From sequence record NC_070870.1: a stretch of 64,000 nucleotides of DNA, one strand, 5' to 3'. The notes beneath the pieces were generated by a model, which saw only the letters and a program-made list of their open reading frames with translations, made no database searches and was not told the DNA's origin. The DNA comes from Escherichia phage phi G17. The position numbers were made by a program, and so were the translations under genes. The first letter of the stretch is position 1, and each line of letters begins with the position of its first letter. Shown here in pieces: positions 1 to 64,000 of the stretch.

Positions 1-2
1 CA

Positions 3-1058
3 AATGGGCAACGTGGTTATCCTAAAGGGATGTTGGATACATTGAACCGTCGTCGATATGACGATGGGCAAGACTATGAATACAACCCAATGCAGGGTAA
101 TCCTAGTCAGTCCATTATGGAACATAAGTTCCCTGAGCTACCACAGTCGGCAATAGTAATGACCCAGATGCAAAACCAGGAAGCAGAATCACTAACTGGT
201 GTTAAAGCATTCTCCGGTGGTGTAACTGGTTCAGCTTATGGAGATGTGGCTGCCGGTATTCGTGGTGCACTTGATGCAGCATCTAAACGTGAGATGGCAA
301 TCCTTCGTCGATTGGCTAAAGGTATGGCAGACATTGGTACTAAGATTTGTGCAATGAATGCTGTGTTCTTATCCGAGAAGGAAGTAGTACGTATTACTAA
401 CGAGCAGTATGTAGAGATTAACCGTGAAGACCTTAAAGGTAACTTCGACATCGAGGTTGATATTAACACTGCTGAAATTGATAACCAGAAATCCCAGGAC
501 TTGGGCTTCATGGTTCAAACGTTAGGTAACACAGTTGACCAAAGTATTACGTTATCTCTCGTAGCTAAGATTGCAGAACTTAAACGTATGCCTGACCTTG
601 CACATGAGTTACGTACTTGGCAACCACAACCAGACCCTATGGAAGAACAACTTAAGCAATTGGCAATTCAGAAAGCACAGCTTGAGAACGAAGAGTTGCA
701 AAGTAAGATTGCACTCAATATGGCTAAGGCTAAAGAGGCTGCTTCTGCTGGTGACCTTAAGGACCTGGATTATCTGGAACAAGAATCTGGTACTAAACAT
801 GCTCGTGATATGGAGAAACAAAAAGCACAATCTCAAGGAAACCAGAACCTTCAGATAACTAAGGCATTGACAACACCTACCAAAGAAGGTGAAACTACCC
901 CCAACATATCTGCTGCTGTTGGATATAACACTTTGACTAATGGGAACTCTCCGCAAGAACGTGACCTAGCTGCTCAGCAAGACCCAGCTTATTCACTTGG
1001 TTCCCAATACTATGACCCTAGTCAAGACCCATCATCGGCTCTTGGCATGAACCTGTAA
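3..1058 (+). CDS. Putative portal protein, C-terminal portion (ORF is open to the window start, 5' end lies outside the window)
   Basis: No in-frame stop between position 3 and 1058; sits upstream of scaffold-like and capsid genes as in N4-like late modules; Q/E-rich C-terminus. Confidence 0.4.
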
Positions 1059-1071
1059 GGCAGACCTTCAC

Positions 1072-1416
1072 ATGAGTAAAGAACTAACAATTGCTGGACT
1101 GGAACATCGACTGGAAGCTGCTAAAGGTGCAGTGGCACATGCAGAAGAAGTACGTAAACTGCTTGAGAACCCACTGTTCCGTAAAGTAATCCTTCGCCAG
1201 TTCTGTGTAGAAGATTGTGCACGTTACGTACAAGAGTCTGGTGACCCACTGCTTGAAGCTAACAACCGTGCAGATGCATTGAACATGGCCCAAGCTGCTG
1301 GTCACTTACGTCGTTGGCTGGACCTCGCCATTCGTATGGGTGAGCGTGAAGCTGATGTTATTCTACAGGTACAAGATGAACTCGATGTAGTTCGTGCTGA
1401 ACCTGAAGACGAATAA
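1072..1416 (+). CDS. Hypothetical head-morphogenesis protein (114 aa)
   Basis: Tightly packed between putative portal and scaffold-like gene on the same strand. Confidence 0.5.
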   Translation: MSKELTIAGLEHRLEAAKGAVAHAEEVRKLLENPLFRKVILRQFCVEDCARYVQESGDPLLEANNRADALNMAQAAGHLRRWLDLAIRMGEREADVILQVQDELDVVRAEPEDE

Positions 1417-1435
1417 TTAACCGGAGATATTCCCT

Positions 1436-2656
1436 ATGACTACGGAAGCTGCAACCACAGCTTCCGACATTCTCGCAATGTCGGATGATGAGATTCTGAA
1501 TATGGAAGCCCCAGCAGTTATTGCTGAGGAAGATACTTCCACTCAGAACAACCCAGAAACCAACGGCGTACAGACTCCTGATGAAGAAGTTGACACTCCT
1601 GCTGTTGAAGACCTACCAACCGAAGAAACCTCCACCGAAACCGAACCAGATGAAGAAGATGCAGCAAATCCTTTAACTTCTGATAAAGTTGATGATACAG
1701 TTGTCGACACAGAAGTTGATAGTAACGGTAAGCCGATTACTAAAGCTGAACCTTCTACTACTGAACCAGGCCAGGAACAGAAAGAAGAAGGCAAACAGTC
1801 TGAAGGTCTGCCTGCTGACTTCAACTATAAAGAAGGTTACGAGAAGTTGATGGCTCCGTTCAAAGCTAACGGCAAAATGATTACTCCCCGTTCACCGGAG
1901 GAGGCCATTAGCCTGATGCAGATGGGTGCTAACTATACTCGCAAGATGCAAGAACTACAGCCTTACCGTAAGGTAATGCTGATGTTACAGAACAACGGTT
2001 TGATGGATGAGGATAAACTTTCTTACCTGATTGACTTGGATAAGAAGAATCCTGAGGCCATTAAAAAGTTGTTGAAAGACTCTGGTACAGACCCTCTGGA
2101 CTTTAACCCAGATGAGGAAATTAACTACCAGGGAGGCAATCACCGTGTTACCGACACCGAAGCAGATTTTGCAACCGAGATTGACGACTTAAAGTCTACT
2201 CAAGAAGGACAAGCTACATTAGGTGTTATCGGCTCGACATGGGATGCTGCCAGTAAAGATGCTCTTTACCAGAATCGTGGCTTACTTCAGACTATTCACG
2301 AACAACGTGAGAATGGTATTTATGACACCATTGCAAATGAAGTGAACCGTCTTCAGATGTTAGGTCAGATTCCGGTTGGTACTCCGTTCATTCAGGCTTA
2401 TAACCACGTTGGTAATCTCCTTGCACAACAAGGGGCATTTAACCAAGTGGCTAAGCCAGAACCGGTACAAGCAGTTAAACCAGTGGTTCAGCCGGTAGTG
2501 CGTGTAGCACAACCTAAGCAGACTCTGGCTAACAGTGAGCAAGCTAAAGCAGCTTCCCCTAGTCGGGCTGCTACACGTAAAGCAACACCTATTGTAAACC
2601 CACTCGCTATGAGTGATGAAGATTTCGCTAAACTCCCAGTACCGGGTAGTCTTTAA
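1436..2656 (+). CDS. Putative scaffolding protein (406 aa, strongly acidic D/E/T-rich N-terminal third)
   Basis: Position immediately upstream of major capsid gene; acidic low-complexity N-terminus. Confidence 0.4.
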   Translation: MTTEAATTASDILAMSDDEILNMEAPAVIAEEDTSTQNNPETNGVQTPDEEVDTPAVEDLPTEETSTETEPDEEDAANPLTSDKVDDTVVDTEVDSNGKPITKAEPSTTEPGQEQKEEGKQSEGLPADFNYKEGYEKLMAPFKANGKMITPRSPEEAISLMQMGANYTRKMQELQPYRKVMLMLQNNGLMDEDKLSYLIDLDKKNPEAIKKLLKDSGTDPLDFNPDEEINYQGGNHRVTDTEADFATEIDDLKSTQEGQATLGVIGSTWDAASKDALYQNRGLLQTIHEQRENGIYDTIANEVNRLQMLGQIPVGTPFIQAYNHVGNLLAQQGAFNQVAKPEPVQAVKPVVQPVVRVAQPKQTLANSEQAKAASPSRAATRKATPIVNPLAMSDEDFAKLPVPGSL

Positions 2657-2672
2657 ACAGGAATAAGATGAT

Positions 2673-3875
2673 ATGTTAAACTATAACGCTCCAATTGACG
2701 GTCAGAAATCTAGTATTGATGGTGCTGGTTCCGACCAGATGAATACCTTTTACTGGCTGAAGAAAGCTATTATTCAGTCTCGTAAAGACCAGTACTTCAT
2801 GCCACTGGCTAACACCATTAACATGCCGAAGAACTACGGTAAGACTGTTAAGGTGTACGAGTACGTTCCACTGCTTGATGATAAGAACATCAACGACCAG
2901 GGTATTGATGCTAATGGTGCTACCATTGTTAATGGTAACCTGTACGGTTCTTCTAAAGACGTTGGTAACATCACCTCTAAACTGCCTCTGCTGACAGAGA
3001 ACGGTGGTCGTGTTAACCGTGTAGGCTTTACCCGTCTGTCCCGTGAAGGTTCTATCCATAAGTTCGGTTTCTTCTACGAATTTACCCAAGAGTCCCTGGA
3101 CTTTGATTCTGATGACCAACTGAAAGAACACCTGTCTCGTGAACTGATGAACGGTGCTGTACAGTTGACTGAAGCTGTTCTCCAGAAAGACCTGTTGGCT
3201 GCTGCCGGTACTGTACTGTATGCAGGTGCTGCTACCTCTGATGCTACCATTACAGGTGAAGGTTCTACCCCGTCTGTAGTTTCTTATAAGAACCTGATGC
3301 GTCTTGACCAGATTCTTACTGAGAACCGTACCCCGACTCAGACTACTATCATCACTGGTTCTAAACTGACTGATACCAAAGTACTTGGTGGTACTCGTGT
3401 AATGTACGTTGGTTCTGAACTGGTTCCAGAACTGAAAGCGATGAAAGACCTGTTCGGTAATAAAGCATTCATCGAAATTCAGCACTATGCTGATGCTGGT
3501 ACTCTGATGAATGGTGAAGTTGGTTGTATCGACAAGTTCCGTATTATCCAGGTTCCTGAGATGCTGCATTGGGCAGGTGCTGGTGCTCAAGCTACTACTA
3601 ACCCGGGTTACCGTTCTTCTATGGTTGGTGGCCAAGAACACTATGACGTGTTCCCGATGCTGGTAGTTGGTGATGACTCCTTCTCTACCATTGGCTTCCA
3701 GACTGATGGTAAGTCTGTTAAGTTCACCATCATGACTAAGATGCCGGGTAAAGAAACTGCTGACCGTAATGACCCGTATGGCGAGACTGGTTTCAGTTCT
3801 ATCAAGTGGTACTACGGTATTCTGGTTAAACGTCCAGAACGTCTGGCTCTGATTAAGACTGTTGCTCCTCTGTAA
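2673..3875 (+). CDS. Major capsid protein (400 aa)
   Basis: ATG at 2673 with AGGA upstream; size and position match N4-type coat protein; followed by GC-rich hairpin; codon bias strong enough to leave a long stop-free antisense frame. Confidence 0.7.
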
Positions 3876-3893
3876 TAGTCCGAAATAAAACAA

Positions 3894-3911
3894 GGGGGAC
3901 TCATGTCCCCC
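3894..3911. terminator. GC-rich hairpin GGGGGAC-tcat-GTCCCCC downstream of capsid gene (terminator or RNA-stabilising hairpin)
   Basis: Perfect 7-bp stem with 4-nt loop; the U-tract is weak on the plus strand and better on the minus strand. Confidence 0.45.
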
Positions 3912-3942
3912 TCTTAACAAAACTAAATGAACCACAGGAAAT

Positions 3943-4584
3943 ATGAACATGAGCATTAACGATAAACCGACCGCTGACGTAGAACTGAACGTACAGGGCA
4001 ACGAAGATACCGTTAACGATATTGCAATGCCTAGCGAACTTGAAGTTCTTAAGCAACGTGCAACGTTGATGAATATTAAGTTCTCTAACAACATCTCCGT
4101 TGAGAAACTCCGTGAGAAGATTGAAGCTGCACAAGCAAGTGATGAACCAGAGGTAGCAGAATCTGCAATTAACCCTTTGGGTGAAAAACAAGAAGCTGGT
4201 GTTAAGAAGATGACCCTGGGCCAGAAGATTCGTGCAGAACAGACTCGACTGATTCGTGTACGTATTCAGAACCTTGACCCTAAGAAGAAAGACCTGCCGG
4301 GTGAGATTATCACCGTAGCTAACGAATATATGGGTACTGTACGTAAGTTTGTTCCATTCGGTGAGGTAACCGACAATGGTTATCATATCCCGTACTGTAT
4401 TTATGAATTCCTTAAAGAGCGTAAGTTCATCAACATTACGACTCGTAAAGGTAAGAATGGCTTACCGGATATCCGTGCAACTGAGGCACGTGAGTTCTCC
4501 ATTGAAGTATTGCCCCCACTGACTGAAGCAGAATTGGCTCAACTGGCTCAAGCACAGATTGCTGCTGGTAGCCTGAACGATTAA
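3943..4584 (+). CDS. Hypothetical virion protein (213 aa)
   Basis: ATG at 3943; in late operon downstream of capsid gene. Confidence 0.5.
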   Translation: MNMSINDKPTADVELNVQGNEDTVNDIAMPSELEVLKQRATLMNIKFSNNISVEKLREKIEAAQASDEPEVAESAINPLGEKQEAGVKKMTLGQKIRAEQTRLIRVRIQNLDPKKKDLPGEIITVANEYMGTVRKFVPFGEVTDNGYHIPYCIYEFLKERKFINITTRKGKNGLPDIRATEAREFSIEVLPPLTEAELAQLAQAQIAAGSLND

Positions 4585-4654
4585 CGTATAAGCTACAGTT
4601 CAACACGGCTCACTGGGGTAACTCCGTGGGCCGTTTCTTTTTGAACCAAGAGGA

Positions 4655-5497
4655 ATGATTATGTCTTGTTCTGCTGAGGTAGAAGCTAACCGACTCCTAG
4701 AAGAGTTGACTAAGGGTGATGACTTTACCCTTCCTGATATTGATATGTCCGGCCCTGAATGGGATATCCCAGGTGGGGATGATTCCCCAATCTTTGGTGC
4801 TATTACCAAAGTAACTAATGAATCCCTTACTACCCGTGAAGTAGGGGGTAGTGGTACGTTCGATGCATTAATGGAATCTGCACACAACCATCTTAAAGCT
4901 GAGTTTAAAGCTAACCGTATTACCGGTGGTGAATATACCAAGGCATATATTGCTATGATGGAATCTTGCATGGGTAATGCTGTTCAGTTCTTACTTGGTC
5001 GTGACCAAGCATACTGGGCTGCTGCTATGGCACAGATTCAGGCAGTTACTGCACGTGTTCAACTGGCAACTTCTAAGGCACAGTTTGTACTGGCTAAGAT
5101 TCAGGCACTGTCTGCTAAGAGTGAATATGCCCTTACTAAGATGAAGATTGCTACCGAGTCTGAAACATACTGTGCTGCATTGTTTAATGCTAATCAGATG
5201 TTACCTCAACAGCTTAAGCTGATTACAGAACAGACCGAAGCACAACGTGCACAGACTCTGGATACCCGTACTGATGGTACTGCCGTTAAAGGTTCTGTAG
5301 GTAAACAGAAAGAGTTGTACACCCAACAGATTACTTCTTACCAACGTGATGCAGAAGTTAAAGCATCTAAGCTGTTTACTGATGCATGGATTACACAGAA
5401 GACTATTGATGAAGGCTTGAACCCACCTAATGGTTTCACTAACGCAAGTATTGATACCATTCTGACCAAGCTGAAGTCTAACAACGGGCTGAACTAA
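4655..5497 (+). CDS. Hypothetical virion protein (280 aa)
   Basis: ORF in late operon. Confidence 0.5.
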
Positions 5498-5498
5498 T

Positions 5499-8141
5499 AT
5501 GGGCTTATTCAGTGGGAAGACCAAAGTATACGTAGCATCCTCTGTCTATAACATGGCAGGGGATATACAGAAACGTCCAAACTATATGAAGACTGTAGTC
5601 ATAGGTAAGATTGTTGCTGATACAGGATTCACTATGGCAGACACTATCTCCGATAGTTATCTGAATGGGCCAGGTATTCGTATGCGACTGTTCTCTAGCT
5701 GGAGTAAGAACCACTATGACTCAGTAGTTGGTATGGCAGGTTCTTCATTAGGTGTACTAGCTAAGATTGACCCTACTGTTATAGAGGGACAAATTACCCC
5801 ACCTGCTGGAGAATCTGTATATGTTCAGGCAGCAGAGATTGGCTTTGCTGACTTTGAACAATGGTGTGACCAGTATCTTTATGAGAATGCCCCTAGTCGA
5901 ATCATGGAACGATTCGACGTAGACATTGACGAAGATACCAATGAAATTACTATGACCTCCTTAGATGGAGGTTCTACTATTACATTCACACCTGCTAACT
6001 TTGAACCAGGTGCTTTGTATCTCTATGCTGATTACACATTCTATAAGTCTCCATCTACCAATCCACCGGTAGTAGGGCCGACTACTGTATATGATAATGA
6101 GGATGACTTACCGTCTACTTTATTGTGGACTACCATTTCAAGTGATACGACTGCTAATACAACCAACCTTACTAAGACTATACAGACTCATTCTGTTTAC
6201 TCTGATGGTAGGCCGGATGAAGACAGTACTGTTACTGAACCAAGTGTGGATAACTGGAACTCCTACGTTAAGGTTTATCGTAGAGGATTCACTGAGAAAC
6301 CTGATGATGTAACTGTAGTTGTATCCGACAGGGTAATGACTCATACAAAGTTTGGTGAGATTCAAACCAGTACTGCTGTAACTACCAATGTTGTTGATTT
6401 AGGTGGGGGTGTTACCCGTACTGACACAATCACTACAACTACAGAGACGCTGGTTCGTAAGTACTCATCCCAGACTACCCGTACTGATACTGAGATGACT
6501 GCTGTTGGTACACCTAAGATGCTTATCTATAAGCAGAACTCTGGTAACGTTGCACTTGATTCACTGTTTGAGACTGAAGCTACCGATAACCGATTCTACC
6601 CATTCATTCCAATCAGGAATGATAAACAATGGGTAGAGAATGACCCAATCTACCCATACTGTAAGAAGGCTCTCTTTAAAGCTACCGGTGGTAAAATCAA
6701 TACAGTAATGACAGAGCTTAAGAAGAACGATGACATAGATGATATTCAGTACATCTATGGTTCATTCGGAGTATCTCTTAATACTCCAGAGGATACTGCT
6801 AAGGAATACATCTACCGTTTCTTTCAGATGGCTACTGAAGCATTTCCACCTGACCCAACCTACCCTACATTGGAAGCAGTGATTGCAGGTTATCAGGCAG
6901 CAAATGATGCAGTTGATGAATATGTAGAATGGTGGAACAGACAGGAAGGTCAGATTGTTGGAACACCTCCACCACTCCCGGAATACCCTGTCATACCTAA
7001 ACGAGAGTTTAGGGTACATAGTAATAAGCAGTACAAGTACGACATGACTATTGGCTGGAACTATGTATCTGAAACTACTCATTCAGGTGAAGCATGGTCT
7101 GGTGCTAAGCAGGGACAACTTCGAGCCAGATATGCAGGAGATATAACTCTTACTCGCAAGAACATACGTACAGGTGCTAACAACAAACTGGAAGTTACTA
7201 CTACGTTTTACTCTATGCAGGAGTACGAGTTACTTTGGCAGGATGGTAATGACACTTACCGTAAACTTAGAGTACTGGGTCTAAATCACAATAACAGGGT
7301 ATACAAAAATAAATCAGTAAGTATTGACGTTGCCGAAGCAATGGGTGATGCAGAAGAGAGTGGTTTCATTATTCCACTGCACACTAACATCTACCGTTCA
7401 ATGTCACTGGTTCGTAGTACCCAATTGTCTACTGCTTGCTCTTACTTAGTGATGAACTCATATAAGAAGGTTAAGCAGAAATGGTATACATCATCAGCCT
7501 TTAAGATTGTGGTTGTTGTAGTTGCTGTTGTTGTATCCGTATTCACTATGGGTGCTGGTGGTGCAGGTATTCTTGGGGCATATGGTGCAGTTGGTGCATC
7601 ACTTGGTTTTGTTGGATTAGCTGCTGTAATAGTGGGTGCTGTAGCAAACGCCATTGCTGCAATGATTCTGGTATCCATCATCACTAAAGTATCCACTTCA
7701 CTGTTTGGTGATAAGCTGGGCTTTATTGTTGCAGCTATTGCTTCAATGGTGGCTATGAACGTTGGTACTGCTATGTCTACTGGAACATCCTTATCCACCT
7801 TAGCTGGTGAAATGATGAATGCCCAAAACATCATGCAGCTTACTAGTTCAGTAGGTAATGGTATTAGTCAGTATATTAATGCATCCACGGCTGCTACTAT
7901 TCAGAAAGCAGAGAGTGTAATGCAGCAGTACAATACTGATATGATGGCAATCAATAAGCAGTATGAAGAAATGTTTGGTACTGCTGGTCAAGGTGTAATT
8001 GACCCTATGCAATTCGTGTCAATGGAGTCGATGGATTCTTTCCTCTCACGTACTCTCATGACTGGTTCAGATATAGCTGACATGTCCCTTAACATGGTTG
8101 GAAGCTACTCTGATATGACTCTTAATACTGACCTCGTTTAA
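5499..8141 (+). CDS. Large virion protein (880 aa) with Thr-rich middle and C-terminal Gly/Ala/Val-rich hydrophobic segments; candidate ejected membrane-inserting protein
   Basis: ATG at 5499 two nt after upstream stop; hydrophobic runs such as VVVVVAVVVSVFTMGAGGAGILGAYGAVGASLGFVGLAAVIVGAV. Confidence 0.55.
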   Translation: MGLFSGKTKVYVASSVYNMAGDIQKRPNYMKTVVIGKIVADTGFTMADTISDSYLNGPGIRMRLFSSWSKNHYDSVVGMAGSSLGVLAKIDPTVIEGQITPPAGESVYVQAAEIGFADFEQWCDQYLYENAPSRIMERFDVDIDEDTNEITMTSLDGGSTITFTPANFEPGALYLYADYTFYKSPSTNPPVVGPTTVYDNEDDLPSTLLWTTISSDTTANTTNLTKTIQTHSVYSDGRPDEDSTVTEPSVDNWNSYVKVYRRGFTEKPDDVTVVVSDRVMTHTKFGEIQTSTAVTTNVVDLGGGVTRTDTITTTTETLVRKYSSQTTRTDTEMTAVGTPKMLIYKQNSGNVALDSLFETEATDNRFYPFIPIRNDKQWVENDPIYPYCKKALFKATGGKINTVMTELKKNDDIDDIQYIYGSFGVSLNTPEDTAKEYIYRFFQMATEAFPPDPTYPTLEAVIAGYQAANDAVDEYVEWWNRQEGQIVGTPPPLPEYPVIPKREFRVHSNKQYKYDMTIGWNYVSETTHSGEAWSGAKQGQLRARYAGDITLTRKNIRTGANNKLEVTTTFYSMQEYELLWQDGNDTYRKLRVLGLNHNNRVYKNKSVSIDVAEAMGDAEESGFIIPLHTNIYRSMSLVRSTQLSTACSYLVMNSYKKVKQKWYTSSAFKIVVVVVAVVVSVFTMGAGGAGILGAYGAVGASLGFVGLAAVIVGAVANAIAAMILVSIITKVSTSLFGDKLGFIVAAIASMVAMNVGTAMSTGTSLSTLAGEMMNAQNIMQLTSSVGNGISQYINASTAATIQKAESVMQQYNTDMMAINKQYEEMFGTAGQGVIDPMQFVSMESMDSFLSRTLMTGSDIADMSLNMVGSYSDMTLNTDLV

Positions 8142-8154
8142 CAGGAGAATCCTC

Positions 8155-8598
8155 ATGGATTTGTCATTCTTAACAGGCAACCAAACCCCACAGCCAGCGG
8201 CTATGTCTTGGATGTCTAATAACAACCAGAACTTTAATACCCCAGCTATGAGCTATAACCCAGGTGCAGCTATTGGTATGGGTGCAGATACAGGAGTAGC
8301 CTCCCCTACTTCTTTCTTGTCTGGTTCAGCTAATCAGTTGGGCATGAACGTACCTACCTTCCAACTAGGACTGGGTGCACTTGGTTCATTAGCTAATATC
8401 TATGGTGGTTTCCAGGCTAACAAGTTAGCCAAAGACCAGCTGAATTTTACTAAGAGTGTTACTAACACTAACCTGAATAATCAGATTAAGTCTTATAACA
8501 CTGCACTGGAAGACCGTGCTCGTAGCCGTGCTACGGCAGAGAACCGTGACCAGACTTCGGCTGATGCGTACATTGCAGCTAATAAACTAACTCGTTAA
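8155..8598 (+). CDS. Hypothetical virion protein (147 aa)
   Basis: ORF in late operon. Confidence 0.5.
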   Translation: MDLSFLTGNQTPQPAAMSWMSNNNQNFNTPAMSYNPGAAIGMGADTGVASPTSFLSGSANQLGMNVPTFQLGLGALGSLANIYGGFQANKLAKDQLNFTKSVTNTNLNNQIKSYNTALEDRARSRATAENRDQTSADAYIAANKLTR

Positions 8599-8610
8599 TA
8601 GGAAACCATC

Positions 8611-10566
8611 ATGAGCCAGATAACATGGAGAAATGTTGATGCACCTAACTTCTCTGGAGTTGGTGACAGCATTCGCACATTTGGCAGCATGATTGGTAAC
8701 GCTACCTCCGGCTTGAGTGATGCACTGGGTAATTTCCAGAACGCTGCCAAGCAGGAGGCCGGCAATGCCGTCATGATGAATGCTATGCAATACCAAGACC
8801 CGAATGAGTACCGTAATGCTTTAGCATCCGGTGCATTGTTTCAGGGGGTTGACCCTTCACTAGTAAACCAGCGTACTCTCCAGAATCTGGATGAACGTGC
8901 AGGTACATTACTGACTCAACAAGGACAGCAGGGAACCAATGACTACAATGCCTATCGCTTTGGTCGTTTACAGGATACTAACTCTGCATTAGATAATGCT
9001 TCCCCTGCTATTCGTTTGCTGTCTGAGGCTTATCAGTCCGGTGACCAGAGCCGTATTAATGCAGCATTGGGACAGACTCGTGAGGCACTGTCTGCTCTCC
9101 CTGCTGACCAGCAACTTGAGATGCTGGGTCGTCTGCAAGGGCAAGGTGGTCAGGCTATTGGTCAGGCACAGAACCGTTTTGATTTGGGTGTTGCTCAACG
9201 TAATGATGCTGATAGTCAGGCAGCTATGGGTGTAATGTCACAGATTACCCGTGGTGCTGAGAACCCTAATGATGCTCGTCTGTTGGCTGAAGCATACAGT
9301 AAGAACCTGTCTCCAGTTGCACAAGCACGTTTGCAGGGATTACTGGCTAGTGCTTACCCGGGTGTATACGGTAACGGTGTTGGTGCTGCTTCTGCACCAG
9401 GTACTGCTGGTACTCGTCAGGGTTCTCCTTATGATGTTACTTACCAGTTTGCTGGTACATCCACTCCTATTACTCAAATGAGTATTGGTGATGTAATCAA
9501 ACACCAGGAAGGTATGAAGACGAACCAAGGTGCTTCACCTGTTGGTGCATTCCAGATTAACCAAGCTACCCTACAAGACTTCGCTCCCAAAGTTCTTGGT
9601 TCAGATTGGCAAAGCCAGCCACTCTCTGCTGAGAACCAGGATAAGATTGGTAAGGCTATCTTCGAACAGCGTAAGAATGGCAACCTTAAAGATACTTGGG
9701 CTGCACTTCCTAATGCTGGTGTTGGTGCTTATAAAGACATGACATGGGAAGAGATTAAACCAATCATTGCACAAGCAGAAGTTGGTGCTAATCCATTGGC
9801 TATGCGGCAGACTGCACAAGGCAACCAAGCCGTATCTACCTTGGCTCAAGGTATGATTGGTACTCGTTCTATGCAGGATAACACCGGCAGTCTTAACACT
9901 GACTTCCTTGGTACAGTCACTGATAATACCCCGGTAGGTGAGATTACTAACCGTCTGTTGGAAGGTGACTTTAAAGGTGCTGACCGTAACTGGGTACTGA
10001 ACCGACTGACTGATATTTCTCAACGTGGGAATATGTCACCAGCTATGGCTGCTGCTGTTATGCAACGTGCACAGACTGGCGTACCGGAGGGTTGGATTAG
10101 TCGTGCCATAGATGGGGTTAACCCATTCATTACTAATGAAGCTGGTAATGGTATGCGTCTTAATGACCGTCAGGTAGAACAGTTAATTGAAGGTGTAAAA
10201 CGAGGTGAACCACTGGAAGGTAGTGTACGTAACCTTGGACGTGCTCAAGCTGCACAGAGCATTCAGGCAGCACAGACTGCTTATGATGCTGCTGTAGCTG
10301 CACTGACTAATACCCAGAACAAGATTAACACTGGACAGAGTGGTCTTACTGCACTGTTACCTGCACGACAGGAAGCTGTTACTAGAGCTGCTGCAATGCT
10401 CCAGGCTGCACAGGCACAAGTACAAGCTGACCCAGCTAACCTGGCTCCAAGAGGTTTCCAGTCACAGTCTAGTGTGGACCGGGCACGAGCTAAGGAAGAT
10501 GAAGAACGTGCTGCACGGTACTTACGTCAGGCACAAGGTTTACCTGAGTATATGCAACCTCGCTAA
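8611..10566 (+). CDS. Virion protein (651 aa), Q/A-rich with coiled-coil-like C-terminus
   Basis: ATG at 8611; lies immediately upstream of the giant polymerase gene; followed by a strong terminator. Confidence 0.55.
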   Translation: MSQITWRNVDAPNFSGVGDSIRTFGSMIGNATSGLSDALGNFQNAAKQEAGNAVMMNAMQYQDPNEYRNALASGALFQGVDPSLVNQRTLQNLDERAGTLLTQQGQQGTNDYNAYRFGRLQDTNSALDNASPAIRLLSEAYQSGDQSRINAALGQTREALSALPADQQLEMLGRLQGQGGQAIGQAQNRFDLGVAQRNDADSQAAMGVMSQITRGAENPNDARLLAEAYSKNLSPVAQARLQGLLASAYPGVYGNGVGAASAPGTAGTRQGSPYDVTYQFAGTSTPITQMSIGDVIKHQEGMKTNQGASPVGAFQINQATLQDFAPKVLGSDWQSQPLSAENQDKIGKAIFEQRKNGNLKDTWAALPNAGVGAYKDMTWEEIKPIIAQAEVGANPLAMRQTAQGNQAVSTLAQGMIGTRSMQDNTGSLNTDFLGTVTDNTPVGEITNRLLEGDFKGADRNWVLNRLTDISQRGNMSPAMAAAVMQRAQTGVPEGWISRAIDGVNPFITNEAGNGMRLNDRQVEQLIEGVKRGEPLEGSVRNLGRAQAAQSIQAAQTAYDAAVAALTNTQNKINTGQSGLTALLPARQEAVTRAAAMLQAAQAQVQADPANLAPRGFQSQSSVDRARAKEDEERAARYLRQAQGLPEYMQPR

Positions 10567-10584
10567 AATACTTCATACTAATAA

Positions 10585-10606
10585 AAGCCCTCCGGGGCTT
10601 TTTTCT
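10585..10606 (+). terminator. Intrinsic terminator AAGCCC-tccg-GGGCTT + TTTTCT
   Basis: Hairpin followed by T-run 19 nt after the stop at 10566. Confidence 0.7.
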
Positions 10607-10669
10607 TACACTGGCTTACTGTAGAGTAGGCTTCCTATATACGATATAAGTTTGAACAGGAAACATGCT

Positions 10670-13600
10670 ATGTCAACATTTGACCGTCTGGCAGGTTTCG
10701 CAGACAGCATCACTAATGCTAAGCAAGTCGATGTCTCTACTGCAACCTCTCAGAAGCAAGCTGCTCAAGGGCAAAGCCCTTTCCAATTAACCCCAGAGAA
10801 TGCTTACAATCTCCAGACTGGACGAGTAGGTAATCTTGGAACTGGTGCATTCGAACCAGGTTCACTTCAGGCTGATTTCACTCAAGCCTCTCCATTAGAA
10901 ATTATTAATAAGTACGGTAATGAGCAAGGTCTACAGATTCTTAATAGCCGAGCTAATGCTGCTGATGTTGTACGTCAGGACTTATCTAAACAGCGTACTA
11001 ACGCAGAAGCATTTGGCGATACTCTTTCTGGTGTTGGTCTTGGTGTTGCTAATACCCTTGGGGGCATTGCTGCTCTTGGCACAGGTCTGGTCAATGATAA
11101 TGCCGGGGCATCCATTGCTTCCGGGATGGATTGGCTGAATGAAGGTGTACGCAATCTCCAGTCTGATGCACTGAACGCTAATCGTAATGTTGTTCAGAAT
11201 CAGAACCAGATTACTGCACAAGAGAACCAGAAACTTTACGAACAAGATATTAAGAATGGGGAGAATGACTTAGTTGCCTCCTTGTCTCGCATTGGTCGTG
11301 ACGCTTTTGATTCTGTTGCTAATACACTTGATAATGGTATGGCTGCTTCCGATGGACTGAGTGAAGGCATTGGTTCCCTCTTTACCGGTGGCCCACTTAT
11401 CCGTGGTGTATCTGCACTTGGTAAAGTAATGGTAGGAGGTGATAAAGCTGTTAAGGGTATTACCTTAGCTGCTGAGTTAGGTTCACGTCCTGCACAGGTT
11501 GCACTGTCTGCCGGTCGTGTTGCTGCACCTGCTGTAGCAATCGGTGGTATGGAAGCTGGTGGTGCATACCAACAGACTGCTTCTGAAATCATGAAGATGT
11601 CCCATCAAGAATTGGCAAGTAAGTCTCCTGTTTACCAACAACATATTGCTGATGGTTTATCTCCTGATGAAGCACGTCGTCAGACTGCATCTGAAACAGG
11701 TATCACTGCTGCTGGCTTAACTGCTCCAGTTGCTGCTGCCACCGGTCCACTGGTATCTCGCTTTGAACTTAACCCACTTAAGGTAGGTTCACTGGCAGGT
11801 GCTGGTTCTAATATGCTGCGTGAAACAGTTGAAGAAGGTATTCAATCCGGCTTCGGACAGTTCGCACAGAACACTGCAATCAAGGAAAATGTTGATGCAT
11901 CCCGTGATACCCTCAAAGGGGTCGGTGAACAAGCAGGTCTGGGTGCACTCTATGGCTTCGGTAGTGCTGGAGTTGCTCAAGCTCCAGGTGCAACTGTTAA
12001 AGCTGCTGGTGCTGCCGTTGCTCCTGCTGTACGTACTACCCTGGCTGGTGCTTCTCTGGTTGGTAATGCATTAGCAAAAGCTGCCTCCCCTATTACTAAC
12101 ATCTTGGTTCAACGTGGCGAAGAAGTTGCTAAGCGTAATGAACAAGCGTCCCCTGTAGCAGATGCTACGGTTAGTGCTGCTGCACAGGAAGCTACTGCTC
12201 AGTCAGAACAAGCACAAGCAACTGTACAGGAAGCAGTAGATGCAATGGACATTACTCCTGAAGAGAAAGCTGCTGCTACTCAATATGCTTCTGACTTAAC
12301 ACAGGCAATGAACTTTGACCCAGTAGAAATAGAACAAGCTAATCCAGCAATCCGTGAAGCTGTTTCTGGTTCCACTAACCGTGTAGAAGCTATTCAGAAG
12401 ATGGCTGACTTGGTTAATACTGCTGAAGACCCTAACGTTCAAATGGAAGCTGCAATCCAGATGTATGACAATATTATGTCCATGGATAGCTTCATTAACC
12501 GTGACCCGGGTGCTCTGGCTAATCTGGAACAAGGTTCTCCTGCTGCTGCAATCGTAGACCAGTTCTCTGGCTTGATGGCTAACGTACAGAATACACCGAA
12601 GGTACTTCGTGCATTCCGTGCTATCCATTCCATGATTCAGGAACAGGCTGAAGCAGGTAAACTGAAAGCTACTGAAGAAGCTAACCAAGCCCAAGCAAAC
12701 AACATTGCTATGGCTGCTGATGTATCTCCAGAAGTGCTGGATGCTGATTCAGTGAACATGGTTCTGAAACACGCTAGCGAAGGTAAGATTACTCTGGGGA
12801 ATCGTCAACGTGCTGCCCTGCAATCGGCTGCTGCTGTCTTACAGGGTGCACGCGAGTTCGACGCTAAAGCAGAAGAACTAGGCTTACGACCTCAAGACAT
12901 TGTTAGTAAACAGATTAAGACCGACGAGTCTCGCTCTAATGAAGGCCAGTACTCTGCGTTGCAACATGCGAAACGCATTCGTTCTGCGTACAACTCTGGT
13001 AACTTCGATTTGGCCTCCGCTTATCTGAACGACTTTATGCAGTTCGCCCAGCACATGCAGAATAAGGTCGGAGCGTTGAATGAGCATCTGGTTTCGGGGA
13101 ATGCGGATAAGAATAAGTCTGTTCACTATCAGGCTCTCTCGCCTTCCCGTGAATGGGTACGTAGTCGTACTGGCCTCGGTGTCAATCCTTACGATACCAA
13201 GTCTGTTAAGTTTGCCCAGCAAGTAGGACTGGAAGCCAAGACCGTAGCTGATATTGCTAACGCACTTGCTACGGCTTACCCGGAGCTTAATGTTTCTCAT
13301 GTGAATGTTACCTCGTTGGATTCACGTCTGGACAAGCCAGCTGCCCAGGTAGTTAAAGAGTTCCGTCAAGGTGGTCTTGATGCCACTCAGTCTCAACAGA
13401 CTAATGAACCAGTGAATCAGGTTGATGAAACTCCTGCACCAGTGCAAGAGACTGCCCCCACTGTACAGCCTAAAGCTGAGCCGGTGGTAGAAAATAAACC
13501 TGCTCCTACTAAGGATACTAGTTCAAAAACAGAAGAAGTCTCTACTACTAAGTCTGAAACAGTGGATGCTACCCTCACTAATGAGGATACCACCCAGGAA

Positions 13601-16600
13601 GTAGCTGAAACTAAAACGGAAATGGAATCAGTGTTCCCTGTCTATAACAATGAAAAAACACCGAACCAGTTCCTGAAAGCATTTACTCTGCCGGAAGAAC
13701 CTAAGTCCCGTACCATTGGTTCTGAATCTCCTTTGACTGATGTTAAGCAAGCACTGTCTTCTGCTGCTCGCTTTGAAGCATTCACTCAAAAAGAAAATAA
13801 CGCTCTCACAGGTGATGTGATGAAACGTTATCAGGACTTGATGGACTTTGGTGAAACACTGAAGACTACTTTGTCTGACCGTCTGGCTAAGTTCCTTGCT
13901 AACAAGAATGTTGGTAAACGTTTTGCAGAAGGTACTGAAGCTAACCGTTGGGTAGGTGGAAAACTGCTGAATATCGTTGAGCAAGATGGTGATACCTTTA
14001 AGTTCAATAACCAGTTGTTAGAGACTGCTGTACTTGCTGGTCTGCAATGGCGACTGACTGCTACGCAGAATGCTGCCGTTAAAGATATGAAAGACGTAGC
14101 TGCTATTACTGGTGTAGAAGCATCTCTGTTACCAGAAGGTATTCTGGCTGAGTTTGAGAATGCTCAGACTCTGGTTGAAGCTACTAACTCACTGGCTCAA
14201 AAGATAGAATCCTATTGGGGTTTGAATCGTAATGCTAATGCACCACTGGGTTATACCAAAGGTATCCCAATGGCAATGGCTACAGAGATTCTGTCTTCCC
14301 TTATTGAGATGGGTGAAGTTAAAGAGTCTATGCTGGATGTGTCTGAAATTGACCCAGCCTCTAATAAGACTGTTGGTCTGTATACCATTGAAAAGCTGGA
14401 TGACAACGATGCTATTAACAAATTCCCTACTGCTATTGAGGAAGCTGTCCTCTTAGAACCAGAAGAGAAAATGTACTTTGGTGATGACATTCCTTCCGTG
14501 GCTCAAACTCAGTTACGTAACCCTGCTGTTAAGAATACCCCTGAACAGAAAGCTGCACTGAAAGCTGAACAGGCTACTGAGTTCCGTGTACACATGCCGA
14601 TGGTTAACTTCTATGAAGCAATGGGCCGTGAAAACATTCTGGAACTGATGGGTGCTGGTACTCTTAACCCTGAGCTACTGAACGTGAATACTGCTAAGTC
14701 ACTGGAAGGTAAAAACCTATCCGTGTCTATGGCATATGATTCTCTGTTCGGTGTTATCAGTCAGGTACGGGAACAAGAAGCAGGACTGGATACTCCTATC
14801 CATTATGGTTACAACATGACCCGTGTCGGTCGTATGCAGATGCTTGGCAAGAATAACCCACAATCCAGTAAACTGGTTCGTGAAGCAATTCTGCCAACCT
14901 TCTCTACTATCGACTTGAGTAATGAAAACAGCCAAACGTTCTCTGACTTCCAGTTAGGTCTGGCTCAGGCATTAGGTATCAAGGTACATAACATGTCCCG
15001 TGAAGCTATGTCTGAAAAGTTGACCAAGGCTCTGGAAGGTAATCTGAAACCTGCTGTTGATATGATGGTTGAGTTTGATAAGTCTGGTCACTTACCTACT
15101 GATGCAGTAGATATTCTGAAGACTTCTCTGGGTGGTGATAAATCCTTCGTAGCTCTCATGGCTCTGATGGAATATGCCCGTTACCTGAACAGTGACGACC
15201 GTGCCAACTTTAATACCCCACTGTACGTTGAAGCTGATGGTGTAACCAACGGCCCAATCAACGCAATGGTATTAATGACTGGTGGTAAGTTCACTCCAGA
15301 CTGGATTAAGAACACTGCTAAAGGTGGTCTTTTCTTTGATAAAGCTGGTAAGACTATGAACGAACATCGTTCACAGGATGACAGTGTTGACTTGTATGAA
15401 GCATCTACCAATGGTCTGCAACAAGCACTGAATGAGTTACGTACTACTTACCGTAACAACGTTCCTGTTATGAACCAGATGAATCATCTCCAGAAGATAA
15501 TGGACCTGTTCATTAAAGACTTTAACCTGAATGAAGACGGTACTCTGGACCTGAAACGTGGTATCGCTAAGAACCCACTCACCATTACCATCTATGGTTC
15601 TGGTGCACGTGGTATTGCTGGCAAGATGGTTAGTGCAATTACTGATACCATCTATGAACGCTTCAGCGACGTTCTGCAAGCACGTGCTGCTGACCCTAGC
15701 ATTTCCCCAGCTATGGCAATGTTTGGTAAGGAGGCTGCGTCTGAGGCCGATGCTCAGGCTATGCTGGATACTTTCCTTACTTCTATGGAAGCACTGACAG
15801 GTAATGTTCCAGTTATGCGTAAGGGTGAATTGTCTATTCAGCAAGCAGAAGGTGCACTGACTGGTAAGTTAGACCCTCAGAAGTTTACTGTATCTGGCAA
15901 TGCTCTGAAGAACTTACAAGAGAACATGCTCCACCTGTTCGTTGAACCAATGCGTACCGGTATCCAGAATACTGTTGGTGAAGGTCTGATGCACTCTACT
16001 GAGAACTTGCAGAAGGCTACCCAGATTCAATCTCTGGTATTGCAGGATATGTTCCAACAAGCAGTACAGGCTAAGCTGGCAGAAAAAGAAAATGACCCAA
16101 CCTGGAAGAAGGGTGATTTCTTAACTCAGAAAGAACTGAATGAAATCCAGGAATCATTATCTCCACTGGCCCCAATGATTGAGACTGGTTCACAGACTTT
16201 CTACATTGCTGGTAGTGAGAATACTGATGTTGCTAACCAAGTACTGGCTACCAACTTAGATGACCGTATGCGTGTGCCAATGAGCATCTATGCTCCTTCA
16301 CAAGCAGGTGTTGCAGGTATTCCATTTATGACCATCGGTACTGGTGATGGCATGATGATGCAGACTCTTTCTACTATGAAAGGTGCTCCGAAGAATACCC
16401 TGAAAATCTTTGATGGTATGAACATTGGTATCAATGACATCACTGATGCAAGTCGTAAAGCAAATGAGGCTGTATACACTTCTTGGCAGGGGAACCCTAT
16501 CAAGAATGTTTACGACTCCTACGCTAAGTTCATGAAGAATGTAGACTTCAGCAAACTGTCTGATGAAACTAAACAGGCTATCGCTAAGTCTGCTCTGGAA

Positions 16601-19600
16601 TATGACCAGCGTGAAGGTGCTACAGATGACCTGTTACGTGTAGGTGCTGAGCAGATTGAACGTAACCTGCGTAACATTGCTCTGGGTGTAGATATTCGCC
16701 ACAAAGTAATGAACCAGGTACAGACCACTGTTGACCAGATGGCTGCTGTAGGTGCTCCTTATGTGAACAACGGTAAAATCTCTCTGGAAGGTCTGACGGT
16801 AGACCAGCAAGTAGCTAAGCTGAACGAACTGTTTGATGCTGAATTAAACAAGCGTCGTGATGCAGTACGTGCTGCTAAAGCAGAACCAGTGAAAGAAGTA
16901 CCGGCAATGGAACAAGTTGGTCGTGTGCTTAAGTCAGGTGTACGTCTGCTGTCCAATACTGCCATTACTAAACTGGCTAAAGAGATGTCCCCAGAACAGC
17001 AAGCAGTATTGAAAGAAGTACAGAACTCCCTTGCTGCTAAAGACTACAAGGTTGTTTATGGTACTCCTGCTCAACTGGATGCTTATGCTATTGAGAAGAA
17101 CATTACTCGCCCAGCACCGGAAGATATTGAAGCTGCTGAAGCAGGTAATGCATACGGCTGGACTAACTTTGATGATAAGACTATCTACTTAGTTACCCCT
17201 TCCTTAGAGACTCTGGTTCATGAATTGGTACATGCTTCTACTTTTGAATCTGTACTGGCTCACTACGAGGGTACTCCTAATGAAGCAGTCCAGAATATTG
17301 AAGACTTGATGAACCAGTTCCGTGCTCTGGATGTTAAGGATGAATCCCCGGCAGTACGTGAAGCATATGCTGATGCACTCAATACCATTAACGGTCACTT
17401 GTCTAATGGTTTCATTGAGCCAGCAATGTCTAAAGCTGCTGCACTGAATGAGTACATGGCATGGGGCTTAACCAACCGTGAACTGATTGGTAAGCAGAAG
17501 AAGACCACTGCACTGAAAGCTATGGTTCAGTCTGTGTATGAAGCAATTAAGCGTCTGGTATTTGGTCGTAAGAAAGCACCTGTTAATGCAGATGATATGT
17601 TCTCTGGCTTACTGTTTAACTCATCTGTAGTTATGCGTGGACAGGCTCCTACTGCTGCTGTATCCAAGGACACTACCTTGTTCCATAGCAAAGCATATGG
17701 TGACAATACTCGTCTGGAAGAGTTAGGGCAGACCTTTGATAAGCTGATTACTAACTACATTGGTTCTGAACCAGTACAGCAAGTAATCCGTAAAGGTAAG
17801 TTTTCTGATGCAGTAGTGAATGCAACTAAAGTAACCCGTGATGTTCAGGCTCATGGCTTTACTATGAATATGCAGGAACAGCGACTGTTCACTAATATTG
17901 TTGCTGCTTTGGCTACTGAAGCTGCTATTAGTCCGGCTGCTCTTTCTCGTGCACAGGAATATTATGCACATGTTACTAAGAATCTGACTGTTGAAGCATT
18001 CATGACAGACCCGGATAGTACTAACCCTGCTGACCGTTATTATGCACAGCAGAAGTTCGATACCATCATGGGTGCTAATAATATTGAGTATGATGCACAG
18101 GGTCGTTCTTCCTTACTGCCTACCTTTGTGGCTCTGGCAATGGTAAGTGAAGATGTACGTAATGTACTGGCTGACATTCCTGTTATGAAAGCAGATAAGC
18201 AATCCGGTAATACCGTTGATGCAATGCTGACTAACATTGGTACTGCTGCAATGGCTAGCCTGAATGCTCGTGTAGCAGGTGACACTAAAGCTACTAACGT
18301 ACAGGAAGGTATGGATGCACTGGCTCAGACAATCATGCAGACTAGTCTTAATGCACAGTCATTCTATGATTCCATTGCTACCCCTAGTGGTAATGCTATC
18401 GACCGTGCTAACCAGTATCTGGTGGACTCTATTGATGTACTGTCCACCCGTGCTTTAGATGGTGCACGTGAGGTTGCAGCTAATACCAAGAATCCGTTGG
18501 TTAAGGGTGCTGCTCATGCTGCTCAACTGGTAGCTGCCATTGCTACAGAGAAGAATGGTGCAATCGTAGCTGAAGGTGTTATGGCTGCAATGAACCAGGG
18601 TAAAGCATGGCAACCTTTCCATGACCTGGTTAATGACTTAACCGGTCGTACTAAGAGCAATGCTTCTGTGTATGATTTAATTAAAGCAGTTCGTGCACAG
18701 GTACAGGCTGACCGTCAACAGTTCCGTGAACATCTGCCTACCACTATCGCATCTAAGTTCAGCCGTAAGCTGACCAATGATGAATGGAAAGCAATGCACA
18801 CTGGTATGGGTAAAACTGATTTGGCTGTTCTGCGTGACACTATGTCTCTGGCTGAAATCCGTGACTTGCTGACTGACCAGAAGATTGTTGACCGTGAAGT
18901 GAATAAGCTGGAAGCAGATTTGCAGAAGCAAGCTGGTCGTAACTGGCCCCTGATTAATCGTAAATCTAAGCAACTGGCTCAGTACATGATTAACGGTACA
19001 GTCGGTAATAACCTGCTGCGTAATGCTACTGCAATCTCCCGTATGCTGGGTGAACGTCAGGCTGCTCGCTCTACCGTAGATGTAGCTCAACTGGATAAAC
19101 TGATTACTCTGTATGCACTGGAAGCAATGAACAAGAAAGACCGTGAGATGTTATCTTCACTGGCTCAATCAGAAGTTGATGGAATGGACTTTGTTACTTC
19201 TTATCTGGTTGGTCAGCGTAAAGATGAAATGGCTAAAGCCAAATCTGATATGCGTGCAACCCTGAACCAGTACAAAGGGCATATCCCTAGCGAGAACAAA
19301 CAGGGTGTTAATCTGATTGTTGCTGAAGATAGTCAGTTTGCTGATTTGATTGAGAAGTCTTATGTACGTCTGGGTACTTATCAGGGTAGCTCTGCTAACC
19401 GTGGTCCGGCACGTAGCTACTACTTCGCACCAGTACAGGCACAGGCTCCATTCTCACAGGGTATCCTACAGAACGTTCGTAATACTGCTGGTGGTGTAGA
19501 CCTCGGCACAGGTTTTACGATGGGTTCAATGGTGGCTGGTCGTATTACTGACAAGCCTTCTGTAGACCGTATTACTAAAGCACTGGCTCGTGGTGAGCGT

Positions 19601-21022
19601 GGTAATGAACCACTGCTGCCTGTATATGATGACAAAGGTAATGTGGTTGCCTATGAGCAATCAATTGACCCTAACATGCTGAAGCACATTGAAGGCGAGA
19701 ATCACCTTGCCCGTGCAATCGGTGTATGGCGTGGTCGTCAGGTTGAAGAAGCTAAGGCACAGCGTTTCAACGATATGCTGATTGAGAACCTGCATAGCAT
19801 GTACGAGAACGACATTAAAATGTCTGCCTCTAATAAGTCCCAGTACGTGAACCTTCTTGGTTCTAAACTGGACCCAGTAACTGCTGATGCGCTTAAGCTG
19901 ATGAACAGTGAAACTCGTCAGAAAGCAGAGAGCCTGTTTGGTGAGGGCGAACTATGGGTACGTCGTGACATGCTGAATGATGCACTAGGTTATCGTGCAG
20001 CTTCAGTTGGTGATGCATGGTCTGGTAACTCTCGTTGGTCCCCGGAAACTCTGGATACCTTCAAGAAAGCTATGCTGGGTGTATTCGGCAACCGTGCTTA
20101 TAAGTACACAATGGGTGGAGAGAACCTGGTTCAGAACTTAGTTAAAGAAGCCAAGACTCTGATTGTAGTTAAGTCAGTAGTCGTACCTGCTGTTAACTTC
20201 TTGGCCAACCTTTACCAGATGGTTGCTCGTGGTGTACCGGTTAAGAACATTGCTAAGAGCATTCCACAGAAAACTGCTGAGATTAACCAGTACCTGAAAT
20301 CTCGTCTGCGTCAGGTGGATGCAGAAGCAGAATTACGTGCAGCTACTAACCCGAACCAGATTCGTAAACTTAAGGCTGAGATTCAGTCCATCTCTGATAG
20401 CCATAAGCGTATGAGTATCTGGCCCCTGTTGGAAGCTGGTGAGTTCTCTTCAATTGCAGATGCTGGTATTGGTCGTGATGACATCCTGATTACTGAGGGT
20501 AAGATTCACGAATACATGGATAAGCTGGCTGATAAGTTGCCCAAGTCTGTACGTACTGCTGGTCGTTATGCACTTATCACTAAGGATACTGCTCTGTTCC
20601 AGGGCATCCAGAAGACGGTTGAGTACTCTGACTTTATTGCTAAAGCAATCATCTACGATGAACTGACCCAGCGTAAAGGTAAGACTCGTGAAGAGGCACT
20701 TGGTCGTGTAACGGAAGAGTTCGTTAACTATGACCGTCTGCCTGGTCGCTTCCGTGGATATATGGAAAGCGTTGGTTTAATGTGGTTCTACAACTTTAAG
20801 ATTCGTTCTGCAAAAGTTGCAGTATCCATGATTCGTAATAACCCAGTACATGCAGCAATGGCTATGTTGGCTCCAACTCCTACCATGTTTGGTAATGTTG
20901 GCTTACCTATTCAGGACAACATCTTCAGCATTGCAGCACAGGGTAACATGGGTTACTCGTGGGGCTTTGGTCAGGGACTTCGTGCTCACAACCTTAACCC
21001 TTGGCTGAACTTAACTAACTAA
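10670..21022 (+). CDS. Virion-encapsidated RNA polymerase (vRNAP, about 3450 aa)
   Basis: Giant ORF; central region carries T7-like motifs: VEADGVTNGPINAM (motif A-like), RGIAKNPLTITIYGSGARG (motif B, R/K...YG), KIFDGMNIG (motif C-like); track start at 10652 is TTG, an ATG at 10670 has AGGA 9 nt upstream. Confidence 0.85.
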   Translation: MSTFDRLAGFADSITNAKQVDVSTATSQKQAAQGQSPFQLTPENAYNLQTGRVGNLGTGAFEPGSLQADFTQASPLEIINKYGNEQGLQILNSRANAADVVRQDLSKQRTNAEAFGDTLSGVGLGVANTLGGIAALGTGLVNDNAGASIASGMDWLNEGVRNLQSDALNANRNVVQNQNQITAQENQKLYEQDIKNGENDLVASLSRIGRDAFDSVANTLDNGMAASDGLSEGIGSLFTGGPLIRGVSALGKVMVGGDKAVKGITLAAELGSRPAQVALSAGRVAAPAVAIGGMEAGGAYQQTASEIMKMSHQELASKSPVYQQHIADGLSPDEARRQTASETGITAAGLTAPVAAATGPLVSRFELNPLKVGSLAGAGSNMLRETVEEGIQSGFGQFAQNTAIKENVDASRDTLKGVGEQAGLGALYGFGSAGVAQAPGATVKAAGAAVAPAVRTTLAGASLVGNALAKAASPITNILVQRGEEVAKRNEQASPVADATVSAAAQEATAQSEQAQATVQEAVDAMDITPEEKAAATQYASDLTQAMNFDPVEIEQANPAIREAVSGSTNRVEAIQKMADLVNTAEDPNVQMEAAIQMYDNIMSMDSFINRDPGALANLEQGSPAAAIVDQFSGLMANVQNTPKVLRAFRAIHSMIQEQAEAGKLKATEEANQAQANNIAMAADVSPEVLDADSVNMVLKHASEGKITLGNRQRAALQSAAAVLQGAREFDAKAEELGLRPQDIVSKQIKTDESRSNEGQYSALQHAKRIRSAYNSGNFDLASAYLNDFMQFAQHMQNKVGALNEHLVSGNADKNKSVHYQALSPSREWVRSRTGLGVNPYDTKSVKFAQQVGLEAKTVADIANALATAYPELNVSHVNVTSLDSRLDKPAAQVVKEFRQGGLDATQSQQTNEPVNQVDETPAPVQETAPTVQPKAEPVVENKPAPTKDTSSKTEEVSTTKSETVDATLTNEDTTQEVAETKTEMESVFPVYNNEKTPNQFLKAFTLPEEPKSRTIGSESPLTDVKQALSSAARFEAFTQKENNALTGDVMKRYQDLMDFGETLKTTLSDRLAKFLANKNVGKRFAEGTEANRWVGGKLLNIVEQDGDTFKFNNQLLETAVLAGLQWRLTATQNAAVKDMKDVAAITGVEASLLPEGILAEFENAQTLVEATNSLAQKIESYWGLNRNANAPLGYTKGIPMAMATEILSSLIEMGEVKESMLDVSEIDPASNKTVGLYTIEKLDDNDAINKFPTAIEEAVLLEPEEKMYFGDDIPSVAQTQLRNPAVKNTPEQKAALKAEQATEFRVHMPMVNFYEAMGRENILELMGAGTLNPELLNVNTAKSLEGKNLSVSMAYDSLFGVISQVREQEAGLDTPIHYGYNMTRVGRMQMLGKNNPQSSKLVREAILPTFSTIDLSNENSQTFSDFQLGLAQALGIKVHNMSREAMSEKLTKALEGNLKPAVDMMVEFDKSGHLPTDAVDILKTSLGGDKSFVALMALMEYARYLNSDDRANFNTPLYVEADGVTNGPINAMVLMTGGKFTPDWIKNTAKGGLFFDKAGKTMNEHRSQDDSVDLYEASTNGLQQALNELRTTYRNNVPVMNQMNHLQKIMDLFIKDFNLNEDGTLDLKRGIAKNPLTITIYGSGARGIAGKMVSAITDTIYERFSDVLQARAADPSISPAMAMFGKEAASEADAQAMLDTFLTSMEALTGNVPVMRKGELSIQQAEGALTGKLDPQKFTVSGNALKNLQENMLHLFVEPMRTGIQNTVGEGLMHSTENLQKATQIQSLVLQDMFQQAVQAKLAEKENDPTWKKGDFLTQKELNEIQESLSPLAPMIETGSQTFYIAGSENTDVANQVLATNLDDRMRVPMSIYAPSQAGVAGIPFMTIGTGDGMMMQTLSTMKGAPKNTLKIFDGMNIGINDITDASRKANEAVYTSWQGNPIKNVYDSYAKFMKNVDFSKLSDETKQAIAKSALEYDQREGATDDLLRVGAEQIERNLRNIALGVDIRHKVMNQVQTTVDQMAAVGAPYVNNGKISLEGLTVDQQVAKLNELFDAELNKRRDAVRAAKAEPVKEVPAMEQVGRVLKSGVRLLSNTAITKLAKEMSPEQQAVLKEVQNSLAAKDYKVVYGTPAQLDAYAIEKNITRPAPEDIEAAEAGNAYGWTNFDDKTIYLVTPSLETLVHELVHASTFESVLAHYEGTPNEAVQNIEDLMNQFRALDVKDESPAVREAYADALNTINGHLSNGFIEPAMSKAAALNEYMAWGLTNRELIGKQKKTTALKAMVQSVYEAIKRLVFGRKKAPVNADDMFSGLLFNSSVVMRGQAPTAAVSKDTTLFHSKAYGDNTRLEELGQTFDKLITNYIGSEPVQQVIRKGKFSDAVVNATKVTRDVQAHGFTMNMQEQRLFTNIVAALATEAAISPAALSRAQEYYAHVTKNLTVEAFMTDPDSTNPADRYYAQQKFDTIMGANNIEYDAQGRSSLLPTFVALAMVSEDVRNVLADIPVMKADKQSGNTVDAMLTNIGTAAMASLNARVAGDTKATNVQEGMDALAQTIMQTSLNAQSFYDSIATPSGNAIDRANQYLVDSIDVLSTRALDGAREVAANTKNPLVKGAAHAAQLVAAIATEKNGAIVAEGVMAAMNQGKAWQPFHDLVNDLTGRTKSNASVYDLIKAVRAQVQADRQQFREHLPTTIASKFSRKLTNDEWKAMHTGMGKTDLAVLRDTMSLAEIRDLLTDQKIVDREVNKLEADLQKQAGRNWPLINRKSKQLAQYMINGTVGNNLLRNATAISRMLGERQAARSTVDVAQLDKLITLYALEAMNKKDREMLSSLAQSEVDGMDFVTSYLVGQRKDEMAKAKSDMRATLNQYKGHIPSENKQGVNLIVAEDSQFADLIEKSYVRLGTYQGSSANRGPARSYYFAPVQAQAPFSQGILQNVRNTAGGVDLGTGFTMGSMVAGRITDKPSVDRITKALARGERGNEPLLPVYDDKGNVVAYEQSIDPNMLKHIEGENHLARAIGVWRGRQVEEAKAQRFNDMLIENLHSMYENDIKMSASNKSQYVNLLGSKLDPVTADALKLMNSETRQKAESLFGEGELWVRRDMLNDALGYRAASVGDAWSGNSRWSPETLDTFKKAMLGVFGNRAYKYTMGGENLVQNLVKEAKTLIVVKSVVVPAVNFLANLYQMVARGVPVKNIAKSIPQKTAEINQYLKSRLRQVDAEAELRAATNPNQIRKLKAEIQSISDSHKRMSIWPLLEAGEFSSIADAGIGRDDILITEGKIHEYMDKLADKLPKSVRTAGRYALITKDTALFQGIQKTVEYSDFIAKAIIYDELTQRKGKTREEALGRVTEEFVNYDRLPGRFRGYMESVGLMWFYNFKIRSAKVAVSMIRNNPVHAAMAMLAPTPTMFGNVGLPIQDNIFSIAAQGNMGYSWGFGQGLRAHNLNPWLNLTN

Positions 21023-21029
21023 ATAAAAA

Positions 21030-21058
21030 AGCCCCTCTAATGAGGGGCTTTGCTTTTT
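21030..21058. terminator. Bidirectional intrinsic terminator AGCCCCTC-taat-GAGGGGCT flanked by A-run and T-run
   Basis: 8-bp GC stem, T-run on plus strand (ttgcttttt) and T-run on minus strand (ttttttattt); sits at the convergence of vRNAP and minus-strand genes. Confidence 0.7.
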
Positions 21059-21072
21059 AAAAGTCTGGGTGT

Positions 21073-21276
21073 TCATCTTTCATTAGGAAGTTTTCCTGTT
21101 TCGATAATACTTCTCAGAGTTTCCTCTGTAGGGAACCACAGAAATGAGAAGTAGAGTTTCTTAGCCACGTAACGAGTTACTCCCAGCTTCTCTGCGATTT
21201 CATCGAATGAATATGTACGGACGGTATTGTTGAGAATGGCTTCACGAACAACAGAGGTAATAGATACTTGTGTCAT
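21073..21276 (-). CDS. Small putative HTH DNA-binding protein (67 aa)
   Basis: ATG at 21276 with AGGAAA upstream; helix-turn-helix-like segment FDEIAEKLGVTRYVAKK. Confidence 0.45.
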   Translation of the reverse strand: MTQVSITSVVREAILNNTVRTYSFDEIAEKLGVTRYVAKKLYFSFLWFPTEETLRSIIETGKLPNER

Positions 21277-21300
21277 AATAGTTTCCTACAGATATGAGAA

Positions 21301-21330
21301 AGCCCTCACTAGGAGGGCTTGTTTTGTTTT
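21301..21330. promoter_or_regulatory. Hairpin AGCCCTC-actag-GAGGGCT followed by GTTTTGTTTT (terminator-like, strand ambiguous)
   Basis: 7-bp stem; lies about 25 nt upstream of minus-strand gene start 21276; shares stem/loop core with hairpin at 43732. Confidence 0.35.
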
Positions 21331-21400
21331 GGCTTCTAGAGCCTTACCACATGTCGGGTAGTTCAGTACCTTTCGGTAAAAACTACCTTACACCTGTTTG

Positions 21401-21793
21401 TTAAATTGTGCAACCACCACCGTCACATGTGTTGTTTTCTGCAAAGGAAGCCAGTGCCTTAGCAGTCTCCTCTTTCTCATGCAGTGCCTGACGTAGCAGG
21501 TAACCTTCTAATTCCCAAATCTTATTGAATGCATTTTCATATGCATAACGACGACCTACCCACTCATCGTAGATAGCTGGGTCAACACAGGCAGATACGC
21601 CTTCAACTTTGAAGCCATTTTCCAGGATGATAGTGCAATAGGTTACTAGGCTCAGATTAGCCAAATCATCTTCCGGGATTGCAGAAGGGTTAGCGAATCC
21701 AGACTTCACTGCATCAGCACCATTGAAATAGTAGACGCTTTTAATTTTAGCTTCGATTGATTCTTTACTTACTGTTGCCATTATTAGCCTCAT
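21401..21793 (-). CDS. Hypothetical protein (130 aa)
   Basis: ORF, minus strand, downstream of terminator 21950..21976. Confidence 0.45.
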   Translation of the reverse strand: MRLIMATVSKESIEAKIKSVYYFNGADAVKSGFANPSAIPEDDLANLSLVTYCTIILENGFKVEGVSACVDPAIYDEWVGRRYAYENAFNKIWELEGYLLRQALHEKEETAKALASFAENNTCDGGGCTI

Positions 21794-21923
21794 AGAGTGG
21801 TTTGAGTTTGTACTTAAACATGACTGCGTTGTTATAGGCTACGCTACCTGCAAACACCAAGGACTTACGTCCTCGGTTATCCGTTACCTCATAGGCATAC
21901 GGGGTTAAGATTAGGTCAATCAT
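21765..21923 (-). CDS. Possible small ORF (about 52 aa from the ATG at 21923; track start 21950 is TTG inside the terminator T-run)
   Basis: Weak: short, overlaps next gene start. Confidence 0.2.
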   Translation of the reverse strand: MIDLILTPYAYEVTDNRGRKSLVFAGSVAYNNAVMFKYKLKPLYEANNGNSK

Positions 21924-21949
21924 CTTGGATGTCCAATTAACAATATTCA

Positions 21950-21976
21950 AATAAAAAAGTCCCTCCGAAGAGGGAC
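21950..21976 (-). terminator. Intrinsic terminator (minus strand) GTCCCTC-ttcg-GAGGGAC + TTTTTTAT
   Basis: Perfect 7-bp stem, UUCG-type loop, 6-T run on minus strand. Confidence 0.7.
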
Positions 21977-22135
21977 TTAGTAGCTTTTAATAGATAGCTG
22001 TATTTGAGCATTATAGTCTGCTCATACTCACACTCTTCTGTCGAAGAATATGTTTACAATATCTAGAGTGCCGGACTGTCTTACCGGCATTGTCTTTAGA
22101 GTGCTAAGCAATCAGGACTATGTTCTCTATTAATG

Positions 22136-22211
22136 GGTGCCCACTACTGGATTTGAACCAGTGACTTTCCGATTATTAGTCGGTTGCTTTCCCCGTCTAA
22201 GCTAAGTGGAC
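22136..22211 (-). tRNA. tRNA gene (minus strand), apparent anticodon AAT (Ile-like?), CCA not fully encoded
   Basis: By-eye cloverleaf: acceptor GTCCACT/AGTGGGC (one G-T pair), D-stem GCTT/AAGC, anticodon stem CCGA/TCGG with loop CTAATAA, T-arm ACTGG-TTCAAAT-CCAGT, discriminator A. Confidence 0.6.
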
Positions 22212-23260
22212 ATAATAGGGTGAGTCATGCCAGGCTCTAACTGGCTCCTTCTTCGCAATCCTTACATACCCCTACATAATTATTGCGTTAAGCTTTTTTG
22301 TTTAAGTTTAAGTGAAGGTGTTCTTGCTGACTCATAATACTTTCAATTCAGAGTAGCACTCACACAGGATTGTGCCTTTGAATACCGGGAAGTATAAACG
22401 AGTGCTACTTTGAATTGGTTCCCCGTTTCTAATACACGGACGGGGACACTCCATGGTCGTTTGATAATCAGGACGACTCACTCCTGACTGAGGTTACGCT
22501 GTTAGGCGACCATCAGATACGCTTCTTCGTTTGCATTTATGTTATTGGTTCGTTTCTAAAAAACCGCATAATCGCTACGAAAACTATCGGGGAGTGCACT
22601 AGCTCTGGGCCACGCTCGTGGACATCGACCTTCCTTCCACAGCTAATCAACTAATACACTCCCCTGTTAGGAAGCTGCCAGGGATTCCACCTGGCTCCAT
22701 CTGTTTTTAAAGTCACTCAGATATCGTCTGGACTTCCCATTGCCGTGGGATGTTGATAGAAATGAGAGGTTCTATCGGGGAGTACACTTACTCGACTGGT
22801 TAAACTATATCTATCCAGCTCCCCAGCAAATGTACTCCCCGATAGTCCATAATAGGAGGGAGGGGACGAATCCTCCCTTTATACCCTATGTTGCATGTAA
22901 GATCTAACAATTCGATGCTGTAGATAGCGATACTATCCGACATTAAACCCAGCCCCTGGGGGCTTGTGTGATTATAATGCTCAACATTGAGCGGTTAGTT
23001 GATAAGGGATCTGAAGCCTTATCCCAAAGATAATAACCTTTGGGATATAGCCTAAGATTCAGAAATGGCCCCTATATGGAGAGGCCATTGATTAACCCGA
23101 ATGTTGCTTTACATTTGCTGTGATAACCAGTTCTTAAAATAGTCTGTCTGACGGATGGGGAGCCACCCCTAGCGTCAGTGCCATACGGCAAAGATTAAGT
23201 TAAGAAAGGTTATGATAGGAGTTCCTATCTCAAAGGATTCTGACAGAACCCTTCACGATA
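22212..23260. other. ORF-free, highly structured region with repeated motif CTATCGGGGAGT(G/A)CACT and multiple long inverted repeats
   Basis: No ORF of 60 aa or more on either strand for about 1.05 kb; 15-bp perfect inverted repeat 22772..22786 / 22831..22845; paralogous copy at 22584..22600 with partner CACTCCCC at 22657..22664; many further stem-loops. Confidence 0.5.
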
Positions 23261-23431
23261 TTAACTACTCTTCTTCAGTGCTTCTACTTCACCATCTTTA
23301 TACCAGGCATATGGTATCAAGACTTTGCAGCCTTCTGAATCAATGTGGAATGCTTTGTTTCCTTCAACGGGTTCTCCACCCAGAAAAGAACTAACCTTTC
23401 CATTGTGCCAGTGAATAGTAAATTTGTTCAT
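23261..23431 (-). CDS. Small hypothetical protein (56 aa from ATG at 23431; track start 23527 is GTG)
   Basis: ATG with GAGG upstream. Confidence 0.35.
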   Translation of the reverse strand: MNKFTIHWHNGKVSSFLGGEPVEGNKAFHIDSEGCKVLIPYAWYKDGEVEALKKSS

Positions 23432-23662
23432 ATTAACCTCGGTTGAACCAATGGACTGGGGAGAGTATTCCAATCCACTGGTTCGGTTGTTGTTATTCTG
23501 GCGGCTTGTCACCACCGTGTTTACCACTGCATTTCCACAGGATAATGACAGTGATGATAAAAGCTATGTATGGAGCCGACACGTCTATAATCCTGACTAG
23601 TAGTAACATCAGGACTATAAACACTACCACACCTAGCAGCAGCTTCTGAGCCACCTACCAGA

Positions 23663-24163
23663 TTAACTACGTTTCAGGCCAGCGAACAGTGAAGGTTTCG
23701 CAGCAGGTTTCTCTGCTGGTTCTTCAACCTTAACTTCTTCCTGCACAGCTTCTTCGTGTGCATCTGGTTCAGTTGTTGCTTCTTCTTCTTCAGCAACTTC
23801 TTCTTCAGGTTCCGGCGTAGAACTCTCGTTCTGACCACCAACTGAGGTCGGGGCATCTACTTTCAGTTCCAGAGGTGCTCCCTCCTTTACCGATTCGGTA
23901 ACAACTTGTTCACCAACCTCAGGTTCTGGGGTTGAGTCAACAGGACGATGTTTGGCTTCTTGTGGATTCTTGCGAGGACGGCGGGTCTTCTTCTCTACCA
24001 CGGGTGGAGTGTCATCATCATGACCGACCTCTTCATTGATGCCAACGGAGGCAGTACCATCTGAATTCACCAGGATACTAATGTCCCCGGCAAGATTAAC
24101 TTGTTCATTTACGTAAGCTTCAATAGCAGCTTCTACTTCGGACTGATTCAGGACGATTTGCAT
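23663..24163 (-). CDS. Hypothetical protein with about 40-aa N-terminal domain and long acidic P/E-rich tail (166 aa)
   Basis: ATG at 24163; C-terminal two thirds are low-complexity E/P/K/V-rich. Confidence 0.5.
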   Translation of the reverse strand: MQIVLNQSEVEAAIEAYVNEQVNLAGDISILVNSDGTASVGINEEVGHDDDTPPVVEKKTRRPRKNPQEAKHRPVDSTPEPEVGEQVVTESVKEGAPLELKVDAPTSVGGQNESSTPEPEEEVAEEEEATTEPDAHEEAVQEEVKVEEPAEKPAAKPSLFAGLKRS

Positions 24164-24164
24164 A

Positions 24165-24719
24165 TTATGCCTTTATTAATTTAATGAGGTTCTGGAAAGC
24201 TGGGAGATTTACACCAGCGTGAATTGCACCGATTGCATCAGCTAAGTGCTCATTCTTATTTAGAAGTTTGCCTTTCTTATCTGTGAGCCAGTTGGCTTCT
24301 GGATAGATGGCATGAGCAGCACGAATCATCGTGTCTTTGGATGCAGTTTTATCTCCGACCAGTGCAAGTTTGTTTTCAATTGGGGATACTTCAAAGATTG
24401 GACAACCCAATGCACGGAATGCACCGATTAATCCTACGCATACGCCATAGGATTTCATACCGTTAGCAGACTGAGAGCCTACTGGTACTTCTACGAATAC
24501 TGCTTTAGCAGACCGTAACCATTCCTCACAACCAAGAAACAAATCATAAGAGGCTTGTATATCTTTGGAGTTGGTTCGAACTTGCTTGTTGTGGTCAACT
24601 TCAGTTTGAACCAGTTTAAGTTCGACTTGCTCGAAGACGCCGGACTCAATGTCCAGCATCCCACGAGCTAATCCCCAATTGCGGAGACTAATGTCTGCAC
24701 CGACAATTGGGATTTTCAT
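24165..24719 (-). CDS. RuvC-like Holliday-junction resolvase (184 aa)
   Basis: N-terminal IVGADISLRNWGLA and C-terminal EHLADAIGAIHAG resemble RuvC catalytic motifs. Confidence 0.55.
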   Translation of the reverse strand: MKIPIVGADISLRNWGLARGMLDIESGVFEQVELKLVQTEVDHNKQVRTNSKDIQASYDLFLGCEEWLRSAKAVFVEVPVGSQSANGMKSYGVCVGLIGAFRALGCPIFEVSPIENKLALVGDKTASKDTMIRAAHAIYPEANWLTDKKGKLLNKNEHLADAIGAIHAGVNLPAFQNLIKLIKA

Positions 24720-25516
24720 TAACGTTTACCGAACAGAGATTTACCACCTGCCGGAGCAGAACTTGTACTAGCACCTGGTTTAGGAGGCAAGCCACCTTTA
24801 CCATTACCACCAGTAGAACCCTTGGTCTTATCGCGGGTTTTACCTTTGTTCTTTTCCAGCCATGCTGCATAGAATACAGCCAGTTCTGGGGTCAGTTCTT
24901 TCTCAGCCTTCTCTGCTTCCTGAGCCTCGACGACTGTGACCAGCAGTTCCGGGTGAAACACTTTCTGAATCTCGTTTACTTCACGAGTTTCACCAGAGTC
25001 AACGTAACCGTTGTCACCCTTAACCTGCTTAGCTTCCAGAACCTTTTCCAGAGCGAAGGTAACAGTCTGACCAACCAGATCAACTGGAACCATGACGGAC
25101 TTGTTGGTTTCTGCTTTTAGGTCAAAGTCATAGACTTTAACAATCTTCTCTTCGAAGTCTGCATCCGGTAGTTCATTACCAGTAGCCATCAACATCATGT
25201 CGTTAATGACAGTGTAACCAGGCAGGAAGTATTCTTTACCGTTCTTCTCATAAGTCGGCTTATTGCCTTTAGCATTACCAGAAGTGAAGTACACCTGAGC
25301 ACGGAACTCACCGGCACTATTGCCAGCAGAACCTTTCAGGTCTTCAATGATTAACTGCATCCAGTCTGCACCAGAGTCTGCTTTACCTACGTAAGCCACT
25401 TTGACAGTACCGGTGTAGATATCAGATTCTTTAGCGCCGAAGCCACCACCACCAAGGGAGTCTTTAGCAGCTTCAACGTTTTGGGTTTTTTCTTTCAAGT
25501 TACCGAACAGTGACAT
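24719..25516 (-). CDS. Putative single-stranded DNA-binding protein (265 aa)
   Basis: Size and position match N4-type SSB; Gly-rich N-terminus and Gly/Pro/Lys-rich C-terminal tail; AGGAAA upstream. Confidence 0.5.
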   Translation of the reverse strand: MSLFGNLKEKTQNVEAAKDSLGGGGFGAKESDIYTGTVKVAYVGKADSGADWMQLIIEDLKGSAGNSAGEFRAQVYFTSGNAKGNKPTYEKNGKEYFLPGYTVINDMMLMATGNELPDADFEEKIVKVYDFDLKAETNKSVMVPVDLVGQTVTFALEKVLEAKQVKGDNGYVDSGETREVNEIQKVFHPELLVTVVEAQEAEKAEKELTPELAVFYAAWLEKNKGKTRDKTKGSTGGNGKGGLPPKPGASTSSAPAGGKSLFGKR

Positions 25517-25557
25517 AATATTTTTTCCTAATAAGTGATTAACAACCAGGCAAACGC

Positions 25558-26310
25558 TTAAGCGTAGTATTCAGCCAGATGGTCTAAAAGTTTTTGAGCG
25601 TCATTATCAATGTACGTCTCGGATTTATCGAACATACCCATCGGTGAACGTAAGCGTTTACCAACAGACTTCTTGGTTGGGCGAGTCTGGAATACATGCT
25701 TATAACCTAAGTCACGCTCTTCTTCAGTAATTTCAAGCATCTTGTTGCCATACTTCTCCAGTTCCTTGATGTCTACACGCTCAGCGTAAACCACTGTAGA
25801 GAAATAAGCCTCAAGGCCATTGTTCTTCAGGGAGCCTTTGACCGGGATGAATGTTTTCATCACACCGGCAGCTTCATCGAGTTCATCTTTGGCATGGGCA
25901 GTAATGATTACTGGCTTACCAAACTTAACGACTTTCTGTTGCAGCAGTACTTTAAAGAACTGTGCAAAGTCTCCCCAGGCTTTCTGGGTATTAGCAGATG
26001 GTAATACATACTGGGATTCCAGCATGTCCATCATGAAGGTAGCAGAGTCGATAATGATGCCATCAACATCGTCTGCCATTTCACCACCTGGAGATGCAAC
26101 ATCGAATGCTTCCCAAATCTGATATGGGTCTTCAATGTTGTAGGTGTTGAACTTATTACGGAAAGGCAGTCGCTTACCTGCTTCTGTATTCAGATACAGC
26201 CAGCGTTCCTGGTTCCTGATATTACGCAGTGATGCTGATTTACCACTCGCTGAGAATCCTGCAATCAGGATTAGCTGAGTGTTCATATCGTTGGAGATTT
26301 CTTCGGACAT
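25558..26310 (-). CDS. P-loop NTPase (250 aa), possibly RecA/Sak4-like
   Basis: Walker A-like LILIAGFSASGKSAS near N-terminus. Confidence 0.45.
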   Translation of the reverse strand: MSEEISNDMNTQLILIAGFSASGKSASLRNIRNQERWLYLNTEAGKRLPFRNKFNTYNIEDPYQIWEAFDVASPGGEMADDVDGIIIDSATFMMDMLESQYVLPSANTQKAWGDFAQFFKVLLQQKVVKFGKPVIITAHAKDELDEAAGVMKTFIPVKGSLKNNGLEAYFSTVVYAERVDIKELEKYGNKMLEITEEERDLGYKHVFQTRPTKKSVGKRLRSPMGMFDKSETYIDNDAQKLLDHLAEYYA

Positions 26311-26366
26311 TATTTTTCCTCGTTTAGTTTAGGAGTCCTTCAAACCAAAGAAAGACTCCTGTTTGC

Positions 26367-28520
26367 TTATTTGCCAGCGAAGCGTTTAGCCACGGTGACC
26401 ATTACGGTTGCATTCAATTCATCATCTGGTAATGGATTAGCCAGTTTCTTATTGAACGAGTAGACGGCTTGCTGTACTTGAGCAAAGTCCCAACCACTGT
26501 CTACTAATGCCAGTGCGTACTTAATCATTTGATTATTACGATTACCGGAGGCAATACGACCAGCGAACCAACGCTCCAGATTGTCTAACGACTGTACTTC
26601 CTTCATCTGGTTCTGGAACTGTTCGTTCTTACTGGTACGAGGAATAAAGTCACGTACATCCAACAGATTCGCATCAAGGTTGTAATGATAGGAACCAGTT
26701 TCACAGGACATCCACTTCTTGGCTCGTTGGTTAGCAGACTCATCCGTTTCGAATGGTAGCCAAGCCATAACGTTATTCATGAACTCTTTGTATTCCACAG
26801 TGTCGAGGTGCAACTCATAGTTCATTGGGATAATCAGACGGAAGCGGTTCTCTTCGTCGGAATGACGCTTAGTGGTATAGGTCATGAACTTATATTCCTT
26901 CATCAGTTCATGGCACGTATGCAGTGGTACTCCACCATCACAGTCAATAACAATCATGTTAAATCCTGGAATCACGTTCTCTTCAGAACGATGTCCATTC
27001 TTCATGTGATGGTTTACCCAGTGCATACCGGGAGCTTGGGTTAATACATGTAGCTGGTCAAACGGTACACGTTCACCAACATAGTCATAAGCAAAGCTAT
27101 CACTATAAGCCACCAGCATCTCATTGGTGTCAGTCTCTTTCAGAGTCTCACCACGGAAGAACTCAATACCTTCATTGAATGTCTTCTTAATAATGATGTG
27201 CTGTTTGTAACCCCATGCTGTAGCAAGAGTCATCATCTCATTACGAGCTGCATTGCCACTCTTATAGAACGGCAGTGACTCCAGTAAGTCAGCATGAGTC
27301 ACTTCTTTGCCTACGGAAGCAATGTACTTAGCCAGCTTAACATAGGCTTTCTCACGATTAAGGATAGTCTGGAAAGCTGCCCCGGATTCTTCTACGAGCA
27401 GGATTGCTTGTTTAAGATGAGCCATCTCAATGAATGAACTCTGGTCAACAAACGCCAGTGCACCTGCCAGCTTAAGAGCTTTGAAGTAACGGTGGGAGAT
27501 TTCAGCTTTACGAATTTCTTCGTGGTCTGCCATAGCTTCTGCTTGTTTCTCACAATCAATTTTGTAAGTAATCAGAGCAATACCCACTGCATCTTCCACA
27601 ATCATCTTAAAGCCAAACAGGTTTGGGTCAGCCAGACTATGAAAGTGGTTAGCCCACTTGCCAAGAGACTGAACGTTATCCTGCTTAATCAGGTTACGGT
27701 AGATTTCTTCCGGGGTCAGCGTTGCATGTGCTCGCTTGTCTAAGTGCCCAATGGCAAACAGACAACGACGTGCATACCCCGTATCAAGGAAGTCATAGAA
27801 CTGGTCTTCAGTCTGACCACCATCCAGCAGCTTACTCGGAGTACCGAATAGCAGCAGGTTAGCGGGAGTCTTACCATCCAGTTCTTCACCACGTACACTT
27901 TCAGCAGTGTTCTTGGTTAACTTCTGTTTTACTTTCCCTTGGTCATACAACTCAAGGAACAGGTTAAGTACTTCAACGTTGGCAATGAGGTTGGAACCAA
28001 TCTCATCAATCTGTAAGTTGATGCCACCACAACCAGCCATAAGCAGTTTGTGACGAAGTTGCTTTACAGCAGGTGCTGTACCAGAGTCGAACGTGAACGG
28101 GAATGCCCCAGCACGCTTATACTCTGCTTCAACTTTATCGAACTCTTCTTGCTGGTCAGTACCCTGACGTGCAGAACGTTCGTTAGCAATCTTCCACAGA
28201 CGGTCATTTGCAATGACGGGCATGGTGTCTTCCATAAAACGTTTACGGAAGCCAGTCATGAATCCGTCTTCAATGATATTTACCGAGTGACCTTTACCGA
28301 AACCAGATGTAGCCAACGCCATAGCGTAGATGTTTACTGGCAGGTCACCACGGTCTTTAGTTACGATGGTTGCACCCATGCAGGATGCCATTTTAGCCAA
28401 GAAGTAGGCCACTTCGACACGGAAAAATCCCCGGTCGTTATTCTGGGTTTTATTGCAGAGCACATCTACGATTTCTTCAATCGCCGGATGGTGCACTACT
28501 CCGGTAAGGTCAATACTCAT
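26367..28520 (-). CDS. Large replication-associated protein, possibly primase (about 717 aa from ATG at 28520; track start 28577 is TTG)
   Basis: ATG at 28520 overlaps upstream stop (ATGA); location between nuclease and SSB block; no catalytic motif confidently recognised. Confidence 0.35.
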   Translation of the reverse strand: MSIDLTGVVHHPAIEEIVDVLCNKTQNNDRGFFRVEVAYFLAKMASCMGATIVTKDRGDLPVNIYAMALATSGFGKGHSVNIIEDGFMTGFRKRFMEDTMPVIANDRLWKIANERSARQGTDQQEEFDKVEAEYKRAGAFPFTFDSGTAPAVKQLRHKLLMAGCGGINLQIDEIGSNLIANVEVLNLFLELYDQGKVKQKLTKNTAESVRGEELDGKTPANLLLFGTPSKLLDGGQTEDQFYDFLDTGYARRCLFAIGHLDKRAHATLTPEEIYRNLIKQDNVQSLGKWANHFHSLADPNLFGFKMIVEDAVGIALITYKIDCEKQAEAMADHEEIRKAEISHRYFKALKLAGALAFVDQSSFIEMAHLKQAILLVEESGAAFQTILNREKAYVKLAKYIASVGKEVTHADLLESLPFYKSGNAARNEMMTLATAWGYKQHIIIKKTFNEGIEFFRGETLKETDTNEMLVAYSDSFAYDYVGERVPFDQLHVLTQAPGMHWVNHHMKNGHRSEENVIPGFNMIVIDCDGGVPLHTCHELMKEYKFMTYTTKRHSDEENRFRLIIPMNYELHLDTVEYKEFMNNVMAWLPFETDESANQRAKKWMSCETGSYHYNLDANLLDVRDFIPRTSKNEQFQNQMKEVQSLDNLERWFAGRIASGNRNNQMIKYALALVDSGWDFAQVQQAVYSFNKKLANPLPDDELNATVMVTVAKRFAGK

Positions 28521-29569
28521 GATGGAAAATATCTCTCTCTTTGTTTGCAAATGGACGCGACAGGGCAATATAAACAACGTTTAACCTGCCCCTCCACGAC
28601 TTTGATAGCACCCTTGCCACCTTTTTCAGCCATGAAGATACGAGCAGATGCCATATCATCAAAGTTTTTGGTACTTCTGGCTCCGGGCATATCTACCTTA
28701 GAAGCATCAGAGAAGTATTTAAACTGTGGCTCTGTTCGCCACAACTCCTCGTCAGTACATTCAGGGATTTCCTCTTCAGGTGCATCCCAGTACTTTTCGA
28801 TTAAGTGAATCTTCTCTTCCACCCAACGTTCAGTCTTCTCAGCAGACAGCAACGGAATATCCTTATGCATAATACGATTAGCAGGATAGTTCGGATTGCT
28901 ATTAGCCATGTGTTTCATGAAGTCGGTGAAGATGTAGTTAATACGGATTACATCCTCGGTAATGATGTCGTTGTGAATCCAACGGTACAAGCTGCCTTGC
29001 ATCTTATGTTCATCATCACGGGAACCAGCAACCCAGGAATAGGTTGAGGTAGACTTGAAGTCTTGTAACAGACCTTCCGTTACGATGTCGAACTTACCAC
29101 CGATGGTCCAACCCTTAACTACCTTGGTTCCACGTTGTTCAATGTAGATTGGGATAAGGTCTGGGTTAGCAGCAAAGTCTGCTTTGGTTGGGTTAATGAC
29201 TACTGCATCAATTACTCGCTGAGGATAACCCAGCTTCTTCAATGCAGTCTTATGACCTAGCTTCCAGGCTTTCTCGATAGAGTCATGTAAGCCAGTTCCC
29301 ATTGATGTGGAGACGAAATCCATAACATCAATAGACTGGTCACTAAAATCTACACGATGTTTCATGACTATTTGCTTAAGTGGTTTAAGCAATGTAGTAG
29401 CAGACAGATACTTAGGATTGTCTACGTAATCATACTCATCATGTAATAGCCATACAGCCAGAGCCAGCGAGACATCATGATTGTTGGTTATCTTCATTAG
29501 TAAGTAATCCTGTAACGATAAATATCTGCCCACCTGATAGATTGGAAATGTAGTTCTCCTGGAAAGCAT
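28517..29569 (-). CDS. PD-(D/E)xK-type nuclease with C-terminal Cys cluster (Cas4/RecB-like exonuclease, 350 aa)
   Basis: GKFDIV...LQDFKST nuclease-like core; C-terminal CLYCPVASIC plus upstream Cys suggests a 4-Cys cluster. Confidence 0.5.
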   Translation of the reverse strand: MLSRRTTFPIYQVGRYLSLQDYLLMKITNNHDVSLALAVWLLHDEYDYVDNPKYLSATTLLKPLKQIVMKHRVDFSDQSIDVMDFVSTSMGTGLHDSIEKAWKLGHKTALKKLGYPQRVIDAVVINPTKADFAANPDLIPIYIEQRGTKVVKGWTIGGKFDIVTEGLLQDFKSTSTYSWVAGSRDDEHKMQGSLYRWIHNDIITEDVIRINYIFTDFMKHMANSNPNYPANRIMHKDIPLLSAEKTERWVEEKIHLIEKYWDAPEEEIPECTDEELWRTEPQFKYFSDASKVDMPGARSTKNFDDMASARIFMAEKGGKGAIKVVEGQVKRCLYCPVASICKQRERYFPS

Positions 29570-29970
29570 GTGTACGTTTTACAATGGTTTATGTACTCAT
29601 ACTCAATCTTCTTCCACTTACACATGAAGGATGGTCTTTCATTACTGTAAACCCAATCGGTACTGGATTCTTCCAACTTATCTATTTCACCACTATCCTT
29701 AGAATCAATATAAGCTTTAACAAGTAGACGATTAGCGTAATGAACTAGCTTCTCACAGTCATAGACTGTAGTGTTTCCAGGTTTACCATTACCCATACGG
29801 GCAGCAGCATTTCGCCATAGAGCCTTAAAGGCACAACCTTCATCGAAGGTCATGCCCAGTGCTTGGATAATATCTTCACACTCTGCTTGGTATGGCTCTT
29901 GCTCTTTCCGTTGGGGATTCTTAATCGGAACTACATAGTAGTTATTAAGACCACCGGAGAGCTTAGTCAT
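29497..29970 (-). CDS. Hypothetical protein (157 aa)
   Basis: ORF; overlaps downstream gene start. Confidence 0.4.
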   Translation of the reverse strand: MTKLSGGLNNYYVVPIKNPQRKEQEPYQAECEDIIQALGMTFDEGCAFKALWRNAAARMGNGKPGNTTVYDCEKLVHYANRLLVKAYIDSKDSGEIDKLEESSTDWVYSNERPSFMCKWKKIEYEYINHCKTYTCFPGELHFQSIRWADIYRYRITY

Positions 29971-30275
29971 TATTCCCCCTTGGGAACCATGTTTGCTTGG
30001 AACTCAGGTTCAGACATCAGGCCCAGGTTGTTGATAGACAGATAAACAATATCTTTCAGGTCAACCGAGGTGTCGAAACGCTGGTCCAGACTAATCTTCA
30101 GAGAGTGATTGGCACGGGCCAAATCTTTATAGGTCACATGAGGTTCGGCAGTGAGCAGCATTGTATTCATGGTAAGCAGGGAACCATCATCAGCTTTAGG
30201 AAGCTGGAAGATTACCTGTGCTGCTACCATCCAATGATATTTTTTGACGACGGTTTCTTTAGTACTTTTAGTCAT
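29970..30275 (-). CDS. Hypothetical protein (101 aa)
   Basis: ORF between DNA polymerase fragment and 157-aa ORF. Confidence 0.4.
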   Translation of the reverse strand: MTKSTKETVVKKYHWMVAAQVIFQLPKADDGSLLTMNTMLLTAEPHVTYKDLARANHSLKISLDQRFDTSVDLKDIVYLSINNLGLMSEPEFQANMVPKGE

Positions 30276-31243
30276 GCGAATGCCTTTTGAATTGTTTGAT
30301 TAACTTCTTCAGGGGTAGCGTGATTTGGAATCTCAATCTCGTTAGCCCACGTTGGGTAGAACAAGGACAGTTCCCCACCCAAACCAACTTCTGGATGAGC
30401 AATATCGGGATGGTCTTGCCAGTTAACGGCTTCAACCAAATGCTTGTTCGTGTACTGCAAGGTATCCATGTTGTCACGAATCATGAAGTACTGAGCATCA
30501 TGAATGTGAATACTAGGACGTATATCTAATCTGAACTCACTGGTTCTGACTTTACGCATAAATTCTGAGCCAGCACGGTTATTCAGTAGACACCAGCTTT
30601 GCCCTAAGGCATTGCCAGCAGTTCTACCTTCAGCCTCTGCTTCATATGGAGTCTTACATGTCCCACGTAAAACCTGAGCCAGTAAAGGAGTACGCACTCT
30701 TAAACCAAATGCAGCAGTTACATAACCAGTCTTAGCAGCCTCGTCTAGCTTAGCCTGAACCCAGGCATCACTAACTGTATACATCTCATGGTATCTGGAC
30801 TCGATTAACTTAGCCTTCTCTTCAGAGAAGCCACAGTTTTTCATCAAGCCCATGTAAGTCCCACCGTAGGTCAGTAGGAAAGTGGGTGCTTTTGACTCAC
30901 TACGTAAAGCCTTATACTTTTTCTGTATAGAGTTGATGCCTTCCACAGAGTCATCAATATCCGGCATTTGTTCACCGAAATAAAATTTAGCTCTGAGCGA
31001 ATGCCCGTCGAACCCGTCAGTATAGACGCGCAATTTATTAGGGTCTTTGGTTGTTAGGGCTGATATACGATCCTCTAAGGACGCAAAATCGAGGCCACAG
31101 AACAACCAACCTCCCTCATAGTTAAAGCATTCTGATACTTGTTCCTGCATGCCATATTTACTAGCCAATTGCATTAACTCGTCATAATCATCCAGGGTTA
31201 CTCTATCTTTTATGCTAACTAATTTATTTAATAAGTCCTGCAT
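30272..31243 (-). CDS. Family-A DNA polymerase, C-terminal (palm/fingers) fragment carrying motifs A, B, C
   Basis: LDFASLEDRISA (motif A, compare DYSQIELR), RSESKAPTFLLTYGGTYMGL (motif B, R..K...YG), IHIHDAQYF (motif C HD); track start 31267 is TTG, ATG at 31243. Confidence 0.65.
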   Translation of the reverse strand: MQDLLNKLVSIKDRVTLDDYDELMQLASKYGMQEQVSECFNYEGGWLFCGLDFASLEDRISALTTKDPNKLRVYTDGFDGHSLRAKFYFGEQMPDIDDSVEGINSIQKKYKALRSESKAPTFLLTYGGTYMGLMKNCGFSEEKAKLIESRYHEMYTVSDAWVQAKLDEAAKTGYVTAAFGLRVRTPLLAQVLRGTCKTPYEAEAEGRTAGNALGQSWCLLNNRAGSEFMRKVRTSEFRLDIRPSIHIHDAQYFMIRDNMDTLQYTNKHLVEAVNWQDHPDIAHPEVGLGGELSLFYPTWANEIEIPNHATPEEVNQTIQKAFA

Positions 31244-31880
31244 TACGAAGTACCTTCTCCTGTTCAACCATGTTATTAGCTAATACATAGGTAATAACTG
31301 CATTCATAACAGTATCTAGATCTCTATCTACTAGGATTTCCACTCTCTTACCTAAATGGGTAATTCTACCTACCCATTTATTTTTCGACTTACTGTAACT
31401 AACATAAGGAGTTGTACTCCAAACCCTTTTGTTAGTTTGTTGGGTACTCCTATTTGCCCATCTACAATTGTCTGGAGAGTAGTCTTTGTAGGCGTCAATC
31501 CTGTCAATACTCAGTCCTATTTCATAGCCGGAAGATAATGCCCAATCTCGGAAATTTTCATATGAATTTTTCCACTCATCACAAACATTTATGCCTTTGG
31601 CCCCATATTTGTAATAAGTGGAACATTTTTCATTATGACAGCGGTCTAGCATACCGTAGTAAACCTTGTATAGAGGCTCTTTTGAACGCCCATCCTTGTA
31701 ATTACGAGGGCATTCTTTGTACAAGCAACCACAGCTTCTTGTATGACCACTTTTTAATTTTTGAATATTGACCACAGTGGTATTACCACAGTCACACAGA
31801 CATACCCAATGCTTTGCATAGTATTTGTCTTTGTGGCTGAATCTCACTACGGTCAATCTATTAAATTTCTTTCCAATCAT
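31224..31880 (-). CDS. HNH homing endonuclease inserted between the two DNA polymerase fragments
   Basis: Cys-rich N-terminal region (WVCLCDCGN...SGHTRSCGC) and LSIDRIDAYKDYSPDNCRWA HNH-type motif; ATG at 31880 overlaps stop of upstream polymerase fragment (ATGA). Confidence 0.65.
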   Translation of the reverse strand: MIGKKFNRLTVVRFSHKDKYYAKHWVCLCDCGNTTVVNIQKLKSGHTRSCGCLYKECPRNYKDGRSKEPLYKVYYGMLDRCHNEKCSTYYKYGAKGINVCDEWKNSYENFRDWALSSGYEIGLSIDRIDAYKDYSPDNCRWANRSTQQTNKRVWSTTPYVSYSKSKNKWVGRITHLGKRVEILVDRDLDTVMNAVITYVLANNMVEQEKVLRNAGLIK

Positions 31881-33694
31881 TTGGCACCACCAATTGTATT
31901 TTTCAGGGACTGGATTAATGTATCCAGCTTGTCCCTGTTTGGCAAGTAACAACTGGGTGGGGCTTCGAAGCATTTCTTAATCTTCTTGGCGTATTTAGAA
32001 CCGGATGGAATTGTTTGTAGATTGGGCTCTGAAGCCGATAGCCTACCGGAGACTGTGCCTCCCAGATTGAGGTTGCCGAACAGATAGTGCCAGCCATCCG
32101 GCCCCGGTTGGGCATTCCTGAAAGCTGGTATAAAACTAGTGATAATCTTATCCACGAGTTTATAGTCGATAAGTGCATTGAGCAGTTCCTTAACATCTTC
32201 ACTCTGCGTATGTGTACGCAGTGCTTTAATAGTGTCACCGTCAGTAGCAGGTTGCTTGCTCTTAGTAAGACCAAGAACCGGTAAGCCAATGTAATCAAAT
32301 AACAGTTTCTGTAACTGTGGACCGGAGTTAGGATTAAACTCTATGTCACAATCAGCCAGTGTTACTTGCTTCTTCTTGAGCTTAGCATTCTTATCGTCTA
32401 CCCATTCCTGACGAAGCGTCAGGGTGAAGTTCTTCATGAGCTTAGACTCACGAATAGTTTTCAGAGCCTGGTTCCTGTCAGTTTCCATCTCTTCAGCTAC
32501 TTGGTTAACGGTTTCCATATTCATGGGCATACCGGTTAACTGCATCTGAATAATGTCTTCACAGGCTGGTTTAAAGATGTTGTTGTAAACATCCAGTTGG
32601 TCATCAGCAATGAGAGTATCCCAGTGCTTCTCGTAGGTGTACCACGTACACAAACCATCAATGAGGTTGTAACGTAACAGTTGCTCATTAGGAATAAGAC
32701 AAATGTCTTTAATATCATCCTGAGCATAGTTACCGGCATACTCCTGAGCCTGGTCTTTCAGACTAAGGTGATTACCAGCACAACTGTTAGTAGCCAAGTA
32801 GGTGATTAACTTAGTACAGTCCCAATTACGCAGCATGATTTCCATGCCATGTAGTAAGCCTTCTGTATCAATCAGGTTATCCATGAATAGCTGATAGATA
32901 AGTATGTACACGTCATAGCTAATGTTGTGATACATCTGCCGTTGAGTGTACTTAATGAAGAACTCACGTAACAGGTTACGAACAATATCGTTCCTGTTAA
33001 TGCGCCCATAGGGTGCTTCAGTAGCCCCCTTAATCGGCTCGTAGTCCACATTAAAGGCTATGCCTTGTGTCTTACTCCAACAGAACGTAATCGTTCCTAT
33101 ACCTGCGTTATAGTGCTTTAAACCGAAGGATTCGATGTCTATAGCCAGAGGCTTATTCATCTCAAGCAACTGGTCTAACCAGGCTTTAATCTTTTCGGGT
33201 GTGTCTGGATAGGCTTCAAACTCAATGATTCCCTGCCCAGGTTCAGCATACTGTCCTCGAATGTGGTTAAGTAATGCATCCATACCCTGAGCAATCTTGG
33301 CTCTCACTACAGGTGGGTCATAAAAGACCTGTCTGTAGTTAGGTGTATAGATAACCTTCTGCTTACCCCATACTGAGTCACAAACATAGCCGAGGTTAGC
33401 CTCTGCTTTAGCTTCTTTAGTCAGTATTTTGAAGTAGTCAGAATCGGTACAGATAATGTACTGAGTCTCTGCGTCATCCAGTACTTGTTGCAGTTCCTGC
33501 TGTATGAACTCTTTAATCTCCCTTGCAGGAGTCTTCTTCTTGCCTGGGGCAGAATGAAGTTCAAGGAAGATGAAATCTTCCATGCTTAGGTCATAAGGCA
33601 GCAGGTAGGTTTTAATCATCTCCTCCCTTCGGATTTGATGACCGAGGATAGCAATAGGATACTTACCCGTATCCTGAGAGGTGATGTAACGCAT
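31877..33694 (-). CDS. Family-A DNA polymerase, N-terminal fragment (3'-5' exonuclease-like plus thumb region, 605 aa)
   Basis: LAIDIESFGL (Exo I DxE-like), Y...D motifs; adjacent to the fragment carrying motifs A-C. Confidence 0.6.
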   Translation of the reverse strand: MRYITSQDTGKYPIAILGHQIRREEMIKTYLLPYDLSMEDFIFLELHSAPGKKKTPAREIKEFIQQELQQVLDDAETQYIICTDSDYFKILTKEAKAEANLGYVCDSVWGKQKVIYTPNYRQVFYDPPVVRAKIAQGMDALLNHIRGQYAEPGQGIIEFEAYPDTPEKIKAWLDQLLEMNKPLAIDIESFGLKHYNAGIGTITFCWSKTQGIAFNVDYEPIKGATEAPYGRINRNDIVRNLLREFFIKYTQRQMYHNISYDVYILIYQLFMDNLIDTEGLLHGMEIMLRNWDCTKLITYLATNSCAGNHLSLKDQAQEYAGNYAQDDIKDICLIPNEQLLRYNLIDGLCTWYTYEKHWDTLIADDQLDVYNNIFKPACEDIIQMQLTGMPMNMETVNQVAEEMETDRNQALKTIRESKLMKNFTLTLRQEWVDDKNAKLKKKQVTLADCDIEFNPNSGPQLQKLLFDYIGLPVLGLTKSKQPATDGDTIKALRTHTQSEDVKELLNALIDYKLVDKIITSFIPAFRNAQPGPDGWHYLFGNLNLGGTVSGRLSASEPNLQTIPSGSKYAKKIKKCFEAPPSCYLPNRDKLDTLIQSLKNTIGGAK

Positions 33695-33703
33695 ATCTTT
33701 ACC

Positions 33704-34234
33704 TTAGAAAATCAGATGAGAAGCTGCATAGTACTCAATGGAAGGTAGAATCTTCTCATACTGTTTGATTGCCATAGCATCACCAGCAAGAGTCCAAGCC
33801 GCTTCACGAGTACGCTGTAGCCCTTTGTACTGACCAGTCTGGTCTTGTGCTACCAGACATTCAGGCAGAGCATCACGTACATCCTGATAGGACATACAAC
33901 CACGAACCAGTCGATATACAGTCTGGTTCACAAGATGTACTTCCATAATCAGACGACTGGAGGCTTTCAGATACTTGTCCATTGCAGGCCATAGTTCTGG
34001 ATTAAGCGTCAATCGTTCACCGTAGGTTGGAGGCCTAGTAGCGTTAGAACGCTGATAGAACTCCCCTTGGTAAAGAAATCCAGCCGATACATCTACACCA
34101 TTGATACGGTCGTTCTTATCAATGATACCGTTTAACACACCATCAAGACGAACCAGTTCTGCTAAGAACAGGTGCTTGACTATCTCACTACTATTGGCAA
34201 CCTGACCAATAGTCGTTGAACCAATCTGAGGCAT
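33704..34234 (-). CDS. Hypothetical protein (176 aa)
   Basis: ORF between helicase and polymerase. Confidence 0.45.
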   Translation of the reverse strand: MPQIGSTTIGQVANSSEIVKHLFLAELVRLDGVLNGIIDKNDRINGVDVSAGFLYQGEFYQRSNATRPPTYGERLTLNPELWPAMDKYLKASSRLIMEVHLVNQTVYRLVRGCMSYQDVRDALPECLVAQDQTGQYKGLQRTREAAWTLAGDAMAIKQYEKILPSIEYYAASHLIF

Positions 34235-34244
34235 ATACCCTCCC

Positions 34245-35555
34245 TTAGAAAGTTAGACCACCATACTTACTAGCAAGATTGCCATAGAACACTACACGCT
34301 TACGAGCACGAGACACAGCGACGTAAAGCAGTCGAGCAACCATATCAGGTTGGCGACAGCTTGAGAGGTCATCTGCATCAATGAATATTGTGTCGTAAGT
34401 AGAGCCTTGTGATTTATGAACAGTACATGCATGAGTAGCACGAAGGTCTGGAATGGTTTCTTTAAGACGGAAATATGGTTCCCAGTTCTTCTCTTTACCT
34501 AACCACTTAACCAAACGATTGAAGTAGTCTGGGTCGGTAGGAATTGGGACTTCACTAACAATACCACCATAACCAAGGTCTAGGGTACTATCACGGACTT
34601 CTAGTTCCAGGTCGCCTGTAACTTTAATCATGCGAGTACTACTATCTTGGTCAATGAGTTTTACGTCTTGTTCGATAGACAGACGGTCTTCCACACCTAA
34701 GCGAACGGCTGAGTTAGAGACTAATTGTTCGCCAATGGAGTATTCTCCCACGTAGCCGTTAGCTTCACGAATGTAGTTATTGTAATTGATAACCTGGTCA
34801 TTGGTGTAAGCAACAATACGGCTATTGGTTGGTTGAGTGAAGTGACTGAGAACCAGTTTCTCCATCTCTTCTCCTTGTACCCAGTCAATAATTCCTGGGA
34901 TACATTTAATAGGCAGGAAGCCTGTCTTACCTTCCACCGTATCACGCAATTGCTGGTGCAACGCTTTGAGTTCCGGTGTATCGGTACGCATCTGTTCAGT
35001 CAGATAGTGTGTTGGGATATTGCCTGCATACACTGGAGACTTATTCTCTTTAACAGGTAGAAGCTGAGAAGCATCACCTACGAATACCAGTTTGCACTGG
35101 TGAGTACCTTCACGAGCATACTTAAGTAACTGACGGTCAATCATGGATGCTTCGTCTACGAAGATGATTTTGTTCTTCTTAATGGCGAACGATTTAGAAG
35201 GTACGACGTTAGCCTCACCAGTCTTAAAGTCATTCTTAACAATCAATCCCTGGAAGGAATGATAGGTAGAGGTTGGACGTCCAGTAGCTTGAGCCAGAAC
35301 TTCAGCAGCCTTGTTCGTGGTCGCAGTCATTACGACTTCATTATACAGAGGCTTGGTTCCCATCAGAGAGCAAGTTTCCATATATGCAGGCATAGTGTCA
35401 TCAATGAGGTGCGACATCAGGAATGTCTTACCAGTTCCCCCAGGGCCACTGATTCCAAATTCTGAGGCATTAGGGTCGAGCAGGAAGTCGAAGAACTCCT
35501 TCGCAACCGCTTCTTGCCCCTGGTTCAATGGGGCTTTGGTAGGTTTGGAAAACAT
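34245..35555 (-). CDS. SF1 RecD/Dda-like DNA helicase (436 aa)
   Basis: Walker A GISGPGGTGKTF; C-terminal TVHKSQGSTYD motif typical of RecD-like helicases; GGAG upstream of ATG. Confidence 0.7.
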   Translation of the reverse strand: MFSKPTKAPLNQGQEAVAKEFFDFLLDPNASEFGISGPGGTGKTFLMSHLIDDTMPAYMETCSLMGTKPLYNEVVMTATTNKAAEVLAQATGRPTSTYHSFQGLIVKNDFKTGEANVVPSKSFAIKKNKIIFVDEASMIDRQLLKYAREGTHQCKLVFVGDASQLLPVKENKSPVYAGNIPTHYLTEQMRTDTPELKALHQQLRDTVEGKTGFLPIKCIPGIIDWVQGEEMEKLVLSHFTQPTNSRIVAYTNDQVINYNNYIREANGYVGEYSIGEQLVSNSAVRLGVEDRLSIEQDVKLIDQDSSTRMIKVTGDLELEVRDSTLDLGYGGIVSEVPIPTDPDYFNRLVKWLGKEKNWEPYFRLKETIPDLRATHACTVHKSQGSTYDTIFIDADDLSSCRQPDMVARLLYVAVSRARKRVVFYGNLASKYGGLTF

Positions 35556-35572
35556 TTAAATCTCCAGTAAAA

Positions 35573-35590
35573 AACCCTCCGTAGAGGGTT
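35573..35590 (-). terminator. Possible terminator hairpin AACCCTC-tacg-GAGGGTT + TTTTTAC (minus strand)
   Basis: 7-bp stem, moderate T-run; overlaps stop of upstream ORF. Confidence 0.4.
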
Positions 35591-36050
35591 AGATGTAAGG
35601 TTTTAAATCTGGGGGAGTGTAATCTTTCCCCTTCATGACTTTCTTATTCTCGTTGAAGATAGGTTCCCCATCTTCGAACTTAGAATAGTTTGAGCGATTG
35701 ACTTCAGCCAATGCTCCCGGGACATTCATCCCAAGGAAAGTACCGACGCCTGTTGCTGTAACAATCTGATCAGCAAGGCTATCAAGGATAGCTAAACGAT
35801 GGCTGTTCGGTGCATATACCTCTTTGTCATCTTTTTTCATTAAATCAGACAGTTTAGTTAATGCTGTAATAGCATTATGAAGAGTATTGTAAGCATCTTC
35901 TGAGTTAGAAACTAACTCGTCGAGCATCTCAACTACTTCTTCCAGATGGCAACCAATCTGGGTACTAATATTCTTACTCGTCGGATTCGATACGGCTTTT
36001 AGAAACCATTGCCGTGTGTTTTCCAGCGTACAAACGGATGAACTTGTCAT
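35589..36050 (-). CDS. Hypothetical protein (153 aa; true start may be the internal ATG at 35927)
   Basis: ORF; overlaps upstream gene. Confidence 0.4.
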   Translation of the reverse strand: MTSSSVCTLENTRQWFLKAVSNPTSKNISTQIGCHLEEVVEMLDELVSNSEDAYNTLHNAITALTKLSDLMKKDDKEVYAPNSHRLAILDSLADQIVTATGVGTFLGMNVPGALAEVNRSNYSKFEDGEPIFNENKKVMKGKDYTPPDLKPYI

Positions 36051-36369
36051 GCTCGCTCTCTTGGTTAAGGTGGCGATTATTATATGCCTCCAGAATCAAG
36101 TCCCTTACATATGAGCGAATCTCATAAGCAGGACCAACTTGCTCTGATAGCCAATCTGCCACATGGGTTGGTAATGGTCGGAGTACATTCTCCATGAACG
36201 TCCGACGTGTGTCGGCTGGTTCAATGTTTAAAGAACGCAACCGTAAGGTCACGGTCGTTGGGTGAACACCCAATGTTTTAGCAATGGTTGCCAGAGACAA
36301 TCCAACAGCATTCATTCGAATGATGTCTTCATCAGTAGCCTTACGGTTTACACGATATACATTACTCAT
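35974..36369 (-). CDS. Putative HTH DNA-binding/regulatory protein (131 aa from ATG at 36369)
   Basis: GAGGAAA upstream of ATG; helix-turn-helix-like LSLATIAKTLGVHPTTV. Confidence 0.45.
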   Translation of the reverse strand: MSNVYRVNRKATDEDIIRMNAVGLSLATIAKTLGVHPTTVTLRLRSLNIEPADTRRTFMENVLRPLPTHVADWLSEQVGPAYEIRSYVRDLILEAYNNRHLNQESEHDKFIRLYAGKHTAMVSKSRIESDE

Positions 36370-36431
36370 AGTACATTTCCTCTTCAAATTTACCCTCACT
36401 TTATTACAAGTGAGGGCATTTGAACAGGCTA

Positions 36432-38477
36432 TTACTTAGCAGCTTTGGTCAGCTTGGTAGCTAACTTAGCTTCTTCTTCAGTCAGACCCATTGCAGTGAA
36501 TGACTTCTTAGCAGCACGCTTGTAGTCTTGCAGAGCATGGCCTTTCTGATAGTCGGAGTACGACGTATCGTTCAGGATGCTACGCAGGTTATCAGCGTGT
36601 TTACCAGACGGTGCTACCTTGGTGGCAGTAGCCGAGCGAGAAACCTTAGCTTTCTTCGCTGGTTCAGTCTTTGGTGCAGGTGTACGGGTACTACGAATAG
36701 CAGCAATAGCATCCACAACATCATTGTTAACACCGAAAGCAGCCCAAGGCTTACGAGCTTTACTTCGCAGTTCCACCAGTAGGTCGGCAACAGGCAACGC
36801 ATCTTCCAGTGTAGTTGCAGCTTTGAACTCTTCAACGAGTTCCCGGATTTGTTCTTTCACAGTAGGAGCCTTCTTAATAACAGGTTTAAGGTCAGTAGCC
36901 TTCACTGGTTCGGAAGCTACAGCTTCATTCAGTGACTCTTCCATATTCAGTGCTTCTTTGTTAGCAACAGTACGGAATTGTTCTACGGAACCAGATGAGA
37001 GATTGGTGTATTTGAGGTTAGTTCCACGATGCCCACCAACCATAACAAGTGTGGTAGGTGAACTATGGTTCCCAACGATGACATCATTGAGTAACTTCTT
37101 GCCTACTTCTGTATTAGACAGATAGATACCATTGTTAACGTTATTACGTTCCTCTTCCGGCAGTTCAGCAATAATGTGATACGCAGCTACACGCATCTTA
37201 TTGGTGTTGTATTCAGGAACAGCAAATACATCTTCTGGTGCTACTTTACCGAGGATAGTTACATCACCGCTGAAGGTGCGGATATAGCTCATGGATGCTA
37301 CATGCAGACCATTGGAGCAGTCCTGACGGCGGTCGGGGTCTACCAGGTCTTCGCGTACCTGTACTTTACAGCCTACCCACTGACGGATGTTGCCTGAGTG
37401 ACAGTCAACATATACACGTTTACCATCTTCCGTACCTTTAGACCGAAGGCGTTTCAGGAACAGGATAGAGCCATCATCAGCAATAGGTAGTTCAGCTGTT
37501 TCCATGAACTTCATCAGGTCTTCCACTGAATGCAGACGGTCTTTAATAACCGGAGCCAGACGCTCAAGGAACCTGGTAAAGCCCTTGTAGTCCTTCAGCT
37601 TGGCAGATTGACGCAAGTGACGTTGCAGGTTCTCAACTCCAGGGATAACCCCATCGTTGGTAACAGCAACAACCACTTCATCTTCCTTCACATCAGTGTG
37701 GAAGTTGGCGTCATCGGTACTAATAGCCCCCAATGCAGTTAGCTTCTCAGAAGCAGCAGCCAGTTTATCCTGGTTCGTAACTTTATCCTCTTCTACGTAA
37801 GGTAGAGGGGTTTCCTCACGATTGGTAAATACAATTTGTACGCCTTTGATGTTCCGGGCTTGTTTAGCAAACTCACCCATTTCATCATCAGATACCCCAC
37901 GAATTGCAATAGGCCATTCCTGTGCAAGAATGTTGTTGGTGTGGTAATAACCCCAACCCAGCACATCGTTAATAAAACGAACCAGTGCAGTATGGTTATG
38001 GTCTTTATCCCAGCCGGTAACCCACATCAGATTGTCGCGTTTGTCACGCCAACCCTCTGATACAGTTACTACTGGTTCATTAGCCTGTACAGCCAGGAAG
38101 GTATCCATAGCGTTAGACACTAATGTCTTAGTGGGACTGCCAAGCTTAATATCTGAAACGATACGGGTAGGAGGAGTACCCGTGCCATCTTCGAAGAACT
38201 CTTTAAGTTTAGCTTTAGCTACTTTAAAGAAGCGGACGAACCCATTAGTGCTCTTCTCTGCTTCCAGATATTCAGTACGCAGATCTACTTCTGGTGCAAT
38301 GTTTACTTCTATCAGGTCTTGGGTAGTTCCCAGACCTTTGATTTGTGCTTCAGATACAATACGAGCAACCCGTGGGTCGCTCTGAGGATATACAACTGTG
38401 GAGCCGTCAGGCTTCCACAATGTGAGGTTACGACTGTCAACTGCCAGTGCGATGATAGAAATCAGCTCGATTTTCAT
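36432..38477 (-). CDS. rIIB: rIIB-like protein (681 aa)
   Basis: Large protein immediately downstream of GHKL-ATPase (rIIA-like) gene; K/A-rich C-terminus; assignment by gene order. Confidence 0.4.
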   Translation of the reverse strand: MKIELISIIALAVDSRNLTLWKPDGSTVVYPQSDPRVARIVSEAQIKGLGTTQDLIEVNIAPEVDLRTEYLEAEKSTNGFVRFFKVAKAKLKEFFEDGTGTPPTRIVSDIKLGSPTKTLVSNAMDTFLAVQANEPVVTVSEGWRDKRDNLMWVTGWDKDHNHTALVRFINDVLGWGYYHTNNILAQEWPIAIRGVSDDEMGEFAKQARNIKGVQIVFTNREETPLPYVEEDKVTNQDKLAAASEKLTALGAISTDDANFHTDVKEDEVVVAVTNDGVIPGVENLQRHLRQSAKLKDYKGFTRFLERLAPVIKDRLHSVEDLMKFMETAELPIADDGSILFLKRLRSKGTEDGKRVYVDCHSGNIRQWVGCKVQVREDLVDPDRRQDCSNGLHVASMSYIRTFSGDVTILGKVAPEDVFAVPEYNTNKMRVAAYHIIAELPEEERNNVNNGIYLSNTEVGKKLLNDVIVGNHSSPTTLVMVGGHRGTNLKYTNLSSGSVEQFRTVANKEALNMEESLNEAVASEPVKATDLKPVIKKAPTVKEQIRELVEEFKAATTLEDALPVADLLVELRSKARKPWAAFGVNNDVVDAIAAIRSTRTPAPKTEPAKKAKVSRSATATKVAPSGKHADNLRSILNDTSYSDYQKGHALQDYKRAAKKSFTAMGLTEEEAKLATKLTKAAK

Positions 38478-38481
38478 CAGA

Positions 38482-41046
38482 TTAGTTACCTTTCAGTTTA
38501 TTTAGACGATTACGGTAGAGGGACTTAAACCCAGGAATATCCTCTGGGTGTTTCTTGAGATACCTGACTAAGCTAGTCAAGTCCAGGTTTTGCAGGATGT
38601 CATCCTGTTTCCAGCTATAACAAAATAAATTTTTGTACTTGCTGAGTATTTCGTAATGTTTATGATTATGTGGGTTAGTCATTGTCATGTATGGCACTAA
38701 GTCTTCCTCTGACTTAATGTACCCCATTTCAATGAGCTTCCTCTCTTTACTCCGATGATTTCTTAGGAAATCATACGCCCATTCATACTCTGGATTAAAA
38801 ATCAGATTTTGTAGTGGTTTGAATGTTAGACCAAGAATATCGAGGATTTCCCAATACTCTCTGTCATCCAATCCTGTGTGCTCAGTAATACCAATACGCT
38901 GTTCAGTGACATACTTCTTGAATCCCTTACTGGTAATAACCGACATCAGTTCACTAAAGCGAACATCGTCAATGTGAATAGCACCACGTCGTTTAGCCTT
39001 GTTAACTTCGATTTGATTGCGACAGACAACAGTCTCTGCTTTCATCTCATCGGACAACTCATACCATTTCCACATGGTTCCAATTTGGGCATTATCTGGT
39101 CTACCAGAACCAACCTGATTGGCTAGTACGTAGTACTTAGGCATCTCCACTTCAACGAATCGAGGTTCTGCATGGTATCTTGGGTCAGCAAATTCACTCT
39201 GAATGTAAGGTTTAGTTTCCCAATCACCATTACTATTTCGTACAGGAGTAGTACCAAGTACAGCATTCAATGAAACCAGGGCATTAGTTTTACCACCTGC
39301 TTTGGTTTTATTTTCAGCTATAGTTTTAGCCCGTTTAGCAGCAGCTATTTTAGCCTGTTCCTTACGGAAGTTAGTTGGCTTGTCCCACTCATTATATTGA
39401 GTAAGGTCAATTACCCGATAACCCATAGCAGTGAACTTAGCTACAGCTTTTTCTGCTTCGCCTTTCTTAGGACTAACCACATGAACAAAAGCTGTACGCT
39501 CCAAGTCACCTCGATTGTATTCAGGGAAGTACGAGAAAGAATCTGCACAGTCAGATAAACGTCTGGTAACTACAACGTTTTTGGTAGTGAATATGCCAAT
39601 ACCTTTATGGCAGTCGTAATCCGTCTTAAAGTAGGTAACAAGATTGCTCTTCTCTAAGCTAACACAGTTACCTTGGTTCATGATGTAGCCAGACCACTTA
39701 ACACCAGATGCTTTTAATTTAGCAAGCTGAGGTAAATGCAAATGACGATACACCAATTCCTGGAAAGGATAGTATGTACCCTCTTCACGCGTTTCCTTAA
39801 GAGCACTCATGGCTTTACCATACAGTTTCTTAAGACCTGCATATTCAGGACGAGCCAGTAATGTTTTATTGGATAGGTTACGCCAATGCTTAATATAATG
39901 CTTACGCTGCTTAGCCCACAAGCTAGAGGACATATAGTGTTGAACAGTTCTGTCTGTAACAGCACGCAGGAAAGATGGATATTCCCAGTAACGAGTAGAA
40001 GATTCGGAGGCATATTCTTCAACCTGCTTAATAGCTTCAGGAATCTTAGCCTTAATCTCTTTCTCCATACGGTCTACTAAATCTACACATAGAGTAGTAA
40101 TACCATCGTCGGTTAACTTCTGGTTAGACAAAGTTTCTCGACTAGGAGCAATAGCTAAGGTATCTGGTGCAGCCTGAACTACTAAAGTGCCAGCACCAAT
40201 GATATTCATGAAGTTGAGGATAAGACCTACAGCCTCTTCACTAGCTGGGCTGGATACTACTGGGTACATTACATTACCGTAGCGAACAAAGATGTTACTG
40301 TTGCCCATATAGTTCTGATACCAGCTATCAGACAAATCATATGAACCAGGTTCGAATGACATACCTAATGTACCCAGAAGAGTGTAGTCACCCTGTGTAA
40401 TACTATTACCTGTTTCAACCCGATTGAGTTTAGGAGTACTAAGTTCAGCCTTAATCTCACCGTTAAATACGATGGATTTAATGTACTGAATAAAGGTATC
40501 TAAATCTCGCTTACCTAACTGGAATTTAACTTCCAGACCGGATTCCTTAGTTGGAATACCAGTAACAATAGGAATAATACCCGGTTTGCCGTCATTCTCA
40601 ATTGCAGCCTTAGCTACGTTATATACCGACATCTTTCCTTGGTTCCATGAAGTAACCTGGAAGCTATCTGTATAAGCGAATGGGGACTTACATCCCAGAC
40701 CAAATCCACCAGTAACACTACTGTTGGACTTCTTGGTAGATGCACCATAGACACCATAAATGGAACCAATGAGTTCATCTGGGATACCGTTACCAAAGTC
40801 ACGGAAGGTAATAAAGTGGTCTGTATCAATGGTAATACGGATAGGAATATCAGTCTTACCTGCTTCAATATGAGCATCCCAACTGTTACAGATAGTCTCA
40901 CGGACTACTGCCAGGGTAGGATTGTTATATAGGGAAGTACTTAATACGTGAAAGAATGCCGGGTCATCAGAGATGCCAAAGGCGATTGCTTCTTTACCAC
41001 CCAGTGTCGCTGAAGTGGCTGATTGATTGGTATCTGCAACTAACAT
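38482..41046 (-). CDS. rIIA: rIIA-like protein with N-terminal GHKL (histidine-kinase-like) ATPase domain (854 aa)
   Basis: N-terminal motifs RETICNSWDA (N-box-like), DFGNGIPDE (DxGxG), GGFGLGCKS (G2 box). Confidence 0.55.
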   Translation of the reverse strand: MLVADTNQSATSATLGGKEAIAFGISDDPAFFHVLSTSLYNNPTLAVVRETICNSWDAHIEAGKTDIPIRITIDTDHFITFRDFGNGIPDELIGSIYGVYGASTKKSNSSVTGGFGLGCKSPFAYTDSFQVTSWNQGKMSVYNVAKAAIENDGKPGIIPIVTGIPTKESGLEVKFQLGKRDLDTFIQYIKSIVFNGEIKAELSTPKLNRVETGNSITQGDYTLLGTLGMSFEPGSYDLSDSWYQNYMGNSNIFVRYGNVMYPVVSSPASEEAVGLILNFMNIIGAGTLVVQAAPDTLAIAPSRETLSNQKLTDDGITTLCVDLVDRMEKEIKAKIPEAIKQVEEYASESSTRYWEYPSFLRAVTDRTVQHYMSSSLWAKQRKHYIKHWRNLSNKTLLARPEYAGLKKLYGKAMSALKETREEGTYYPFQELVYRHLHLPQLAKLKASGVKWSGYIMNQGNCVSLEKSNLVTYFKTDYDCHKGIGIFTTKNVVVTRRLSDCADSFSYFPEYNRGDLERTAFVHVVSPKKGEAEKAVAKFTAMGYRVIDLTQYNEWDKPTNFRKEQAKIAAAKRAKTIAENKTKAGGKTNALVSLNAVLGTTPVRNSNGDWETKPYIQSEFADPRYHAEPRFVEVEMPKYYVLANQVGSGRPDNAQIGTMWKWYELSDEMKAETVVCRNQIEVNKAKRRGAIHIDDVRFSELMSVITSKGFKKYVTEQRIGITEHTGLDDREYWEILDILGLTFKPLQNLIFNPEYEWAYDFLRNHRSKERKLIEMGYIKSEEDLVPYMTMTNPHNHKHYEILSKYKNLFCYSWKQDDILQNLDLTSLVRYLKKHPEDIPGFKSLYRNRLNKLKGN

Positions 41047-41179
41047 TTATTTACTCTCCAGTTTAAATGTTGCTTATAGGAAAAGACTTAATACAACTAC
41101 GGAAATACCTATGGCTGTACCGTATGTACCTAATAATTCATTAAGTAAGTAGGGTAGAGCCATGAAATAGTTGAATACT

Positions 41180-41512
41180 TCAGCCATTGCGTTTACTTGC
41201 CATTGCTTGAAGGACGAATACAGCTATATCACTTGCAGTGTCATCAGTAAGTTCCTCCACTGAATAGTGACTTTCACCATCAAGTTCACCATTTTGCCAT
41301 TCATCCAGCATACGCTGCACTTCAGCTAATCCAGCCTGAATCATTTCCTTGCTTGGTTCCAGCCATAATTTACGTTCCTCTGCCAGTGCAGCAATGCACA
41401 TACACAGTGAAGCGATGTTAGCCGGACAAGCAGCAATATCACCAGTGAGAGCTATCTCACTTAAAGGTTTAGATTCCCCAGTTTGGGCCAGTATAACTTC
41501 AGGATTAATCAC
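41180..41512 (-). CDS. Hypothetical protein (110 aa)
   Basis: ORF. Confidence 0.4.
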   Translation of the reverse strand: MINPEVILAQTGESKPLSEIALTGDIAACPANIASLCMCIAALAEERKLWLEPSKEMIQAGLAEVQRMLDEWQNGELDGESHYSVEELTDDTASDIAVFVLQAMASKRNG

Positions 41513-41720
41513 GTATTTGCTCCAGGTTATGAGTAGGAATAGGGAAGAACGGATAGTCCCCAGTAGGGTCTAAGGTTACGGACACATGATGAATACCAGT
41601 AATCTGGGACATGCTAATAGCAGTGTCGAAATCATCCTGTGTACAGGCGTAAACAACATCACCTTTATTGACTTGTGGGTCCATTACAGGTGTGTCTTTG
41701 ATACGGTATTTAGCAGGCAT
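41505..41720 (-). CDS. Hypothetical protein (71 aa)
   Basis: ORF. Confidence 0.4.
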   Translation of the reverse strand: MPAKYRIKDTPVMDPQVNKGDVVYACTQDDFDTAISMSQITGIHHVSVTLDPTGDYPFFPIPTHNLEQIRD

Positions 41721-41729
41721 ACTATTTCC

Positions 41730-41954
41730 TTATTTTTTATAAATAAAAGGATTTCTGTAATCCCAGGCTCTATTAAGTTTTTCCAGCTTAAACCCTGCAT
41801 AACCTGATTCTTTAGACAGGGTTTCTTCTGCAATATCTACTGCGTTAATCGTGCATAAACGCCCATCTATACAGATGTTTTTGAAACTGCCAGTGGATTC
41901 CCTGTATAGTCCATTGGAATCTTTCTCCAACATAGTTGCATACCAACTTGCCAT
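41730..41954 (-). CDS. Hypothetical protein (74 aa from ATG at 41954; track start 41984 is TTG inside the terminator T-run)
   Basis: AGGAGG upstream of ATG at 41954. Confidence 0.4.
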   Translation of the reverse strand: MASWYATMLEKDSNGLYRESTGSFKNICIDGRLCTINAVDIAEETLSKESGYAGFKLEKLNRAWDYRNPFIYKK

Positions 41955-41980
41955 AAGTCCTCCTGGGGCAGTAATTGAAA

Positions 41981-42008
41981 CCAAAAAAAGACCTCCCGGA
42001 GGAGGTCT
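41981..42008 (-). terminator. Intrinsic terminator (minus strand) AGACCTCC-tccg-GGAGGTCT + TTTTTTT
   Basis: 8-bp stem, 7-T run. Confidence 0.6.
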
Positions 42009-42013
42009 TAGGT

Positions 42014-42253
42014 TTACTTACGATTCCGTCCTACGAAGAATTGTAATAGACGTTCCTCAGCATCATCCTGTTCCTTGGTGGCTACATAGTCGCGTGCATA
42101 GTAATACACACACCATAAGCCAAGAACACATGCAGAGAAACGGGCTACTACGAAGAACATCTCTTCCAGGCTCTGTGCACCATGTAGTGCAAATACAAAT
42201 TCCAGAACCAGGATGATACTTATAATCATTGCTTGGATAGCTAAACGTTTCAT
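42014..42253 (-). CDS. Small membrane protein (79 aa, two predicted TM helices)
   Basis: Hydrophobic segments IQAMIISIILVLEFVFAL and VVARFSACVLGLWCVYYY. Confidence 0.45.
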   Translation of the reverse strand: MKRLAIQAMIISIILVLEFVFALHGAQSLEEMFFVVARFSACVLGLWCVYYYARDYVATKEQDDAEERLLQFFVGRNRK

Positions 42254-43194
42254 TCTGTAATTGTTTCTCCGGGTATTAGTTTCCTAAATTGGATGAAATC
42301 CAGTAAGTTGCCTGAATACAGCTTACCTTCACGATCCATTGAAGTAACACCCTGTTCCCAGGTTAATGGGTTCTGGTTGTTAATGAACTTATCACCGAAC
42401 AGCATAGGAGTTGCCTGGTGTTCAGTAGGGGATGCATGAATAGGTTGGTCTTCAACTAACTTAGCAAACAATCCTAAGTCCTCTTCAATAGTAGAAGGAC
42501 GGCCTTCGAAATTGTTGTAAGAAGCACGAGCACAGCGAGCAGCACTTACTTTAAGAAGTAAGCCATACACTTCTGTAGCACTTGGTTCATCACGAGTAAT
42601 TCGTTGATGTTTGCAATGAGAGTAAGCAGCACTACGGTCAGGAAAGCCGATGTAAGGCAGATGCCACTCACCTTGGGACAGCTTAGATGGAACACTTTCA
42701 TTATGAGCCTTACGCATTGCTTGAGCCAATTCACGAATCTCTGGCTGTGCATCCTTATGGTCACGCAAGCCATAGAAGTTAGCCCAGCTAGTTGAGGTTA
42801 CCACTACACGGATATGTGTGAATGGCTCCAGAATACGGTTAACAATCTGCTTATGTACTTGCCCACGACGTAGTTGTTCAGCATATACAGCAGCAGCAGA
42901 TGCAGCGTTATCCCAGATAAACTTAGCATCCTCAATCTCCATAGGAGTGAGTTCTTCATCTGCTTGCATACCTTTCTGGTTCTTGCCCCAGTGACTTGGC
43001 ATCACTGGTTCATTACGAACCTGTTCAATGAATTTAGAAGTAGGAATAGCACGACTGCTTGAAGCATTACGGTTGAATACACGGTGGGTCATAAACTCAC
43101 TGTGGATGAATCGGGGATAGACCAATTCAAAGGTAGTAATACGAGTACCCGTTGCATGATGAACGGAATCTGCAATGACAGTTGCCTTAATCAT
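42250..43194 (-). CDS. thyX: ThyX-like flavin-dependent thymidylate synthase (314 aa)
   Basis: Segment HSEFMTHRVFNRNASSSRAIP resembles the ThyX RHR...S signature. Confidence 0.5.
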   Translation of the reverse strand: MIKATVIADSVHHATGTRITTFELVYPRFIHSEFMTHRVFNRNASSSRAIPTSKFIEQVRNEPVMPSHWGKNQKGMQADEELTPMEIEDAKFIWDNAASAAAVYAEQLRRGQVHKQIVNRILEPFTHIRVVVTSTSWANFYGLRDHKDAQPEIRELAQAMRKAHNESVPSKLSQGEWHLPYIGFPDRSAAYSHCKHQRITRDEPSATEVYGLLLKVSAARCARASYNNFEGRPSTIEEDLGLFAKLVEDQPIHASPTEHQATPMLFGDKFINNQNPLTWEQGVTSMDREGKLYSGNLLDFIQFRKLIPGETITE

Positions 43195-43637
43195 TAGAAT
43201 GACCTTAGATAGTTGGTAATACCACTACGGTTTTCTGTAATCCTCTTGGCCTGAACATATACCAGCTTAAACTCACTACGGGGTAGTTCCTGTAATACTG
43301 CTATACCTTCAGTAAGAGCCACAGAACACGCTACAGCGGTTTCTTCTTTAAAGGAGTACAAGTCTTCATACATGAGGGCTTCATACTCTTTACGGAGCAT
43401 ACAGAGAGCATCTCTTGCCTTATCACTTACTTCTTGTGAACCAGCAGACATAGCTAAGCTGTATATGATAAAGACTTGTTCGAAAACAAAGTCCAGTAAT
43501 CTATCAGGGGTGTTAGTACCCATGAATAATTTTGTTGTGTAGGAACGAGCTTTACGGTTGAGTACATACTCATCCTCTATGCCTTTCTTATAAAGAACAG
43601 GGTTTCGTTCCCTTTTTCGTAGGAATGGAATACGCAT
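43194..43637 (-). CDS. Hypothetical protein (147 aa)
   Basis: ORF; stop overlaps thyX-like start. Confidence 0.45.
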   Translation of the reverse strand: MRIPFLRKRERNPVLYKKGIEDEYVLNRKARSYTTKLFMGTNTPDRLLDFVFEQVFIIYSLAMSAGSQEVSDKARDALCMLRKEYEALMYEDLYSFKEETAVACSVALTEGIAVLQELPRSEFKLVYVQAKRITENRSGITNYLRSF

Positions 43638-43654
43638 TAGTAAGTCTTTCCTAG

Positions 43655-43685
43655 TAAATAAAAAAGCCCACGGGTTAGGTGGGCT
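43655..43685 (-). terminator. Intrinsic terminator (minus strand) AGCCCAC-ctaaccc-GTGGGCT + TTTTTATTT
   Basis: 7-bp stem and T-run. Confidence 0.55.
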
Positions 43686-43765
43686 TGGGTTAGGAGATGG
43701 ATAAGCAATGAGCTGGAAGTAACTTCCACAAATAGCCCTACTAGAGGGCTATTCAGGTAAGTTAC

Positions 43766-43972
43766 TTATTCAGCTTCTGCTTCAGGCTTAGCTCCAGACA
43801 GTGCTTTAGCTACATTACGACGAACAGAGTCGTAACCTACTTCAGTTCGTAGAAGAGAGCCGTCAACAAAAGCAATATCTGCTTTTCCGTCATCGCTGCA
43901 TTGTACTGTTACTACGTTTGCTGCAACTACTGTAAACTTACGACCATTTGCTTTGGTAGTGAATACTGACAT
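43766..43972 (-). CDS. Hypothetical small protein (68 aa)
   Basis: ORF. Confidence 0.4.
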   Translation of the reverse strand: MSVFTTKANGRKFTVVAANVVTVQCSDDGKADIAFVDGSLLRTEVGYDSVRRNVAKALSGAKPEAEAE

Positions 43973-43981
43973 GTTGTTTCC

Positions 43982-44488
43982 TTATTTACTGCTTCTCGCA
44001 GCTACTGGTTTGTTTTCCTGGTTATTGTACTTGCCTGTGTATGTGGCAGGTTCTTGAACCAGATGAAATAGTACTTGAGCTATCCCGGAACCAGCCGGGA
44101 TATGTAATTTCTTACGCCCGTGATAGACCAGTTCAAGGGTAAGATACCCTTTCCATCCTGGTTCTATTACGGTATTGAACACTGATAGTGCACGTCTTGC
44201 CCATGTAGACTTATCGTGAACGATAGCTACACAGGACGGGGACATGTTGAACTTCTCAATTGCTGAAGCCAATGCGAATTTACCAAGATGGTGTGATATT
44301 TGTTTTCCATCAACGACTTTCACCATTGGAATCAACCCAAATAAGCGATAGAAGGTAATGTCCTGCTTTATGCGTATGTCGTAACCAGCTTCACCCAATC
44401 CATAGCTTACACCATGCTCGGATACCTTATGGTCTGGGACATCCAGCAACTGAGATGAACGATATAGAGAATTACCATTAACAACCAT
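43982..44488 (-). CDS. dcd: dCTP deaminase (dUTPase-fold) family protein (168 aa)
   Basis: STWARRALSVFNTVIEPGWKGYLTLEL and GIAQVLF resemble dCTP deaminase core motifs. Confidence 0.6.
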   Translation of the reverse strand: MVVNGNSLYRSSQLLDVPDHKVSEHGVSYGLGEAGYDIRIKQDITFYRLFGLIPMVKVVDGKQISHHLGKFALASAIEKFNMSPSCVAIVHDKSTWARRALSVFNTVIEPGWKGYLTLELVYHGRKKLHIPAGSGIAQVLFHLVQEPATYTGKYNNQENKPVAARSSK

Positions 44489-45663
44489 TATTTCATTCCT
44501 TTAGGGATATGAACTACCTCCCCAAAAGGTACGGTAGCACTAGGGTTATTCAGAACACACCAGATGATTGGAATATCAAACGGGAGTTCTTCCATTGGGC
44601 GAACGTACATATCAGAGAATATGATTGCAGCGGTTGGCTTATTCTTAATAATCCATTCGCGTACTGGTTCAAGGTTTGTACCACCACGACCAGTAATCTT
44701 AATCTCTTCAAAAGTATCTTCTTCAGTGATGTCTATTTCTTCTTGGATAATATCGTCGAAGGTAATAAGGGACATCTTCTTAGGATTGAACTGGCTCTTA
44801 ACGTAGGCAACCTCTGAGTTAAAACGCAGAGAGTCAGCACTACTGATAGAACCAGATACATCCTCAAAGTATGCTAAATGTCGTAAACGTCCTTCATCAT
44901 CTTCCAGGGATGGTAGATAGATGTCAGTGAAACGACGGTTAGGTCTGGCCCACGTATAGCGTGAGTCATCAATGTCAGTGAAGAAGTCCATAAGGACTTC
45001 CTGCCAAGGAACCACTGGTTTAAGGAATTGGGTAATAACCTCTTCCATATGACCAGCACCTTTACCTGGCATCACTCCACCAGCCATCTTCTGGCTTTGC
45101 ATTGCACGTACTACGTTGTTGACAACAGCACCCTGGGACTGCCCCGAAGAGGGAGCTTTCATGTCGCCAGCAAGACCTGCTCCGGCACCCCCTGACGGCT
45201 GCTGCCTTTTCTGTGGGTTCTTCATCAGGTCATCGTAGATGTCTTCTTCGACCCATCCTTTATATTGAGGGTCTTTGCAAATACCTTCGTCGATACCAGT
45301 GAACTTGTAACCATCTTCCTCTAACTGAAGGTTAATGAAGTGGTCACATGCCTGGTTCCAGACTTCTGGGTCACGGCTTCCACAACGGATGCCATGCAGA
45401 TATGCCACATGCCAGAGTTCGTGCATTAGCACTGTTTCTCTTGCATCAGGACACATCCAGATAAAGAAGTCTGGGTTGAATCGTAGTTCTATCCCATCGG
45501 TACATGCAGTAGGACAATCCTCACGATTCCATGAGAACTTAAGACTACACAGCAATGAACCAAAGAAAGCAGCACTCCTGCCCAAAAATGCCTGTGCTTG
45601 AATACGGTCATACTCACGCATGAGTTGTTCATCACTAAGTGTGTGCTGAGGTATCTGGTTCAT
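44488..45663 (-). CDS. VWA-domain protein with N-terminal HExxH metallopeptidase-like region (391 aa)
   Basis: MHELWHVAYLHG (HExxH); MIDAS-like DVSGSIS; immediately downstream of MoxR-like ATPase. Confidence 0.55.
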   Translation of the reverse strand: MNQIPQHTLSDEQLMREYDRIQAQAFLGRSAAFFGSLLCSLKFSWNREDCPTACTDGIELRFNPDFFIWMCPDARETVLMHELWHVAYLHGIRCGSRDPEVWNQACDHFINLQLEEDGYKFTGIDEGICKDPQYKGWVEEDIYDDLMKNPQKRQQPSGGAGAGLAGDMKAPSSGQSQGAVVNNVVRAMQSQKMAGGVMPGKGAGHMEEVITQFLKPVVPWQEVLMDFFTDIDDSRYTWARPNRRFTDIYLPSLEDDEGRLRHLAYFEDVSGSISSADSLRFNSEVAYVKSQFNPKKMSLITFDDIIQEEIDITEEDTFEEIKITGRGGTNLEPVREWIIKNKPTAAIIFSDMYVRPMEELPFDIPIIWCVLNNPSATVPFGEVVHIPKGMK

Positions 45664-45670
45664 GATGTAA

Positions 45671-46723
45671 TTATCCGTGAATGTAGCGGGAGATATTGGC
45701 AGCAGCCTTACGCCATTCAGGGGTAGCCTGAATTTCTGGTAATGCTTTGCCTACTGTACGGAAGTACAGAATCTTATGGGTGAACGTTTTAAAGCGTTCA
45801 ATGTACTGAAGAACATCAGCGAAGTTATCTTCAGTGGTCTTGTTAGCCAGATGGTTAACGGTAGCCCAACACAGGTTATTATCTTCCGGCAGTGCACAGC
45901 CCATGGGGTCTTTGACTACCTTCTCAATCGTAATCATACGATTGTATACCTGAGTGAACTGTACAAACTCCACAGCTTTACCCGGTGTAACAAATCCACT
46001 GTAGTAAAGGGAATCTTCATCAGGCAGTGCCCCTTCGGGGCAGTTATGTAAGTCCTTGTTAATGAAGTCCCATGTTCTCGGACACGCGAATGTTTTGTTC
46101 TTATGTGCTGGGTCGAAGTCATGCAGGTAGCCTGGGTTAGCATGTAAGAATGCAACCAGACGTTCATCCCACTCATATGGAATCATTACGTCTTCAACAA
46201 AGATGTCGAAGTTAAGTTCCATTTCGAAGTGTACAACACGAGACTGCATTGCAGTACCCAGTGGGTTAACGATGGCACGGTCAGTAGCTTTGTTACCGGC
46301 ACAGACAATCATCACATTGGGGTGAAGTTTCTTCTGACCGGTCATACGGTCAAGAATCAGCTTGTATGCAGCAGCTACTACTTCTTTCTTAGCTGAGTTG
46401 AACTCATCCAGGAACAGGAGCCAGCCATTATAACCTTCAGGGATTTCATCCCCTTCAATAGGGAACAGGTCAGCGAATGGAATAAATTCTGCACGGTCAC
46501 CATTACGGAATGGTAGACCGGACAAGTCTTCAGGAGCAGAAGTAGACAGACGATGGTCAATCAGCTTCATGCCAAATTCCTCTGCAACAGAACGAATGAT
46601 CGCAGACTTACCCATGCCTGGTGATGAAGTCAGAAACGGAACGTTACCTGCTTGCAAGGCACGGATGATAAAGTTACGGGCTTGACGTGTATTACATACG
46701 GTCAAGGAGTCAATGCTCGCCAT
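45671..46723 (-). CDS. MoxR-like AAA+ ATPase (350 aa)
   Basis: Walker A SSPGMGKSAI, Walker B LLFLDEF, sensor-like CAGNKATDRA; AGGAG upstream. Confidence 0.65.
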   Translation of the reverse strand: MASIDSLTVCNTRQARNFIIRALQAGNVPFLTSSPGMGKSAIIRSVAEEFGMKLIDHRLSTSAPEDLSGLPFRNGDRAEFIPFADLFPIEGDEIPEGYNGWLLFLDEFNSAKKEVVAAAYKLILDRMTGQKKLHPNVMIVCAGNKATDRAIVNPLGTAMQSRVVHFEMELNFDIFVEDVMIPYEWDERLVAFLHANPGYLHDFDPAHKNKTFACPRTWDFINKDLHNCPEGALPDEDSLYYSGFVTPGKAVEFVQFTQVYNRMITIEKVVKDPMGCALPEDNNLCWATVNHLANKTTEDNFADVLQYIERFKTFTHKILYFRTVGKALPEIQATPEWRKAAANISRYIHG

Positions 46724-46757
46724 TTACTTACTCTCCTAAAGTTAATGGAATTGCTAA

Positions 46758-47087
46758 TTAAGATTTAACGCAAGGGTATGCTTTGTGGATTGCCACATTA
46801 ATCATGTCAGCAGGATGGTTCAGTTTTTGGATAGTTGCATCCAACAGAATCTCATCTGCTACTTTGTGAAGTACATGCTTAAGCTGGATACCTTCTGGTA
46901 CGCAGTTATCGGTAATATCCACAGCCATGGATACCATACCCATGTAATAACCTTGGCTCGTATAATCAGGTGTATCGTACTTGTAGGCTTTGGCAGCAGC
47001 TTCCAGCAAGGTTGCACGACTAGATGCTTGAGCACCGAATGAAAGAGCTGATAGAACCACTACAGCAACAGCAATTAAAGTTTTCAT
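46758..47087 (-). CDS. Small secreted/periplasmic protein (109 aa) with signal peptide
   Basis: N-terminus MKTLIAVAVVVLSALSFGAQA (AXA cleavage-like). Confidence 0.5.
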   Translation of the reverse strand: MKTLIAVAVVVLSALSFGAQASSRATLLEAAAKAYKYDTPDYTSQGYYMGMVSMAVDITDNCVPEGIQLKHVLHKVADEILLDATIQKLNHPADMINVAIHKAYPCVKS

Positions 47088-47273
47088 TTAGTTACCTTTT
47101 AACTCGTTGAGTTGAAGTACTCCGGTAGGGGTTAATGACCACCCAAGACCGGCATTGAACTGTACTAAGCCCAGCTTCTTAAGAGACTGTGCGGTTTTGT
47201 TATTACGGTTGCTGGTGGCAGAACCACCTTGAACCATGCGAATGAAGATTACTTGGGACTGGGTAAGTTTCAT
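47088..47273 (-). CDS. Hypothetical small protein (61 aa)
   Basis: ORF. Confidence 0.4.
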   Translation of the reverse strand: MKLTQSQVIFIRMVQGGSATSNRNNKTAQSLKKLGLVQFNAGLGWSLTPTGVLQLNELKGN

Positions 47274-47458
47274 TTTTTCTCCGGTACGAACTGCATTACG
47301 CAGTTTTGATTACGAGGGATACTCAATTCACATTCATGCTTGAGGGTTTGCGTTACAGAATTTGGTGTAGGACCAAAGTAGTTATTATTAATAGCTACAA
47401 TTCCTGCACCAATGAACCCACCTAGTACGAATGAGAAGAATGCAATCTCTTTGTACAT
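47270..47458 (-). CDS. Small membrane protein (62 aa, one TM helix)
   Basis: IAFFSFVLGGFIGAGIVAI; GGAG upstream. Confidence 0.45.
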   Translation of the reverse strand: MYKEIAFFSFVLGGFIGAGIVAINNNYFGPTPNSVTQTLKHECELSIPRNQNCVMQFVPEKK

Positions 47459-47482
47459 TTCCTGGCTCCAGTTTGTTTAAGT

Positions 47483-47512
47483 CAAAAAAAGACCTCCTAT
47501 TTCTAGGAGGTC
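47483..47512 (-). terminator. Intrinsic terminator (minus strand) GACCTCCTA-gaaa-TAGGAGGTC + TTTTTTT
   Basis: 9-bp stem, 7-T run. Confidence 0.65.
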
Positions 47513-47561
47513 AAACTTGAGGGTTTCGTGTCAGGGTTTATAACCCCAAATAAGAACTCAA

Positions 47562-48158
47562 TTACAGAGCAGAGTAGGCTAATTGTAGCGTAGTAGATAC
47601 ACCATCTTTGGTAATAGTCAGTTCTGCATCATAAACCCCAGGGCTTGGCTCAGTGCCCCACTTATAACTGATTACCCCGTAACCTAAGGTTGGTTCCAGT
47701 TTAATATCATAGGAAGCTGCTGCTTCCCCTTCCACAGCAAGGGTGATGGTTCCAGTTGAACCAGTAGGCTTAGGTACTACACGGAGGTAGCGTACACCTT
47801 CATATACATCCAAAGTCTCCCCGTCTTGGTACAGGCGGGAAATTTCCTCTGTTTCCGGGTCATAGCGATAAACATCAAACCCAACTGGTACAGGGTCTGA
47901 GCCGGGAACTACTTCATAGATATCCCAGTCGTTAAGGTTGGTCAGGTTGTCCGGGAAGAATGCAGTCTGAGCTACATTTCCACCGTTACGGAAGTAAGCA
48001 ATCTTACGGATACCGTGCCAGATAACATAACTATCCGGGTAGGTAGCATCAGGGTGTTCAAATGAACCGATAGCTACAAAACCATCCTCCATAGAGGGAG
48101 AGGTTGAGTAGTTAATTTTCTTGGTAGATTGTTGAGCAGATACATATACAGTTGGCAT
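47562..48158 (-). CDS. Hypothetical beta-rich protein (198 aa)
   Basis: ORF; part of the terminator-flanked two-gene cassette. Confidence 0.5.
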   Translation of the reverse strand: MPTVYVSAQQSTKKINYSTSPSMEDGFVAIGSFEHPDATYPDSYVIWHGIRKIAYFRNGGNVAQTAFFPDNLTNLNDWDIYEVVPGSDPVPVGFDVYRYDPETEEISRLYQDGETLDVYEGVRYLRVVPKPTGSTGTITLAVEGEAAASYDIKLEPTLGYGVISYKWGTEPSPGVYDAELTITKDGVSTTLQLAYSAL

Positions 48159-48159
48159 C

Positions 48160-49401
48160 TTAGATTTCCTCTTTGTATGACATGCCTAAGTTGGCAGCGA
48201 AGCCCATATTATTGAACTGAAGGTTAATGTTACCACCAACTGGTTGCATATCCACAACGTCGGGTGATGCCAGCATTACTGTAGTTAGGGAGAGGCTATC
48301 AGCCAGTATCTGTACATTTGACAGAGTACAATTCTCATTTGATGAGATTCTGATTGAGTGGTAATACGCACCACTCGCAGAAGATTCAATCATTACTTCT
48401 TGGTCTGTTATTGGTCCCATCAGGATATGTGTACGAGATGCCCCATTAGGACTCATAAACTTAATAACCATAGAACCTGCTTGAGAAAGGGTAGTTGTGA
48501 ACCGGATGGCATTGTACTTACTAGAATCAGTTGCTCCACCCGGATAGGTTAATTCCAGGTATTCATTAGCATCATCATTACCACCGGTATACGTAGCAGT
48601 ACCTGCTGAGTAAGTCCAGGTAGCTTTAGAAGCAGAAGCTGTAGGAGTAGCTGGAGTACCTCCCATAATGCGTTTATAAGCTAGCAGGTCTACTGGAGTA
48701 CCACTGGTTCCAACGTAGTCCTTAAAGCCTCTGTAACCTATCAGGAAGCGTAAATACTTCTGCTCAGGTAATTGCTCAAACTTCAGGGAAAACACACTGG
48801 AGTTCTCTGTATTGGATACAAACTCTGCATCCACAACAGGATGTTCTTTATCAATGATACGACCAATCAGTGGTGTAATTGGTTCATCTGCTTCCACTAT
48901 AAGGTCTGCCTCTTCCAGAGTGAGGTTGGAACCAATGAAGATAGCTGCCCAGCATACCCAGTCATTAGCCTGAGTATAGTAAGCCAACTGGAGAGGCTCA
49001 CCTCCATGCGTTGCACGTAATCCTTGTAAACCTTGGCTCATTTCTTTACGACCTGTAACCATAAGGATGCAGTTCGGATAGGCCATAGTGTAAGGCACAG
49101 TGTATGAGGTCAGTCTGCTCTCGCTGGTATTGAAATCCATTGGACCTGGTTCCAGTGGCTCAGGGCCAGATTGAATCATACGGATAGGATAGTTCATTGC
49201 ATCATCTTGCCCATCTCTGTACAGGAGGTCTTGAACGTGATGGAACATGACATGGTTAAGCGGATTGCCTAAAATATCTTGTCCTTCTTCATGATGGTAT
49301 TCCCCAATAGGTACATACCCATCAAGACCGGCATTCACCTCATAGGGAACTACGGCTATAGCTTTAGGCTTATCTGATTTAAACACTTTACGGTTTGGCA
49401 T
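48160..49401 (-). CDS. Hypothetical protein (413 aa), T/S/G-rich beta-rich C-terminal half
   Basis: ORF with GAGGG upstream; stop abuts next start. Confidence 0.5.
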   Translation of the reverse strand: MPNRKVFKSDKPKAIAVVPYEVNAGLDGYVPIGEYHHEEGQDILGNPLNHVMFHHVQDLLYRDGQDDAMNYPIRMIQSGPEPLEPGPMDFNTSESRLTSYTVPYTMAYPNCILMVTGRKEMSQGLQGLRATHGGEPLQLAYYTQANDWVCWAAIFIGSNLTLEEADLIVEADEPITPLIGRIIDKEHPVVDAEFVSNTENSSVFSLKFEQLPEQKYLRFLIGYRGFKDYVGTSGTPVDLLAYKRIMGGTPATPTASASKATWTYSAGTATYTGGNDDANEYLELTYPGGATDSSKYNAIRFTTTLSQAGSMVIKFMSPNGASRTHILMGPITDQEVMIESSASGAYYHSIRISSNENCTLSNVQILADSLSLTTVMLASPDVVDMQPVGGNINLQFNNMGFAANLGMSYKEEI

Positions 49402-49448
49402 ACTTCGTACCCTCTTTTAGTTGTATATGCACGAGAGAGTATACAGTG

Positions 49449-49485
49449 GAAATAAAAAAGCCCCACACTGTTTAGGTGTGAGGCT
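49449..49485 (-). terminator. Intrinsic terminator (minus strand), 10-bp stem + UUUUUAUU
   Basis: AGCCUCACAC / GUGUGGGGCU stem with one G-U pair. Confidence 0.6.
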
Positions 49486-49489
49486 AGTT

Positions 49490-49672
49490 TCAGCTGTTGA
49501 TGCAGTATATCCAGTAACCTATCCATCCTGCTAATACAAAACAAGCAGCAGAGTAAGCACCATAGTATTGCAATGGTTCCTTCTCTTCGTGTGCTTTAAC
49601 GATTGTTATCAATACAATGCCTGATAAAACTATCAGGATTACCTTAGTAATTACTTCATAAGTAAATGGCAT
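49490..49672 (-). CDS. Small membrane protein (60 aa from ATG at 49672, two TM segments)
   Basis: GGAGG upstream of ATG; hydrophobic ITKVILIVLSGIVLITIV and AACFVLAGWIGYWIY. Confidence 0.45.
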   Translation of the reverse strand: MPFTYEVITKVILIVLSGIVLITIVKAHEEKEPLQYYGAYSAACFVLAGWIGYWIYCINS

Positions 49673-49690
49673 GTTGACTACCTCCAAGCA

Positions 49691-49728
49691 AAAAATAAAA
49701 GGCCCCACTCCCGAAGGAATGAGGCCAG
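49691..49728 (-). terminator. Intrinsic terminator (minus strand), 11-bp stem with UUCG loop + UUUUAUUUUUU
   Basis: GGCCUCAUUCC-uucg-GGAGUGGGGCC. Confidence 0.65.
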
Positions 49729-49859
49729 TTTATTAACACACTTTCACAGTCCAGCCTTTGTAAGCATCTATAAAGGCAATCCAGTCATCTTCTGCCCATA
49801 GTCTAGAACAAACTCCTGGGGCTTTAAATCTATATAAACCTTGTCTATAAGCTTCTTTT

Positions 49860-51077
49860 TTAGCTAAGGGCATAATCGGTCTCCAGAATGTCTTGCCAGA
49901 GGCTGTCATCCAGCTTACCAGCAGAGAACTCTTGTCCCAGTACCTGAGACAGAATGAAGCCTAGCAAGTCACTCTTAGCAATGTCAGACAGAATCTGATT
50001 GTACTGACGACGCAAGTCATTGCCATAGTTAGGATGGCAACGGAAGCAGTCATGTACGGTCATTACAGGGAATGATTTCTTAGGCATGGTATTGAGCATA
50101 GCCATGATTACATCCGTATCAACCAATGCAATTGTTTCTGAATCCAGGTAGTCAAAGATACGAGTAGACAGGAAGCCTGACTTCTCATAGCTAGCCCACA
50201 GTGTGTTAACCATTTCATAGTTATCATCAGAACCAACCATGTAATCACTAGTTCCTTCACAGAGTGACTTAACATAGCTCACCTGGTTCATGTCGAAGTT
50301 ACAACGACGCAGCATCTCACGTACCACCATCCCATCAATAGAGTGGGTGATGTTAGCAGAGAGCATACGAGTCTTCTCTTCAGTACCCTGAACCATACGA
50401 GTGATGTCGAATGGTTTACCTAAGAAGTTAACAGTCTGTACTTCAGGAACCATGACCTTAATGACAGCATGATAGTTGTCAGGCAGTACCCATACGTATC
50501 GGTTAGCATCCGGGTTACCACATTGCAGTAAGAACTTGTTCAATGCCCAAGGCCCACTAGCAACAGTTTCCATTACATTCTCAAAAGTCTTGAGACGGAT
50601 ACCTTCTCCGAATACTTCTTTAGGCTTAGCTTCTGAGCCATAGAACGCAGTCATAACTGCCTGCTTAGTGTCACTACGTTTGATGCGAGATGCTTCGCCA
50701 AGGATATCCAGCATCTTGTGGTAGATAACTGTATAAGCATCACGGCGTAATGGCTTACCATTTTCTCCCATGTAGTTAACTACGTTACACAGTTCGGCAG
50801 CAGAACGATCACCAGTCAGACAGGCTAATAACTGTAAGCCAGATGATGTAGCATCCAGAGCTACGGTATAGCCAATAGGCTTACCTGCTTTCATATCTTT
50901 CCATGCGTTTACACCTGCATAGAACAGTGCAGATTCTTCAGCCTCATCTACCAGATTAAGCAGATTAGCTTCATTCTCATCGAACCAGCTAATACGTTCA
51001 TCCCATGTCTTCTTATCTAAGCCATAGTTGTTAGCAATATCTACTTTCAGGTATTCACGGGCAGTTAACAGTTGCAT
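49860..51077 (-). CDS. T7-like single-subunit RNA polymerase, catalytic (C-terminal) subunit; N4 RNAP II large-subunit-like (405 aa)
   Basis: ALDATSSGLQLLA (motif A, compare DGSCSGIQH), RSDTKQAVMTAFYGS (motif B, compare RSVTKRSVMTLAYGS), VMTVHDCF (motif C). Confidence 0.85.
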   Translation of the reverse strand: MQLLTAREYLKVDIANNYGLDKKTWDERISWFDENEANLLNLVDEAEESALFYAGVNAWKDMKAGKPIGYTVALDATSSGLQLLACLTGDRSAAELCNVVNYMGENGKPLRRDAYTVIYHKMLDILGEASRIKRSDTKQAVMTAFYGSEAKPKEVFGEGIRLKTFENVMETVASGPWALNKFLLQCGNPDANRYVWVLPDNYHAVIKVMVPEVQTVNFLGKPFDITRMVQGTEEKTRMLSANITHSIDGMVVREMLRRCNFDMNQVSYVKSLCEGTSDYMVGSDDNYEMVNTLWASYEKSGFLSTRIFDYLDSETIALVDTDVIMAMLNTMPKKSFPVMTVHDCFRCHPNYGNDLRRQYNQILSDIAKSDLLGFILSQVLGQEFSAGKLDDSLWQDILETDYALS

Positions 51078-51132
51078 TTTATGTTCCTTAGCGTCTTGAG
51101 CCTATTGGCTCGCATAGTGGATTAATAAGTGG

Positions 51133-51951
51133 TTAGTCTTCGTTTACTAATTCTTTATCAGCGAACTCCAGTACAGCTTTGTTGTAACTGGTTCCTTGAT
51201 AGTTGATGTGATAGCCCTGAGCGTAAGTACGCCCACGTTTATCGAATTTGTGACCTAGTGAGAAGTTATTACCCTCTTGGGTCACTAACTCCATTACTTC
51301 CTTAGCAGTACGGCTGTACTTCTCAAAGGCTTTGACACGTTTCTCATAGTCCTGACGGGTTTCACCCTCTTTAGGTTTATCCATGTTAGGACGGGAGTCT
51401 TTTACATAGTTAGCAACGTCCCAGTTAATACAGAGACGTTGGTTGTTCATACGGTTGATGTGGTCAAGACAGACATCCATCTCATGATGGTTCTTCTTGA
51501 GGATGATTGAGCCTTTGGACTCATAGTAACCAGTATCCCGGTTAGTCAGGACAGGCTTAGGTTTACTTACGATAGGCAATGGATACTGGAATGCCTCCAG
51601 TTCCATCTGAACATCTTCACTAATCTCATAGATAACACCGAACTTGTCGATGGTAGGGTCATAGTTGAAGCAGTCATTCTCTGCCATCTTATACAGACAG
51701 TCAGCGATATACTGAGCATCATCTGAGTGACTCATGAGAGAGCCAATCATAGTCTGAATGTCAGCACGTTTATGTAGGGCAATCTGCACCATTGCATCAA
51801 TGAGCAGCTTATAATCAATTTCCAGGTAGGCAGCGAATGCCTTAAAGTCAATTTCTTTGGATTCCTCGAACTCTTTCCTCATGCGAGGCAAAAGTTGATT
51901 CTTATTAAATAGTTTTTCGAGGGTTTTCTGGTGCTCAATGGATGCGTACAT
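51133..51951 (-). CDS. T7-like RNA polymerase N-terminal-half homolog; RNAP II small-subunit-like (272 aa)
   Basis: HKFDKRGRTYAQG resembles the T7 RNAP DWRGRVYA motif; directly upstream of the catalytic subunit. Confidence 0.75.
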   Translation of the reverse strand: MYASIEHQKTLEKLFNKNQLLPRMRKEFEESKEIDFKAFAAYLEIDYKLLIDAMVQIALHKRADIQTMIGSLMSHSDDAQYIADCLYKMAENDCFNYDPTIDKFGVIYEISEDVQMELEAFQYPLPIVSKPKPVLTNRDTGYYESKGSIILKKNHHEMDVCLDHINRMNNQRLCINWDVANYVKDSRPNMDKPKEGETRQDYEKRVKAFEKYSRTAKEVMELVTQEGNNFSLGHKFDKRGRTYAQGYHINYQGTSYNKAVLEFADKELVNED

Positions 51952-52001
51952 AGCTTCTTTCCTTTAATGAGTTAATTACCACAAGGTGCGGAGCACCCTT
52001 C

Positions 52002-52349
52002 TTATGACCAGTAGTTGTAATCGTCACCTAAGTACGGTTTCCATTGTTCAGGGAGCAGTACATTACCGGTGACATTAATGAATTGATGTGGAAGTAGGTC
52101 TTCCGAGATTGCTACTTTGAAATCCCATTGAGGATTCATAGAGGCATAAGCAATAAATCCATTAATGAATTTCTGCACATCCTCTTGGTTCAATAAACCA
52201 TCACGACCTTGCGTAGGAATAGCAAAGCTATTTCCGTATTGACCATAGGCCATACCCCAACGAGCACCATGCTTCTTATAAGCCAGCTTGGCTGAGTCAG
52301 ATGAGTGCTGGCCCATAAAGTTAGATGTGAATACGAATATCTCTTTCAT
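52002..52349 (-). CDS. Hypothetical protein (115 aa)
   Basis: ORF. Confidence 0.45.
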   Translation of the reverse strand: MKEIFVFTSNFMGQHSSDSAKLAYKKHGARWGMAYGQYGNSFAIPTQGRDGLLNQEDVQKFINGFIAYASMNPQWDFKVAISEDLLPHQFINVTGNVLLPEQWKPYLGDDYNYWS

Positions 52350-52353
52350 GTTA

Positions 52354-52674
52354 TTAACCCTTTGGTTTAAGTACTTGGAATGCGAATACAGGACGTTTAC
52401 TACGCCATTGGTTCATAGCTAGTTCACTGGTATGTGAGCCGTCATGTAAGTCGTATATGAATGTAATCATATATTCTGGTTCTTCTGGGAAGTTCTCTGT
52501 AGAGAATGGAAGACCAGCTTCCTTTAATACAGGAACCAGTGGTGATTCAGCTACGCAGTAGATAATGAACTCTTCACTGAATGCTTTACTACTCTGAGAT
52601 ACGTAATCAATATTACGCATCATCTTATCGACATCAGTAAATGTATTATCATGTACTACTACAATGCTATTCAT
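52354..52674 (-). CDS. Hypothetical protein (106 aa)
   Basis: ORF. Confidence 0.45.
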   Translation of the reverse strand: MNSIVVVHDNTFTDVDKMMRNIDYVSQSSKAFSEEFIIYCVAESPLVPVLKEAGLPFSTENFPEEPEYMITFIYDLHDGSHTSELAMNQWRSKRPVFAFQVLKPKG

Positions 52675-52928
52675 ACTTTCTCCAGTGTACTGTAGATTGA
52701 ATCTTTAGTGGGTTTATAGTGCGTATTAAGCCCTATATCTTCTTGCTTACCTTTCTTACTAACCCATATTCCATGGTCAGTTAGTTTAGGTTTATGACTG
52801 AATCCAATTAAGGTTGAACTCTTAGTAAATGTATTTGGAAGCAAAGCAATGTAATTAACCCATAAAGGGACATCGACAGTGCTTCCCATATATTCAACCA
52901 TCTTGTGAGTAGGATAGGTAATAATCAC
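52671..52928 (-). CDS. Hypothetical protein (85 aa)
   Basis: ORF with overlapping stop/start. Confidence 0.4.
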   Translation of the reverse strand: MIITYPTHKMVEYMGSTVDVPLWVNYIALLPNTFTKSSTLIGFSHKPKLTDHGIWVSKKGKQEDIGLNTHYKPTKDSIYSTLEKV

Positions 52929-53146
52929 TTCTGGTATCCTTGTATATAGTTAATACGACGAATACGTTGAGTAGATGCCTTAACAGCCATCTGTTGATTC
53001 TCTTCTTTGTGCTGATTTTCCAGCACCTTAGCCCATTCTTCCTGGTTCCGTTGTTTCTGTAATATACGACTACAACGTTTATGATTGGCAACTCCACGTC
53101 CTTTCTTACAGACTGGGCAAATACCATAATCGCTTGTGTACATCAT
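52925..53146 (-). CDS. Small Cys-containing protein (73 aa), possible zinc-ribbon
   Basis: CPVCKK...HKRC; chosen over overlapping 77-aa frame. Confidence 0.4.
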   Translation of the reverse strand: MMYTSDYGICPVCKKGRGVANHKRCSRILQKQRNQEEWAKVLENQHKEENQQMAVKASTQRIRRINYIQGYQK

Positions 53147-53451
53147 TGGCTTAAAGCCTCCATTAATATTTTACGAATAACGTTAACATCAGATTCAGTA
53201 CCAATTAAACCAACAGGTTTCTTAGTACCATCAGTGACAAAGGATGCAATCCTTTCCATCTCTGCTGTAATTAATTTGTCACCACTAATAAGACGATTAC
53301 GAAGGTAAGCTTCATAAGCTACCTCTACATCTTCTACCGTGGTTCTTTCATTACGAGTGAATGGATTACTTAATGGGAAGGGTAAATGTACCCGTATATT
53401 CCTGTCAGCTACCTTAGCTAGGTGAGGAAGTATACATACTATTTCATTCAA
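53143..53451 (-). CDS. Hypothetical protein (102 aa, TTG start)
   Basis: AGGAG 8 nt upstream of TTG. Confidence 0.4.
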   Translation of the reverse strand: MNEIVCILPHLAKVADRNIRVHLPFPLSNPFTRNERTTVEDVEVAYEAYLRNRLISGDKLITAEMERIASFVTDGTKKPVGLIGTESDVNVIRKILMEALSQ

Positions 53452-53488
53452 GGTTCTTTCTCCTATTTAAATACATATCTAACTATTC

Positions 53489-53527
53489 AAAAATAAAAAA
53501 TAGGAGCCTCCTATTGGAGGACTCCTA
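53489..53527 (-). terminator. Intrinsic terminator (minus strand), bulged double stem + UUUUUUAUUUUU
   Basis: UAGGAG-u-CCUCC-aaua-GGAGG-CUCCUA. Confidence 0.6.
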
Positions 53528-53584
53528 GTTCTACTAATGCACCATAGGTTAACAGTGCACACATAATTAATGTTATAGGCCAAT

Positions 53585-53797
53585 TCATATAAATGGGTAT
53601 AGGTAGTTGACTACACAATAATATACGAACCATAAACCATAGCCTATGCTCAATCCCTTAGTTAATGCAGTAACATAACCAAATATTGCAAAACCTCTGG
53701 CATCATTATTAGTAACAAAGGTTTTAGTGATATTACCAGCTGCATTAGTGAGCCAAACGTTCAGGTATAGTAATACTATAAAGATTATAAAGTACAT
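53585..53797 (-). CDS. Small membrane protein (70 aa)
   Basis: Hydrophobic FIIFIVLLYLNVWL and LSIGYGLWFVYYCVV. Confidence 0.45.
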   Translation of the reverse strand: MYFIIFIVLLYLNVWLTNAAGNITKTFVTNNDARGFAIFGYVTALTKGLSIGYGLWFVYYCVVNYLYPFI

Positions 53798-53799
53798 TA

Positions 53800-53931
53800 T
53801 TAATTTCCTAAGATTGGATGATTGAAGGTAACAATCTTACGTACTGGTTCAGTTGTCTGTTGCTTAGCAGCCAGACGCTCTTTCATCTTTTGTACGTCAG
53901 CTTTGGTTCCCATGATTAATGACTTACGCAT
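53800..53931 (-). CDS. Possible small ORF (43 aa), below the 60-aa ORF track threshold
   Basis: ATG overlaps stop of upstream small ORF (ATGCGTAA); translated by hand. Confidence 0.25.
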   Translation of the reverse strand: MRKSLIMGTKADVQKMKERLAAKQQTTEPVRKIVTFNHPILGN

Positions 53932-54094
53932 GTTTGGTACTCCACATAAAGTTAAAAGGTTTATTGTTACGTACAATTCTTACAGCCATTTGATGACCAT
54001 TGATTTGCACAACACCATAGTGTCGTTTCTGGTCACCAGTGTGATATCTACGATAGATACACTCTTCAATGGCATCCTCAATGTTAGTGAACAT
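53924..54094 (-). CDS. Possible small ORF (56 aa), below the ORF track threshold
   Basis: ATG overlaps upstream stop (ATGA); translated by hand as MFTNIEDAIEECIYRRYHTGDQ... Confidence 0.3.
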   Translation of the reverse strand: MFTNIEDAIEECIYRRYHTGDQKRHYGVVQINGHQMAVRIVRNNKPFNFMWSTKHA

Positions 54095-54336
54095 CACTGG
54101 TTCCTCTTTGCATAGTCTTCTGCTTCTTTAGCCCAGAGTTGCTTACGAACTTCTTTGGCTATGATGGAAGCAAACAGACACTTAACGAATACAACTGGTA
54201 ACTTAACAATGAGGATAGTCTTAGTGACTACCCACTTAACTAATTTCAGTGCAATGAATCTCACTCGGTAAGCCACATAGAAGATGAACAACCATGTAGC
54301 AACAGAGATTAAATAGCCTAATTCGTATACAGACAT
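54094..54336 (-). CDS. Small membrane protein (80 aa)
   Basis: Hydrophobic LISVATWLFIFYVAY. Confidence 0.45.
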   Translation of the reverse strand: MSVYELGYLISVATWLFIFYVAYRVRFIALKLVKWVVTKTILIVKLPVVFVKCLFASIIAKEVRKQLWAKEAEDYAKRNQ

Positions 54337-54439
54337 AGTACATATCCTCTTCTAATATAAATCTATATCTAACTGGTTACTGTTTCAGTACCCTTCGTCT
54401 AAAGATACTCAAAAAGTAGAAATAGCTTATCGCATAGTT

Positions 54440-54469
54440 AAAAATAAAAGGACTACCCGAAGGTAGTCC
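54440..54469 (-). terminator. Intrinsic terminator (minus strand) GGACTACC-ttcg-GGTAGTCC + TTTTATTTTT
   Basis: 8-bp stem, UUCG loop, T-run. Confidence 0.65.
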
Positions 54470-54478
54470 AGTTGTTGA

Positions 54479-54862
54479 TTAGAAAGTCAGTTTACGAGCA
54501 TATTTATTCTCGTCTGCTGGGATGTCAGCAGCCTCTGCTTTCACACGACGAAGTTGAACTTGCAGGTTAATGATACCTTCTTCACCTGGTTCCAGGTTCT
54601 GAGCATATTCGATTAACTGTTCCAGCAAATCGTTCTGTGCACAACGCATAGCACGGAAGTCAGCATTGCTGCTGTTAGTAGGCAGTGCTTCCTGAGTATC
54701 CAGTGGAATACCAGTAGGCAGAGAGATGAACTTCTCTTCTTCAGAGCCTTCGTTAGCAACATAACCAATGTTCAACCAGAACTGAGCCTTAGGCTTAGCA
54801 GCTTTAGTTTCAGTGGTAGCAGCAGCGTTAGATTGACCGAAAGTGAATTTTTGAATAGACAT
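54479..54862 (-). CDS. Hypothetical early protein (127 aa from ATG at 54862; track start 54961 is GTG)
   Basis: GGAGAG upstream of ATG. Confidence 0.45.
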
Positions 54863-54992
54863 TTTGTACTCTCCAGATAAATGATTGTTTGATTTATGGG
54901 TTTGTCTGTCGGTGACTAAACCCAAGAAAAGACTTAAGATTTCAATGATTAGTGGATTCACATGAATCCTTTAGACGCGGAGCGTCTGGTTT

Positions 54993-55286
54993 TTAAGACA
55001 AGCGTTTAAGCAACTCTGCTCTAGCAGATTCGTAGTCAGAACTATTCTGTCTTACTGCATCTTCGAAGCGAGCCAGTAGTTCTTCCTTATCAGGACCAAC
55101 AAGTTCTTCCCATTGCCATACATAACCAGTTAATGGAACAAGTTCTCCTTTCTGGAAGTAAGGATATTGTCCAAGTAGAACAGTAGAATCTTTAGTGAGA
55201 ACTATCGTTTCTCCACTAAGTTCTCCTTCAATAATTGTTCCAACAGGAAGTTCAGAATTGCCTTTGATACAACGGAATTTAGTCAT
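54993..55286 (-). CDS. Hypothetical early protein (97 aa)
   Basis: ORF. Confidence 0.45.
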   Translation of the reverse strand: MTKFRCIKGNSELPVGTIIEGELSGETIVLTKDSTVLLGQYPYFQKGELVPLTGYVWQWEELVGPDKEELLARFEDAVRQNSSDYESARAELLKRLS

Positions 55287-55376
55287 GATTTTCTATCCTT
55301 AAAGTAGATAAATATCTACTTAGACTATCTATCTAATCTTTATAAAAGGAGACTCCGAAGAGCCTCCTATATTGAT

Positions 55377-55700
55377 TTAGTCTTTAGTCAGGATGTCGAT
55401 TACTTTTGAATATTCTGCGTTATAGATACGAGCGTTCTCAGAATCTTTGCAGAATTCTTCGATACTTTTCTTACGCAGAGTTTCGTTCATAGCTGTTTCT
55501 TCAGCTAATTTGTTTACGAATGTATGCATTTCTAATTTAGTACGGATGGCTTGTTTCTCAGCCATAGTAGATACATATGAGTTAAGCATACCAACTGCTT
55601 TAGTAGCTGTGCCGAATGTATCAGCAACAGTAGTAGCAGCAGAGTTAACAGTACCAAGTAAAGTTCCTGCGGTCATACGTACAGTAGCGGTAGTAGTCAT
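55377..55700 (-). CDS. Hypothetical early protein (107 aa)
   Basis: GGAG 8 nt upstream of ATG. Confidence 0.5.
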   Translation of the reverse strand: MTTTATVRMTAGTLLGTVNSAATTVADTFGTATKAVGMLNSYVSTMAEKQAIRTKLEMHTFVNKLAEETAMNETLRKKSIEEFCKDSENARIYNAEYSKVIDILTKD

Positions 55701-55849
55701 GATGATAGCTCCAAGGTTAGATGATAGGACGACATGTCCATAACATGCGGAGCATGTGTAACGTGTAAGGTGGGGTAGGGCAGTGGCTACACGGTCAACA
55801 TACCGGGGGGGATGGTTGAGTGTAAGGGTGTAGCCCCAGCCACACCACT

Positions 55850-55900
55850 ACAGCTATACATAGCTATCAATATTTTGATATGCAAAAATATCATAGCTAT
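55850..55900. promoter_or_regulatory. Candidate operator/promoter element: direct repeats of CATAGCTATC flanking an AT-rich inverted repeat
   Basis: CATAGCTATC-aatattttgatatgcaaaaatat-CATAGCTATC read directly from plus strand; in 205-bp gap between early genes. Confidence 0.35.
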
Positions 55901-55905
55901 CTCAC

Positions 55906-56193
55906 TTATAAGCAGTTAAATAGGAGGTGAGGGGTTTGGTAGCTATCTGTATTCACATGCCACGGGGAGGACATGCTTCCCTCCCACGGGAGTACCTTTC
56001 CTGGTTCAAGTACCCTTACTATAAGTTTCTTACCTGCTATCAGTGCCAAGCCTTGTAACTCATGAAGGGTATCTTCATCGGGGACCAGAACCAGTGTGGC
56101 TTTAGCTAGCTTTAGATCTTGGAAGTCTATCTGTCTTTTTACAGAGTCGGGTCTATACCCTTTAAGAGGAATACGCGTGATAATCATAGTCAT
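55906..56193 (-). CDS. Small early protein, member of the tandem paralog family (95 aa)
   Basis: Shares LVLVPDEDTLHELQGLALIAG core with neighbours. Confidence 0.45.
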   Translation of the reverse strand: MTMIITRIPLKGYRPDSVKRQIDFQDLKLAKATLVLVPDEDTLHELQGLALIAGKKLIVRVLEPGKVLPWEGSMSSPWHVNTDSYQTPHLLFNCL

Positions 56194-56552
56194 ACGCCGT
56201 AGTCTATCTTAACCAATCTGCCTTTGTAGTAGCCAAAGTTCTTGGGAAAGGCATCATATTCGTAGAACTCTCTGGATAACTCACAAGAGTGGTATAGGGA
56301 TTCTAACTCACACCAGAATAACCCCTCATTGTTAACTTTACTGGCTCTAGCCATGACAACCAGTAGGCCAAATCTATTCGAGTAATGGATTGGACATAGA
56401 TGCTTGTCTGGGTAATCTTTCCATTGACCCTCTGTAAGGTTGCTAAGCATACCCTGTACAAAGGTCTTCCATGTCTTGGGGATAGGGAACTTAATAGCAT
56501 ACTTACGTGTTAATAGTACCCATCTGGTTCCACCTGATTTAATCAGTCTCAT
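56190..56552 (-). CDS. Hypothetical early protein (120 aa)
   Basis: ORF. Confidence 0.4.
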   Translation of the reverse strand: MRLIKSGGTRWVLLTRKYAIKFPIPKTWKTFVQGMLSNLTEGQWKDYPDKHLCPIHYSNRFGLLVVMARASKVNNEGLFWCELESLYHSCELSREFYEYDAFPKNFGYYKGRLVKIDYGV

Positions 56553-56756
56553 GGTTTTAGTAACCTCAGTATAAGTTTAAACATTACCAGTTCTATAAGA
56601 TGGTGCTTTGGTGATTATACGGATAGTTCTGAAGGAGTTACCTTCTCTTACCGTACCGGTCGGAAGTACACGGTAACTTTATTCCGGGACATTAAACCCC
56701 AGCGTGGGTTGAATATTTCCTGGGTAGATACCCCTCCTTCAAACATCATGAATAGT

Positions 56757-57071
56757 TTAAGGTTCATACTTCAGTACCTGATTAAGAAGACTATCCATGT
56801 AATAGCAGTATGCCTCGGAGGATTCGTCATTAATAGGAAGACCAATTAAGCCAAAGGTGTATATGCAGAAGTGATTGAGTTCATGAACCAAGGTGATAGG
56901 GTCATTATCTTTTGCATAGATGAGTACCGAACCATTAGGGAGTAGTGAGGTTATACCTTTGCTTCCATCCTCTGGTTCAATGCCTTTAGCCTTCTTATAT
57001 TTCTTAGAGAAGGTAGACCAGTCATGTACTACTTCTAACTGTACTGGATAGGGGGATGTGTTTAGTTTCAT
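56757..57071 (-). CDS. Small early protein, paralog-family member (104 aa)
   Basis: VVHDW...ITLVHELNHF matches family core; the HELNH is more likely the family HE(L/V)xG-type motif than a true metalloprotease HExxH. Confidence 0.45.
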   Translation of the reverse strand: MKLNTSPYPVQLEVVHDWSTFSKKYKKAKGIEPEDGSKGITSLLPNGSVLIYAKDNDPITLVHELNHFCIYTFGLIGLPINDESSEAYCYYMDSLLNQVLKYEP

Positions 57072-57391
57072 TAGATACTCTCGTCGCTAGATAAATATGA
57101 GGTAGAAGGATAAAGGGTAATCAGTCTACCGGTAAGGGTAGTAGCTACCATAGGTTCACAAGTAGATAGGATGTATACACCTTTATTCTTAGGTACTTCG
57201 ACAGGGGTATCTATCTTAATAAAAGTAACTGGTATACCTAACATTAAGCATGTACCAAGGAATTCATCAGCTTCTTGACTAGGTTCATACAGGACTGTAG
57301 TAGTCTTAGCCTTACCGTTGTACCAATCCTGCTTTGTTATGCTGGATAGATAGCAACTATCACTGTAGTTAGCTAAACAATAGAAGTGCAT
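57071..57391 (-). CDS. Small early protein, weak paralog-family member (106 aa)
   Basis: ORF; EPSQEADEFLGTCLMLG weakly matches family core. Confidence 0.4.
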   Translation of the reverse strand: MHFYCLANYSDSCYLSSITKQDWYNGKAKTTTVLYEPSQEADEFLGTCLMLGIPVTFIKIDTPVEVPKNKGVYILSTCEPMVATTLTGRLITLYPSTSYLSSDESI

Positions 57392-57394
57392 AGC

Positions 57395-57709
57395 TTACTT
57401 CCTTACATAGTAGTAACGGTATTCGTCATTCTCATAACGACTATCCCATTGGTATTCATCAGATACCAGCATGTATGGGATAGGATCATTAGCACTGTGG
57501 TTTGTATAGACGGAAGGGGGAACAAGACATACAACCTTACGGTCATTACTTGCCAAGAAGAGTTGACCCCTTACTTCATGGTAATCCTCTAAGGTAGGAA
57601 CCAGGATTACTTGATGTGGGTTACTGTTCATGACCTCTTCTAAAGTGAAGTCAGTTGTGTACATAGACACCCTTTCAGCAAAACTGGGGATGGTCATTAT
57701 AAATTTCAT
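57395..57709 (-). CDS. Small early protein, paralog-family member (104 aa)
   Basis: VILVPTLEDYHEVRGQLFLAS. Confidence 0.45.
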   Translation of the reverse strand: MKFIMTIPSFAERVSMYTTDFTLEEVMNSNPHQVILVPTLEDYHEVRGQLFLASNDRKVVCLVPPSVYTNHSANDPIPYMLVSDEYQWDSRYENDEYRYYYVRK

Positions 57710-58073
57710 GATTGGTTCTCCTTCCTTTAGGAAGAGGTCTGAAGTAAATGGAAAGTGTTTTATTAAAGACGTTATGGTCAGCTATCAATTCCCAACCGTC
57801 TATCTTATAGAAGCGTACACCGGGGAAGAACTCATTGAATCCTATATAGCGGGTAAGGTCATACACCTTTGGTTCAGTAAGTATCTCAGTGTTAAGCTGA
57901 AGGTTGTATAAGAAAAGAGAACCAATAACCTCATGGGACTCTTCGCAGTCAGGTAAGAATACTGATTGCCATGGAGCAATGAACTTACTTACTGCTTCTG
58001 GTTCCCCAAGGTAATAGGGTTCCTGCTTATGAAGTACTCCAGTAATATCAATATCAAAACAGTAGATGCTCAT
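57675..58073 (-). CDS. Small early protein, paralog-family member (132 aa)
   Basis: VFLPDCEESHEVIGSLFLYN; GGAGG upstream of ATG. Confidence 0.45.
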   Translation of the reverse strand: MSIYCFDIDITGVLHKQEPYYLGEPEAVSKFIAPWQSVFLPDCEESHEVIGSLFLYNLQLNTEILTEPKVYDLTRYIGFNEFFPGVRFYKIDGWELIADHNVFNKTLSIYFRPLPKGRRTNHEIYNDHPQFC

Positions 58074-58087
58074 AATTGCATACCTCC

Positions 58088-58125
58088 AGAAAAAGAAATG
58101 GGGTAGAGCCTCTCGACTCTACCCC
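58088..58125 (-). terminator. Intrinsic terminator (minus strand) GGGGTAGAG-8 nt loop-CTCTACCCC + ATTTCTTTTTCT
   Basis: 9-bp stem and T-rich tract directly before the RBS of the next gene. Confidence 0.55.
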
Positions 58126-58161
58126 TTACCGTTTTCAATCACGGGTCAGTTCATCCCCCTA

Positions 58162-58269
58162 GGTACTTATGTACCGTTAGACCAACTGGGTTGGCAAAGG
58201 AGCCGGGGAACCCTGACTGTAGAAGTTATTAACTCTTTACGAGTACCGCCACTGTCTACTAGGCGGTAT
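58162..58269. promoter_or_regulatory. Cluster of three short hairpins in early-region gap (GGTAC-ttat-GTACC, CCAAC-tgg-GTTGG, TACCGCC-12 nt-GGCGGTA); candidate promoter/regulatory hairpins
   Basis: Read directly; 5-7 bp stems with 3-4 nt loops, the architecture reported for single-strand hairpin promoters of N4-type virion RNAP, but no consensus could be verified. Confidence 0.3.
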
Positions 58270-58275
58270 GACTAA

Positions 58276-58593
58276 TCACATCGTCACCGTCATCCGAACG
58301 CTATCGTTGCTTCGTTTGATGGAGACACTATGAGGTAATTTTGTGAAGAACACAAGAGATGAAACAGACTTTTCTAAAGAGTAAGTTTCTTGTGGTTCTA
58401 AGATGGTAACACCGGGACGATTCTCTAATAACATCATTCCAGATAACTCATGGAAAGAATCCCAGTCATGGGTAACAACTATGTCACCCTTCATTAAGCC
58501 AGCCTTGGTGTGGCTTACTTCAAAGTATTTGTCTCCGGAGTCTTGGACTCTCATAAAGATTCTCAAGGGGTACTCCTTGGGGAATAAGGTCAT
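58276..58593 (-). CDS. First minus-strand early gene, paralog-family member (105 aa)
   Basis: IVVTHDWDSFHELSGMMLLEN. Confidence 0.45.
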   Translation of the reverse strand: MTLFPKEYPLRIFMRVQDSGDKYFEVSHTKAGLMKGDIVVTHDWDSFHELSGMMLLENRPGVTILEPQETYSLEKSVSSLVFFTKLPHSVSIKRSNDSVRMTVTM

Positions 58594-58736
58594 CGGAACA
58601 TTACATACTATTTAGTATCATGAACTTTTTCTATATCATGACTAAAGTGTAACTGTGTGGTAGAGTTTCTTCAAGGGGTATCTCACCCCAAGAAAAGAAT
58701 CTTCGTTAATAGACATAACTTTGTAGAGAGATAAGT

Positions 58737-59426
58737 ATGAGTGAACTAACTAAGCAGCAGATTGTTAATGCCTTACCTGCTAACTTCAAGAACAGTGTGA
58801 GCCAAGAGTTGGTAGACACGATTAACAACGTAACCCAGGACCAATTGGTTGCTGAGGCATTTCGTGAAAACTTCATCTCTTACTCTGGTGTCATGAAGGA
58901 AGGCAAGTTTAAGACACAGGACTACATGAATGCAGTTCAGTATGTAACTTACAAACACATGGGCTACTCGAATAAGGAAGCCTACTTCAAGACATTCCCC
59001 AACCGACAAGCAGAACTAGTAGCACGAGGAACCAGTGAGAAAGATATTAGTGCTTACGTATCTGCTTATCACAGAGGTAAGTTAGTTAACCTAATCATGG
59101 AACAAAGTTTGGTTCCAGTGTGGATTGTGAACCAAGACAATTATCAGAAGGCAATCAACGTACAGGTTGAACTAATGAATACGGCTGTTAGTGAGAAGGT
59201 TCGTTGCGATGCAGCTAACTCTATCCTTACTCACTTAGCTAAACCAAAAGATCAGGTAACGAATATCAATCTGGACTTGAGAGAGAACTCCGGGTTGACT
59301 GACCTCAAGGCAACACTTGCTGCATTGGCTGAACAGCAAATTAGTGCAATCAATAGTGGTGTACCTACTAAAGAGATTGCTGGTTCTAAACTCGTACGTG
59401 CAGATGAGGACATTACAGATGTCTGA
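58737..59426 (+). CDS. First gene of plus-strand late block (229 aa), possibly terminase small subunit or packaging accessory
   Basis: GAGAG upstream of ATG; stop overlaps terminase start (ATGTCTGA). Confidence 0.4.
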   Translation: MSELTKQQIVNALPANFKNSVSQELVDTINNVTQDQLVAEAFRENFISYSGVMKEGKFKTQDYMNAVQYVTYKHMGYSNKEAYFKTFPNRQAELVARGTSEKDISAYVSAYHRGKLVNLIMEQSLVPVWIVNQDNYQKAINVQVELMNTAVSEKVRCDAANSILTHLAKPKDQVTNINLDLRENSGLTDLKATLAALAEQQISAINSGVPTKEIAGSKLVRADEDITDV

Positions 59427-61008
59427 GTTAATTAAACAGGAACTAGATGAATGGCTAGACCAGGTGGATTACTCCCACCTTAATTCTTCTAACTATGTTC
59501 CTAGTCAGTTTGCTCTTACCTTTGCCAACTTCATTAAGTTGGTTAATGGCAAAGAGGGCGAATCAAACAAAACACCTCCAGTTCACCTGAAGATGTTGGA
59601 TAAGATGATTAGCCCTAACCAGTATGTAGTTAACCTGTGTTTCCGTGGTGCAGGTAAGACTGCTGTATTCATGGAATACTTTACTCTGTTCCTGGCAGTG
59701 TTTGGTCACTTACCTAGTTTGGGTAAAGTAGAAGGAATGATTTACGTATCCGACTCAATGGACAACGGTGCTAAGTCTGCACGTAAGAACATTGAGTTCC
59801 GTTACAAGAATAGTGAGTTCCTTCAACAGTGGATTCCCGAAGCTACCTTTACGGATAACCTGTTAGAGTTCCGTAATGCAGAAGGACATCGACTGGGTGT
59901 TAAGTTGTTTGGTGCTAAGACAGGTCTTCGTGGTACGAAGATATATGGTAAACGCCCAACACTCTGTGTACTGGATGACTTGATTAGTGATGGTGATGCT
60001 AACTCTAAGACAAGCATGGAAGCTATTAAGGATACTGTCTATAAAGGTGTGAACCATGCCCTTGACCCAACACGTCGTAAAGTAATCTTCAACGGTACTC
60101 CCTTTAATAAGGAAGATATTATCATTGAAGCAGTTGAGTCCGGTGCATGGGATGTAAACGTATGGCCTGTGTGTGAGAAGTTCCCCTGTAGCGAAGAAGA
60201 GTTTCAGGGTGCATGGGATGACCGTTTCTCGTATGACTACATCAAAGCCCAATACGACATGGCAGTTAAGACGGGTAAGTTGGCAGGCTTCTATCAGGAA
60301 CTTATGCTTCGTATTAGTTCTGAAGATGAACGTCTTGTTCAGGATAGTGAGATTAAATGGTATAGCAGGCAGCAACTGTTAAAGATGAAGTCCTGCTACA
60401 ACTATTACATTACAACCGACTTTGCTACTTCGGAGAAACAAACCAGTGACTACAGTGTCATATCAGTTTGGGCTTATAGTTCTAATGGAGATTGGTTCTG
60501 GGTTGATGGTGTGGCTAATCGTCAGCTTATGGATAAAAACTTTGACGACTTGTTCCGTCTGGTTCAAGAATACCAACCACAAAATGTTGGTATTGAAGTC
60601 ACAGGGCAGCAGGGTGGATTCATCTCACTTCTTCAGAAAGAAATGATTAACCGTAATGTCTTCTTTAACTTTGCATCCTCTGAGGGTGGTAAGCCGGGCA
60701 TCCGTCCTGTAACCTCTAAGCTGTCACGCTTTAACCTGGTAGTTCCATGGTTCAAGGTTGGTAAGATGTACTTCCCAGAGGAGTTGAGAGATACAACTAT
60801 TATGGGTCTGTTCATGGGCCAGCTTAAACTAGCTACCATTAATGGAATTAAAGGTAAGGATGACTGTATTGATACTATCTCCATGCTGGGTTATCTCAAT
60901 CCTTGGAAACCACAAGCAGGTATGACTATGGTGGATAACAAGGGTGACCCGATGTGGGATGAGGAAGAAGAAGATAGTGTTAACCCACTACGTTCATACA
61001 TTGTGTGA
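59419..61008 (+). CDS. Terminase large subunit (529 aa from ATG at 59419)
   Basis: P-loop-like CFRGAGKTAV, Walker B-like LCVLDDLISDGD, C-terminal acidic nuclease-like region; size matches N4-type large terminase. Confidence 0.7.
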   Translation: MSELIKQELDEWLDQVDYSHLNSSNYVPSQFALTFANFIKLVNGKEGESNKTPPVHLKMLDKMISPNQYVVNLCFRGAGKTAVFMEYFTLFLAVFGHLPSLGKVEGMIYVSDSMDNGAKSARKNIEFRYKNSEFLQQWIPEATFTDNLLEFRNAEGHRLGVKLFGAKTGLRGTKIYGKRPTLCVLDDLISDGDANSKTSMEAIKDTVYKGVNHALDPTRRKVIFNGTPFNKEDIIIEAVESGAWDVNVWPVCEKFPCSEEEFQGAWDDRFSYDYIKAQYDMAVKTGKLAGFYQELMLRISSEDERLVQDSEIKWYSRQQLLKMKSCYNYYITTDFATSEKQTSDYSVISVWAYSSNGDWFWVDGVANRQLMDKNFDDLFRLVQEYQPQNVGIEVTGQQGGFISLLQKEMINRNVFFNFASSEGGKPGIRPVTSKLSRFNLVVPWFKVGKMYFPEELRDTTIMGLFMGQLKLATINGIKGKDDCIDTISMLGYLNPWKPQAGMTMVDNKGDPMWDEEEEDSVNPLRSYIV

Positions 61009-61014
61009 GGAACC

Positions 61015-61725
61015 ATGCAGAAATTATCGGAAGTATACCGTGGCTTGGCACTGAGTACCTTGAAGGGTACTGGTTCAGTCACAGATGACAGACTAGGTAT
61101 TGAACCAGATAGTAAGCCGGAGATACTGGCAGCTATTAATGAAGGGCTGGTACGACTACATAGTCGTTTCCCTCTTAAGACTAATAGCTGCATTGTGGAG
61201 ATGAAGGAAGGACGCACTGATTATCCTCTTCAATCCAAATATGCTTACTCCAGATTTACTAAGCCTACTCTTGAGATTCAGTATCCCTACATTATGGATG
61301 GGTTCATGAAACCTTTTCAGGATGATGTTATTAAAATCTTAAATGTGTTTGATAACTCTGGGAATCGACGTAGACTGAACGACGATTCAGACCCTCGTGC
61401 TATCTTCACCCCACGACCTGATACTATTCAGTGTATGCGTCCTCGACACTTCGAGGCACTTAACGTAACGTATCAAGCTAAGCACCCAGTGCTTACGGGT
61501 GATGAAGAACAGGAAGTTGACTTAGCTGATACGCTAATGACAGCACTTCATAACTGGGTGGGTTATCGTTACCACACTGGTTTGAATACTCCTGAAGCTA
61601 ACGCTAAAGCAGCAGAGTATCTGCAAACGTATGAAAGCATCTGTGGTGAGGTTGTTGATTACGACCTGGCTAATGGAAGTATTTCAATTACCGAAACTAA
61701 ATTTGAACAACGAGGATGGCGATGA
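61015..61725 (+). CDS. Hypothetical virion/tail protein (236 aa)
   Basis: ORF following terminase. Confidence 0.5.
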   Translation: MQKLSEVYRGLALSTLKGTGSVTDDRLGIEPDSKPEILAAINEGLVRLHSRFPLKTNSCIVEMKEGRTDYPLQSKYAYSRFTKPTLEIQYPYIMDGFMKPFQDDVIKILNVFDNSGNRRRLNDDSDPRAIFTPRPDTIQCMRPRHFEALNVTYQAKHPVLTGDEEQEVDLADTLMTALHNWVGYRYHTGLNTPEANAKAAEYLQTYESICGEVVDYDLANGSISITETKFEQRGWR

Positions 61726-62852
61726 ACGCACATACCCCCTTTGATGCAAATAAGGATTGGACCAATCCTTACTGTCAGAACAGTTCCAATGACCCAATGG
61801 TAGATGCACTACTTGGTAATGCTTACCATGTAGTTCGTACTGTCTACTGTAACTTGGGTAATCTGAAACTTATCTACGATTTCCTGAACCAGTATGGGAT
61901 GGTTCTTGGTGTACAGTCTGAAGCAGAACTTAAGGCTTTAACTACTAAAGCTACCTTTGCTCGTATCTATGATAAGACTCCTGCTGGTGACCGACAGGTT
62001 ACTGATTACTTGTACGTGGAAGGTGACCGTACTGGTATCACTCCCGATGATACTGCTGCTACTGGGTCGTGGATTAAAGTAGCAACATCTAGCCAGGAAG
62101 ATGGTAATAACGGTAATGCATCTACATATGTAGTTTGGGGATACACTGCTACCGGTGGAGAAAATACCATTACAGTCCCAACTGATACGGTAGGTGTAGC
62201 CTTCATAACCGTGAACGGATTTACTCAAACAAATGGCAAGGGTTACAGTTTTAATGCTGAGTCTGGTGTAGTTACTCTAGCCCAATCATTGGAAGCCGGT
62301 GAAGAAGTTCTAATGTTTCTTACTGGAATGCCAGCTGTACCGGACACCCTTAGTATTGATAACTGGCGTGTAGTTAACTGGCTCTATAATCAAGGGGCTG
62401 CTGTTGGTGGTGAGCAGGTTATTAATATCCCATTCGTATTTGCAGACGTATCAGCAGTTTACGTAAACGGTTCACGTTTATACAAAAACCTCAGTAATAT
62501 GTCTTATGAAATTGATGTGCCTAACAGAAGGATTTTCCTAACAGAACCACTGACAGTAAATGACAGGGTTATTCTTACTATTGGTGGTACAGAGGAAACT
62601 ATTCAGGTATCTGACAGGACTTTGCAAGAAGTTGCTCGTGGATTTAACCTGAAGGATTCAGAGGTTATTCTGGATAGTGATCATACAACTTTCCTGAACA
62701 ATAAGAAGGTTGTATATGTTAGCAATCAGCAGAAGTCCTATAAGTTACCGACCCTCCCTCCGAATGTAAGTATTGCTGGTGTAGTTGGTGACCAACTAAC
62801 CTATGTTCCAGGGAACATTACTGTTACTTTGCTCCCTATTACTATCATCTAG
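61716..62852 (+). CDS. Hypothetical tail protein (378 aa)
   Basis: ORF, overlapping start; T/G/V-rich beta-rich composition. Confidence 0.5.
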   Translation: MAMNAHTPFDANKDWTNPYCQNSSNDPMVDALLGNAYHVVRTVYCNLGNLKLIYDFLNQYGMVLGVQSEAELKALTTKATFARIYDKTPAGDRQVTDYLYVEGDRTGITPDDTAATGSWIKVATSSQEDGNNGNASTYVVWGYTATGGENTITVPTDTVGVAFITVNGFTQTNGKGYSFNAESGVVTLAQSLEAGEEVLMFLTGMPAVPDTLSIDNWRVVNWLYNQGAAVGGEQVINIPFVFADVSAVYVNGSRLYKNLSNMSYEIDVPNRRIFLTEPLTVNDRVILTIGGTEETIQVSDRTLQEVARGFNLKDSEVILDSDHTTFLNNKKVVYVSNQQKSYKLPTLPPNVSIAGVVGDQLTYVPGNITVTLLPITII

Positions 62853-62913
62853 TAACTCATCCCCCTTTCAAACAATTGAAGAGGGGTTTACTTAGAAAAA
62901 TAATGAGGTTTTT

Positions 62914-64000
62914 ATGAACGAAATGTTCTCTCAAGGCGGTAAAGGTTCAACTGGAATCTTAACCAATAAACAAGCAATAGCCCGTCACTTTGGGGTTAAA
63001 CAATCTGAGGTTGTTTACTTCTCGGTGGGTGCTCTACTTACTGGTTACAAAGTCATCTATGACAAAGTGACACAGCGTGCTTACTCATTACCTGCTGATA
63101 TTGGTTCAGGTGTTACTGCTGTAAGCCTTAGTCCTGCTGGGGTGTTAGTTCACTCTGCCGGTAATGTGGATCTGGGTGAGTTAGCAGTATCTCGCGAAGA
63201 GTATGTAACCTTACCGGGTTCATTTGATACTGGCGTAACAGTTAATACTAAGAATGAACTGGTTGTCTTTACTGATGGTAAATACCGTTGGGATGGGGCA
63301 TTACCTAAAGAAGTGCCTACTGGCTCAACACCTGCATCAACCGGTGGTGAGGGTGCCGGCAAGTGGCTGAGTGTTGGTGTTGCAGCATTGCGTAGCAATT
63401 TATCATCAACATCTGGCGCTACGTTAATTGGCACTGGTGACGGCTCTACTTTACAGGAGTATGTTGACAATTGCCAATATGTAGAATCCTTTCAATCGGC
63501 AACTGCATTATCATCTGTAAGACCTGAAGTTAAAAAAATTGTTACATTAAGGTATTATGCTTCGTTACCATCTGGTGCTTTTCACACTCATTATTCAGGT
63601 AACACCTTTATCCGTAGTGGAACAGGAACCCCAGGCGAAACAGATGGTGGTAGCTATTTTGTGCTTTCAGATGGGTCTAAGTGGGTTACTTGTTTACCTA
63701 TTCATGTAGACAGATTTGGTGCATGTGGTGGCGTAGCCCCAGTTACATTTGATTCTGGTCCCGCATTCCAGAAAGCTGTAATTGCTGTAGGTAAAAGTGC
63801 GTATTCATCTTCTGGATTGGTTCATATGGACGGTCCGGTATACAATATAAATACTAAGGTGTTATGGCCTTCTAATGTAACTTTTGTGGGTAATCAGACC
63901 ACAATCGTATCCTCATCTTCTAATTATATATTTGAGAGCGGTTACTTTAGTTCAGGGGATCTGGTAACGAACTGGGGTCTTGATGATACTACCTTGGTTG
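62914..64000 (+). CDS. Tail fiber/tailspike-like protein, N-terminal part (ORF open to window end, at least 362 aa)
   Basis: ATG at 62914 with GAGG upstream; translated by hand with no stop to position 64000; G/S/T-rich with repeated VxxxG beta-like segments. Confidence 0.5.
   Translation, partial: MNEMFSQGGKGSTGILTNKQAIARHFGVKQSEVVYFSVGALLTGYKVIYDKVTQRAYSLPADIGSGVTAVSLSPAGVLVHSAGNVDLGELAVSREEYVTLPGSFDTGVTVNTKNELVVFTDGKYRWDGALPKEVPTGSTPASTGGEGAGKWLSVGVAALRSNLSSTSGATLIGTGDGSTLQEYVDNCQYVESFQSATALSSVRPEVKKIVTLRYYASLPSGAFHTHYSGNTFIRSGTGTPGETDGGSYFVLSDGSKWVTCLPIHVDRFGACGGVAPVTFDSGPAFQKAVIAVGKSAYSSSGLVHMDGPVYNINTKVLWPSNVTFVGNQTTIVSSSSNYIFESGYFSSGDLVTNWGLDDTTLV

What the first reader, a model, noticed from the sequence alone, without database searches (positions are those of the whole stretch)
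43733..43751. Recurrent hairpin with identical ACTAG loop (second copy)
See the copy at 21301; this one lies just downstream of a 68-aa gene and about 50 nt upstream of a canonical terminator at 43655..43685.
Basis: seen in the sequence. Interest (0 to 1): 0.35.

Follow-up and report, generated by a model that had tools for sequence, protein, structure and literature searches.

The report
Two unrelated hairpins sharing a loop
The two hairpins with the same ACTAG loop in this N4-like phage are real, but they are different ordinary elements (a weak terminator and a conserved stem-loop after gene gp27), and the shared loop is a recent coincidence found only in this phage and its closest relative.

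Summary
The window is an N4-like coliphage (G7C group; closest relative Shigella phage Moonfish). The hairpin is present: perfect 9-bp stem at 43731-43753, loop ACTAG at 43740-43744. On the transcribed minus strand it lies 12 nt after the gp27-like 68-aa gene and 44 nt before a canonical terminator. A hairpin at this position occurs in N4, KP8-like, Moo19 and G7C-like phages, with strongly covarying stems and G·U pairs almost only on the RNA-like strand. That indicates a selected RNA stem-loop. Its loop is not conserved (at least nine variants, one an exact flip), and CTAGT occurs only in this phage and Moonfish. It has no U-tract and fails a terminator score that all ten control terminators pass. 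The other copy (21300-21320) is invariant in G7C-like phages, has A- and T-rich flanks, scores as a weak terminator, and is annotated as a terminator in PhAPEC5. So these are two different ordinary elements, not one recurrent motif. The function of site 2 is inferred: an RNA stability or processing hairpin. In passing: site 2 abuts a 68-nt sRNA-like module that is highly conserved and single-copy in enterobacterial N4-like phages. Interest is low.

The parts
43731..43753 (-). Site-2 hairpin. On the transcribed strand it reads AAUAGCCCU-CUAGU-AGGGCUAUU (9 perfect pairs, 5-nt loop). It is the feature in the finding.
   Evidence: It is conserved by position, with covariation, in 15 lineages including N4. 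G.U pairs and greater stability lie on this strand. It is not an intrinsic terminator (d = -17 on minus, -33 on plus).
43711..43775 (-). Extended helix in this phage. AGCUG..AAGUAACUU, overlapping the gp27 stop codon (43766-43768), pairs with AAGUUACUU..CAGCU around the apical hairpin, giving about 27 bp with small internal loops.
   Evidence: RNAfold. Flank duplex energy is -17.4 kcal/mol with 0 of 1000 shuffles as good. The extension is marginal or absent in other lineages, so it is not a conserved feature.
43766..43972 (-). 68-aa gene, homologue of N4 gp27, whose 3' end the hairpin follows.
   Evidence: ORF list. The homologues are annotated as similar to N4 gp27 in PhAPEC5 and Moo19. No Pfam family.
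43660..43727 (-). Conserved 68-nt module directly 3' of the hairpin. It comprises the small palindrome GGAAG-UUA-CUUCC (43715-43727), the invariant CAUUGCUUA (43702-43710), a CU-rich stretch, and a canonical terminator (stem 43664-43686 plus U-run).
   Evidence: Alignment A2 has 87% column identity from N4 to G7C-likes. Covariance model R1 finds one copy per enterobacterial N4-like genome and none in 67 more distant N4-like loci. Terminator score d = +23.
21300..21320 (.). Site-1 hairpin AAGCCCTC-ACTAG-GAGGGCTT (8 bp). It is a weak, probably bidirectional, intrinsic terminator between the 130-aa gene of the N4 Gp49/Sf6 gene 66 family (21401-21793, minus) and the 67-aa gene (21073-21276, minus).
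   Evidence: Terminator score is d = +10.2 on the + strand (tail TTGTTTTGTTTTGG) and -6.3 on the minus strand; the PhAPEC5 version scores +3.0 rightward. ARNold calls a terminator at the homologous spot in PhAPEC5, 35680-35706. The stem is invariant in most G7C-like genomes, with loop CTAGT or TTAGT. Moonfish has one stem mismatch.
21321..21334 (+). T-rich tail (GTTTTGTTTTGG) that makes site 1 terminator-like for + strand (late, host RNA polymerase) transcripts that read through the terminator at the end of the vRNAP gene.

Best explanation
The two ACTAG hairpins are not copies of one specialised element. Site 2, the finding, is the tip of an RNA stem-loop in the 3' untranslated region of the gp27-like gene on the early/middle (window minus strand) transcript. 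Selection maintains its structure in all enterobacterial N4-like phages, while its loop sequence is free to vary. It is not a transcription terminator. It most likely acts after transcription, as a barrier to 3'-to-5' exonucleases and/or a processing site that fixes a stable 3' end for the upstream message. The true terminator lies 44 nt further on. Site 1 is a weak intrinsic terminator that can work in both directions. It attenuates rightward transcription into the variable last gene(s), and it backs up the main terminator against late host-polymerase transcripts coming from the vRNAP gene. The identical 5-nt loop is a recent state confined to this phage and Moonfish, with no sign of function. 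Shown here: the structures, their conservation and covariation, the strand bias, and the terminator scores. Inferred: the post-transcriptional role of site 2 and the actual termination activity of site 1.
For: The genome is N4-like, G7C group. A hairpin directly after gp27 is present in the window, Moonfish, Moo19, Jgk1, L027, L028, G7C, PhAPEC5, SP5M, CU10EC, KP8-like contigs and N4 itself, with different stem sequences. Pair counting on alignment A1 gives 89.6% of cells paired against 30-51% when partners are slid. Eight of 15 pairs change on both sides, and 0 of 500 shuffles reach any measure. The RNA-like strand folds better in 13 of 14 lineages and holds 25 G.U pairs against 2 on the complement. 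The site-2 loop has at least nine variants, including an exact inversion between G7C and PhAPEC5. CTAGT occurs only in the window and Moonfish, and no other N4-like contig in IMG/VR has it at this site. With the d'Aubenton-Carafa score, ten control terminators give +20 to +50, site 2 gives -17 and -33, and site 1 gives +10 on the + strand and -6 on the minus strand. Terminators in the early region, which by established N4 biology (PMC4496689) is transcribed by the virion polymerase, are canonical hairpin-plus-U types such as 54450-54469 (d = +30). So phage-polymerase terminators here do carry U-tracts. Relatives' records already annotate these spots: stem_loop at G7C 13300-13316 and terminator at PhAPEC5 35680-35706. 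The same stem with the ACTAG loop occurs in about 45 unrelated viral contigs, nearly all with an A-tract on one side, so they are ordinary terminators. None of 121 sampled hairpins with this stem and a 5-nt loop had ACTAG or CTAGT.
Against: No transcript-end data exist for this phage, G7C or N4 in the literature I could search, so the role of site 2 is inferred only. Within this window the loop identity is nominally improbable, of the order of 0.3-1%, so a non-random origin such as ectopic repair between the two hairpins cannot be excluded. The tail after the site-2 stem (T-N-TGGA) is conserved across genera and resembles the start region of the phage's own hairpin promoters; a pure decay-barrier role does not explain this. 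The long helix seen in this window is not conserved. Site 1 scores only weakly as a terminator, and its stem never varies apart from one Moonfish mismatch, so it offers no covariation evidence.
Confidence: 0.62

Rival explanations
1. Site 2 is a hairpin-type promoter, like the GC-rich hairpin middle promoters of Pseudomonas phage LUZ7 or a divergent form of the N4 virion-polymerase promoters. Transcription would start at the GG just 3' of the stem. It would drive the imm gene in phages that have it, and the short conserved 68-nt unit in this phage.
For: LUZ7 middle promoters are GC-rich hairpins (stem at least 6 bp) about 15 bp upstream of a G start (PMC9163698). In this window G residues lie 13, 15 and 16 nt from the loop centre. 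The tail T-N-TGG(A/G) right after the stem is conserved in N4, KP8 and G7C-likes. It matches the start region of the window's own early promoters, TATGGA and TTGTGG, and those listed for KP8 (PMC6950046). In imm-carrying genomes both hairpins, the one before imm and the one before the module, carry this tail.
Against: N4-type promoters need the hairpin on the template strand. Here the template-strand hairpin is weaker in 13 of 14 lineages, because G.U pairs become C.A mismatches. The loop is 5 nt with a pyrimidine at its centre on the template strand, and the GC-GGA-GC determinants are absent (requirements from PMC4496689). N4 middle promoters are described as AT-rich, -7 to +2, with no hairpin. 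No other 'hairpin + TNTGG' occurs in the middle region, so it cannot be the general middle promoter. The transcript would meet a terminator after about 65 nt.
Confidence: 0.12
2. Site 2 is a pause or termination signal specific to the phage's T7-like polymerases that does not need a U-tract. The gp24-gp27 transcription unit would therefore end, or be attenuated, at the hairpin itself.
For: Its position directly after a stop codon, the stable GC-rich stem and the RNA-strand bias fit a signal acting on nascent RNA. A second hairpin without a U-tract sits after rIIB at 36393-36416 and is also annotated stem_loop in G7C.
Against: Every other terminator on the phage-polymerase-transcribed strand, including those in the early region, is a canonical hairpin plus U-run. 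In most relatives the imm gene follows the hairpin directly with no obvious promoter, which argues against efficient termination. By general knowledge, T7-type class I terminators also need a U-run.
Confidence: 0.1
3. The two hairpins are one functional element defined by the ACTAG/CUAGU loop, for example a binding site for one protein, or two RNAs that pair through the self-complementary CUAG in their loops.
For: Identical 5-nt loop on the same strand in two of only three 5-nt-loop hairpins in the window. The AGCCCT/AGGGCT stem core is shared. CUAG is self-complementary (from the sequence). A 67-aa protein with a faint helix-turn-helix-like match is encoded next to site 1 (E = 0.087, below threshold).
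Against: The loop at site 2 is different in every lineage except Moonfish, while the stem is kept. G7C has the same 67-aa gene and the same site 1 but a different site-2 loop. PhAPEC5 keeps site 1 without the 67-aa gene and with loop TTAGT. The flanks and terminator scores of the two sites differ.
Confidence: 0.04
4. The hairpins matter at the DNA level, as cruciform-prone inverted repeats that mark recombination or insertion points for accessory gene cassettes.
For: Both sites sit exactly at cassette boundaries. The imm gene is present or absent right after site 2. Right after site 1 there is either a 67-aa gene or a Tad2-like/gp49-like gene. The exact loop inversion between G7C and PhAPEC5 shows that the repeat undergoes DNA-level rearrangement.
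Against: Intergenic hairpins are the usual boundaries of phage accessory cassettes without themselves being the cause (general knowledge of phage 'morons'). The strong RNA-strand G.U bias points to selection on the transcript, not on a symmetrical DNA cruciform.
Confidence: 0.05

Closest known systems
Rho-independent (intrinsic) terminators of enterobacterial phages
   Same: Site 1 has a GC-rich 8-bp stem starting AAGCCC, a short loop, an A-rich 5' flank and a T-rich 3' flank. It scores positive on the + strand, and the homologous spot is annotated as a terminator in PhAPEC5. The identical 19-nt hairpin serves as a terminator in many unrelated phages.
   Different: Site 2 lacks the U-tract on both strands and scores far below all ten control terminators. 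Site 1 is weak compared with the controls and sits upstream of one more gene rather than at the end of the unit.
Intercistronic mRNA-stabilising or processing stem-loops (REP-type decay barriers; T7 RNase III sites)
   Same: Site 2 is a stable stem-loop directly after a stop codon inside a polycistronic phage transcript. It is selected on the RNA strand and has a free loop sequence. In this phage the helix reaches about 27 bp with small internal loops, the size range of RNase III substrates.
   Different: No cleavage or stability data exist. The long helix is not conserved in relatives. There is no sequence relation to REP elements or T7 sites, and no Rfam family matches.
DNA-hairpin promoters of N4-like phages (N4 vRNAP early promoters; LUZ7 middle promoters)
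   Same: A GC-rich hairpin followed within 3-4 nt by T-N-TGG, as in the window's own early promoters at about 55750 and 51991 and in KP8. The distance to a G fits LUZ7 middle promoters.
   Different: The loop is 5 nt rather than 3-4. There is no GC-GGA-GC core. The hairpin is more stable on the non-template strand. It is a single occurrence in the middle region.
Features annotated in relatives: 'stem_loop' 13300-13316 in phage G7C and 'terminator' 35680-35706 in PhAPEC5
   Same: These are the positional homologues of site 2 and site 1 respectively.
   Different: The G7C site-2 loop is ACTATGC, not CTAGT. Neither record assigns a tested function.

Membership tests
Intrinsic (rho-independent) terminator | GC-rich stem-loop of about 5-12 bp with a short loop | tested here: met
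   Both sites: 9 bp with a 5-nt loop (43731-43753) and 8 bp with a 5-nt loop (21300-21320).
Intrinsic (rho-independent) terminator | Run of U (T) directly after the stem, with a positive d'Aubenton-Carafa score | tested here: not met
   Site 2 tails are TTTGTGGAAG (minus) and TTCAGGTAAG (plus), giving d = -17 and -33, while ten controls give +20 to +50. Site 1 differs: d = +10.2 on the + strand (met) and -6.3 on the minus strand (borderline; PhAPEC5 version +3.0).
Intrinsic (rho-independent) terminator | Measured transcript 3' ends or termination activity | not testable with these tools
   No transcript maps for N4, G7C or this phage were found.
N4-type virion-RNA-polymerase hairpin promoter | 5-7 bp stem and 3-nt loop with a central purine on the template strand, plus the conserved GC-GGA-GC core | tested here: not met
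   The template (+) strand loop is ACTAG (5 nt, central T). GCGGAGC occurs only at 51988, 54977 and 55747. Requirements are taken from PMC4496689.
N4-type virion-RNA-polymerase hairpin promoter | Hairpin forms stably on the template strand | tested here: not met
   The template-strand fold is weaker in 13 of 14 lineages, with 2 G.U pairs against 25 on the RNA-like strand.
N4-type virion-RNA-polymerase hairpin promoter | Start region T-N-TGG 3-4 nt after the stem | tested here: met
   Site 2 reads ...CTATT-TGTGGAAG, and the tail is conserved in N4 (TATGGAAA) and KP8 (TATGGAGG). Site 1 (TCTCATATCTG) does not have it.
LUZ7-type hairpin middle promoter | GC-rich stem of at least 6 bp, 3-4 nt loop, G start about 15 bp from the hairpin centre, recurring before middle genes | tested here: inconclusive
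   The stem and the G at +13/+15/+16 fit. The loop is 5 nt here and 3-8 nt in relatives. Only one such site exists in the middle region.
RNase III processing site (T7 type) | Irregular double helix of about 20 bp or more in an intercistronic position | tested here: inconclusive
   The window has about 27 bp (flank duplex p < 0.001). The extension is marginal in N4, KP8, Moonfish and G7C hp1 (p 0.07-0.09) and absent in Jgk1, L027 and L028. Cleavage is not testable.
Any curated RNA family (Rfam 15) | Match at or above the family's gathering score | tested here: not met
   Only a tRNA at 22138-22211 passes. The weak hits near both sites are generic terminator-like matches, e.g. Trp_leader at E = 0.12 and 3.6.

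The most novel reading that the evidence does not exclude
The site-2 hairpin is the 5' boundary, either a processing site or a LUZ7-like hairpin promoter, of a previously undescribed small RNA of about 68 nt. This RNA (window 43660-43727, minus strand) consists of a 5' mini-hairpin GGAAG-UUA-CUUCC, an invariant single-stranded CAUUGCUUA plus a CU-rich, anti-Shine-Dalgarno-like stretch, and a terminator whose stem is invariant from N4 to G7C. It is conserved as a single copy in all enterobacterial N4-like phages. The ACTAG loop itself would still be irrelevant.
Probability: 0.2. Interest if true: 0.5.

Novelty: already known. Interest (0 to 1): 0.15.

Why it matters
It matters little on its own. 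The result removes a false lead (a 'recurrent ACTAG-loop element') and shows that the two hairpins are ordinary features already marked in relatives' records. It is useful for annotating N4-like phages in two ways. First, not every GC-rich intergenic hairpin is a terminator. The hairpin after gp27 is conserved at the RNA level across genera without a U-tract. Second, it adjoins an unusually conserved non-coding module that would be a sensible target if anyone maps transcripts in N4 or G7C, where the middle-stage signals are still poorly defined.

Tried and rejected
- **Rfam.** Searches at gathering and at permissive thresholds found no family for either region.
- **CATTGCTTA as a promoter motif.** It is over-represented with one mismatch (35 against 20 expected), but every other copy on the middle strand lies inside a gene. 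Rejected.
- **GGAAGNNNCTTCC as a repeated signal.** There are 3 matches against 1.4 expected, and 19 of 100 shuffles do as well. Rejected.
- **'Hairpin + TNTGG' as a general middle-promoter signal.** It picked up only one early promoter, site 2 and a few weak hits that I did not examine further. The full list of intergenic regions shows no further convincing example.
- **Enrichment of the ACTAG loop.** The sample of 121 had no ACTAG or CTAGT loop. Enrichment is neither shown nor excluded.
- **Gene conversion from site 1 to site 2.** This would also have copied the extra C:G closing pair, which site 2 lacks (from the sequences). Judged unlikely, not excluded.
- **Attenuator reading.** I considered alternative pairing of the site-2 arms with the downstream terminator arms. 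The complementarity I saw by eye in this window is not kept in N4 or KP8 (sequences). Dropped.
- **Literature.** Three searches for transcript maps of N4 or G7C-like phages found nothing usable. The Genes & Development paper on N4 RNAPII is not held. The LUZ7 supplementary tables are not held.
- **Long helix as a conserved feature.** It is not supported outside this phage and the hp2 copies.

Full report
**What the window is.** A megablast of 40000-48000 finds 80 phage records, all N4-like podophages of the G7C group (Gamaleyavirus and neighbours, Schitoviridae). G7C is 89% identical and Shigella phage Moonfish 93%. The window's + strand is the G7C minus strand. The early and middle genes, which N4-type phages transcribe with their own two RNA polymerases (PMC4496689), therefore run on the window's minus strand, from about 57000 down to 21073. 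The late genes, including the 3456-aa virion RNA polymerase at 10652-21022, run on the + strand.

**The observation.** The hairpin is there. The perfect stem is AATAGCCCT/AGGGCTATT at 43731-43753, with loop ACTAG at 43740-43744. The other copy is AAGCCCTC-ACTAG-GAGGGCTT at 21300-21320. Only these two of 64 ACTAG or CTAGT occurrences have a flanking stem longer than 3 bp. The 68-aa gene is the homologue of N4 gp27 (annotations).

**Is it more than chance?** The window holds 26 perfect GC-rich hairpins (stem at least 7 bp) against about 6 in Markov shuffles, so intergenic hairpins as a class are real. Only 3 of the 26 have a 5-nt loop, and two of those share ACTAG on the same strand. For 3 pairs at about 0.001 each, that is of the order of 0.3-0.6%, perhaps 1-2% with looser hairpin definitions (my arithmetic). 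The shared stem core is less telling, because 5 of the 26 hairpins use AGCCC/GGGCT. The coincidence is therefore real within this genome. Whether it means anything depends on the comparison with relatives.

**Site 2 in relatives.** I collected the region downstream of the dCTP deaminase gene from 80 IMG/VR contigs, which include G7C (L030) and N4 (L035), plus GenBank relatives. A strong hairpin sits directly after gp27 in every enterobacterial N4-like lineage:

| Lineage | Hairpin (rightward strand) |
|---|---|
| Window, Moonfish | (A)ATAGCCCT-CTAGT-AGGGCTAT(T) |
| Moo19 | AATAGCCCTGC-AAT-GCAGGGCTATT |
| Jgk1, L027 | CCTGAATAGCCCTGC-ATC-GTAGGGCTATT(T/C)GGG |
| L028 | CCTGAATACCCCT-ACTATGC-AGGGGTATTTGGG |
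| G7C | TAAATAGCCCA-ACTATGC-TGGGCTATTTG |
| PhAPEC5 | same stem as G7C, loop GCATAGT |
| Other G7C-likes | loops CCATAGT, GCATATT, ATA, ATT |
| KP8-like | ATGCAGTCTAC-GCAACGTT-GTAGGCTGCAT |
| N4 | AATGGGGTTA-TATAG-TAGCCCCATT |

On an alignment of 15 distinct versions, 89.6% of cells pair against 30-51% when the partners are slid. Eight of 15 pairs change on both sides, and no shuffle out of 500 reaches the observed values (KP8 is out of register in that alignment and counts against the structure). The stem is therefore under selection and the loop is not. The loop has at least nine forms, and the G7C loop is the exact reverse complement of the PhAPEC5 loop. CTAGT is found only in the window and Moonfish. 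The IMG/VR motif scan found no other N4-like contig with it at this site.

**Which strand, and which molecule?** Folding each version on both strands shows the RNA-like (rightward) strand is more stable in 13 of 14 lineages, for example N4 -16.9 against -9.0 and Jgk1 -23.6 against -14.6 kcal/mol. It carries 25 G.U pairs against 2 on the complement. The one exception is G7C, whose loop is flipped. This is the signature of a structure selected in the rightward transcript. It argues against an N4-type promoter, where the polymerase binds a hairpin on the template strand (PMC4496689).

**Is site 2 a terminator?** I used the d'Aubenton-Carafa score with A:T base pairs trimmed. Ten canonical terminators in the window score +20 to +50 on their functional strand. 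These include terminators in the early region, which by established N4 biology is transcribed by the virion polymerase. Site 2 scores -17 (minus) and -33 (plus). In most relatives the superinfection-immunity gene imm follows the hairpin directly, which also argues against efficient termination. G7C's authors marked the spot as 'stem_loop', not as a terminator.

**Site 1.** The hairpin AAGCCCTC-(C/T)TAGT-GAGGGCTT (rightward strand) has an invariant stem in most G7C-like genomes examined. It is preceded by AAAACAAAA(C/T)A and followed by TT(A/C)TCAT(T/A)T, whatever gene comes next. In the window, G7C and pSb-1 that gene is a 67-aa gene. In PhAPEC5, Moonfish and others it is a gp49-like or Tad2-like gene. 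Moonfish even has a mismatch in the stem. In more distant N4-likes a canonical bidirectional terminator directly follows the upstream gene instead. Site 1 scores +10.2 on the + strand (tail TTGTTTTGTTTTGG) and -6.3 on the minus strand, and the PhAPEC5 version scores +3.0 rightward. ARNold called a terminator there in PhAPEC5, and the simple scan here lists it on the + strand. I read it as a weak, probably bidirectional, terminator or attenuator. Its anatomy is different from that of site 2.

**The hairpin sequence elsewhere.** The pattern AGCCCT(N)ACTAG(N)AGGGCT occurs in 55 IMG/VR contigs. About ten are N4-like (site 1). The rest are unrelated phages. In nearly all of them the two N positions are complementary and an A-tract precedes the ACTAG-reading strand, so they are ordinary terminators read from the other strand. 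ACTAG is thus not a preferred loop for this stem. Enrichment can be neither shown nor excluded.

**What surrounds site 2.** In this window the apical hairpin is extended by pairing of AAGUAACUU, at the gp27 stop codon, with AAGUUACUU. This gives a helix of about 27 bp (flank duplex -17.4 kcal/mol, 0 of 1000 shuffles). The extension is significant for the second hairpin (hp2) of imm-carrying genomes (p about 0.016). It is marginal in N4, KP8, Moonfish and G7C hp1 (0.07-0.09) and absent in Jgk1, L027 and L028. I therefore do not claim a conserved RNase III-type helix.

Directly 3' of the hairpin lies a stretch that is far more conserved than the hairpin. It reads T-N-TGGA, then the palindrome GGAAG-TTN-CTTCC (GGAG-GTTA-CTCC in KP8, GGAAATTCC in N4), then the invariant CATTGCTTA, a CU-rich run, and a terminator whose stem GCCCAC/GTGGGC is invariant from N4 to G7C (87% column identity). 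A covariance model finds exactly one copy per enterobacterial N4-like genome (window 43660-43727, 94 bits; N4, 52 bits) and none in 67 more distant N4-like loci. Those genomes include the sequences the model was built from. In layout it looks like a small RNA: a 5' hairpin, a single-stranded conserved core, and a terminator.

**The promoter rival.** LUZ7, an N4-like Pseudomonas phage, has GC-rich hairpin middle promoters about 15 bp upstream of a G start (PMC9163698). The window's three N4-type early promoters read, on the RNA-like strand:
- ACATGC-TCC-GCATGT-TATGGA
- AGACGC-TCC-GCGTCT-AAAGGA
- GGTGC-TCC-GCACC-TTGTGG

These come, and the KP8 paper lists the same type. Site 2's tail TGTGGAAG resembles those start regions. 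Four points count against a promoter:
- the strand asymmetry;
- the lack of the loop and stem determinants;
- the description of N4 middle promoters as AT-rich and hairpin-free;
- the absence of any other such site in the middle region.

I keep it as a rival at about 0.12.

**Verdict.** The implied idea of a recurrent element with a special loop is not supported. Site 2 is a conserved RNA stem-loop in the gp27 3' untranslated region. It is not a terminator, and it most likely acts as a decay barrier or processing site (this role is inferred). Site 1 is a weak terminator. The shared loop is a lineage-specific coincidence. Both features are already marked in relatives' records, and no Rfam family applies. 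Interest is low. The only lead of some value is the conserved 68-nt module next to site 2.

Noticed in passing
window 43660-43727 (minus strand): A 68-nt non-coding module between the site-2 hairpin and the next gene. It comprises the mini-hairpin GGAAG-UUA-CUUCC, the invariant CAUUGCUUA, a CU-rich run, and a terminator with an invariant stem GCCCAC/GUGGGC. Column identity from N4 to G7C-likes is 87%. There is one copy per enterobacterial N4-like genome and none in more distant N4-likes. Its layout looks like a small RNA.
   Followed up: partly
L030/L002 (G7C 13300-13316) versus L004 (PhAPEC5 about 11722-11750): The 7-nt loop of the site-2 hairpin is exactly inverted between G7C (ACTATGC) and PhAPEC5/SP5M (GCATAGT), with identical stems and flanks. 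This is a small flip between the inverted-repeat arms. L028 also has ACTATGC.
   Followed up: partly
window about 43728-43731 (junction); L004 11740-12075: This phage and Moonfish lack the superinfection-immunity gene imm, which most G7C-like phages carry between the site-2 hairpin and the conserved module. In the phages that have it, the imm cassette brings its own second hairpin (TAAGCATCATT-GTAT-AGTGGTGCTTG) just before GGAAGTTNCTTCC.
   Followed up: partly
window 55744-55760, 54971-54989, 51985-51997 (template = + strand): Three N4-type virion-RNA-polymerase early-promoter hairpins with the GC-GGA-GC core on the template strand. Two are followed by TATGGA or TTGTGG on the RNA-like strand. 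They match the promoters proposed for KP8.
   Followed up: partly
window 21322-21400 (minus strand): About 80 nt of conserved, strongly structured non-coding sequence between the 130-aa gene and site 1. It includes GGUAGUU..UACC-GAAA-GGUA..AACUACC. The 127-nt fold that contains it has MFE -42.1 kcal/mol and z = -4.4. It is kept in G7C-like phages whatever gene follows.
   Followed up: partly
window 36393-36416 (minus strand): A second stable hairpin without a U-tract (CCCTCACUU-GUAAUA-AAGUGAGGG) directly after rIIB. Its terminator scores are -34 and -48. G7C annotates a stem_loop at the equivalent position, 20939-20962.
   Followed up: no
window 21073-21276 and relatives' loci L281, L004, L003: The genes between the gp48-like gene and the end of the vRNAP gene vary between close relatives. 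This window has a 67-aa gene with a faint sigma-70 region-4-like match. Relatives carry genes annotated as Tad2-like, anti-CRISPR or gp49-like. It looks like an accessory or anti-defence hot spot.
   Followed up: no
window 22134-22212 (minus strand): A tRNA-Ile gene with anticodon AAT in a long non-coding stretch (about 21950-23260). It is also annotated in SP5M and PhAPEC5.
   Followed up: no
window minus-strand terminators at 21028, 21957, 43664, 49459, 49701, 54450: Six of the nine canonical terminators on the early/middle strand are followed by the same tail, TTTT(TT)ATTT. Because genes follow each terminator, these AT-rich tails might overlap the AT-rich middle promoters described for N4. 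This was not tested.
   Followed up: no
IMG/VR loci L103-L157: The exact 19-nt hairpin AGCCCT(C/G)ACTAG(G/C)AGGGCT occurs in about 45 unrelated viral contigs. Almost all have an A-tract on one side, so they are ordinary terminators. This looks like convergent use of a generic terminator sequence.
   Followed up: partly

What the first reader, a model, noticed from the sequence alone, without database searches (positions are those of the whole stretch)
44488..46723. MoxR-type AAA+ ATPase paired with a VWA protein bearing an HExxH region
Gene order (ATPase then VWA-MIDAS protein) is the classic MoxR-VWA chaperone-like pair. The VWA partner has an N-terminal HELWH metallopeptidase-like motif. The role of such pairs in phages is not established; it could be host takeover or maturation of another protein.
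Basis: partly seen in the sequence, partly recalled or inferred. Interest (0 to 1): 0.5.

Follow-up and report, generated by a model that had tools for sequence, protein, structure and literature searches.

The report
N4 gp24/gp25-type ATPase–VWA–peptidase pair
The two genes are real and are the well-known but functionally uncharacterised gp24/gp25 core gene pair of N4-like phages: a MoxR-class ATPase and a partner protein that combines a zinc-peptidase-like domain with a metal-binding VWA domain, probably forming an ATP-driven machine that remodels and cuts another protein.

Summary
The window is a Gamaleyavirus (G7C-like N4-like coliphage, about 93% nt identity to PhAPEC5).

On the minus strand, 45671..46723 encodes a 350-aa AAA+ ATPase and 44488..45663 a 391-aa protein with DUF2201_N (HExxH zincin-like) plus DUF2201 (VWA). 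They are orthologues of N4 gp24 and gp25, two of the 14 core genes of N4-like phages, listed as function unknown and as middle transcripts.

All ATPase motifs are conserved, as are HExxH and a complete MIDAS. Fold and profile searches place the ATPase with CbbQ, NorQ, Midasin and dynein (MoxR/AAA_5), and the C-terminal domain with VWA domains. The N-terminal domain is weakly related to M48, minigluzincin and SprT zincins.

The same architecture was described in jumbo phages by Iyer et al. 2021, who proposed a virion-assembly role. Across about 80 viral loci the pair instead sits at the head of the nucleotide-metabolism and replication module.

Side finding: bacterial cousins occur in a recurrent cassette (retron-type RT, unknown protein, MoxR, DUF2201) in defence islands. 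In Sulfuricurvum the pair sits next to a PIF1-like helicase and its peptidase motif is degenerate.

The client protein remains unknown.

The parts
45671..46723 (-). gp24-like MoxR/AAA_5-class AAA+ ATPase gene (350 aa)
46604..46630 (-). Walker A / P-loop codons (residues 32-40, TSSPGMGKS)
   Evidence: G38, K39, S40 are invariant in 42 and in 22 homologues and conserved to 23% identity.
46403..46420 (-). Walker B codons (residues 102-107, LLFLDE)
   Evidence: D106 and E107 are invariant. Also invariant: sensor-1 N144, arginine finger R162, and sensor-2 R216 in the motif PR(T/S)W.
46733..46737 (-). Shine-Dalgarno AGGAG, 9 nt upstream of the ATPase ATG
   Evidence: Sequence read.
45664..45670 (-). 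7-nt spacer between the ATPase stop (TAA, 45671-45673) and the VWA-gene ATG (45663), with no clear SD; suggests translational coupling
   Evidence: Sequence read. In G7C an HNH homing endonuclease (gp24.1) is inserted at this junction; it is absent here.
44488..45663 (-). gp25-like gene (391 aa): N-terminal zincin-like domain, linker, C-terminal VWA domain
   Evidence: ORF. Pfam DUF2201_N 3e-55 and DUF2201 8e-34. phrog_1314 2e-143, mislabelled 'HNH endonuclease'. AF2 model pLDDT 77 with two confident domains.
45214..45636 (-). N-terminal zincin-like (putative metallopeptidase) domain, residues ~10-150
   Evidence: pLDDT about 90, with a three-strand sheet followed by the HExxH helix H72-87. 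Invariant H81, E82, H85, N103, A105, D107, I110, N111; near-invariant H90 and R93 in 28 diverse sequences. Weak profile hits to the MJ1213 minigluzincin (0.0099), M48 (0.012) and HtpX (0.036). Pfam M48 and SprT-like each hit 8 of 28 members.
45409..45423 (-). HELWH (HExxH) codons, residues 81-85
   Evidence: Invariant. Lost only in the Sulfuricurvum chromosomal copies (NAxxH).
44899..44952 (-). Conserved basic linker motif W238-x-RPNRR-x5-YLPS (residues 238-255), predicted disordered
   Evidence: W238, P241, R243, R244, Y249 and P251 are invariant although pLDDT is below 50. A related (S/T)W-x-x-P-x-(K/R)(K/R)...LP(S/G) pattern persists in distant homologues. Candidate docking or cleavage segment (inference).
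44491..44886 (-). C-terminal VWA domain with complete MIDAS (D268-x-S270-x-S272, T329, D351)
43982..44488 (-). Downstream dCTP deaminase gene (gp26-like); its ATG overlaps the VWA-gene stop (TAATG). Co-transcribed neighbour, not shown to be part of the machine.
   Evidence: Same order in G7C and in 24 of the viral loci.
47491..47512 (-). Terminator-like hairpin at the upstream boundary of the transcription unit (three small ORFs, ATPase, VWA, dcd, small ORF)
   Evidence: G7C annotates a stem_loop at the equivalent position, after gp17.
43664..43686 (-). Terminator-like hairpin at the downstream boundary of the unit
   Evidence: G7C annotates a stem_loop after gp27.

Best explanation
The pair is the Gamaleyavirus orthologue of N4 gp24/gp25, a cognate two-component, ATP-driven 'remodel-and-cleave' machine.

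Shown:
- The two genes are adjacent, on the same strand and tightly spaced, in one unit bounded by hairpins.
- gp24-like is a MoxR/AAA_5-class AAA+ ATPase with every nucleotide-binding and hydrolysis residue intact.
- gp25-like has an N-terminal zincin-like domain with an invariant HExxH, a conserved basic linker, and a C-terminal VWA domain with a complete MIDAS site.
- Adjacency of the two genes holds from N4-like podophages to jumbo myophages and to bacterial chromosomes.

Inferred, by analogy with Midasin, CbbQ-CbbO, NorQ-NorD and RavA-ViaA:
- The ATPase forms a ring.
- The VWA protein is its adaptor.
- The MIDAS metal site is completed by an acidic residue of a client protein or of the ring.
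- ATP hydrolysis pulls on or unfolds part of the client.
- The zincin domain then cuts the exposed segment, which makes the step irreversible.

Inferred from gene neighbourhood: the client belongs to, or acts on, the DNA-replication and nucleotide-metabolism apparatus made in the middle phase. An example would be the SF1 helicase/replisome or a protein bound to replicating DNA. It is less likely to be a late virion protein.

My confidence in the architecture and partnership is about 0.9. My confidence in the replication-linked client is about 0.4.
For: Identity:
- 93% nt identity to PhAPEC5/G7C-like phages, which annotate 'ATPase' and 'VWA-like domain-containing protein'.
- G7C labels the genes gp24 and gp25, 'similar to N4'.
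- They are N4-like core genes of unknown function, and middle transcripts in N4 (PMC4193335; PMC2784036).

ATPase class.

VWA/MIDAS.

Zincin domain.

Partnership:
- A 7-nt junction between the genes.
- ATPase upstream in essentially all loci that have upstream sequence; 29 of 61 abut directly.
- Adjacency persists at 22-30% identity in bacteria.
- The highest distance correlation among gene pairs, 0.84 and 0.94 against 0.73-0.88 (weak evidence).

Replication link:
- Synteny is RNAPII - [ATPase-VWA] - dCTP deaminase/ThyX - rIIAB - helicase - DNA polymerase.
- In several lineages the VWA gene is followed directly by the SF1 helicase (LIT1 and phi176).
- In a second phage lineage it precedes family-A polymerase, primase-helicase and PD-(D/E)XK exonuclease.
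- RaK2 has thymidylate synthase nearby.
- The Sulfuricurvum chromosomal operon is MoxR - DUF2201 - PIF1-like helicase, and that helicase is homologous to the window's own helicase.
- Other bacterial cousins sit beside a reverse transcriptase.
Against: - No experiment exists on these genes.
- Being next to replication genes may only reflect the generic layout of the early/middle region. N4's decoration protein gp17 lies in the same region.
- 'Second structural modules' lie near gp24/gp25 homologues in RPP1 and LIT1.
- In the jumbo phage phAPEC6 the gp24-like ATPase was detected in purified virions, and the pair lies just downstream of virion-protein genes.
- Peptidase activity, ring formation and the ATPase-VWA contact are all inferred.
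- The third zinc ligand is unresolved (H90 or D107).
- The Sulfuricurvum copies have lost the catalytic H-E, so the module can work without proteolysis.
- The mirror-tree margin is small.
Confidence: 0.45

Rival explanations
1. Virion-assembly chaperone plus maturation protease. The MoxR-VWA pair folds or assembles a structural component (decoration protein, tail or appendage, or the giant virion RNA polymerase), and the zincin domain processes it. This is what Iyer et al. proposed for jumbo phages, and it parallels the MoxR-VWA pair of Acidianus two-tailed virus in tail development.
For: - The proposal and the ATV precedent are in PMC7824862.
- The phAPEC6 gp24-like ATPase (gp265c) was found in the virion proteome with 6 peptides. 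The pair lies next to head-completion, sheath and neck genes there.
- In N4-likes the pair follows the gp17 decoration-protein slot.
- Virion-protein genes cluster near gp24/gp25 homologues in RPP1 and LIT1.
Against: - The same phAPEC6 list contains thymidylate synthase, topoisomerase and SSB, so carry-over of abundant non-structural proteins is likely.
- gp25-like was not in the part of that list that I saw.
- The N4 homologues named among RPP1/RLP1 virion proteins are gp52, 54, 56, 59 and 67, not gp24 or gp25.
- The pair is transcribed with middle and replication genes, on the strand opposite to the late structural genes.
- Bacterial homologues exist where there is no virion to assemble.
Confidence: 0.25
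2. Host-takeover or counter-defence protease. The machine extracts and cleaves a host protein, such as a defence-system component or a host replication or nucleoid protein, early to mid infection.
For: - Bacterial cousins of both proteins form a four-gene cassette with a retron-type RT, located in defence islands next to BREX, type I R-M and toxin-antitoxin genes. The module therefore operates in conflict settings.
- Middle-phase timing.
- Presence in many unrelated phage lineages.
Against: - Core-gene status and conservation equal to RNAPII (mean pairwise identity 0.44 and 0.41 against 0.45), across hosts from Escherichia to Roseobacter and Vibrio. This is unlike typical fast-evolving, host-specific anti-defence genes.
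- No PADLOC hit for either phage protein.
- No host target is known.
Confidence: 0.2
3. Non-proteolytic activase or metal-cofactor insertase of the CbbQO, NorQD, CoxDE or chelatase type. It would mature a neighbouring enzyme (such as ThyX, dCTP deaminase or ribonucleotide reductase), with the HExxH domain serving only as a metal-binding or structural module.
For: - The closest solved ATPases include CbbQ and NorQ, and the VWA domain resembles NorD and BchD.
- Nucleotide-metabolism enzymes are recurrent neighbours.
- The Sulfuricurvum copies keep MIDAS, H85, H90 and D107 but lack the catalytic Glu.
Against: - The catalytic Glu of HExxH is invariant in all phage copies, which argues for catalysis.
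- The neighbouring enzymes differ between lineages: ThyX, ThyA, or none with a helicase instead.
- There is no Pfam Mg-chelatase or CbbQ_C signal.
Confidence: 0.05

Closest known systems
Bacteriophage N4 gp24 (putative AAA ATPase) and gp25 (vWFA superfamily); the same genes in G7C, PhAPEC5 and other Schitoviridae
   Same: Orthologues. They have the same order, the same position between RNAPII/gp17 and dCTP deaminase gp26, and the same domains. G7C annotates them as similar to N4 gp24 and gp25. They are 2 of the 14 core genes.
   Different: Nothing essential. This window lacks the HNH homing endonuclease gp24.1 that splits the pair in G7C and Mimir124.
MoxR AAA+ / vWA with N-terminal metallopeptidase in group 2.2 jumbo phages (RaK2, phAPEC6, 121Q; Iyer et al. 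2021)
   Same: Same two-gene architecture and Pfam domains. RaK2 and phAPEC6 annotate the genes as N4 gp24-like and gp25-like.
   Different: Only about 24-25% identity. The proteins are larger (424 and 461 aa). The host phages are myoviruses. The pair lies beside virion-protein genes, and the ATPase was detected in virions.
Cellular MoxR-family ATPase / VWA partner systems: CbbQ-CbbO, NorQ-NorD, RavA-ViaA, CoxD-CoxE, BchI-BchD, and Midasin (AAA ring plus MIDAS domain)
   Same: AAA_5/MoxR-type ATPase fold and motifs, a MIDAS-bearing VWA partner, and adjacent genes (PMC7159879).
   Different: Those VWA partners carry no zincin domain. Their clients are Rubisco, nitric-oxide reductase, respiratory complexes, CO dehydrogenase, protoporphyrin or pre-ribosomes. 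The phage ATPase has an extra helical C-terminal region of about 130 aa with no match.
Acidianus two-tailed virus MoxR-type ATPase with a VWA protein (tail development)
   Same: A virus-encoded MoxR-VWA couple (cited in PMC7824862, and PMC7159879).
   Different: No peptidase domain, an archaeal virus, and an extracellular morphogenesis context. No sequence comparison was made here.
Retron-type RT - unknown - MoxR - DUF2201 four-gene cassette in bacterial defence islands
   Same: The same two-protein module with intact HExxH, MIDAS and AAA motifs, the same gene order and overlapping genes.
   Different: About 25-30% identity. It is preceded by a 980-1050 aa protein with a C-terminal retron-like RT and by a 320-360 aa protein of its own family that has no phage relative. 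It is chromosomal, next to BREX, R-M or TA genes.
Zincin peptidases M48 (HtpX, BepA), minigluzincins (MJ1213), SprT-like, M78
   Same: An HExxH helix preceded by a beta-strand segment, with weak profile matches.
   Different: E-values are only about 0.01 to 4e-5. The downstream signature H-x2-R-x9-WN-x-A-x-D-x2-IN is particular to DUF2201_N. The third metal ligand is unresolved.

Membership tests
MoxR-family AAA+ ATPases (broad sense, including the CbbQ/GvpN/NorQ AAA_5 branch) | AAA+ core with Walker A, Walker B, sensor 1, arginine finger and sensor 2 | tested here: met
   G38-K39-S40, D106-E107, N144, R162 and R216 are invariant across 22-42 homologues down to 23% identity.
MoxR-family AAA+ ATPases (broad sense, including the CbbQ/GvpN/NorQ AAA_5 branch) | Profile-level membership (Pfam AAA_3 PF07726 or AAA_5 PF07728 above the curated cutoff) | tested here: inconclusive
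   The window protein scores 16.3 bits on AAA_5 against a cutoff of 22; only generic AAA passes. Family members from bacteria pass AAA_5 (39.1 and 27 bits) and AAA_3 (28 bits). The family profile hits Midasin AAA modules at 7e-15. Membership therefore holds by transitivity.
MoxR-family AAA+ ATPases (broad sense, including the CbbQ/GvpN/NorQ AAA_5 branch) | Fold closest to MoxR, midasin and dynein AAA modules, with a helix-2 insert and a pre-sensor-1 hairpin | tested here: met
MoxR-family AAA+ ATPases (broad sense, including the CbbQ/GvpN/NorQ AAA_5 branch) | Adjacent gene for a VWA-domain partner | tested here: met
   7-nt junction in the window. Adjacency in nearly all viral and bacterial loci.
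MoxR-family AAA+ ATPases (broad sense, including the CbbQ/GvpN/NorQ AAA_5 branch) | Hexameric ring and ATP-dependent remodelling activity | not testable with these tools
   Needs biochemistry, or multimer modelling, which was not available.
VWA (von Willebrand factor A) domains with MIDAS | Rossmann-like alpha/beta VWA fold | tested here: met
VWA (von Willebrand factor A) domains with MIDAS | MIDAS motif DxSxS ... T ... D | tested here: met
   D268, S270, S272, T329 and D351 are invariant and conserved in all distant homologues.
Zincin metallopeptidases (HExxH) | HExxH on an alpha-helix, preceded by a beta-sheet | tested here: met
   H81-E82-x-x-H85 lies within helix 72-87 after strands 42-45, 53-55 and 59-62, at pLDDT about 90. 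It is invariant in phage copies.
Zincin metallopeptidases (HExxH) | Identifiable third zinc ligand | tested here: inconclusive
   The candidates are H90 (26 of 28) and D107 (28 of 28, in the motif ACDxxIN). Model coordinates could not be inspected.
Zincin metallopeptidases (HExxH) | Homology to a characterised peptidase family | tested here: inconclusive
Zincin metallopeptidases (HExxH) | Peptidase activity | not testable with these tools
   Needs an enzyme assay or N-terminomics.
HNH endonuclease (the label carried by phrog_1314 and many RefSeq records for this protein) | HNH nuclease domain | tested here: not met
   No HNH family hit in Pfam or NCBIfam. The true HNH gene in G7C is the separate inserted gp24.1. 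RaK2's note traces the label to an older 'putative HNH endonuclease' annotation.
Known anti-phage defence systems (PADLOC v2) | Match to a defence-system protein model | tested here: not met
   No hit for either window protein.

The most novel reading that the evidence does not exclude
The gp24/gp25 module is an ATP-gated protease that removes or processes a protein on replicating nucleic acid, a phage-scale functional analogue of p97-SPRTN/Wss1. It is evolutionarily the same two-protein engine that bacteria pair with a retron-type reverse transcriptase in a so-far undescribed defence cassette. On this reading phage and host deploy homologous machines around nucleic-acid enzymes, and the phage copy may also interfere with the host version.
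Probability: 0.12. Interest if true: 0.7.

Novelty: already known. Interest (0 to 1): 0.33.

Why it matters
gp24 and gp25 are two of only 14 genes shared by all N4-like phages, a large family used in phage therapy and abundant in the sea. They are as conserved as the phage RNA polymerase II, yet nobody knows what they do.

This analysis does not change what the pair is. It does narrow the question in three ways:
- All catalytic motifs are intact, so clean point mutants can be designed: K39A, E107Q, E82A and D268A.
- Gene neighbourhood across phage lineages and bacteria points to a replication-linked client rather than a late structural one.
- The cellular cousins sit in a recurrent retron-type RT cassette in defence islands. 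That cassette could itself be a new defence system and a tractable model for the module's mechanism.

Tried and rejected
- NCBIfam and PADLOC gave no hits for either protein.
- A sequence search of the PDB with the VWA protein found nothing.
- The 'HNH endonuclease' label (PHROGs, RefSeq) and the 'anti-sigma factor' label (for the Vequintavirus neighbour) were rejected. No domain supports them.
- The MoxR-vWA ternary conflict systems of Kaur et al. 2020 have a different architecture: effectors C-terminal to the vWA domain, a VMAP or iSTAND third component, and DGR-type RTs.
- Retron types X and XIII of Mestre et al. 2020 have other partners, so the RT cassette is not one of those.
- Rfam found no retron msr-like RNA in the cassette loci.
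- The third protein of the cassette has no relative near the phage pair.
- The CRISPRi-ART and phage transposon-mutagenesis papers contain nothing on these genes. Literature searches for Schitoviridae+MoxR and retron+MoxR found nothing relevant.
- The mirror-tree co-evolution test favoured the pair only marginally.
Full report
**What is there.** The window is a G7C-like N4-like coliphage (Gamaleyavirus). The 2.2-kb stretch is 90-93% identical at the nucleotide level to PhAPEC5, PhAPEC7, G7C and about 50 other records. Both ORFs named in the finding exist with exactly the stated limits, but on the minus strand. 45671..46723 encodes a 350-aa protein and 44488..45663 a 391-aa protein.

**Gene junctions.**
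- The ATPase has an AGGAG ribosome-binding site 9 nt before its ATG.
- Only 7 nt separate its TAA from the ATG of the second gene.
- The stop of the second gene overlaps the ATG of the dCTP deaminase gene (TAATG).
- Terminator-like hairpins on the minus strand at 47512-47491 and 43686-43664 bracket a unit of three small ORFs, the ATPase, the VWA protein, dCTP deaminase and one more small ORF.
- The G7C RefSeq record annotates stem-loops at the equivalent places. It names the genes gp17.1-17.3, gp24, gp24.1 (an HNH homing endonuclease, absent here), gp25, gp26 and gp27.

**The ATPase.**
- Pfam gives only generic AAA (27.3 bits); AAA_5 is below its cutoff. PHROGs calls it 'ATPase'.
- Walker A (G38-K39-S40), Walker B (D106-E107), sensor 1 (N144), the arginine finger (R162) and sensor 2 (R216 in PR(T/S)W) are invariant in 42 close and 22 broad homologues, down to 23% identity.
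- The AlphaFold model is confident (pLDDT 87).
- A family profile hits Midasin AAA modules at E 7e-15.
- More distant members of the same family pass Pfam AAA_5 and AAA_3 cutoffs.

'MoxR-type' in the broad sense (the AAA_5 CbbQ/NorQ/midasin branch) therefore stands. A C-terminal helical region of about 130 residues has no match.

**The partner protein.**
- Pfam finds DUF2201_N 'putative metallopeptidase domain' (E 3e-55, residues 17-253) and DUF2201 'VWA-like' (E 8e-34, residues 263-386).
- The model has two confident domains joined by a low-confidence linker.
- The MIDAS residues D268, S270, S272, T329 and D351 are invariant.
- In the N-terminal domain, HELWH (81-85) lies on a helix that follows a small sheet.
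- Over 28 diverse sequences, H81, E82, H85, N103, A105, D107, I110 and N111 are invariant, and H90 and R93 nearly so.
- Profile searches give weak but coherent zincin relatives: minigluzincin MJ1213 (0.0099), M48 (0.012) and HtpX (0.036). Pfam M48 matches 8 of 28 members (best 4e-5), SprT-like 8 of 28 and M78 4 of 28.
- The linker carries an invariant basic motif (W238-x-RPNRR...YLPS) although it is predicted to be disordered. This makes it a candidate docking or cleavage segment.
- The 'HNH endonuclease' label of phrog_1314 and many RefSeq records has no domain support and appears to be annotation drift.

**What is known.**
- The pair is N4 gp24 ('putative ATPase, AAA') and gp25 ('vWFA superfamily') (PMC2784036; PMC6992544).
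- Both belong to the 14 core genes of N4-like phages, are listed as function unknown, and are described as middle transcripts in N4 (PMC4193335).
- RaK2 and phAPEC6 annotate 'gp24-like' and 'gp25-like' genes.
- Iyer et al. [quoted passage not shown] They proposed a role in virion assembly with proteolytic processing, by analogy with the archaeal virus ATV (PMC7824862).
- I found no experimental study.
- The family is large. There are 701 phage records by tblastn, and 21,659 representatives at 50% identity with E up to 1e-3.

The finding is therefore real and correctly read, but already known as a gene pair. Only its function is open.

**Context in phages.**
- In 80 IMG/VR loci the arrangement is RNAPII genes, then variable small ORFs or gp17-like ORFs, then the ATPase and VWA protein, then dCTP deaminase/ThyX, rIIA/B, the SF1 helicase and the DNA polymerase, all on one strand.
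- Where upstream sequence is present the ATPase is practically always there. Of 61 loci, 29 abut directly. In 26 the gap (180-1,200 nt) fits one inserted gene; recurrent inserts are the families f8 and f31, of unknown function.
- In several lineages the VWA gene is followed directly by the helicase (LIT1 and phi176).
- In another uncultured phage lineage it precedes a family-A polymerase, a primase-helicase and a PD-(D/E)XK exonuclease.
- RaK2 has thymidylate synthase 2 kb downstream.
- Both proteins are as conserved as the RNAPII large subunit (mean pairwise identity 0.44 and 0.41 against 0.45). Their distance matrices correlate slightly better with each other than with other genes. This is weak support only.

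**Evidence for the assembly reading.**
- In phAPEC6 the gp24-like ATPase gp265c is in the virion proteome (6 peptides), and the pair lies just downstream of virion-protein genes. The same list contains thymidylate synthase, topoisomerase and SSB, so carry-over is plausible.
- In N4-likes the decoration protein gp17 and, in some phages, a 'second structural module' lie nearby.

**Context in bacteria.** A scan of one genome per species found 20 loci. Some are N4-like gene clusters inside large bacterial contigs (L002, L003). Two others are cellular architectures.
1. **Sulfuricurvum and other Campylobacterota.** A conserved chromosomal operon encodes an unknown ~420-aa protein, the MoxR ATPase, the DUF2201 protein and a PIF1/RecD-like helicase. 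That helicase is homologous to the window's own helicase at 34245..35555. In these copies HExxH is degenerate (NAxxH), while MIDAS, H85, H90 and D107 are kept.
2. **A four-gene cassette with overlapping genes.**
   - It encodes a 980-1050 aa protein whose C-terminus is a retron-type reverse transcriptase (PADLOC RT_XIII 2e-70, RT_X 2e-62). This is followed by a 320-360 aa protein of its own family, an AAA_5 MoxR ATPase, and a DUF2201 protein with all motifs intact.
   - All five independent look-ups returned this cassette. Its neighbours were BREX BrxL/PglZ, type I R-M HsdM, or PIN/ParD/HipA toxin-antitoxin genes.
   - This branch has more than 1,800 clusters at 90% identity.
   - It is not a PADLOC v2 system. 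It is not among the retron types of Mestre et al. 2020. It differs from the DGR-linked MoxR-vWA ternary systems of Kaur et al. 2020.
   - No Rfam retron RNA was found, and the third protein has no phage relative.

**How it most likely works.**
- Shown: a cognate, co-translated pair made of an active-looking MoxR-class ATPase and a zincin-VWA protein with a complete MIDAS, kept together over very large evolutionary distances.
- Inferred from characterised MoxR/VWA systems (Midasin, CbbQ-CbbO, NorQ-NorD, RavA-ViaA): the ATPase forms a ring and the VWA protein is its adaptor. The MIDAS site is completed by an acidic residue of a client, and ATP hydrolysis remodels the client. The invariant catalytic Glu of HExxH in all phage copies argues that a cut then follows.
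- Inferred from neighbourhood: the client is linked to the replication and nucleotide-metabolism apparatus of the middle phase. The recurrent helicase, polymerase or RT neighbours in phages and bacteria favour this over a late structural client.

I put about 0.9 on the architecture and partnership and about 0.4 on the replication-linked client. The rivals are:
- virion assembly or maturation, 0.25;
- host takeover or counter-defence, 0.2;
- a non-proteolytic activase role, 0.05.

**Verdict.** The feature is ordinary in the sense that it is a known, annotated core gene pair whose domain reading has already been published, so its novelty is 'already known'. It remains a real open functional question. 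The contexts assembled here, especially the retron-type RT cassette in defence islands and the helicase-linked variant with an inactivated peptidase, give concrete handles for experiments.

Noticed in passing
L105-L114, L007, L008, L015 (for example L105:1890-8215, L107:1318-8215, L111:2124-8206): A recurrent four-gene cassette with overlapping genes. It encodes a 980-1050 aa protein with a C-terminal retron-type RT (PADLOC RT_XIII 2e-70), a 320-360 aa protein of its own family, an AAA_5 MoxR ATPase, and a DUF2201 zincin-VWA protein. It was found in 5 of 5 look-ups, next to BREX, type I R-M or toxin-antitoxin genes. It is not in PADLOC v2 and not among the Mestre 2020 retron types, and no Rfam retron RNA was detected. 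It is a candidate undescribed defence system.
   Followed up: partly
L010:3750-9158, and also L011, L016, L017, L019, L020: Sulfuricurvum and other Campylobacterota carry a chromosomal operon: an unknown ~420-aa protein, a MoxR ATPase, a DUF2201 protein and a PIF1/RecD-like helicase. In three loci from long contigs (L010, L017, L019) it occupies the same site, flanked by ExoX and TonB. The DUF2201 copy has lost the HE of HExxH (NAxxH) but keeps MIDAS, H85, H90 and D107, so the peptidase is inactivated while the module is retained.
   Followed up: partly
window 44488-45663; phrog_1314; many RefSeq records: The gp25-like protein is widely mislabelled 'HNH endonuclease', although it has no HNH domain. 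The label seems to come from an old annotation (see the RaK2 note) and from the true HNH homing endonuclease gp24.1 that is inserted between gp24 and gp25 in G7C and Mimir124. In Vequintaviruses the upstream neighbour is labelled 'anti-sigma factor' with no Pfam support.
   Followed up: partly
window 47562-48158 and 48160-49401 (minus strand): Two adjacent ORFs (198 and 413 aa) occupy the slot of the N4 gp17 / G7C 'Hoc-like head decoration' gene. Both share only the N-terminal ~60 residues with G7C gp17 and with each other (E 2e-5 and 1e-3), and their C-termini are unrelated. Close relatives have a single ORF of 277-320 aa here, so this is a variable, apparently modular decoration-protein locus.
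   Followed up: partly
window 46758-47087 (minus strand): A 109-aa protein with a typical Sec signal peptide lies directly upstream of the ATPase. It has a sub-threshold Pfam hit to Rap1a (a type VI secretion immunity protein; E 2.6e-4, 21.9 bits against a cutoff of 27.7). It corresponds to G7C gp17.3 / phrog_11132, of unknown function.
   Followed up: no
L002 (Roseococcus MAG, 297-kb contig), L003 (Mesorhizobium yinganensis isolate, 727-kb contig); P0151 on a 153-kb Mesorhizobium MAG contig: N4-like gene clusters (ATPase, VWA, dCTP deaminase, ThyX; also RNAPII in L002) lie inside very long bacterial contigs. This suggests integrated or otherwise resident N4-like elements in Alphaproteobacteria.
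   Followed up: no
L070-L103 type loci (for example L072:2115-4888) and L067/L076 type loci (for example L076:5916-9029): Two uncultured phage lineages carry a conserved extra gene between the ATPase and the VWA gene: f8 (~220 aa) and f31 (~300 aa). Neither has a Pfam family. They are possible third components or clients of the machine.
   Followed up: partly
L104 (phAPEC6, MK817115: 195567-208832): The virion mass-spectrometry list for phAPEC6 includes the gp24-like MoxR ATPase (gp265c). It also includes thymidylate synthase, a topoisomerase subunit and SSB, so either non-structural proteins are packaged or they co-purify.
   Followed up: partly

What the first reader, a model, noticed from the sequence alone, without database searches (positions are those of the whole stretch)
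46758..49728. Terminator-insulated accessory cassettes between the RNAP II genes and the AAA ATPase
Three strong minus-strand intrinsic terminators (49691..49728, 49449..49485, 47483..47512) partition this segment into independent units: a 60-aa two-TM membrane protein; a two-gene unit of 413 aa and 198 aa beta-rich proteins with no recognisable catalytic motifs; and a trio of small envelope-type proteins (62-aa TM protein, 61-aa protein, 109-aa protein with a signal peptide). Insulated cassettes encoding secreted or membrane proteins inside a replication/transcription module look like moron-type accessory functions. They could be superinfection exclusion, receptor masking, or an anti-defence or defence system, and none is assignable from sequence.
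Basis: partly seen in the sequence, partly recalled or inferred. Interest (0 to 1): 0.7.

Follow-up and report, generated by a model that had tools for sequence, protein, structure and literature searches.

The report
Two-gene capsid decoration cassette, terminator-bracketed
The segment is the terminator-bracketed slot where N4-like phages encode their capsid-coating protein; in this phage (phi G17) the usual single gene is replaced by two linked genes that appear to keep the same capsid-docking domain but carry new outer domains, so the central cassette is a variant structural module rather than a defence or exclusion system.

Summary
The ORFs and three strong minus-strand hairpin/T-tract terminators sit at the stated coordinates, and the hairpins are conserved with compensatory changes in relatives. 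The window is Escherichia phage phi G17, a G7C-like N4 phage.

The central 413-aa and 198-aa unit occupies the slot that in N4, G7C, PhAPEC7 and U1G holds one gene, gp17, the Ig-like capsid decoration protein. A 1.94-kb block (47555-49491: terminator T2, leader and both genes) replaces the ~0.9-kb gp17 block, while the capsid protein stays 97% identical to G7C.

Both products keep gp17's N-terminal DI domain, which in N4 sits on each capsid quasi-3-fold axis. This is unambiguous for the 198-aa protein, already named "Hoc-like head decoration" in RefSeq. It is weaker but consistent for the 413-aa "hypothetical protein". Their distal parts are not Ig-like. The long protein carries an uncharacterised beta-rich module with glycan-binding-like fold hits.

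The long-plus-short pair recurs in every carrier found, and one relative has three DI genes in the slot.

The moron/defence reading fails for this unit. It remains an untested possibility for the genus-conserved downstream trio, whose N4 counterpart interval holds exclusion and envelope genes. Verdict: new variant of a known kind, moderate interest.

The parts
49691..49728 (-). Terminator T1 (11-bp stem, UUCG loop, T-run) after RNAP II large subunit and a 46-aa ORF. It abuts the RBS of the 60-aa gene, so it is probably an attenuator.
   Evidence: dG -20.9, z -5.5; 100% paired in 7 sequences, 2 compensatory pairs.
49490..49672 (-). gp16.1-like 60-aa small membrane protein (PHROG 12530, function unknown).
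   Evidence: one strong TM at residues 7-25 plus an aromatic-rich second hydrophobic stretch.
47555..49491 (-). Swapped block relative to G7C and PhAPEC7. DNA homology stops at 47554 and resumes at 49492. The block holds T2, the leader and both decoration genes.
   Evidence: blastn breakpoints; the ~0.9-kb gp17 block at the same place.
49449..49485 (-). Terminator T2, specific to this cassette type. The single-gp17 cassettes carry a different hairpin at the same position.
   Evidence: dG -16.0, z -4.8.
49402..49448 (-). Leader of the decoration operon with a -10-like TGTATACT, a GCAT motif and a Shine-Dalgarno sequence. T2 plus leader (49402-49489) is 95.5-98.9% identical among carriers, while the flanking genes are 58-86% identical. 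Candidate promoter/5'UTR (inferred).
   Evidence: Similar geometry in the N4 and G7C leaders. Not a structured RNA (z -1.0) and no Rfam match.
48160..49401 (-). Long decoration-type protein, 413 aa (phi G17 gp52, 'hypothetical'). Layout: DI-like anchor (about residues 1-77), 'PGPLDF...ATHGGE...IGRIID' beta module (~85-190), variable linker, beta-sandwich module (~250-368), conserved C-terminal tail.
47562..48158 (-). Short decoration protein, 198 aa (RefSeq: Hoc-like head decoration). Layout: gp17 DI (residues 1-80) plus a ~120-aa beta domain unrelated in sequence to gp17 DII or DIII. Its start lies 1 nt after the 413-aa stop codon (TAA-G-ATG).
47534..47547 (-). Small conserved hairpin GGGGTTATAAACCC in the conserved flank just past the swap boundary. 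Role unknown.
47483..47512 (-). Terminator T3 (9-bp stem, GAAA loop, T7 run) closing the decoration cassette. It lies in the conserved flank.
   Evidence: dG -15.9, z -3.7; compensatory T-A/C-G change against L004.
47270..47458 (-). gp17.1-like 62-aa protein with a single N-terminal TM segment (PHROG 7508, function unknown).
47088..47273 (-). gp17.2-like 61-aa basic soluble protein (PHROG 7665, function unknown). Not an envelope protein.
46758..47087 (-). gp17.3-like 109-aa protein with a signal-like N-terminus and two invariant Cys. Weak Rap1a/Tai4-like signal.

Best explanation
What it is. The segment is the RNAP II-to-gp24 interval of a G7C-like N4 phage (phi G17). Its core is the head-decoration cassette, an ancestral unit bracketed by terminators that in N4, G7C and Moo19 encodes one protein, gp17. 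That protein has domain DI, which sits on each capsid quasi-3-fold axis, followed by two Ig-like domains.

What differs here. In phi G17 and a few uncultured relatives a different allele of the cassette has replaced it. This allele has two translationally coupled genes, and each product begins with a DI-type anchor but ends in non-Ig distal domains. The long 413-aa protein has DI, an uncharacterised two-lobed beta module and a tail. The short 198-aa protein has DI plus one ~120-aa beta domain.

Inferred mechanism. Both proteins dock through DI onto the same 180 quasi-3-fold sites of the T=9 capsid, whose major capsid protein is 97% identical to that of G7C. The result is a mixed or site-partitioned coat. 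The short protein mainly fills or cements sites. The long one displays a glycan-binding-like module that could mediate reversible adhesion to host or environmental polysaccharide.

Inferred expression. T2 blocks read-through from the RNAP II operon. A strongly conserved leader with a -10-like element drives the cassette on its own schedule, which suits a virion gene embedded in the rightward early/middle block. T3 ends the transcript and attenuates entry into the downstream small genes.

Shown versus inferred. Shown: synteny, swap boundaries, DI homology, conservation of the pair, purifying selection, and terminator conservation with covariation. Inferred: capsid binding, site sharing, glycan binding, promoter class and timing.
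For: Synteny and swap. G7C, PhAPEC7, U1G and N4 all have one gp17 between the RNAP II large subunit and gp24, flanked by hairpins. Homology to G7C and PhAPEC7 breaks exactly at 47554 and 49492.

DI in the 198-aa protein. It is 39% identical to G7C gp17 over residues 1-77, E 8e-19. It hits PDB 9e99 (N4 32-kDa protein) and 9d7z at residues 18-76, E about 1e-14. hhalign gives 99.65% probability, E 5e-25. tblastn finds 111 phage records, and the rows listed fall mostly in genes annotated as capsid/head decoration or Ig-domain structural proteins. RefSeq names it Hoc-like head decoration.

DI in the 413-aa protein.
- BLASTP to G7C gp17 residues 1-62, E 2e-5.
- hhalign family against family, 83% probability, E 9e-6.
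- A DI-only HMM built without this family hits it at E 2e-4. It is the only other hit among 588 window ORFs (the next best is 0.47). The HMM also hits every family member, plus P0015 and P0018, at the same N-terminal position.
- P0018 aligns colinearly with the 413-aa protein from residue 32, within DI (E 6e-25). Its DI independently hits the 'Hoc-like head decoration' gene of Stenotrophomonas phage C121 and a gp17-slot gene of Pseudomonas phage Arace01, at E 8e-5 and 3e-6 against 2.3 Gb.

Role of DI. It sits on every quasi-3-fold axis in N4 (PMC11768535). The Moo19 homologue was confirmed on the capsid by cryo-EM (PMC11654681).

No other gp17 in the window. The MCP is 97.25% identical to G7C.

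The pair is conserved. The long gene is followed by a short DI gene in L004, L005, L008 and in the 33%-identical L006/L007. In L004 the short partner is gp17 with DII deleted. L012 has three genes with DI-like N-termini in the slot.

Both genes are under purifying selection, with dN/dS 0.10-0.19 against L005.

The module is virion-surface-like. Foldseek hits are dominated by SGBP-B, GH101 CBMs, CenC-like CBMs and tail-fibre tips. A DI-less relative, P0020, sits between the protease/MCP gene and the portal gene and carries an SGNH esterase.

Regulation. T2 plus leader is 95.5-98.9% identical among carriers, against 58-86% for the neighbouring genes. N4 virion genes are otherwise transcribed leftward by host RNAP with N4SSB (PMC4496689).
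Against: - There is no experimental evidence that either protein is in the phi G17 virion.
- DI evidence for the 413-aa protein is weak in any single test: 28% identity, hhalign 83%, and a direct 413-family against 198-family hhalign probability of only 7%.
- The AlphaFold models are of low to moderate confidence (pLDDT 60 and 46). Foldseek TM-scores are low (<=0.26 apart from the self-hit), so the glycan-binding-like assignment is only a tendency among hits.
- The module profile matches nothing in PDB or Pfam by sequence.
- N4 gp17 also uses DII for capsid contacts, and both proteins here lack DII, so binding geometry may differ.
- The promoter call rests on a -10-like hexamer without a -35. 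The sigma-70 scan found nothing on this strand in the leader.
Confidence: 0.7

Rival explanations
1. Only the 198-aa protein decorates the capsid. The 413-aa protein is a different kind of virion-surface or adsorption protein, for example attached to the tail or neck, or to the short protein. In that case its DI-like N-terminus serves as a generic attachment or partner-binding domain rather than a quasi-3-fold plug.
For: DI similarity of the 413-aa protein is weak. Its post-anchor module recurs at the N-terminus of ~350-1000-aa proteins, some with tail-fibre-like repeats or an SGNH esterase. Many Foldseek hits are tail fibres or receptor-binding proteins. The strict long-plus-short pairing and the 1-nt gene junction would also fit a heterocomplex.
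Against: The DI-like segment is found at the same N-terminal position in all family members and in no other window ORF. It links transitively to annotated decoration proteins. The gene sits in the decoration slot, not among the tail genes. The DI-less relative P0020 lies in a head module next to the capsid gene.
Confidence: 0.17
2. One reading: the terminator-bounded units are moron-type accessory cassettes (superinfection exclusion, receptor masking, defence or anti-defence), and this includes the 413/198-aa pair.
For: Terminators do bound the units. The small proteins are membrane or secreted types. The syntenic N4 interval carries an annotated sie gene, a membrane protein and a lipoprotein. 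U1G has an annotated sie gene next to gp17. The 109-aa protein has a sub-threshold Rap1a/Tai4 immunity signal in 12 of 15 family members. Small-gene content varies between relatives.
Against: For the pair: gp17 DI homology and slot, no signal peptide or TM, no PADLOC hit, and no compositional anomaly. For the small genes: they are conserved across the genus rather than sporadic. The Rap1a score is below Pfam's cut-off, and a family profile finds no Tai4 or Rap1a structure. T1 and T3 leave no room for their own sigma-70 promoters.
Confidence: 0.08
3. The two ORFs are a decaying or split remnant of a single gene (a frameshift or nonsense artefact) with no separate functions.
For: The genes are adjacent with a 1-nt gap. 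In Arace01 the gp17 slot holds two short ORFs that look like a split gene.
Against: Each ORF has its own MP- start, Shine-Dalgarno sequence and DI domain. The arrangement is kept in at least 5 independent contigs at 33-90% identity. dN/dS is 0.10-0.19.
Confidence: 0.02

Closest known systems
N4 gp17 / G7C gp17 / Moo19 gp28 capsid decoration protein (PDB 9e99, 9lbz, 9ld7, 9d7z; PHROG 2973 'Hoc-like head decoration')
   Same: Same genomic slot (RNAP II large subunit, then gp17, then gp24), the same terminator bracket and the same N-terminal DI anchor domain. The capsid lattice is nearly identical, with MCP 97% identical to G7C.
   Different: There are two genes instead of one. Both lack the Ig-like DII and DIII domains. 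The distal domains are unrelated in sequence to gp17. The DI domains are diverged (39% and 28% identity to G7C DI). The 198-aa DI is closer to those of Klebsiella and Erwinia N4-like phages (45-51%).
T4 Hoc and other Ig-like 'tentaclin'-type decoration proteins
   Same: A dispensable-type surface protein built from a capsid-binding domain plus exposed domains thought to mediate adhesion. Works-like analogy only.
   Different: In Hoc the anchor is C-terminal and binds at hexamer centres. There is no sequence relationship, and the distal domains here are not Ig-like.
Phages with two decoration proteins (T4 Hoc+Soc; Shigella phage Sf14, PMC11821841)
   Same: Two different decoration proteins on one capsid.
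   Different: In those phages the two proteins have unrelated folds and different binding sites. Here the two (three in L012) share one anchor domain and would compete for, or partition, one class of site.
Carbohydrate-binding beta-sandwich modules (SGBP-B 7kwb, GH101 CBMs, CenC-like CBMs, tail-fibre tips)
   Same: The best Foldseek matches to the 413-aa model are of this kind.
   Different: TM-scores are low and the model is of moderate confidence. There is no sequence-level match to any CBM family, and no ligand site can be identified.
Tai4/Rap1a periplasmic T6SS immunity proteins (PF18602), considered for the 109-aa protein only
   Same: Small size, signal-like N-terminus, and a match spanning nearly the full model (positions 15-90 of 90) that repeats in 12 of 15 family members.
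   Different: The score is below the gathering cut-off (21.9 against 27.7 bits). No solved Tai4 or Rap1a structure is hit by the family profile. No cognate effector was identified.

Membership tests
N4 gp17-type head decoration protein | N-terminal DI domain (capsid quasi-3-fold anchor): 198-aa protein | tested here: met
   BLASTP E 8e-19; PDB 9e99/9d7z E about 1e-14; hhalign 99.65%; PHROG 2973 E 3e-8.
N4 gp17-type head decoration protein | N-terminal DI domain: 413-aa protein | tested here: met
   Met with weaker support. BLASTP E 2e-5; hhalign 83%, E 9e-6; DI-only HMM E 2e-4, unique among 588 window ORFs; transitive link through P0018. The direct comparison with the 198-aa family is weak.
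N4 gp17-type head decoration protein | Position between the RNAP II large subunit gene and the gp24 ATPase gene, bracketed by hairpin terminators | tested here: met
N4 gp17-type head decoration protein | Ig-like domains DII and DIII following DI | tested here: not met
   No similarity beyond DI. Pfam finds no Ig or Big_2 domain. L004's partner keeps DIII only.
N4 gp17-type head decoration protein | Physical presence on the capsid at quasi-3-fold sites | not testable with these tools
   Needs virion mass spectrometry or cryo-EM of phi G17.
Moron (sporadic accessory gene with its own promoter and terminator) | Sporadic presence or absence among close relatives | tested here: not met
   The pair is an allelic replacement of gp17, not an insertion. 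The 60-, 62-, 61- and 109-aa genes are conserved in G7C, PhAPEC7 and U1G and in many ~70-kb contigs. Some relatives do have extra small genes here.
Moron (sporadic accessory gene with its own promoter and terminator) | Own promoter and terminator; deviant base composition | tested here: inconclusive
   Terminators are present. Only the decoration cassette has a promoter-sized leader. GC is 0.43-0.45, like the neighbouring sequence.
Known anti-phage defence systems (PADLOC-DB) | Match to any defence-protein model | tested here: not met
   No hit at E <= 0.1 for any of the six proteins.
Tai4/Rap1a T6SS immunity protein (109-aa protein) | Pfam PF18602 score at or above the gathering cut-off | tested here: not met
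   21.9 bits against 27.7. 12 of 15 relatives match at E <= 0.01, best 2.3e-5. The family profile finds no PDB entry.
Tai4/Rap1a T6SS immunity protein (109-aa protein) | Periplasmic targeting; binding of a Tae4/Ssp-type amidase | tested here: inconclusive
   Signal-like hydrophobic N-terminus and two invariant Cys. Effector binding cannot be tested here.
Carbohydrate-binding module (413-aa residues ~250-368) | Beta-sandwich CBM fold with a ligand-binding site | tested here: inconclusive
   Foldseek hits are enriched in CBMs, SGBP-B and tail-fibre tips, but TM is <=0.26 and pLDDT about 60-85 in that block. There is no sequence match (CBM25 E 0.43 only).

The most novel reading that the evidence does not exclude
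DI may be a portable capsid-docking tag in N4-like phages that lets one, two or three different cargo proteins, encoded side by side in one terminator-bracketed slot, be displayed together on the same 180 quasi-3-fold sites. In that reading the long protein of phi G17 is a capsid-borne glycan adhesin built from a previously undescribed module family that unrelated phages also use in head-module genes. The capsid itself would then contribute to adsorption or environmental retention. Together with a 97%-identical capsid, the G7C and phi G17 alleles would form a natural swap experiment and a natural two-slot display platform.
Probability: 0.35. Interest if true: 0.65.

Novelty: new variant of a known kind. 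Interest (0 to 1): 0.45.

Why it matters
What exposed decoration domains do (adhesion or capsid cement) is still debated for T4 Hoc, N4 gp17 DIII and Moo19 gp28. This case offers near-isogenic capsids (MCP 97% identical) that carry entirely different decoration sets. It also offers genomes with one, two or three proteins that share a single anchor. Three things become directly testable by cryo-EM, virion proteomics and allele swaps between G7C and phi G17: how binding sites are shared out, whether DI alone is enough for docking, and whether the distal modules bind glycans or alter adsorption. Two practical outcomes follow. It gives a likely function to a 'hypothetical protein' family seen only 7 times in 5.8 billion proteins. 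It also defines a new beta-rich module that recurs in the head or surface proteins of unrelated phages. Finally, it corrects the idea that this cassette is a defence or exclusion system.

Tried and rejected
- Pfam, PHROGs, NCBIfam and PADLOC on the 413-aa protein: no hits.
- tblastn of the 413-aa protein against 50,697 phage records: no match. P0030: no match.
- PDB sequence search with the 413-aa protein and with a 12-member profile of the module: nothing significant. Pfam on the module members: nothing.
- AlphaFold2 of the 198-aa protein: pLDDT 46, too poor for a fold search.
- Rfam on 46.5-50 kb: only a sub-threshold Thr-leader hit (E 0.23), treated as chance. The leader does not fold better than shuffles, so a riboswitch or sRNA reading was dropped.
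- Tai4/Rap1a assignment of the 109-aa protein: not confirmed.
- Split or decayed gene idea: rejected.
- The 'kappa-carrageenase' label on the Arace01 DI gene: judged to be annotation transfer, not evidence of a glycanase.
- The N4 middle-promoter consensus could not be retrieved from the papers held, so promoter class was left open.

Full report
IDENTITY AND OBSERVATION

The window is Escherichia phage phi G17, a G7C-like N4 phage (genus Gamaleyavirus). The 413-aa ORF is 100% identical to PP764_gp52, and flanking DNA is 86-92% identical to G7C, PhAPEC5/7, U1G and others.

The three terminators are the three top-ranked terminator-like sites in 44-53 kb, where 11 sites are found against 5.6 +/- 2.1 expected. 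They fold at -20.9, -16.0 and -15.9 kcal/mol, with z-scores from -3.7 to -5.5. T1 stays 100% paired across seven relatives with two compensatory pairs. T3 shows a T-A to C-G compensatory change. G7C and PhAPEC7 annotate hairpins at the same places, and N4 itself has the order terminator, leader, gp17, terminator.

Three nuances apply. T1 and T3 abut the next gene's ribosome-binding site, so they probably attenuate read-through rather than create independent operons; only T2 is followed by a leader of about 60 nt. Clean terminators are frequent in this genome's early/middle block, about 11 in 38 kb. The 61-aa protein is basic and soluble, not envelope-type, and the 413/198-aa proteins have no signal peptide or TM segment.

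WHAT THE CENTRAL UNIT IS

In G7C, PhAPEC7, U1G and N4, the slot between the RNAP II large subunit (plus a small membrane protein in the G7C group) and the small-gene run preceding the gp24 ATPase holds one gene of about 275 aa. This is gp17, the capsid decoration protein. DNA homology between the window and G7C/PhAPEC7 stops at 47554, 8 nt below the 198-aa stop codon, and resumes at 49492, the end of the 60-aa gene. A 1,937-bp block carrying T2, the leader and both ORFs therefore replaces the ~0.9-kb gp17 block. Each cassette type brings its own, different T2 hairpin.

The 198-aa protein shares its first ~80 residues with gp17:
- 39% identity to G7C gp17, E 8e-19.
- E about 1e-14 to the solved N4 and 9d7z chains.
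- hhalign 99.65%.
- 111 phage records by tblastn; the rows listed fall mostly in genes annotated as capsid/head decoration or Ig-domain structural proteins.
- RefSeq already calls it 'Hoc-like head decoration'.

The 413-aa protein, named 'hypothetical' in RefSeq, has the same kind of N-terminus, but the evidence is weaker:
- BLASTP E 2e-5 and hhalign 83%, E 9e-6.
- A DI-only HMM built without this family hits it at E 2e-4. It is the only other hit among 588 window ORFs, and the HMM hits every family member at the same N-terminal position.
- Its relatives P0015 and P0018 align with it colinearly, P0015 from residue 1 and P0018 from residue 32. P0018's N-terminus hits annotated decoration genes in Stenotrophomonas phage C121 and Pseudomonas phage Arace01 at database-wide significance.

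G7C gp17 finds nothing else in the window. Neither protein has Ig-like DII or DIII domains.

WHAT DI DOES

In the 2.45-A N4 capsid structure, three gp17 copies per asymmetric unit place DI on every quasi-3-fold axis. DII lies flat on a P-domain and DIII is solvent-exposed with uncertain function (PMC11768535). The Moo19 homologue gp28 was confirmed on the capsid by cryo-EM and is listed in that paper's protein table, and the authors stress that decoration proteins diverge between Schitoviridae clades (PMC11654681). The phi G17 major capsid protein is 97.25% identical to that of G7C. The docking lattice is therefore conserved while the decoration set has been exchanged.

THE PAIR IS A CONSERVED UNIT

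The 413-aa family is very rare, with 7 proteins among 5.8 billion and none in 50,697 deposited phage records. Every carrier whose context could be read is N4-like and has the long gene followed directly by a short DI gene:
- L005 and L008: 198 aa.
- L004: 180 aa, which is G7C-type gp17 with DII deleted.
- L006/L007, where the long protein is only 33% identical: a 180-aa ORF with a weak DI-like N-terminus (visible in the alignment, but not significant by the DI HMM, E 4.5) plus an Ig domain.

In the window the junction is TAA-G-ATG, with a Shine-Dalgarno sequence inside the upstream gene. Both genes are under purifying selection, with dN/dS 0.10-0.19 against L005. This, together with each ORF's own DI and start codon, rules out a split or decaying gene. 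In L012, another N4-like contig, three consecutive genes in the slot (799, 169 and 407 aa) all begin with DI-like sequence. The slot therefore behaves as an array of DI-anchored proteins with interchangeable distal parts.

THE DISTAL PARTS

AlphaFold2 gives a moderate model for the 413-aa protein (pLDDT 60). It has beta-rich blocks at about residues 1-77, 85-190 and 250-368 and an unresolved but conserved C-terminal tail.

Foldseek hits have low TM-scores but are dominated by glycan-binding beta-sandwiches and phage fibre tips: SGBP-B, GH101 CBMs, CenC-like CBMs and receptor-binding proteins. They also include an uncharacterised 449-aa protein of an Achromobacter phage.

An exhaustive HMMER search with residues 80-413 found 24 proteins. 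Some have the same ~410-aa architecture. In others the 'PGPLDF...ATHGGEPL...IGRI(N/I)DD' module lies at the N-terminus of 350-1000-aa proteins. One of these, P0020, also has an SGNH esterase and a 'virion structural protein' PHROG, and is encoded between the protease/capsid gene and the portal gene of an unrelated phage.

No Pfam family or PDB sequence matches the module. The 198-aa C-terminal domain is predicted to be all-beta, but its model is poor.

REGULATION (INFERRED)

N4 virion genes are otherwise transcribed leftward by host RNAP activated by N4SSB, whereas early and middle genes run rightward (PMC4496689). gp17 is a virion gene embedded in the rightward block, which gives a rationale for the bracket.

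T2 plus the leader (49402-49489) is 95.5-98.9% identical among carriers. Their flanking genes are only 58-86% identical, and the synonymous sites of the 413-aa gene are saturated.

The leader contains TGTATACT. U1G's gp17 leader has the same octamer, and the N4 and G7C leaders have CATAAT followed 5-7 nt later by GCAT in the same geometry. It is not a known RNA family or a stable structure. I read it as a promoter plus 5'UTR. The promoter class is undetermined.

THE SMALL GENES

The 60-aa (gp16.1), 62-aa (gp17.1), 61-aa (gp17.2) and 109-aa (gp17.3) proteins have homologues in G7C, PhAPEC7 and U1G and in many ~70-kb contigs, so they are not sporadic morons. Even so, the interval is plastic. U1G and L004 carry extra small genes, one of them annotated as superinfection exclusion, and L005 lacks gp17.1. 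In N4 the same interval holds a sie gene, a membrane protein and a lipoprotein.

The 109-aa protein gives a sub-threshold Rap1a/Tai4 match that recurs in 12 of 15 relatives, but a family profile finds no solved Tai4 or Rap1a structure. This is a lead, not an assignment. No protein matches PADLOC defence models.

VERDICT

Its interpretation fails for the centrepiece by its own refutation criterion, and remains open only for the small genes.

The best-supported explanation is a two-gene allele of the gp17 head-decoration cassette: two proteins that share the DI capsid anchor but carry novel, non-Ig distal domains (confidence about 0.7 for both on the capsid, higher for the short one alone). This is a new variant of a known kind.

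Part of it is already in databases, namely the 198-aa annotation. I found no prior annotation or report for three elements: the DI-bearing 413-aa family, the conserved long-plus-short pairing with the one-to-three-gene slot, and the hyper-conserved leader. Interest is moderate (0.45), and the model is readily testable by virion proteomics and cryo-EM.

Noticed in passing
window 49733-49873 (-): A 46-aa ORF (MPLAKKEAYRQGLYRF...) overlaps the 3' end of the RNAP II large-subunit gene and ends just before T1. It is present and called in L004 and L005. It is absent from G7C and PhAPEC7, where the RNAP II stop codon abuts T1.
   Followed up: partly
window 49402-49489 (-): T2 plus the decoration-operon leader is 95.5-98.9% identical among the four carriers, while the adjacent genes are 58-86% identical. 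It contains TGTATACT. The N4 and G7C leaders show CATAAT, 5-7 nt, then GCAT in the same geometry.
   Followed up: partly
window 47534-47547 (-): A small hairpin, GGGGTTATAAACCC, lies immediately inside the conserved flank past the cassette swap boundary. It is kept in G7C, PhAPEC7, L004 and L005. Its role is unknown; it could be a recombination or RNA-processing landmark.
   Followed up: no
window 46758-47087 (-): The 109-aa signal-peptide-like protein (G7C gp17.3 family) gives a sub-threshold Pfam Rap1a/Tai4 T6SS-immunity match in 12 of 15 relatives and has two invariant cysteines. No PDB hit was found with a family profile.
   Followed up: partly
L012:4176-9224 and L012:7102-8000: An uncultured N4-like phage (SRR29078211) has three genes with DI-like N-termini (799, 169 and 407 aa) in the gp17 slot, plus a gene-free gap of about 900 nt with no Rfam match.
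   Followed up: partly
L010:5890-13293: In an unrelated phage, a 982-aa protein carrying the same post-anchor module plus an SGNH esterase is encoded between a protease/capsid fusion gene and the portal gene. This suggests the module is used by head-associated proteins elsewhere.
   Followed up: partly
window 44488-45663 (-): The gp25 homologue is DUF2201 metallopeptidase-like plus a VWA-like domain by Pfam (E 3e-55 and 8e-34). PHROG 1314 and the N4 RefSeq record label it 'HNH endonuclease', which is probably a propagated mislabel.
   Followed up: no
window 61722-63408 (+): The tail fibre and tail protein genes (G7C gp66 and gp63.1 homologues) are conserved with G7C only in their N-terminal parts (64-71% identity), whereas the capsid, portal and terminase proteins are 95-98% identical. 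This is the usual host-range module exchange.
   Followed up: no
L003:1572-3506 (U1G) and L005:2688-4873: Relatives carry HNH endonuclease insertions that split the gp24 ATPase (U1G, annotated 'phage intron') and interrupt the end of the RNAP II large-subunit gene (L005). The window has neither.
   Followed up: no
L014:1169-2593 (N4): In N4 the interval after gp17 encodes an annotated superinfection-exclusion protein (gp18), a membrane protein (gp19) and a lipoprotein (gp20), with further terminators after gp18 and gp20. This interval looks like an island of envelope-directed genes across the subfamily.
   Followed up: partly
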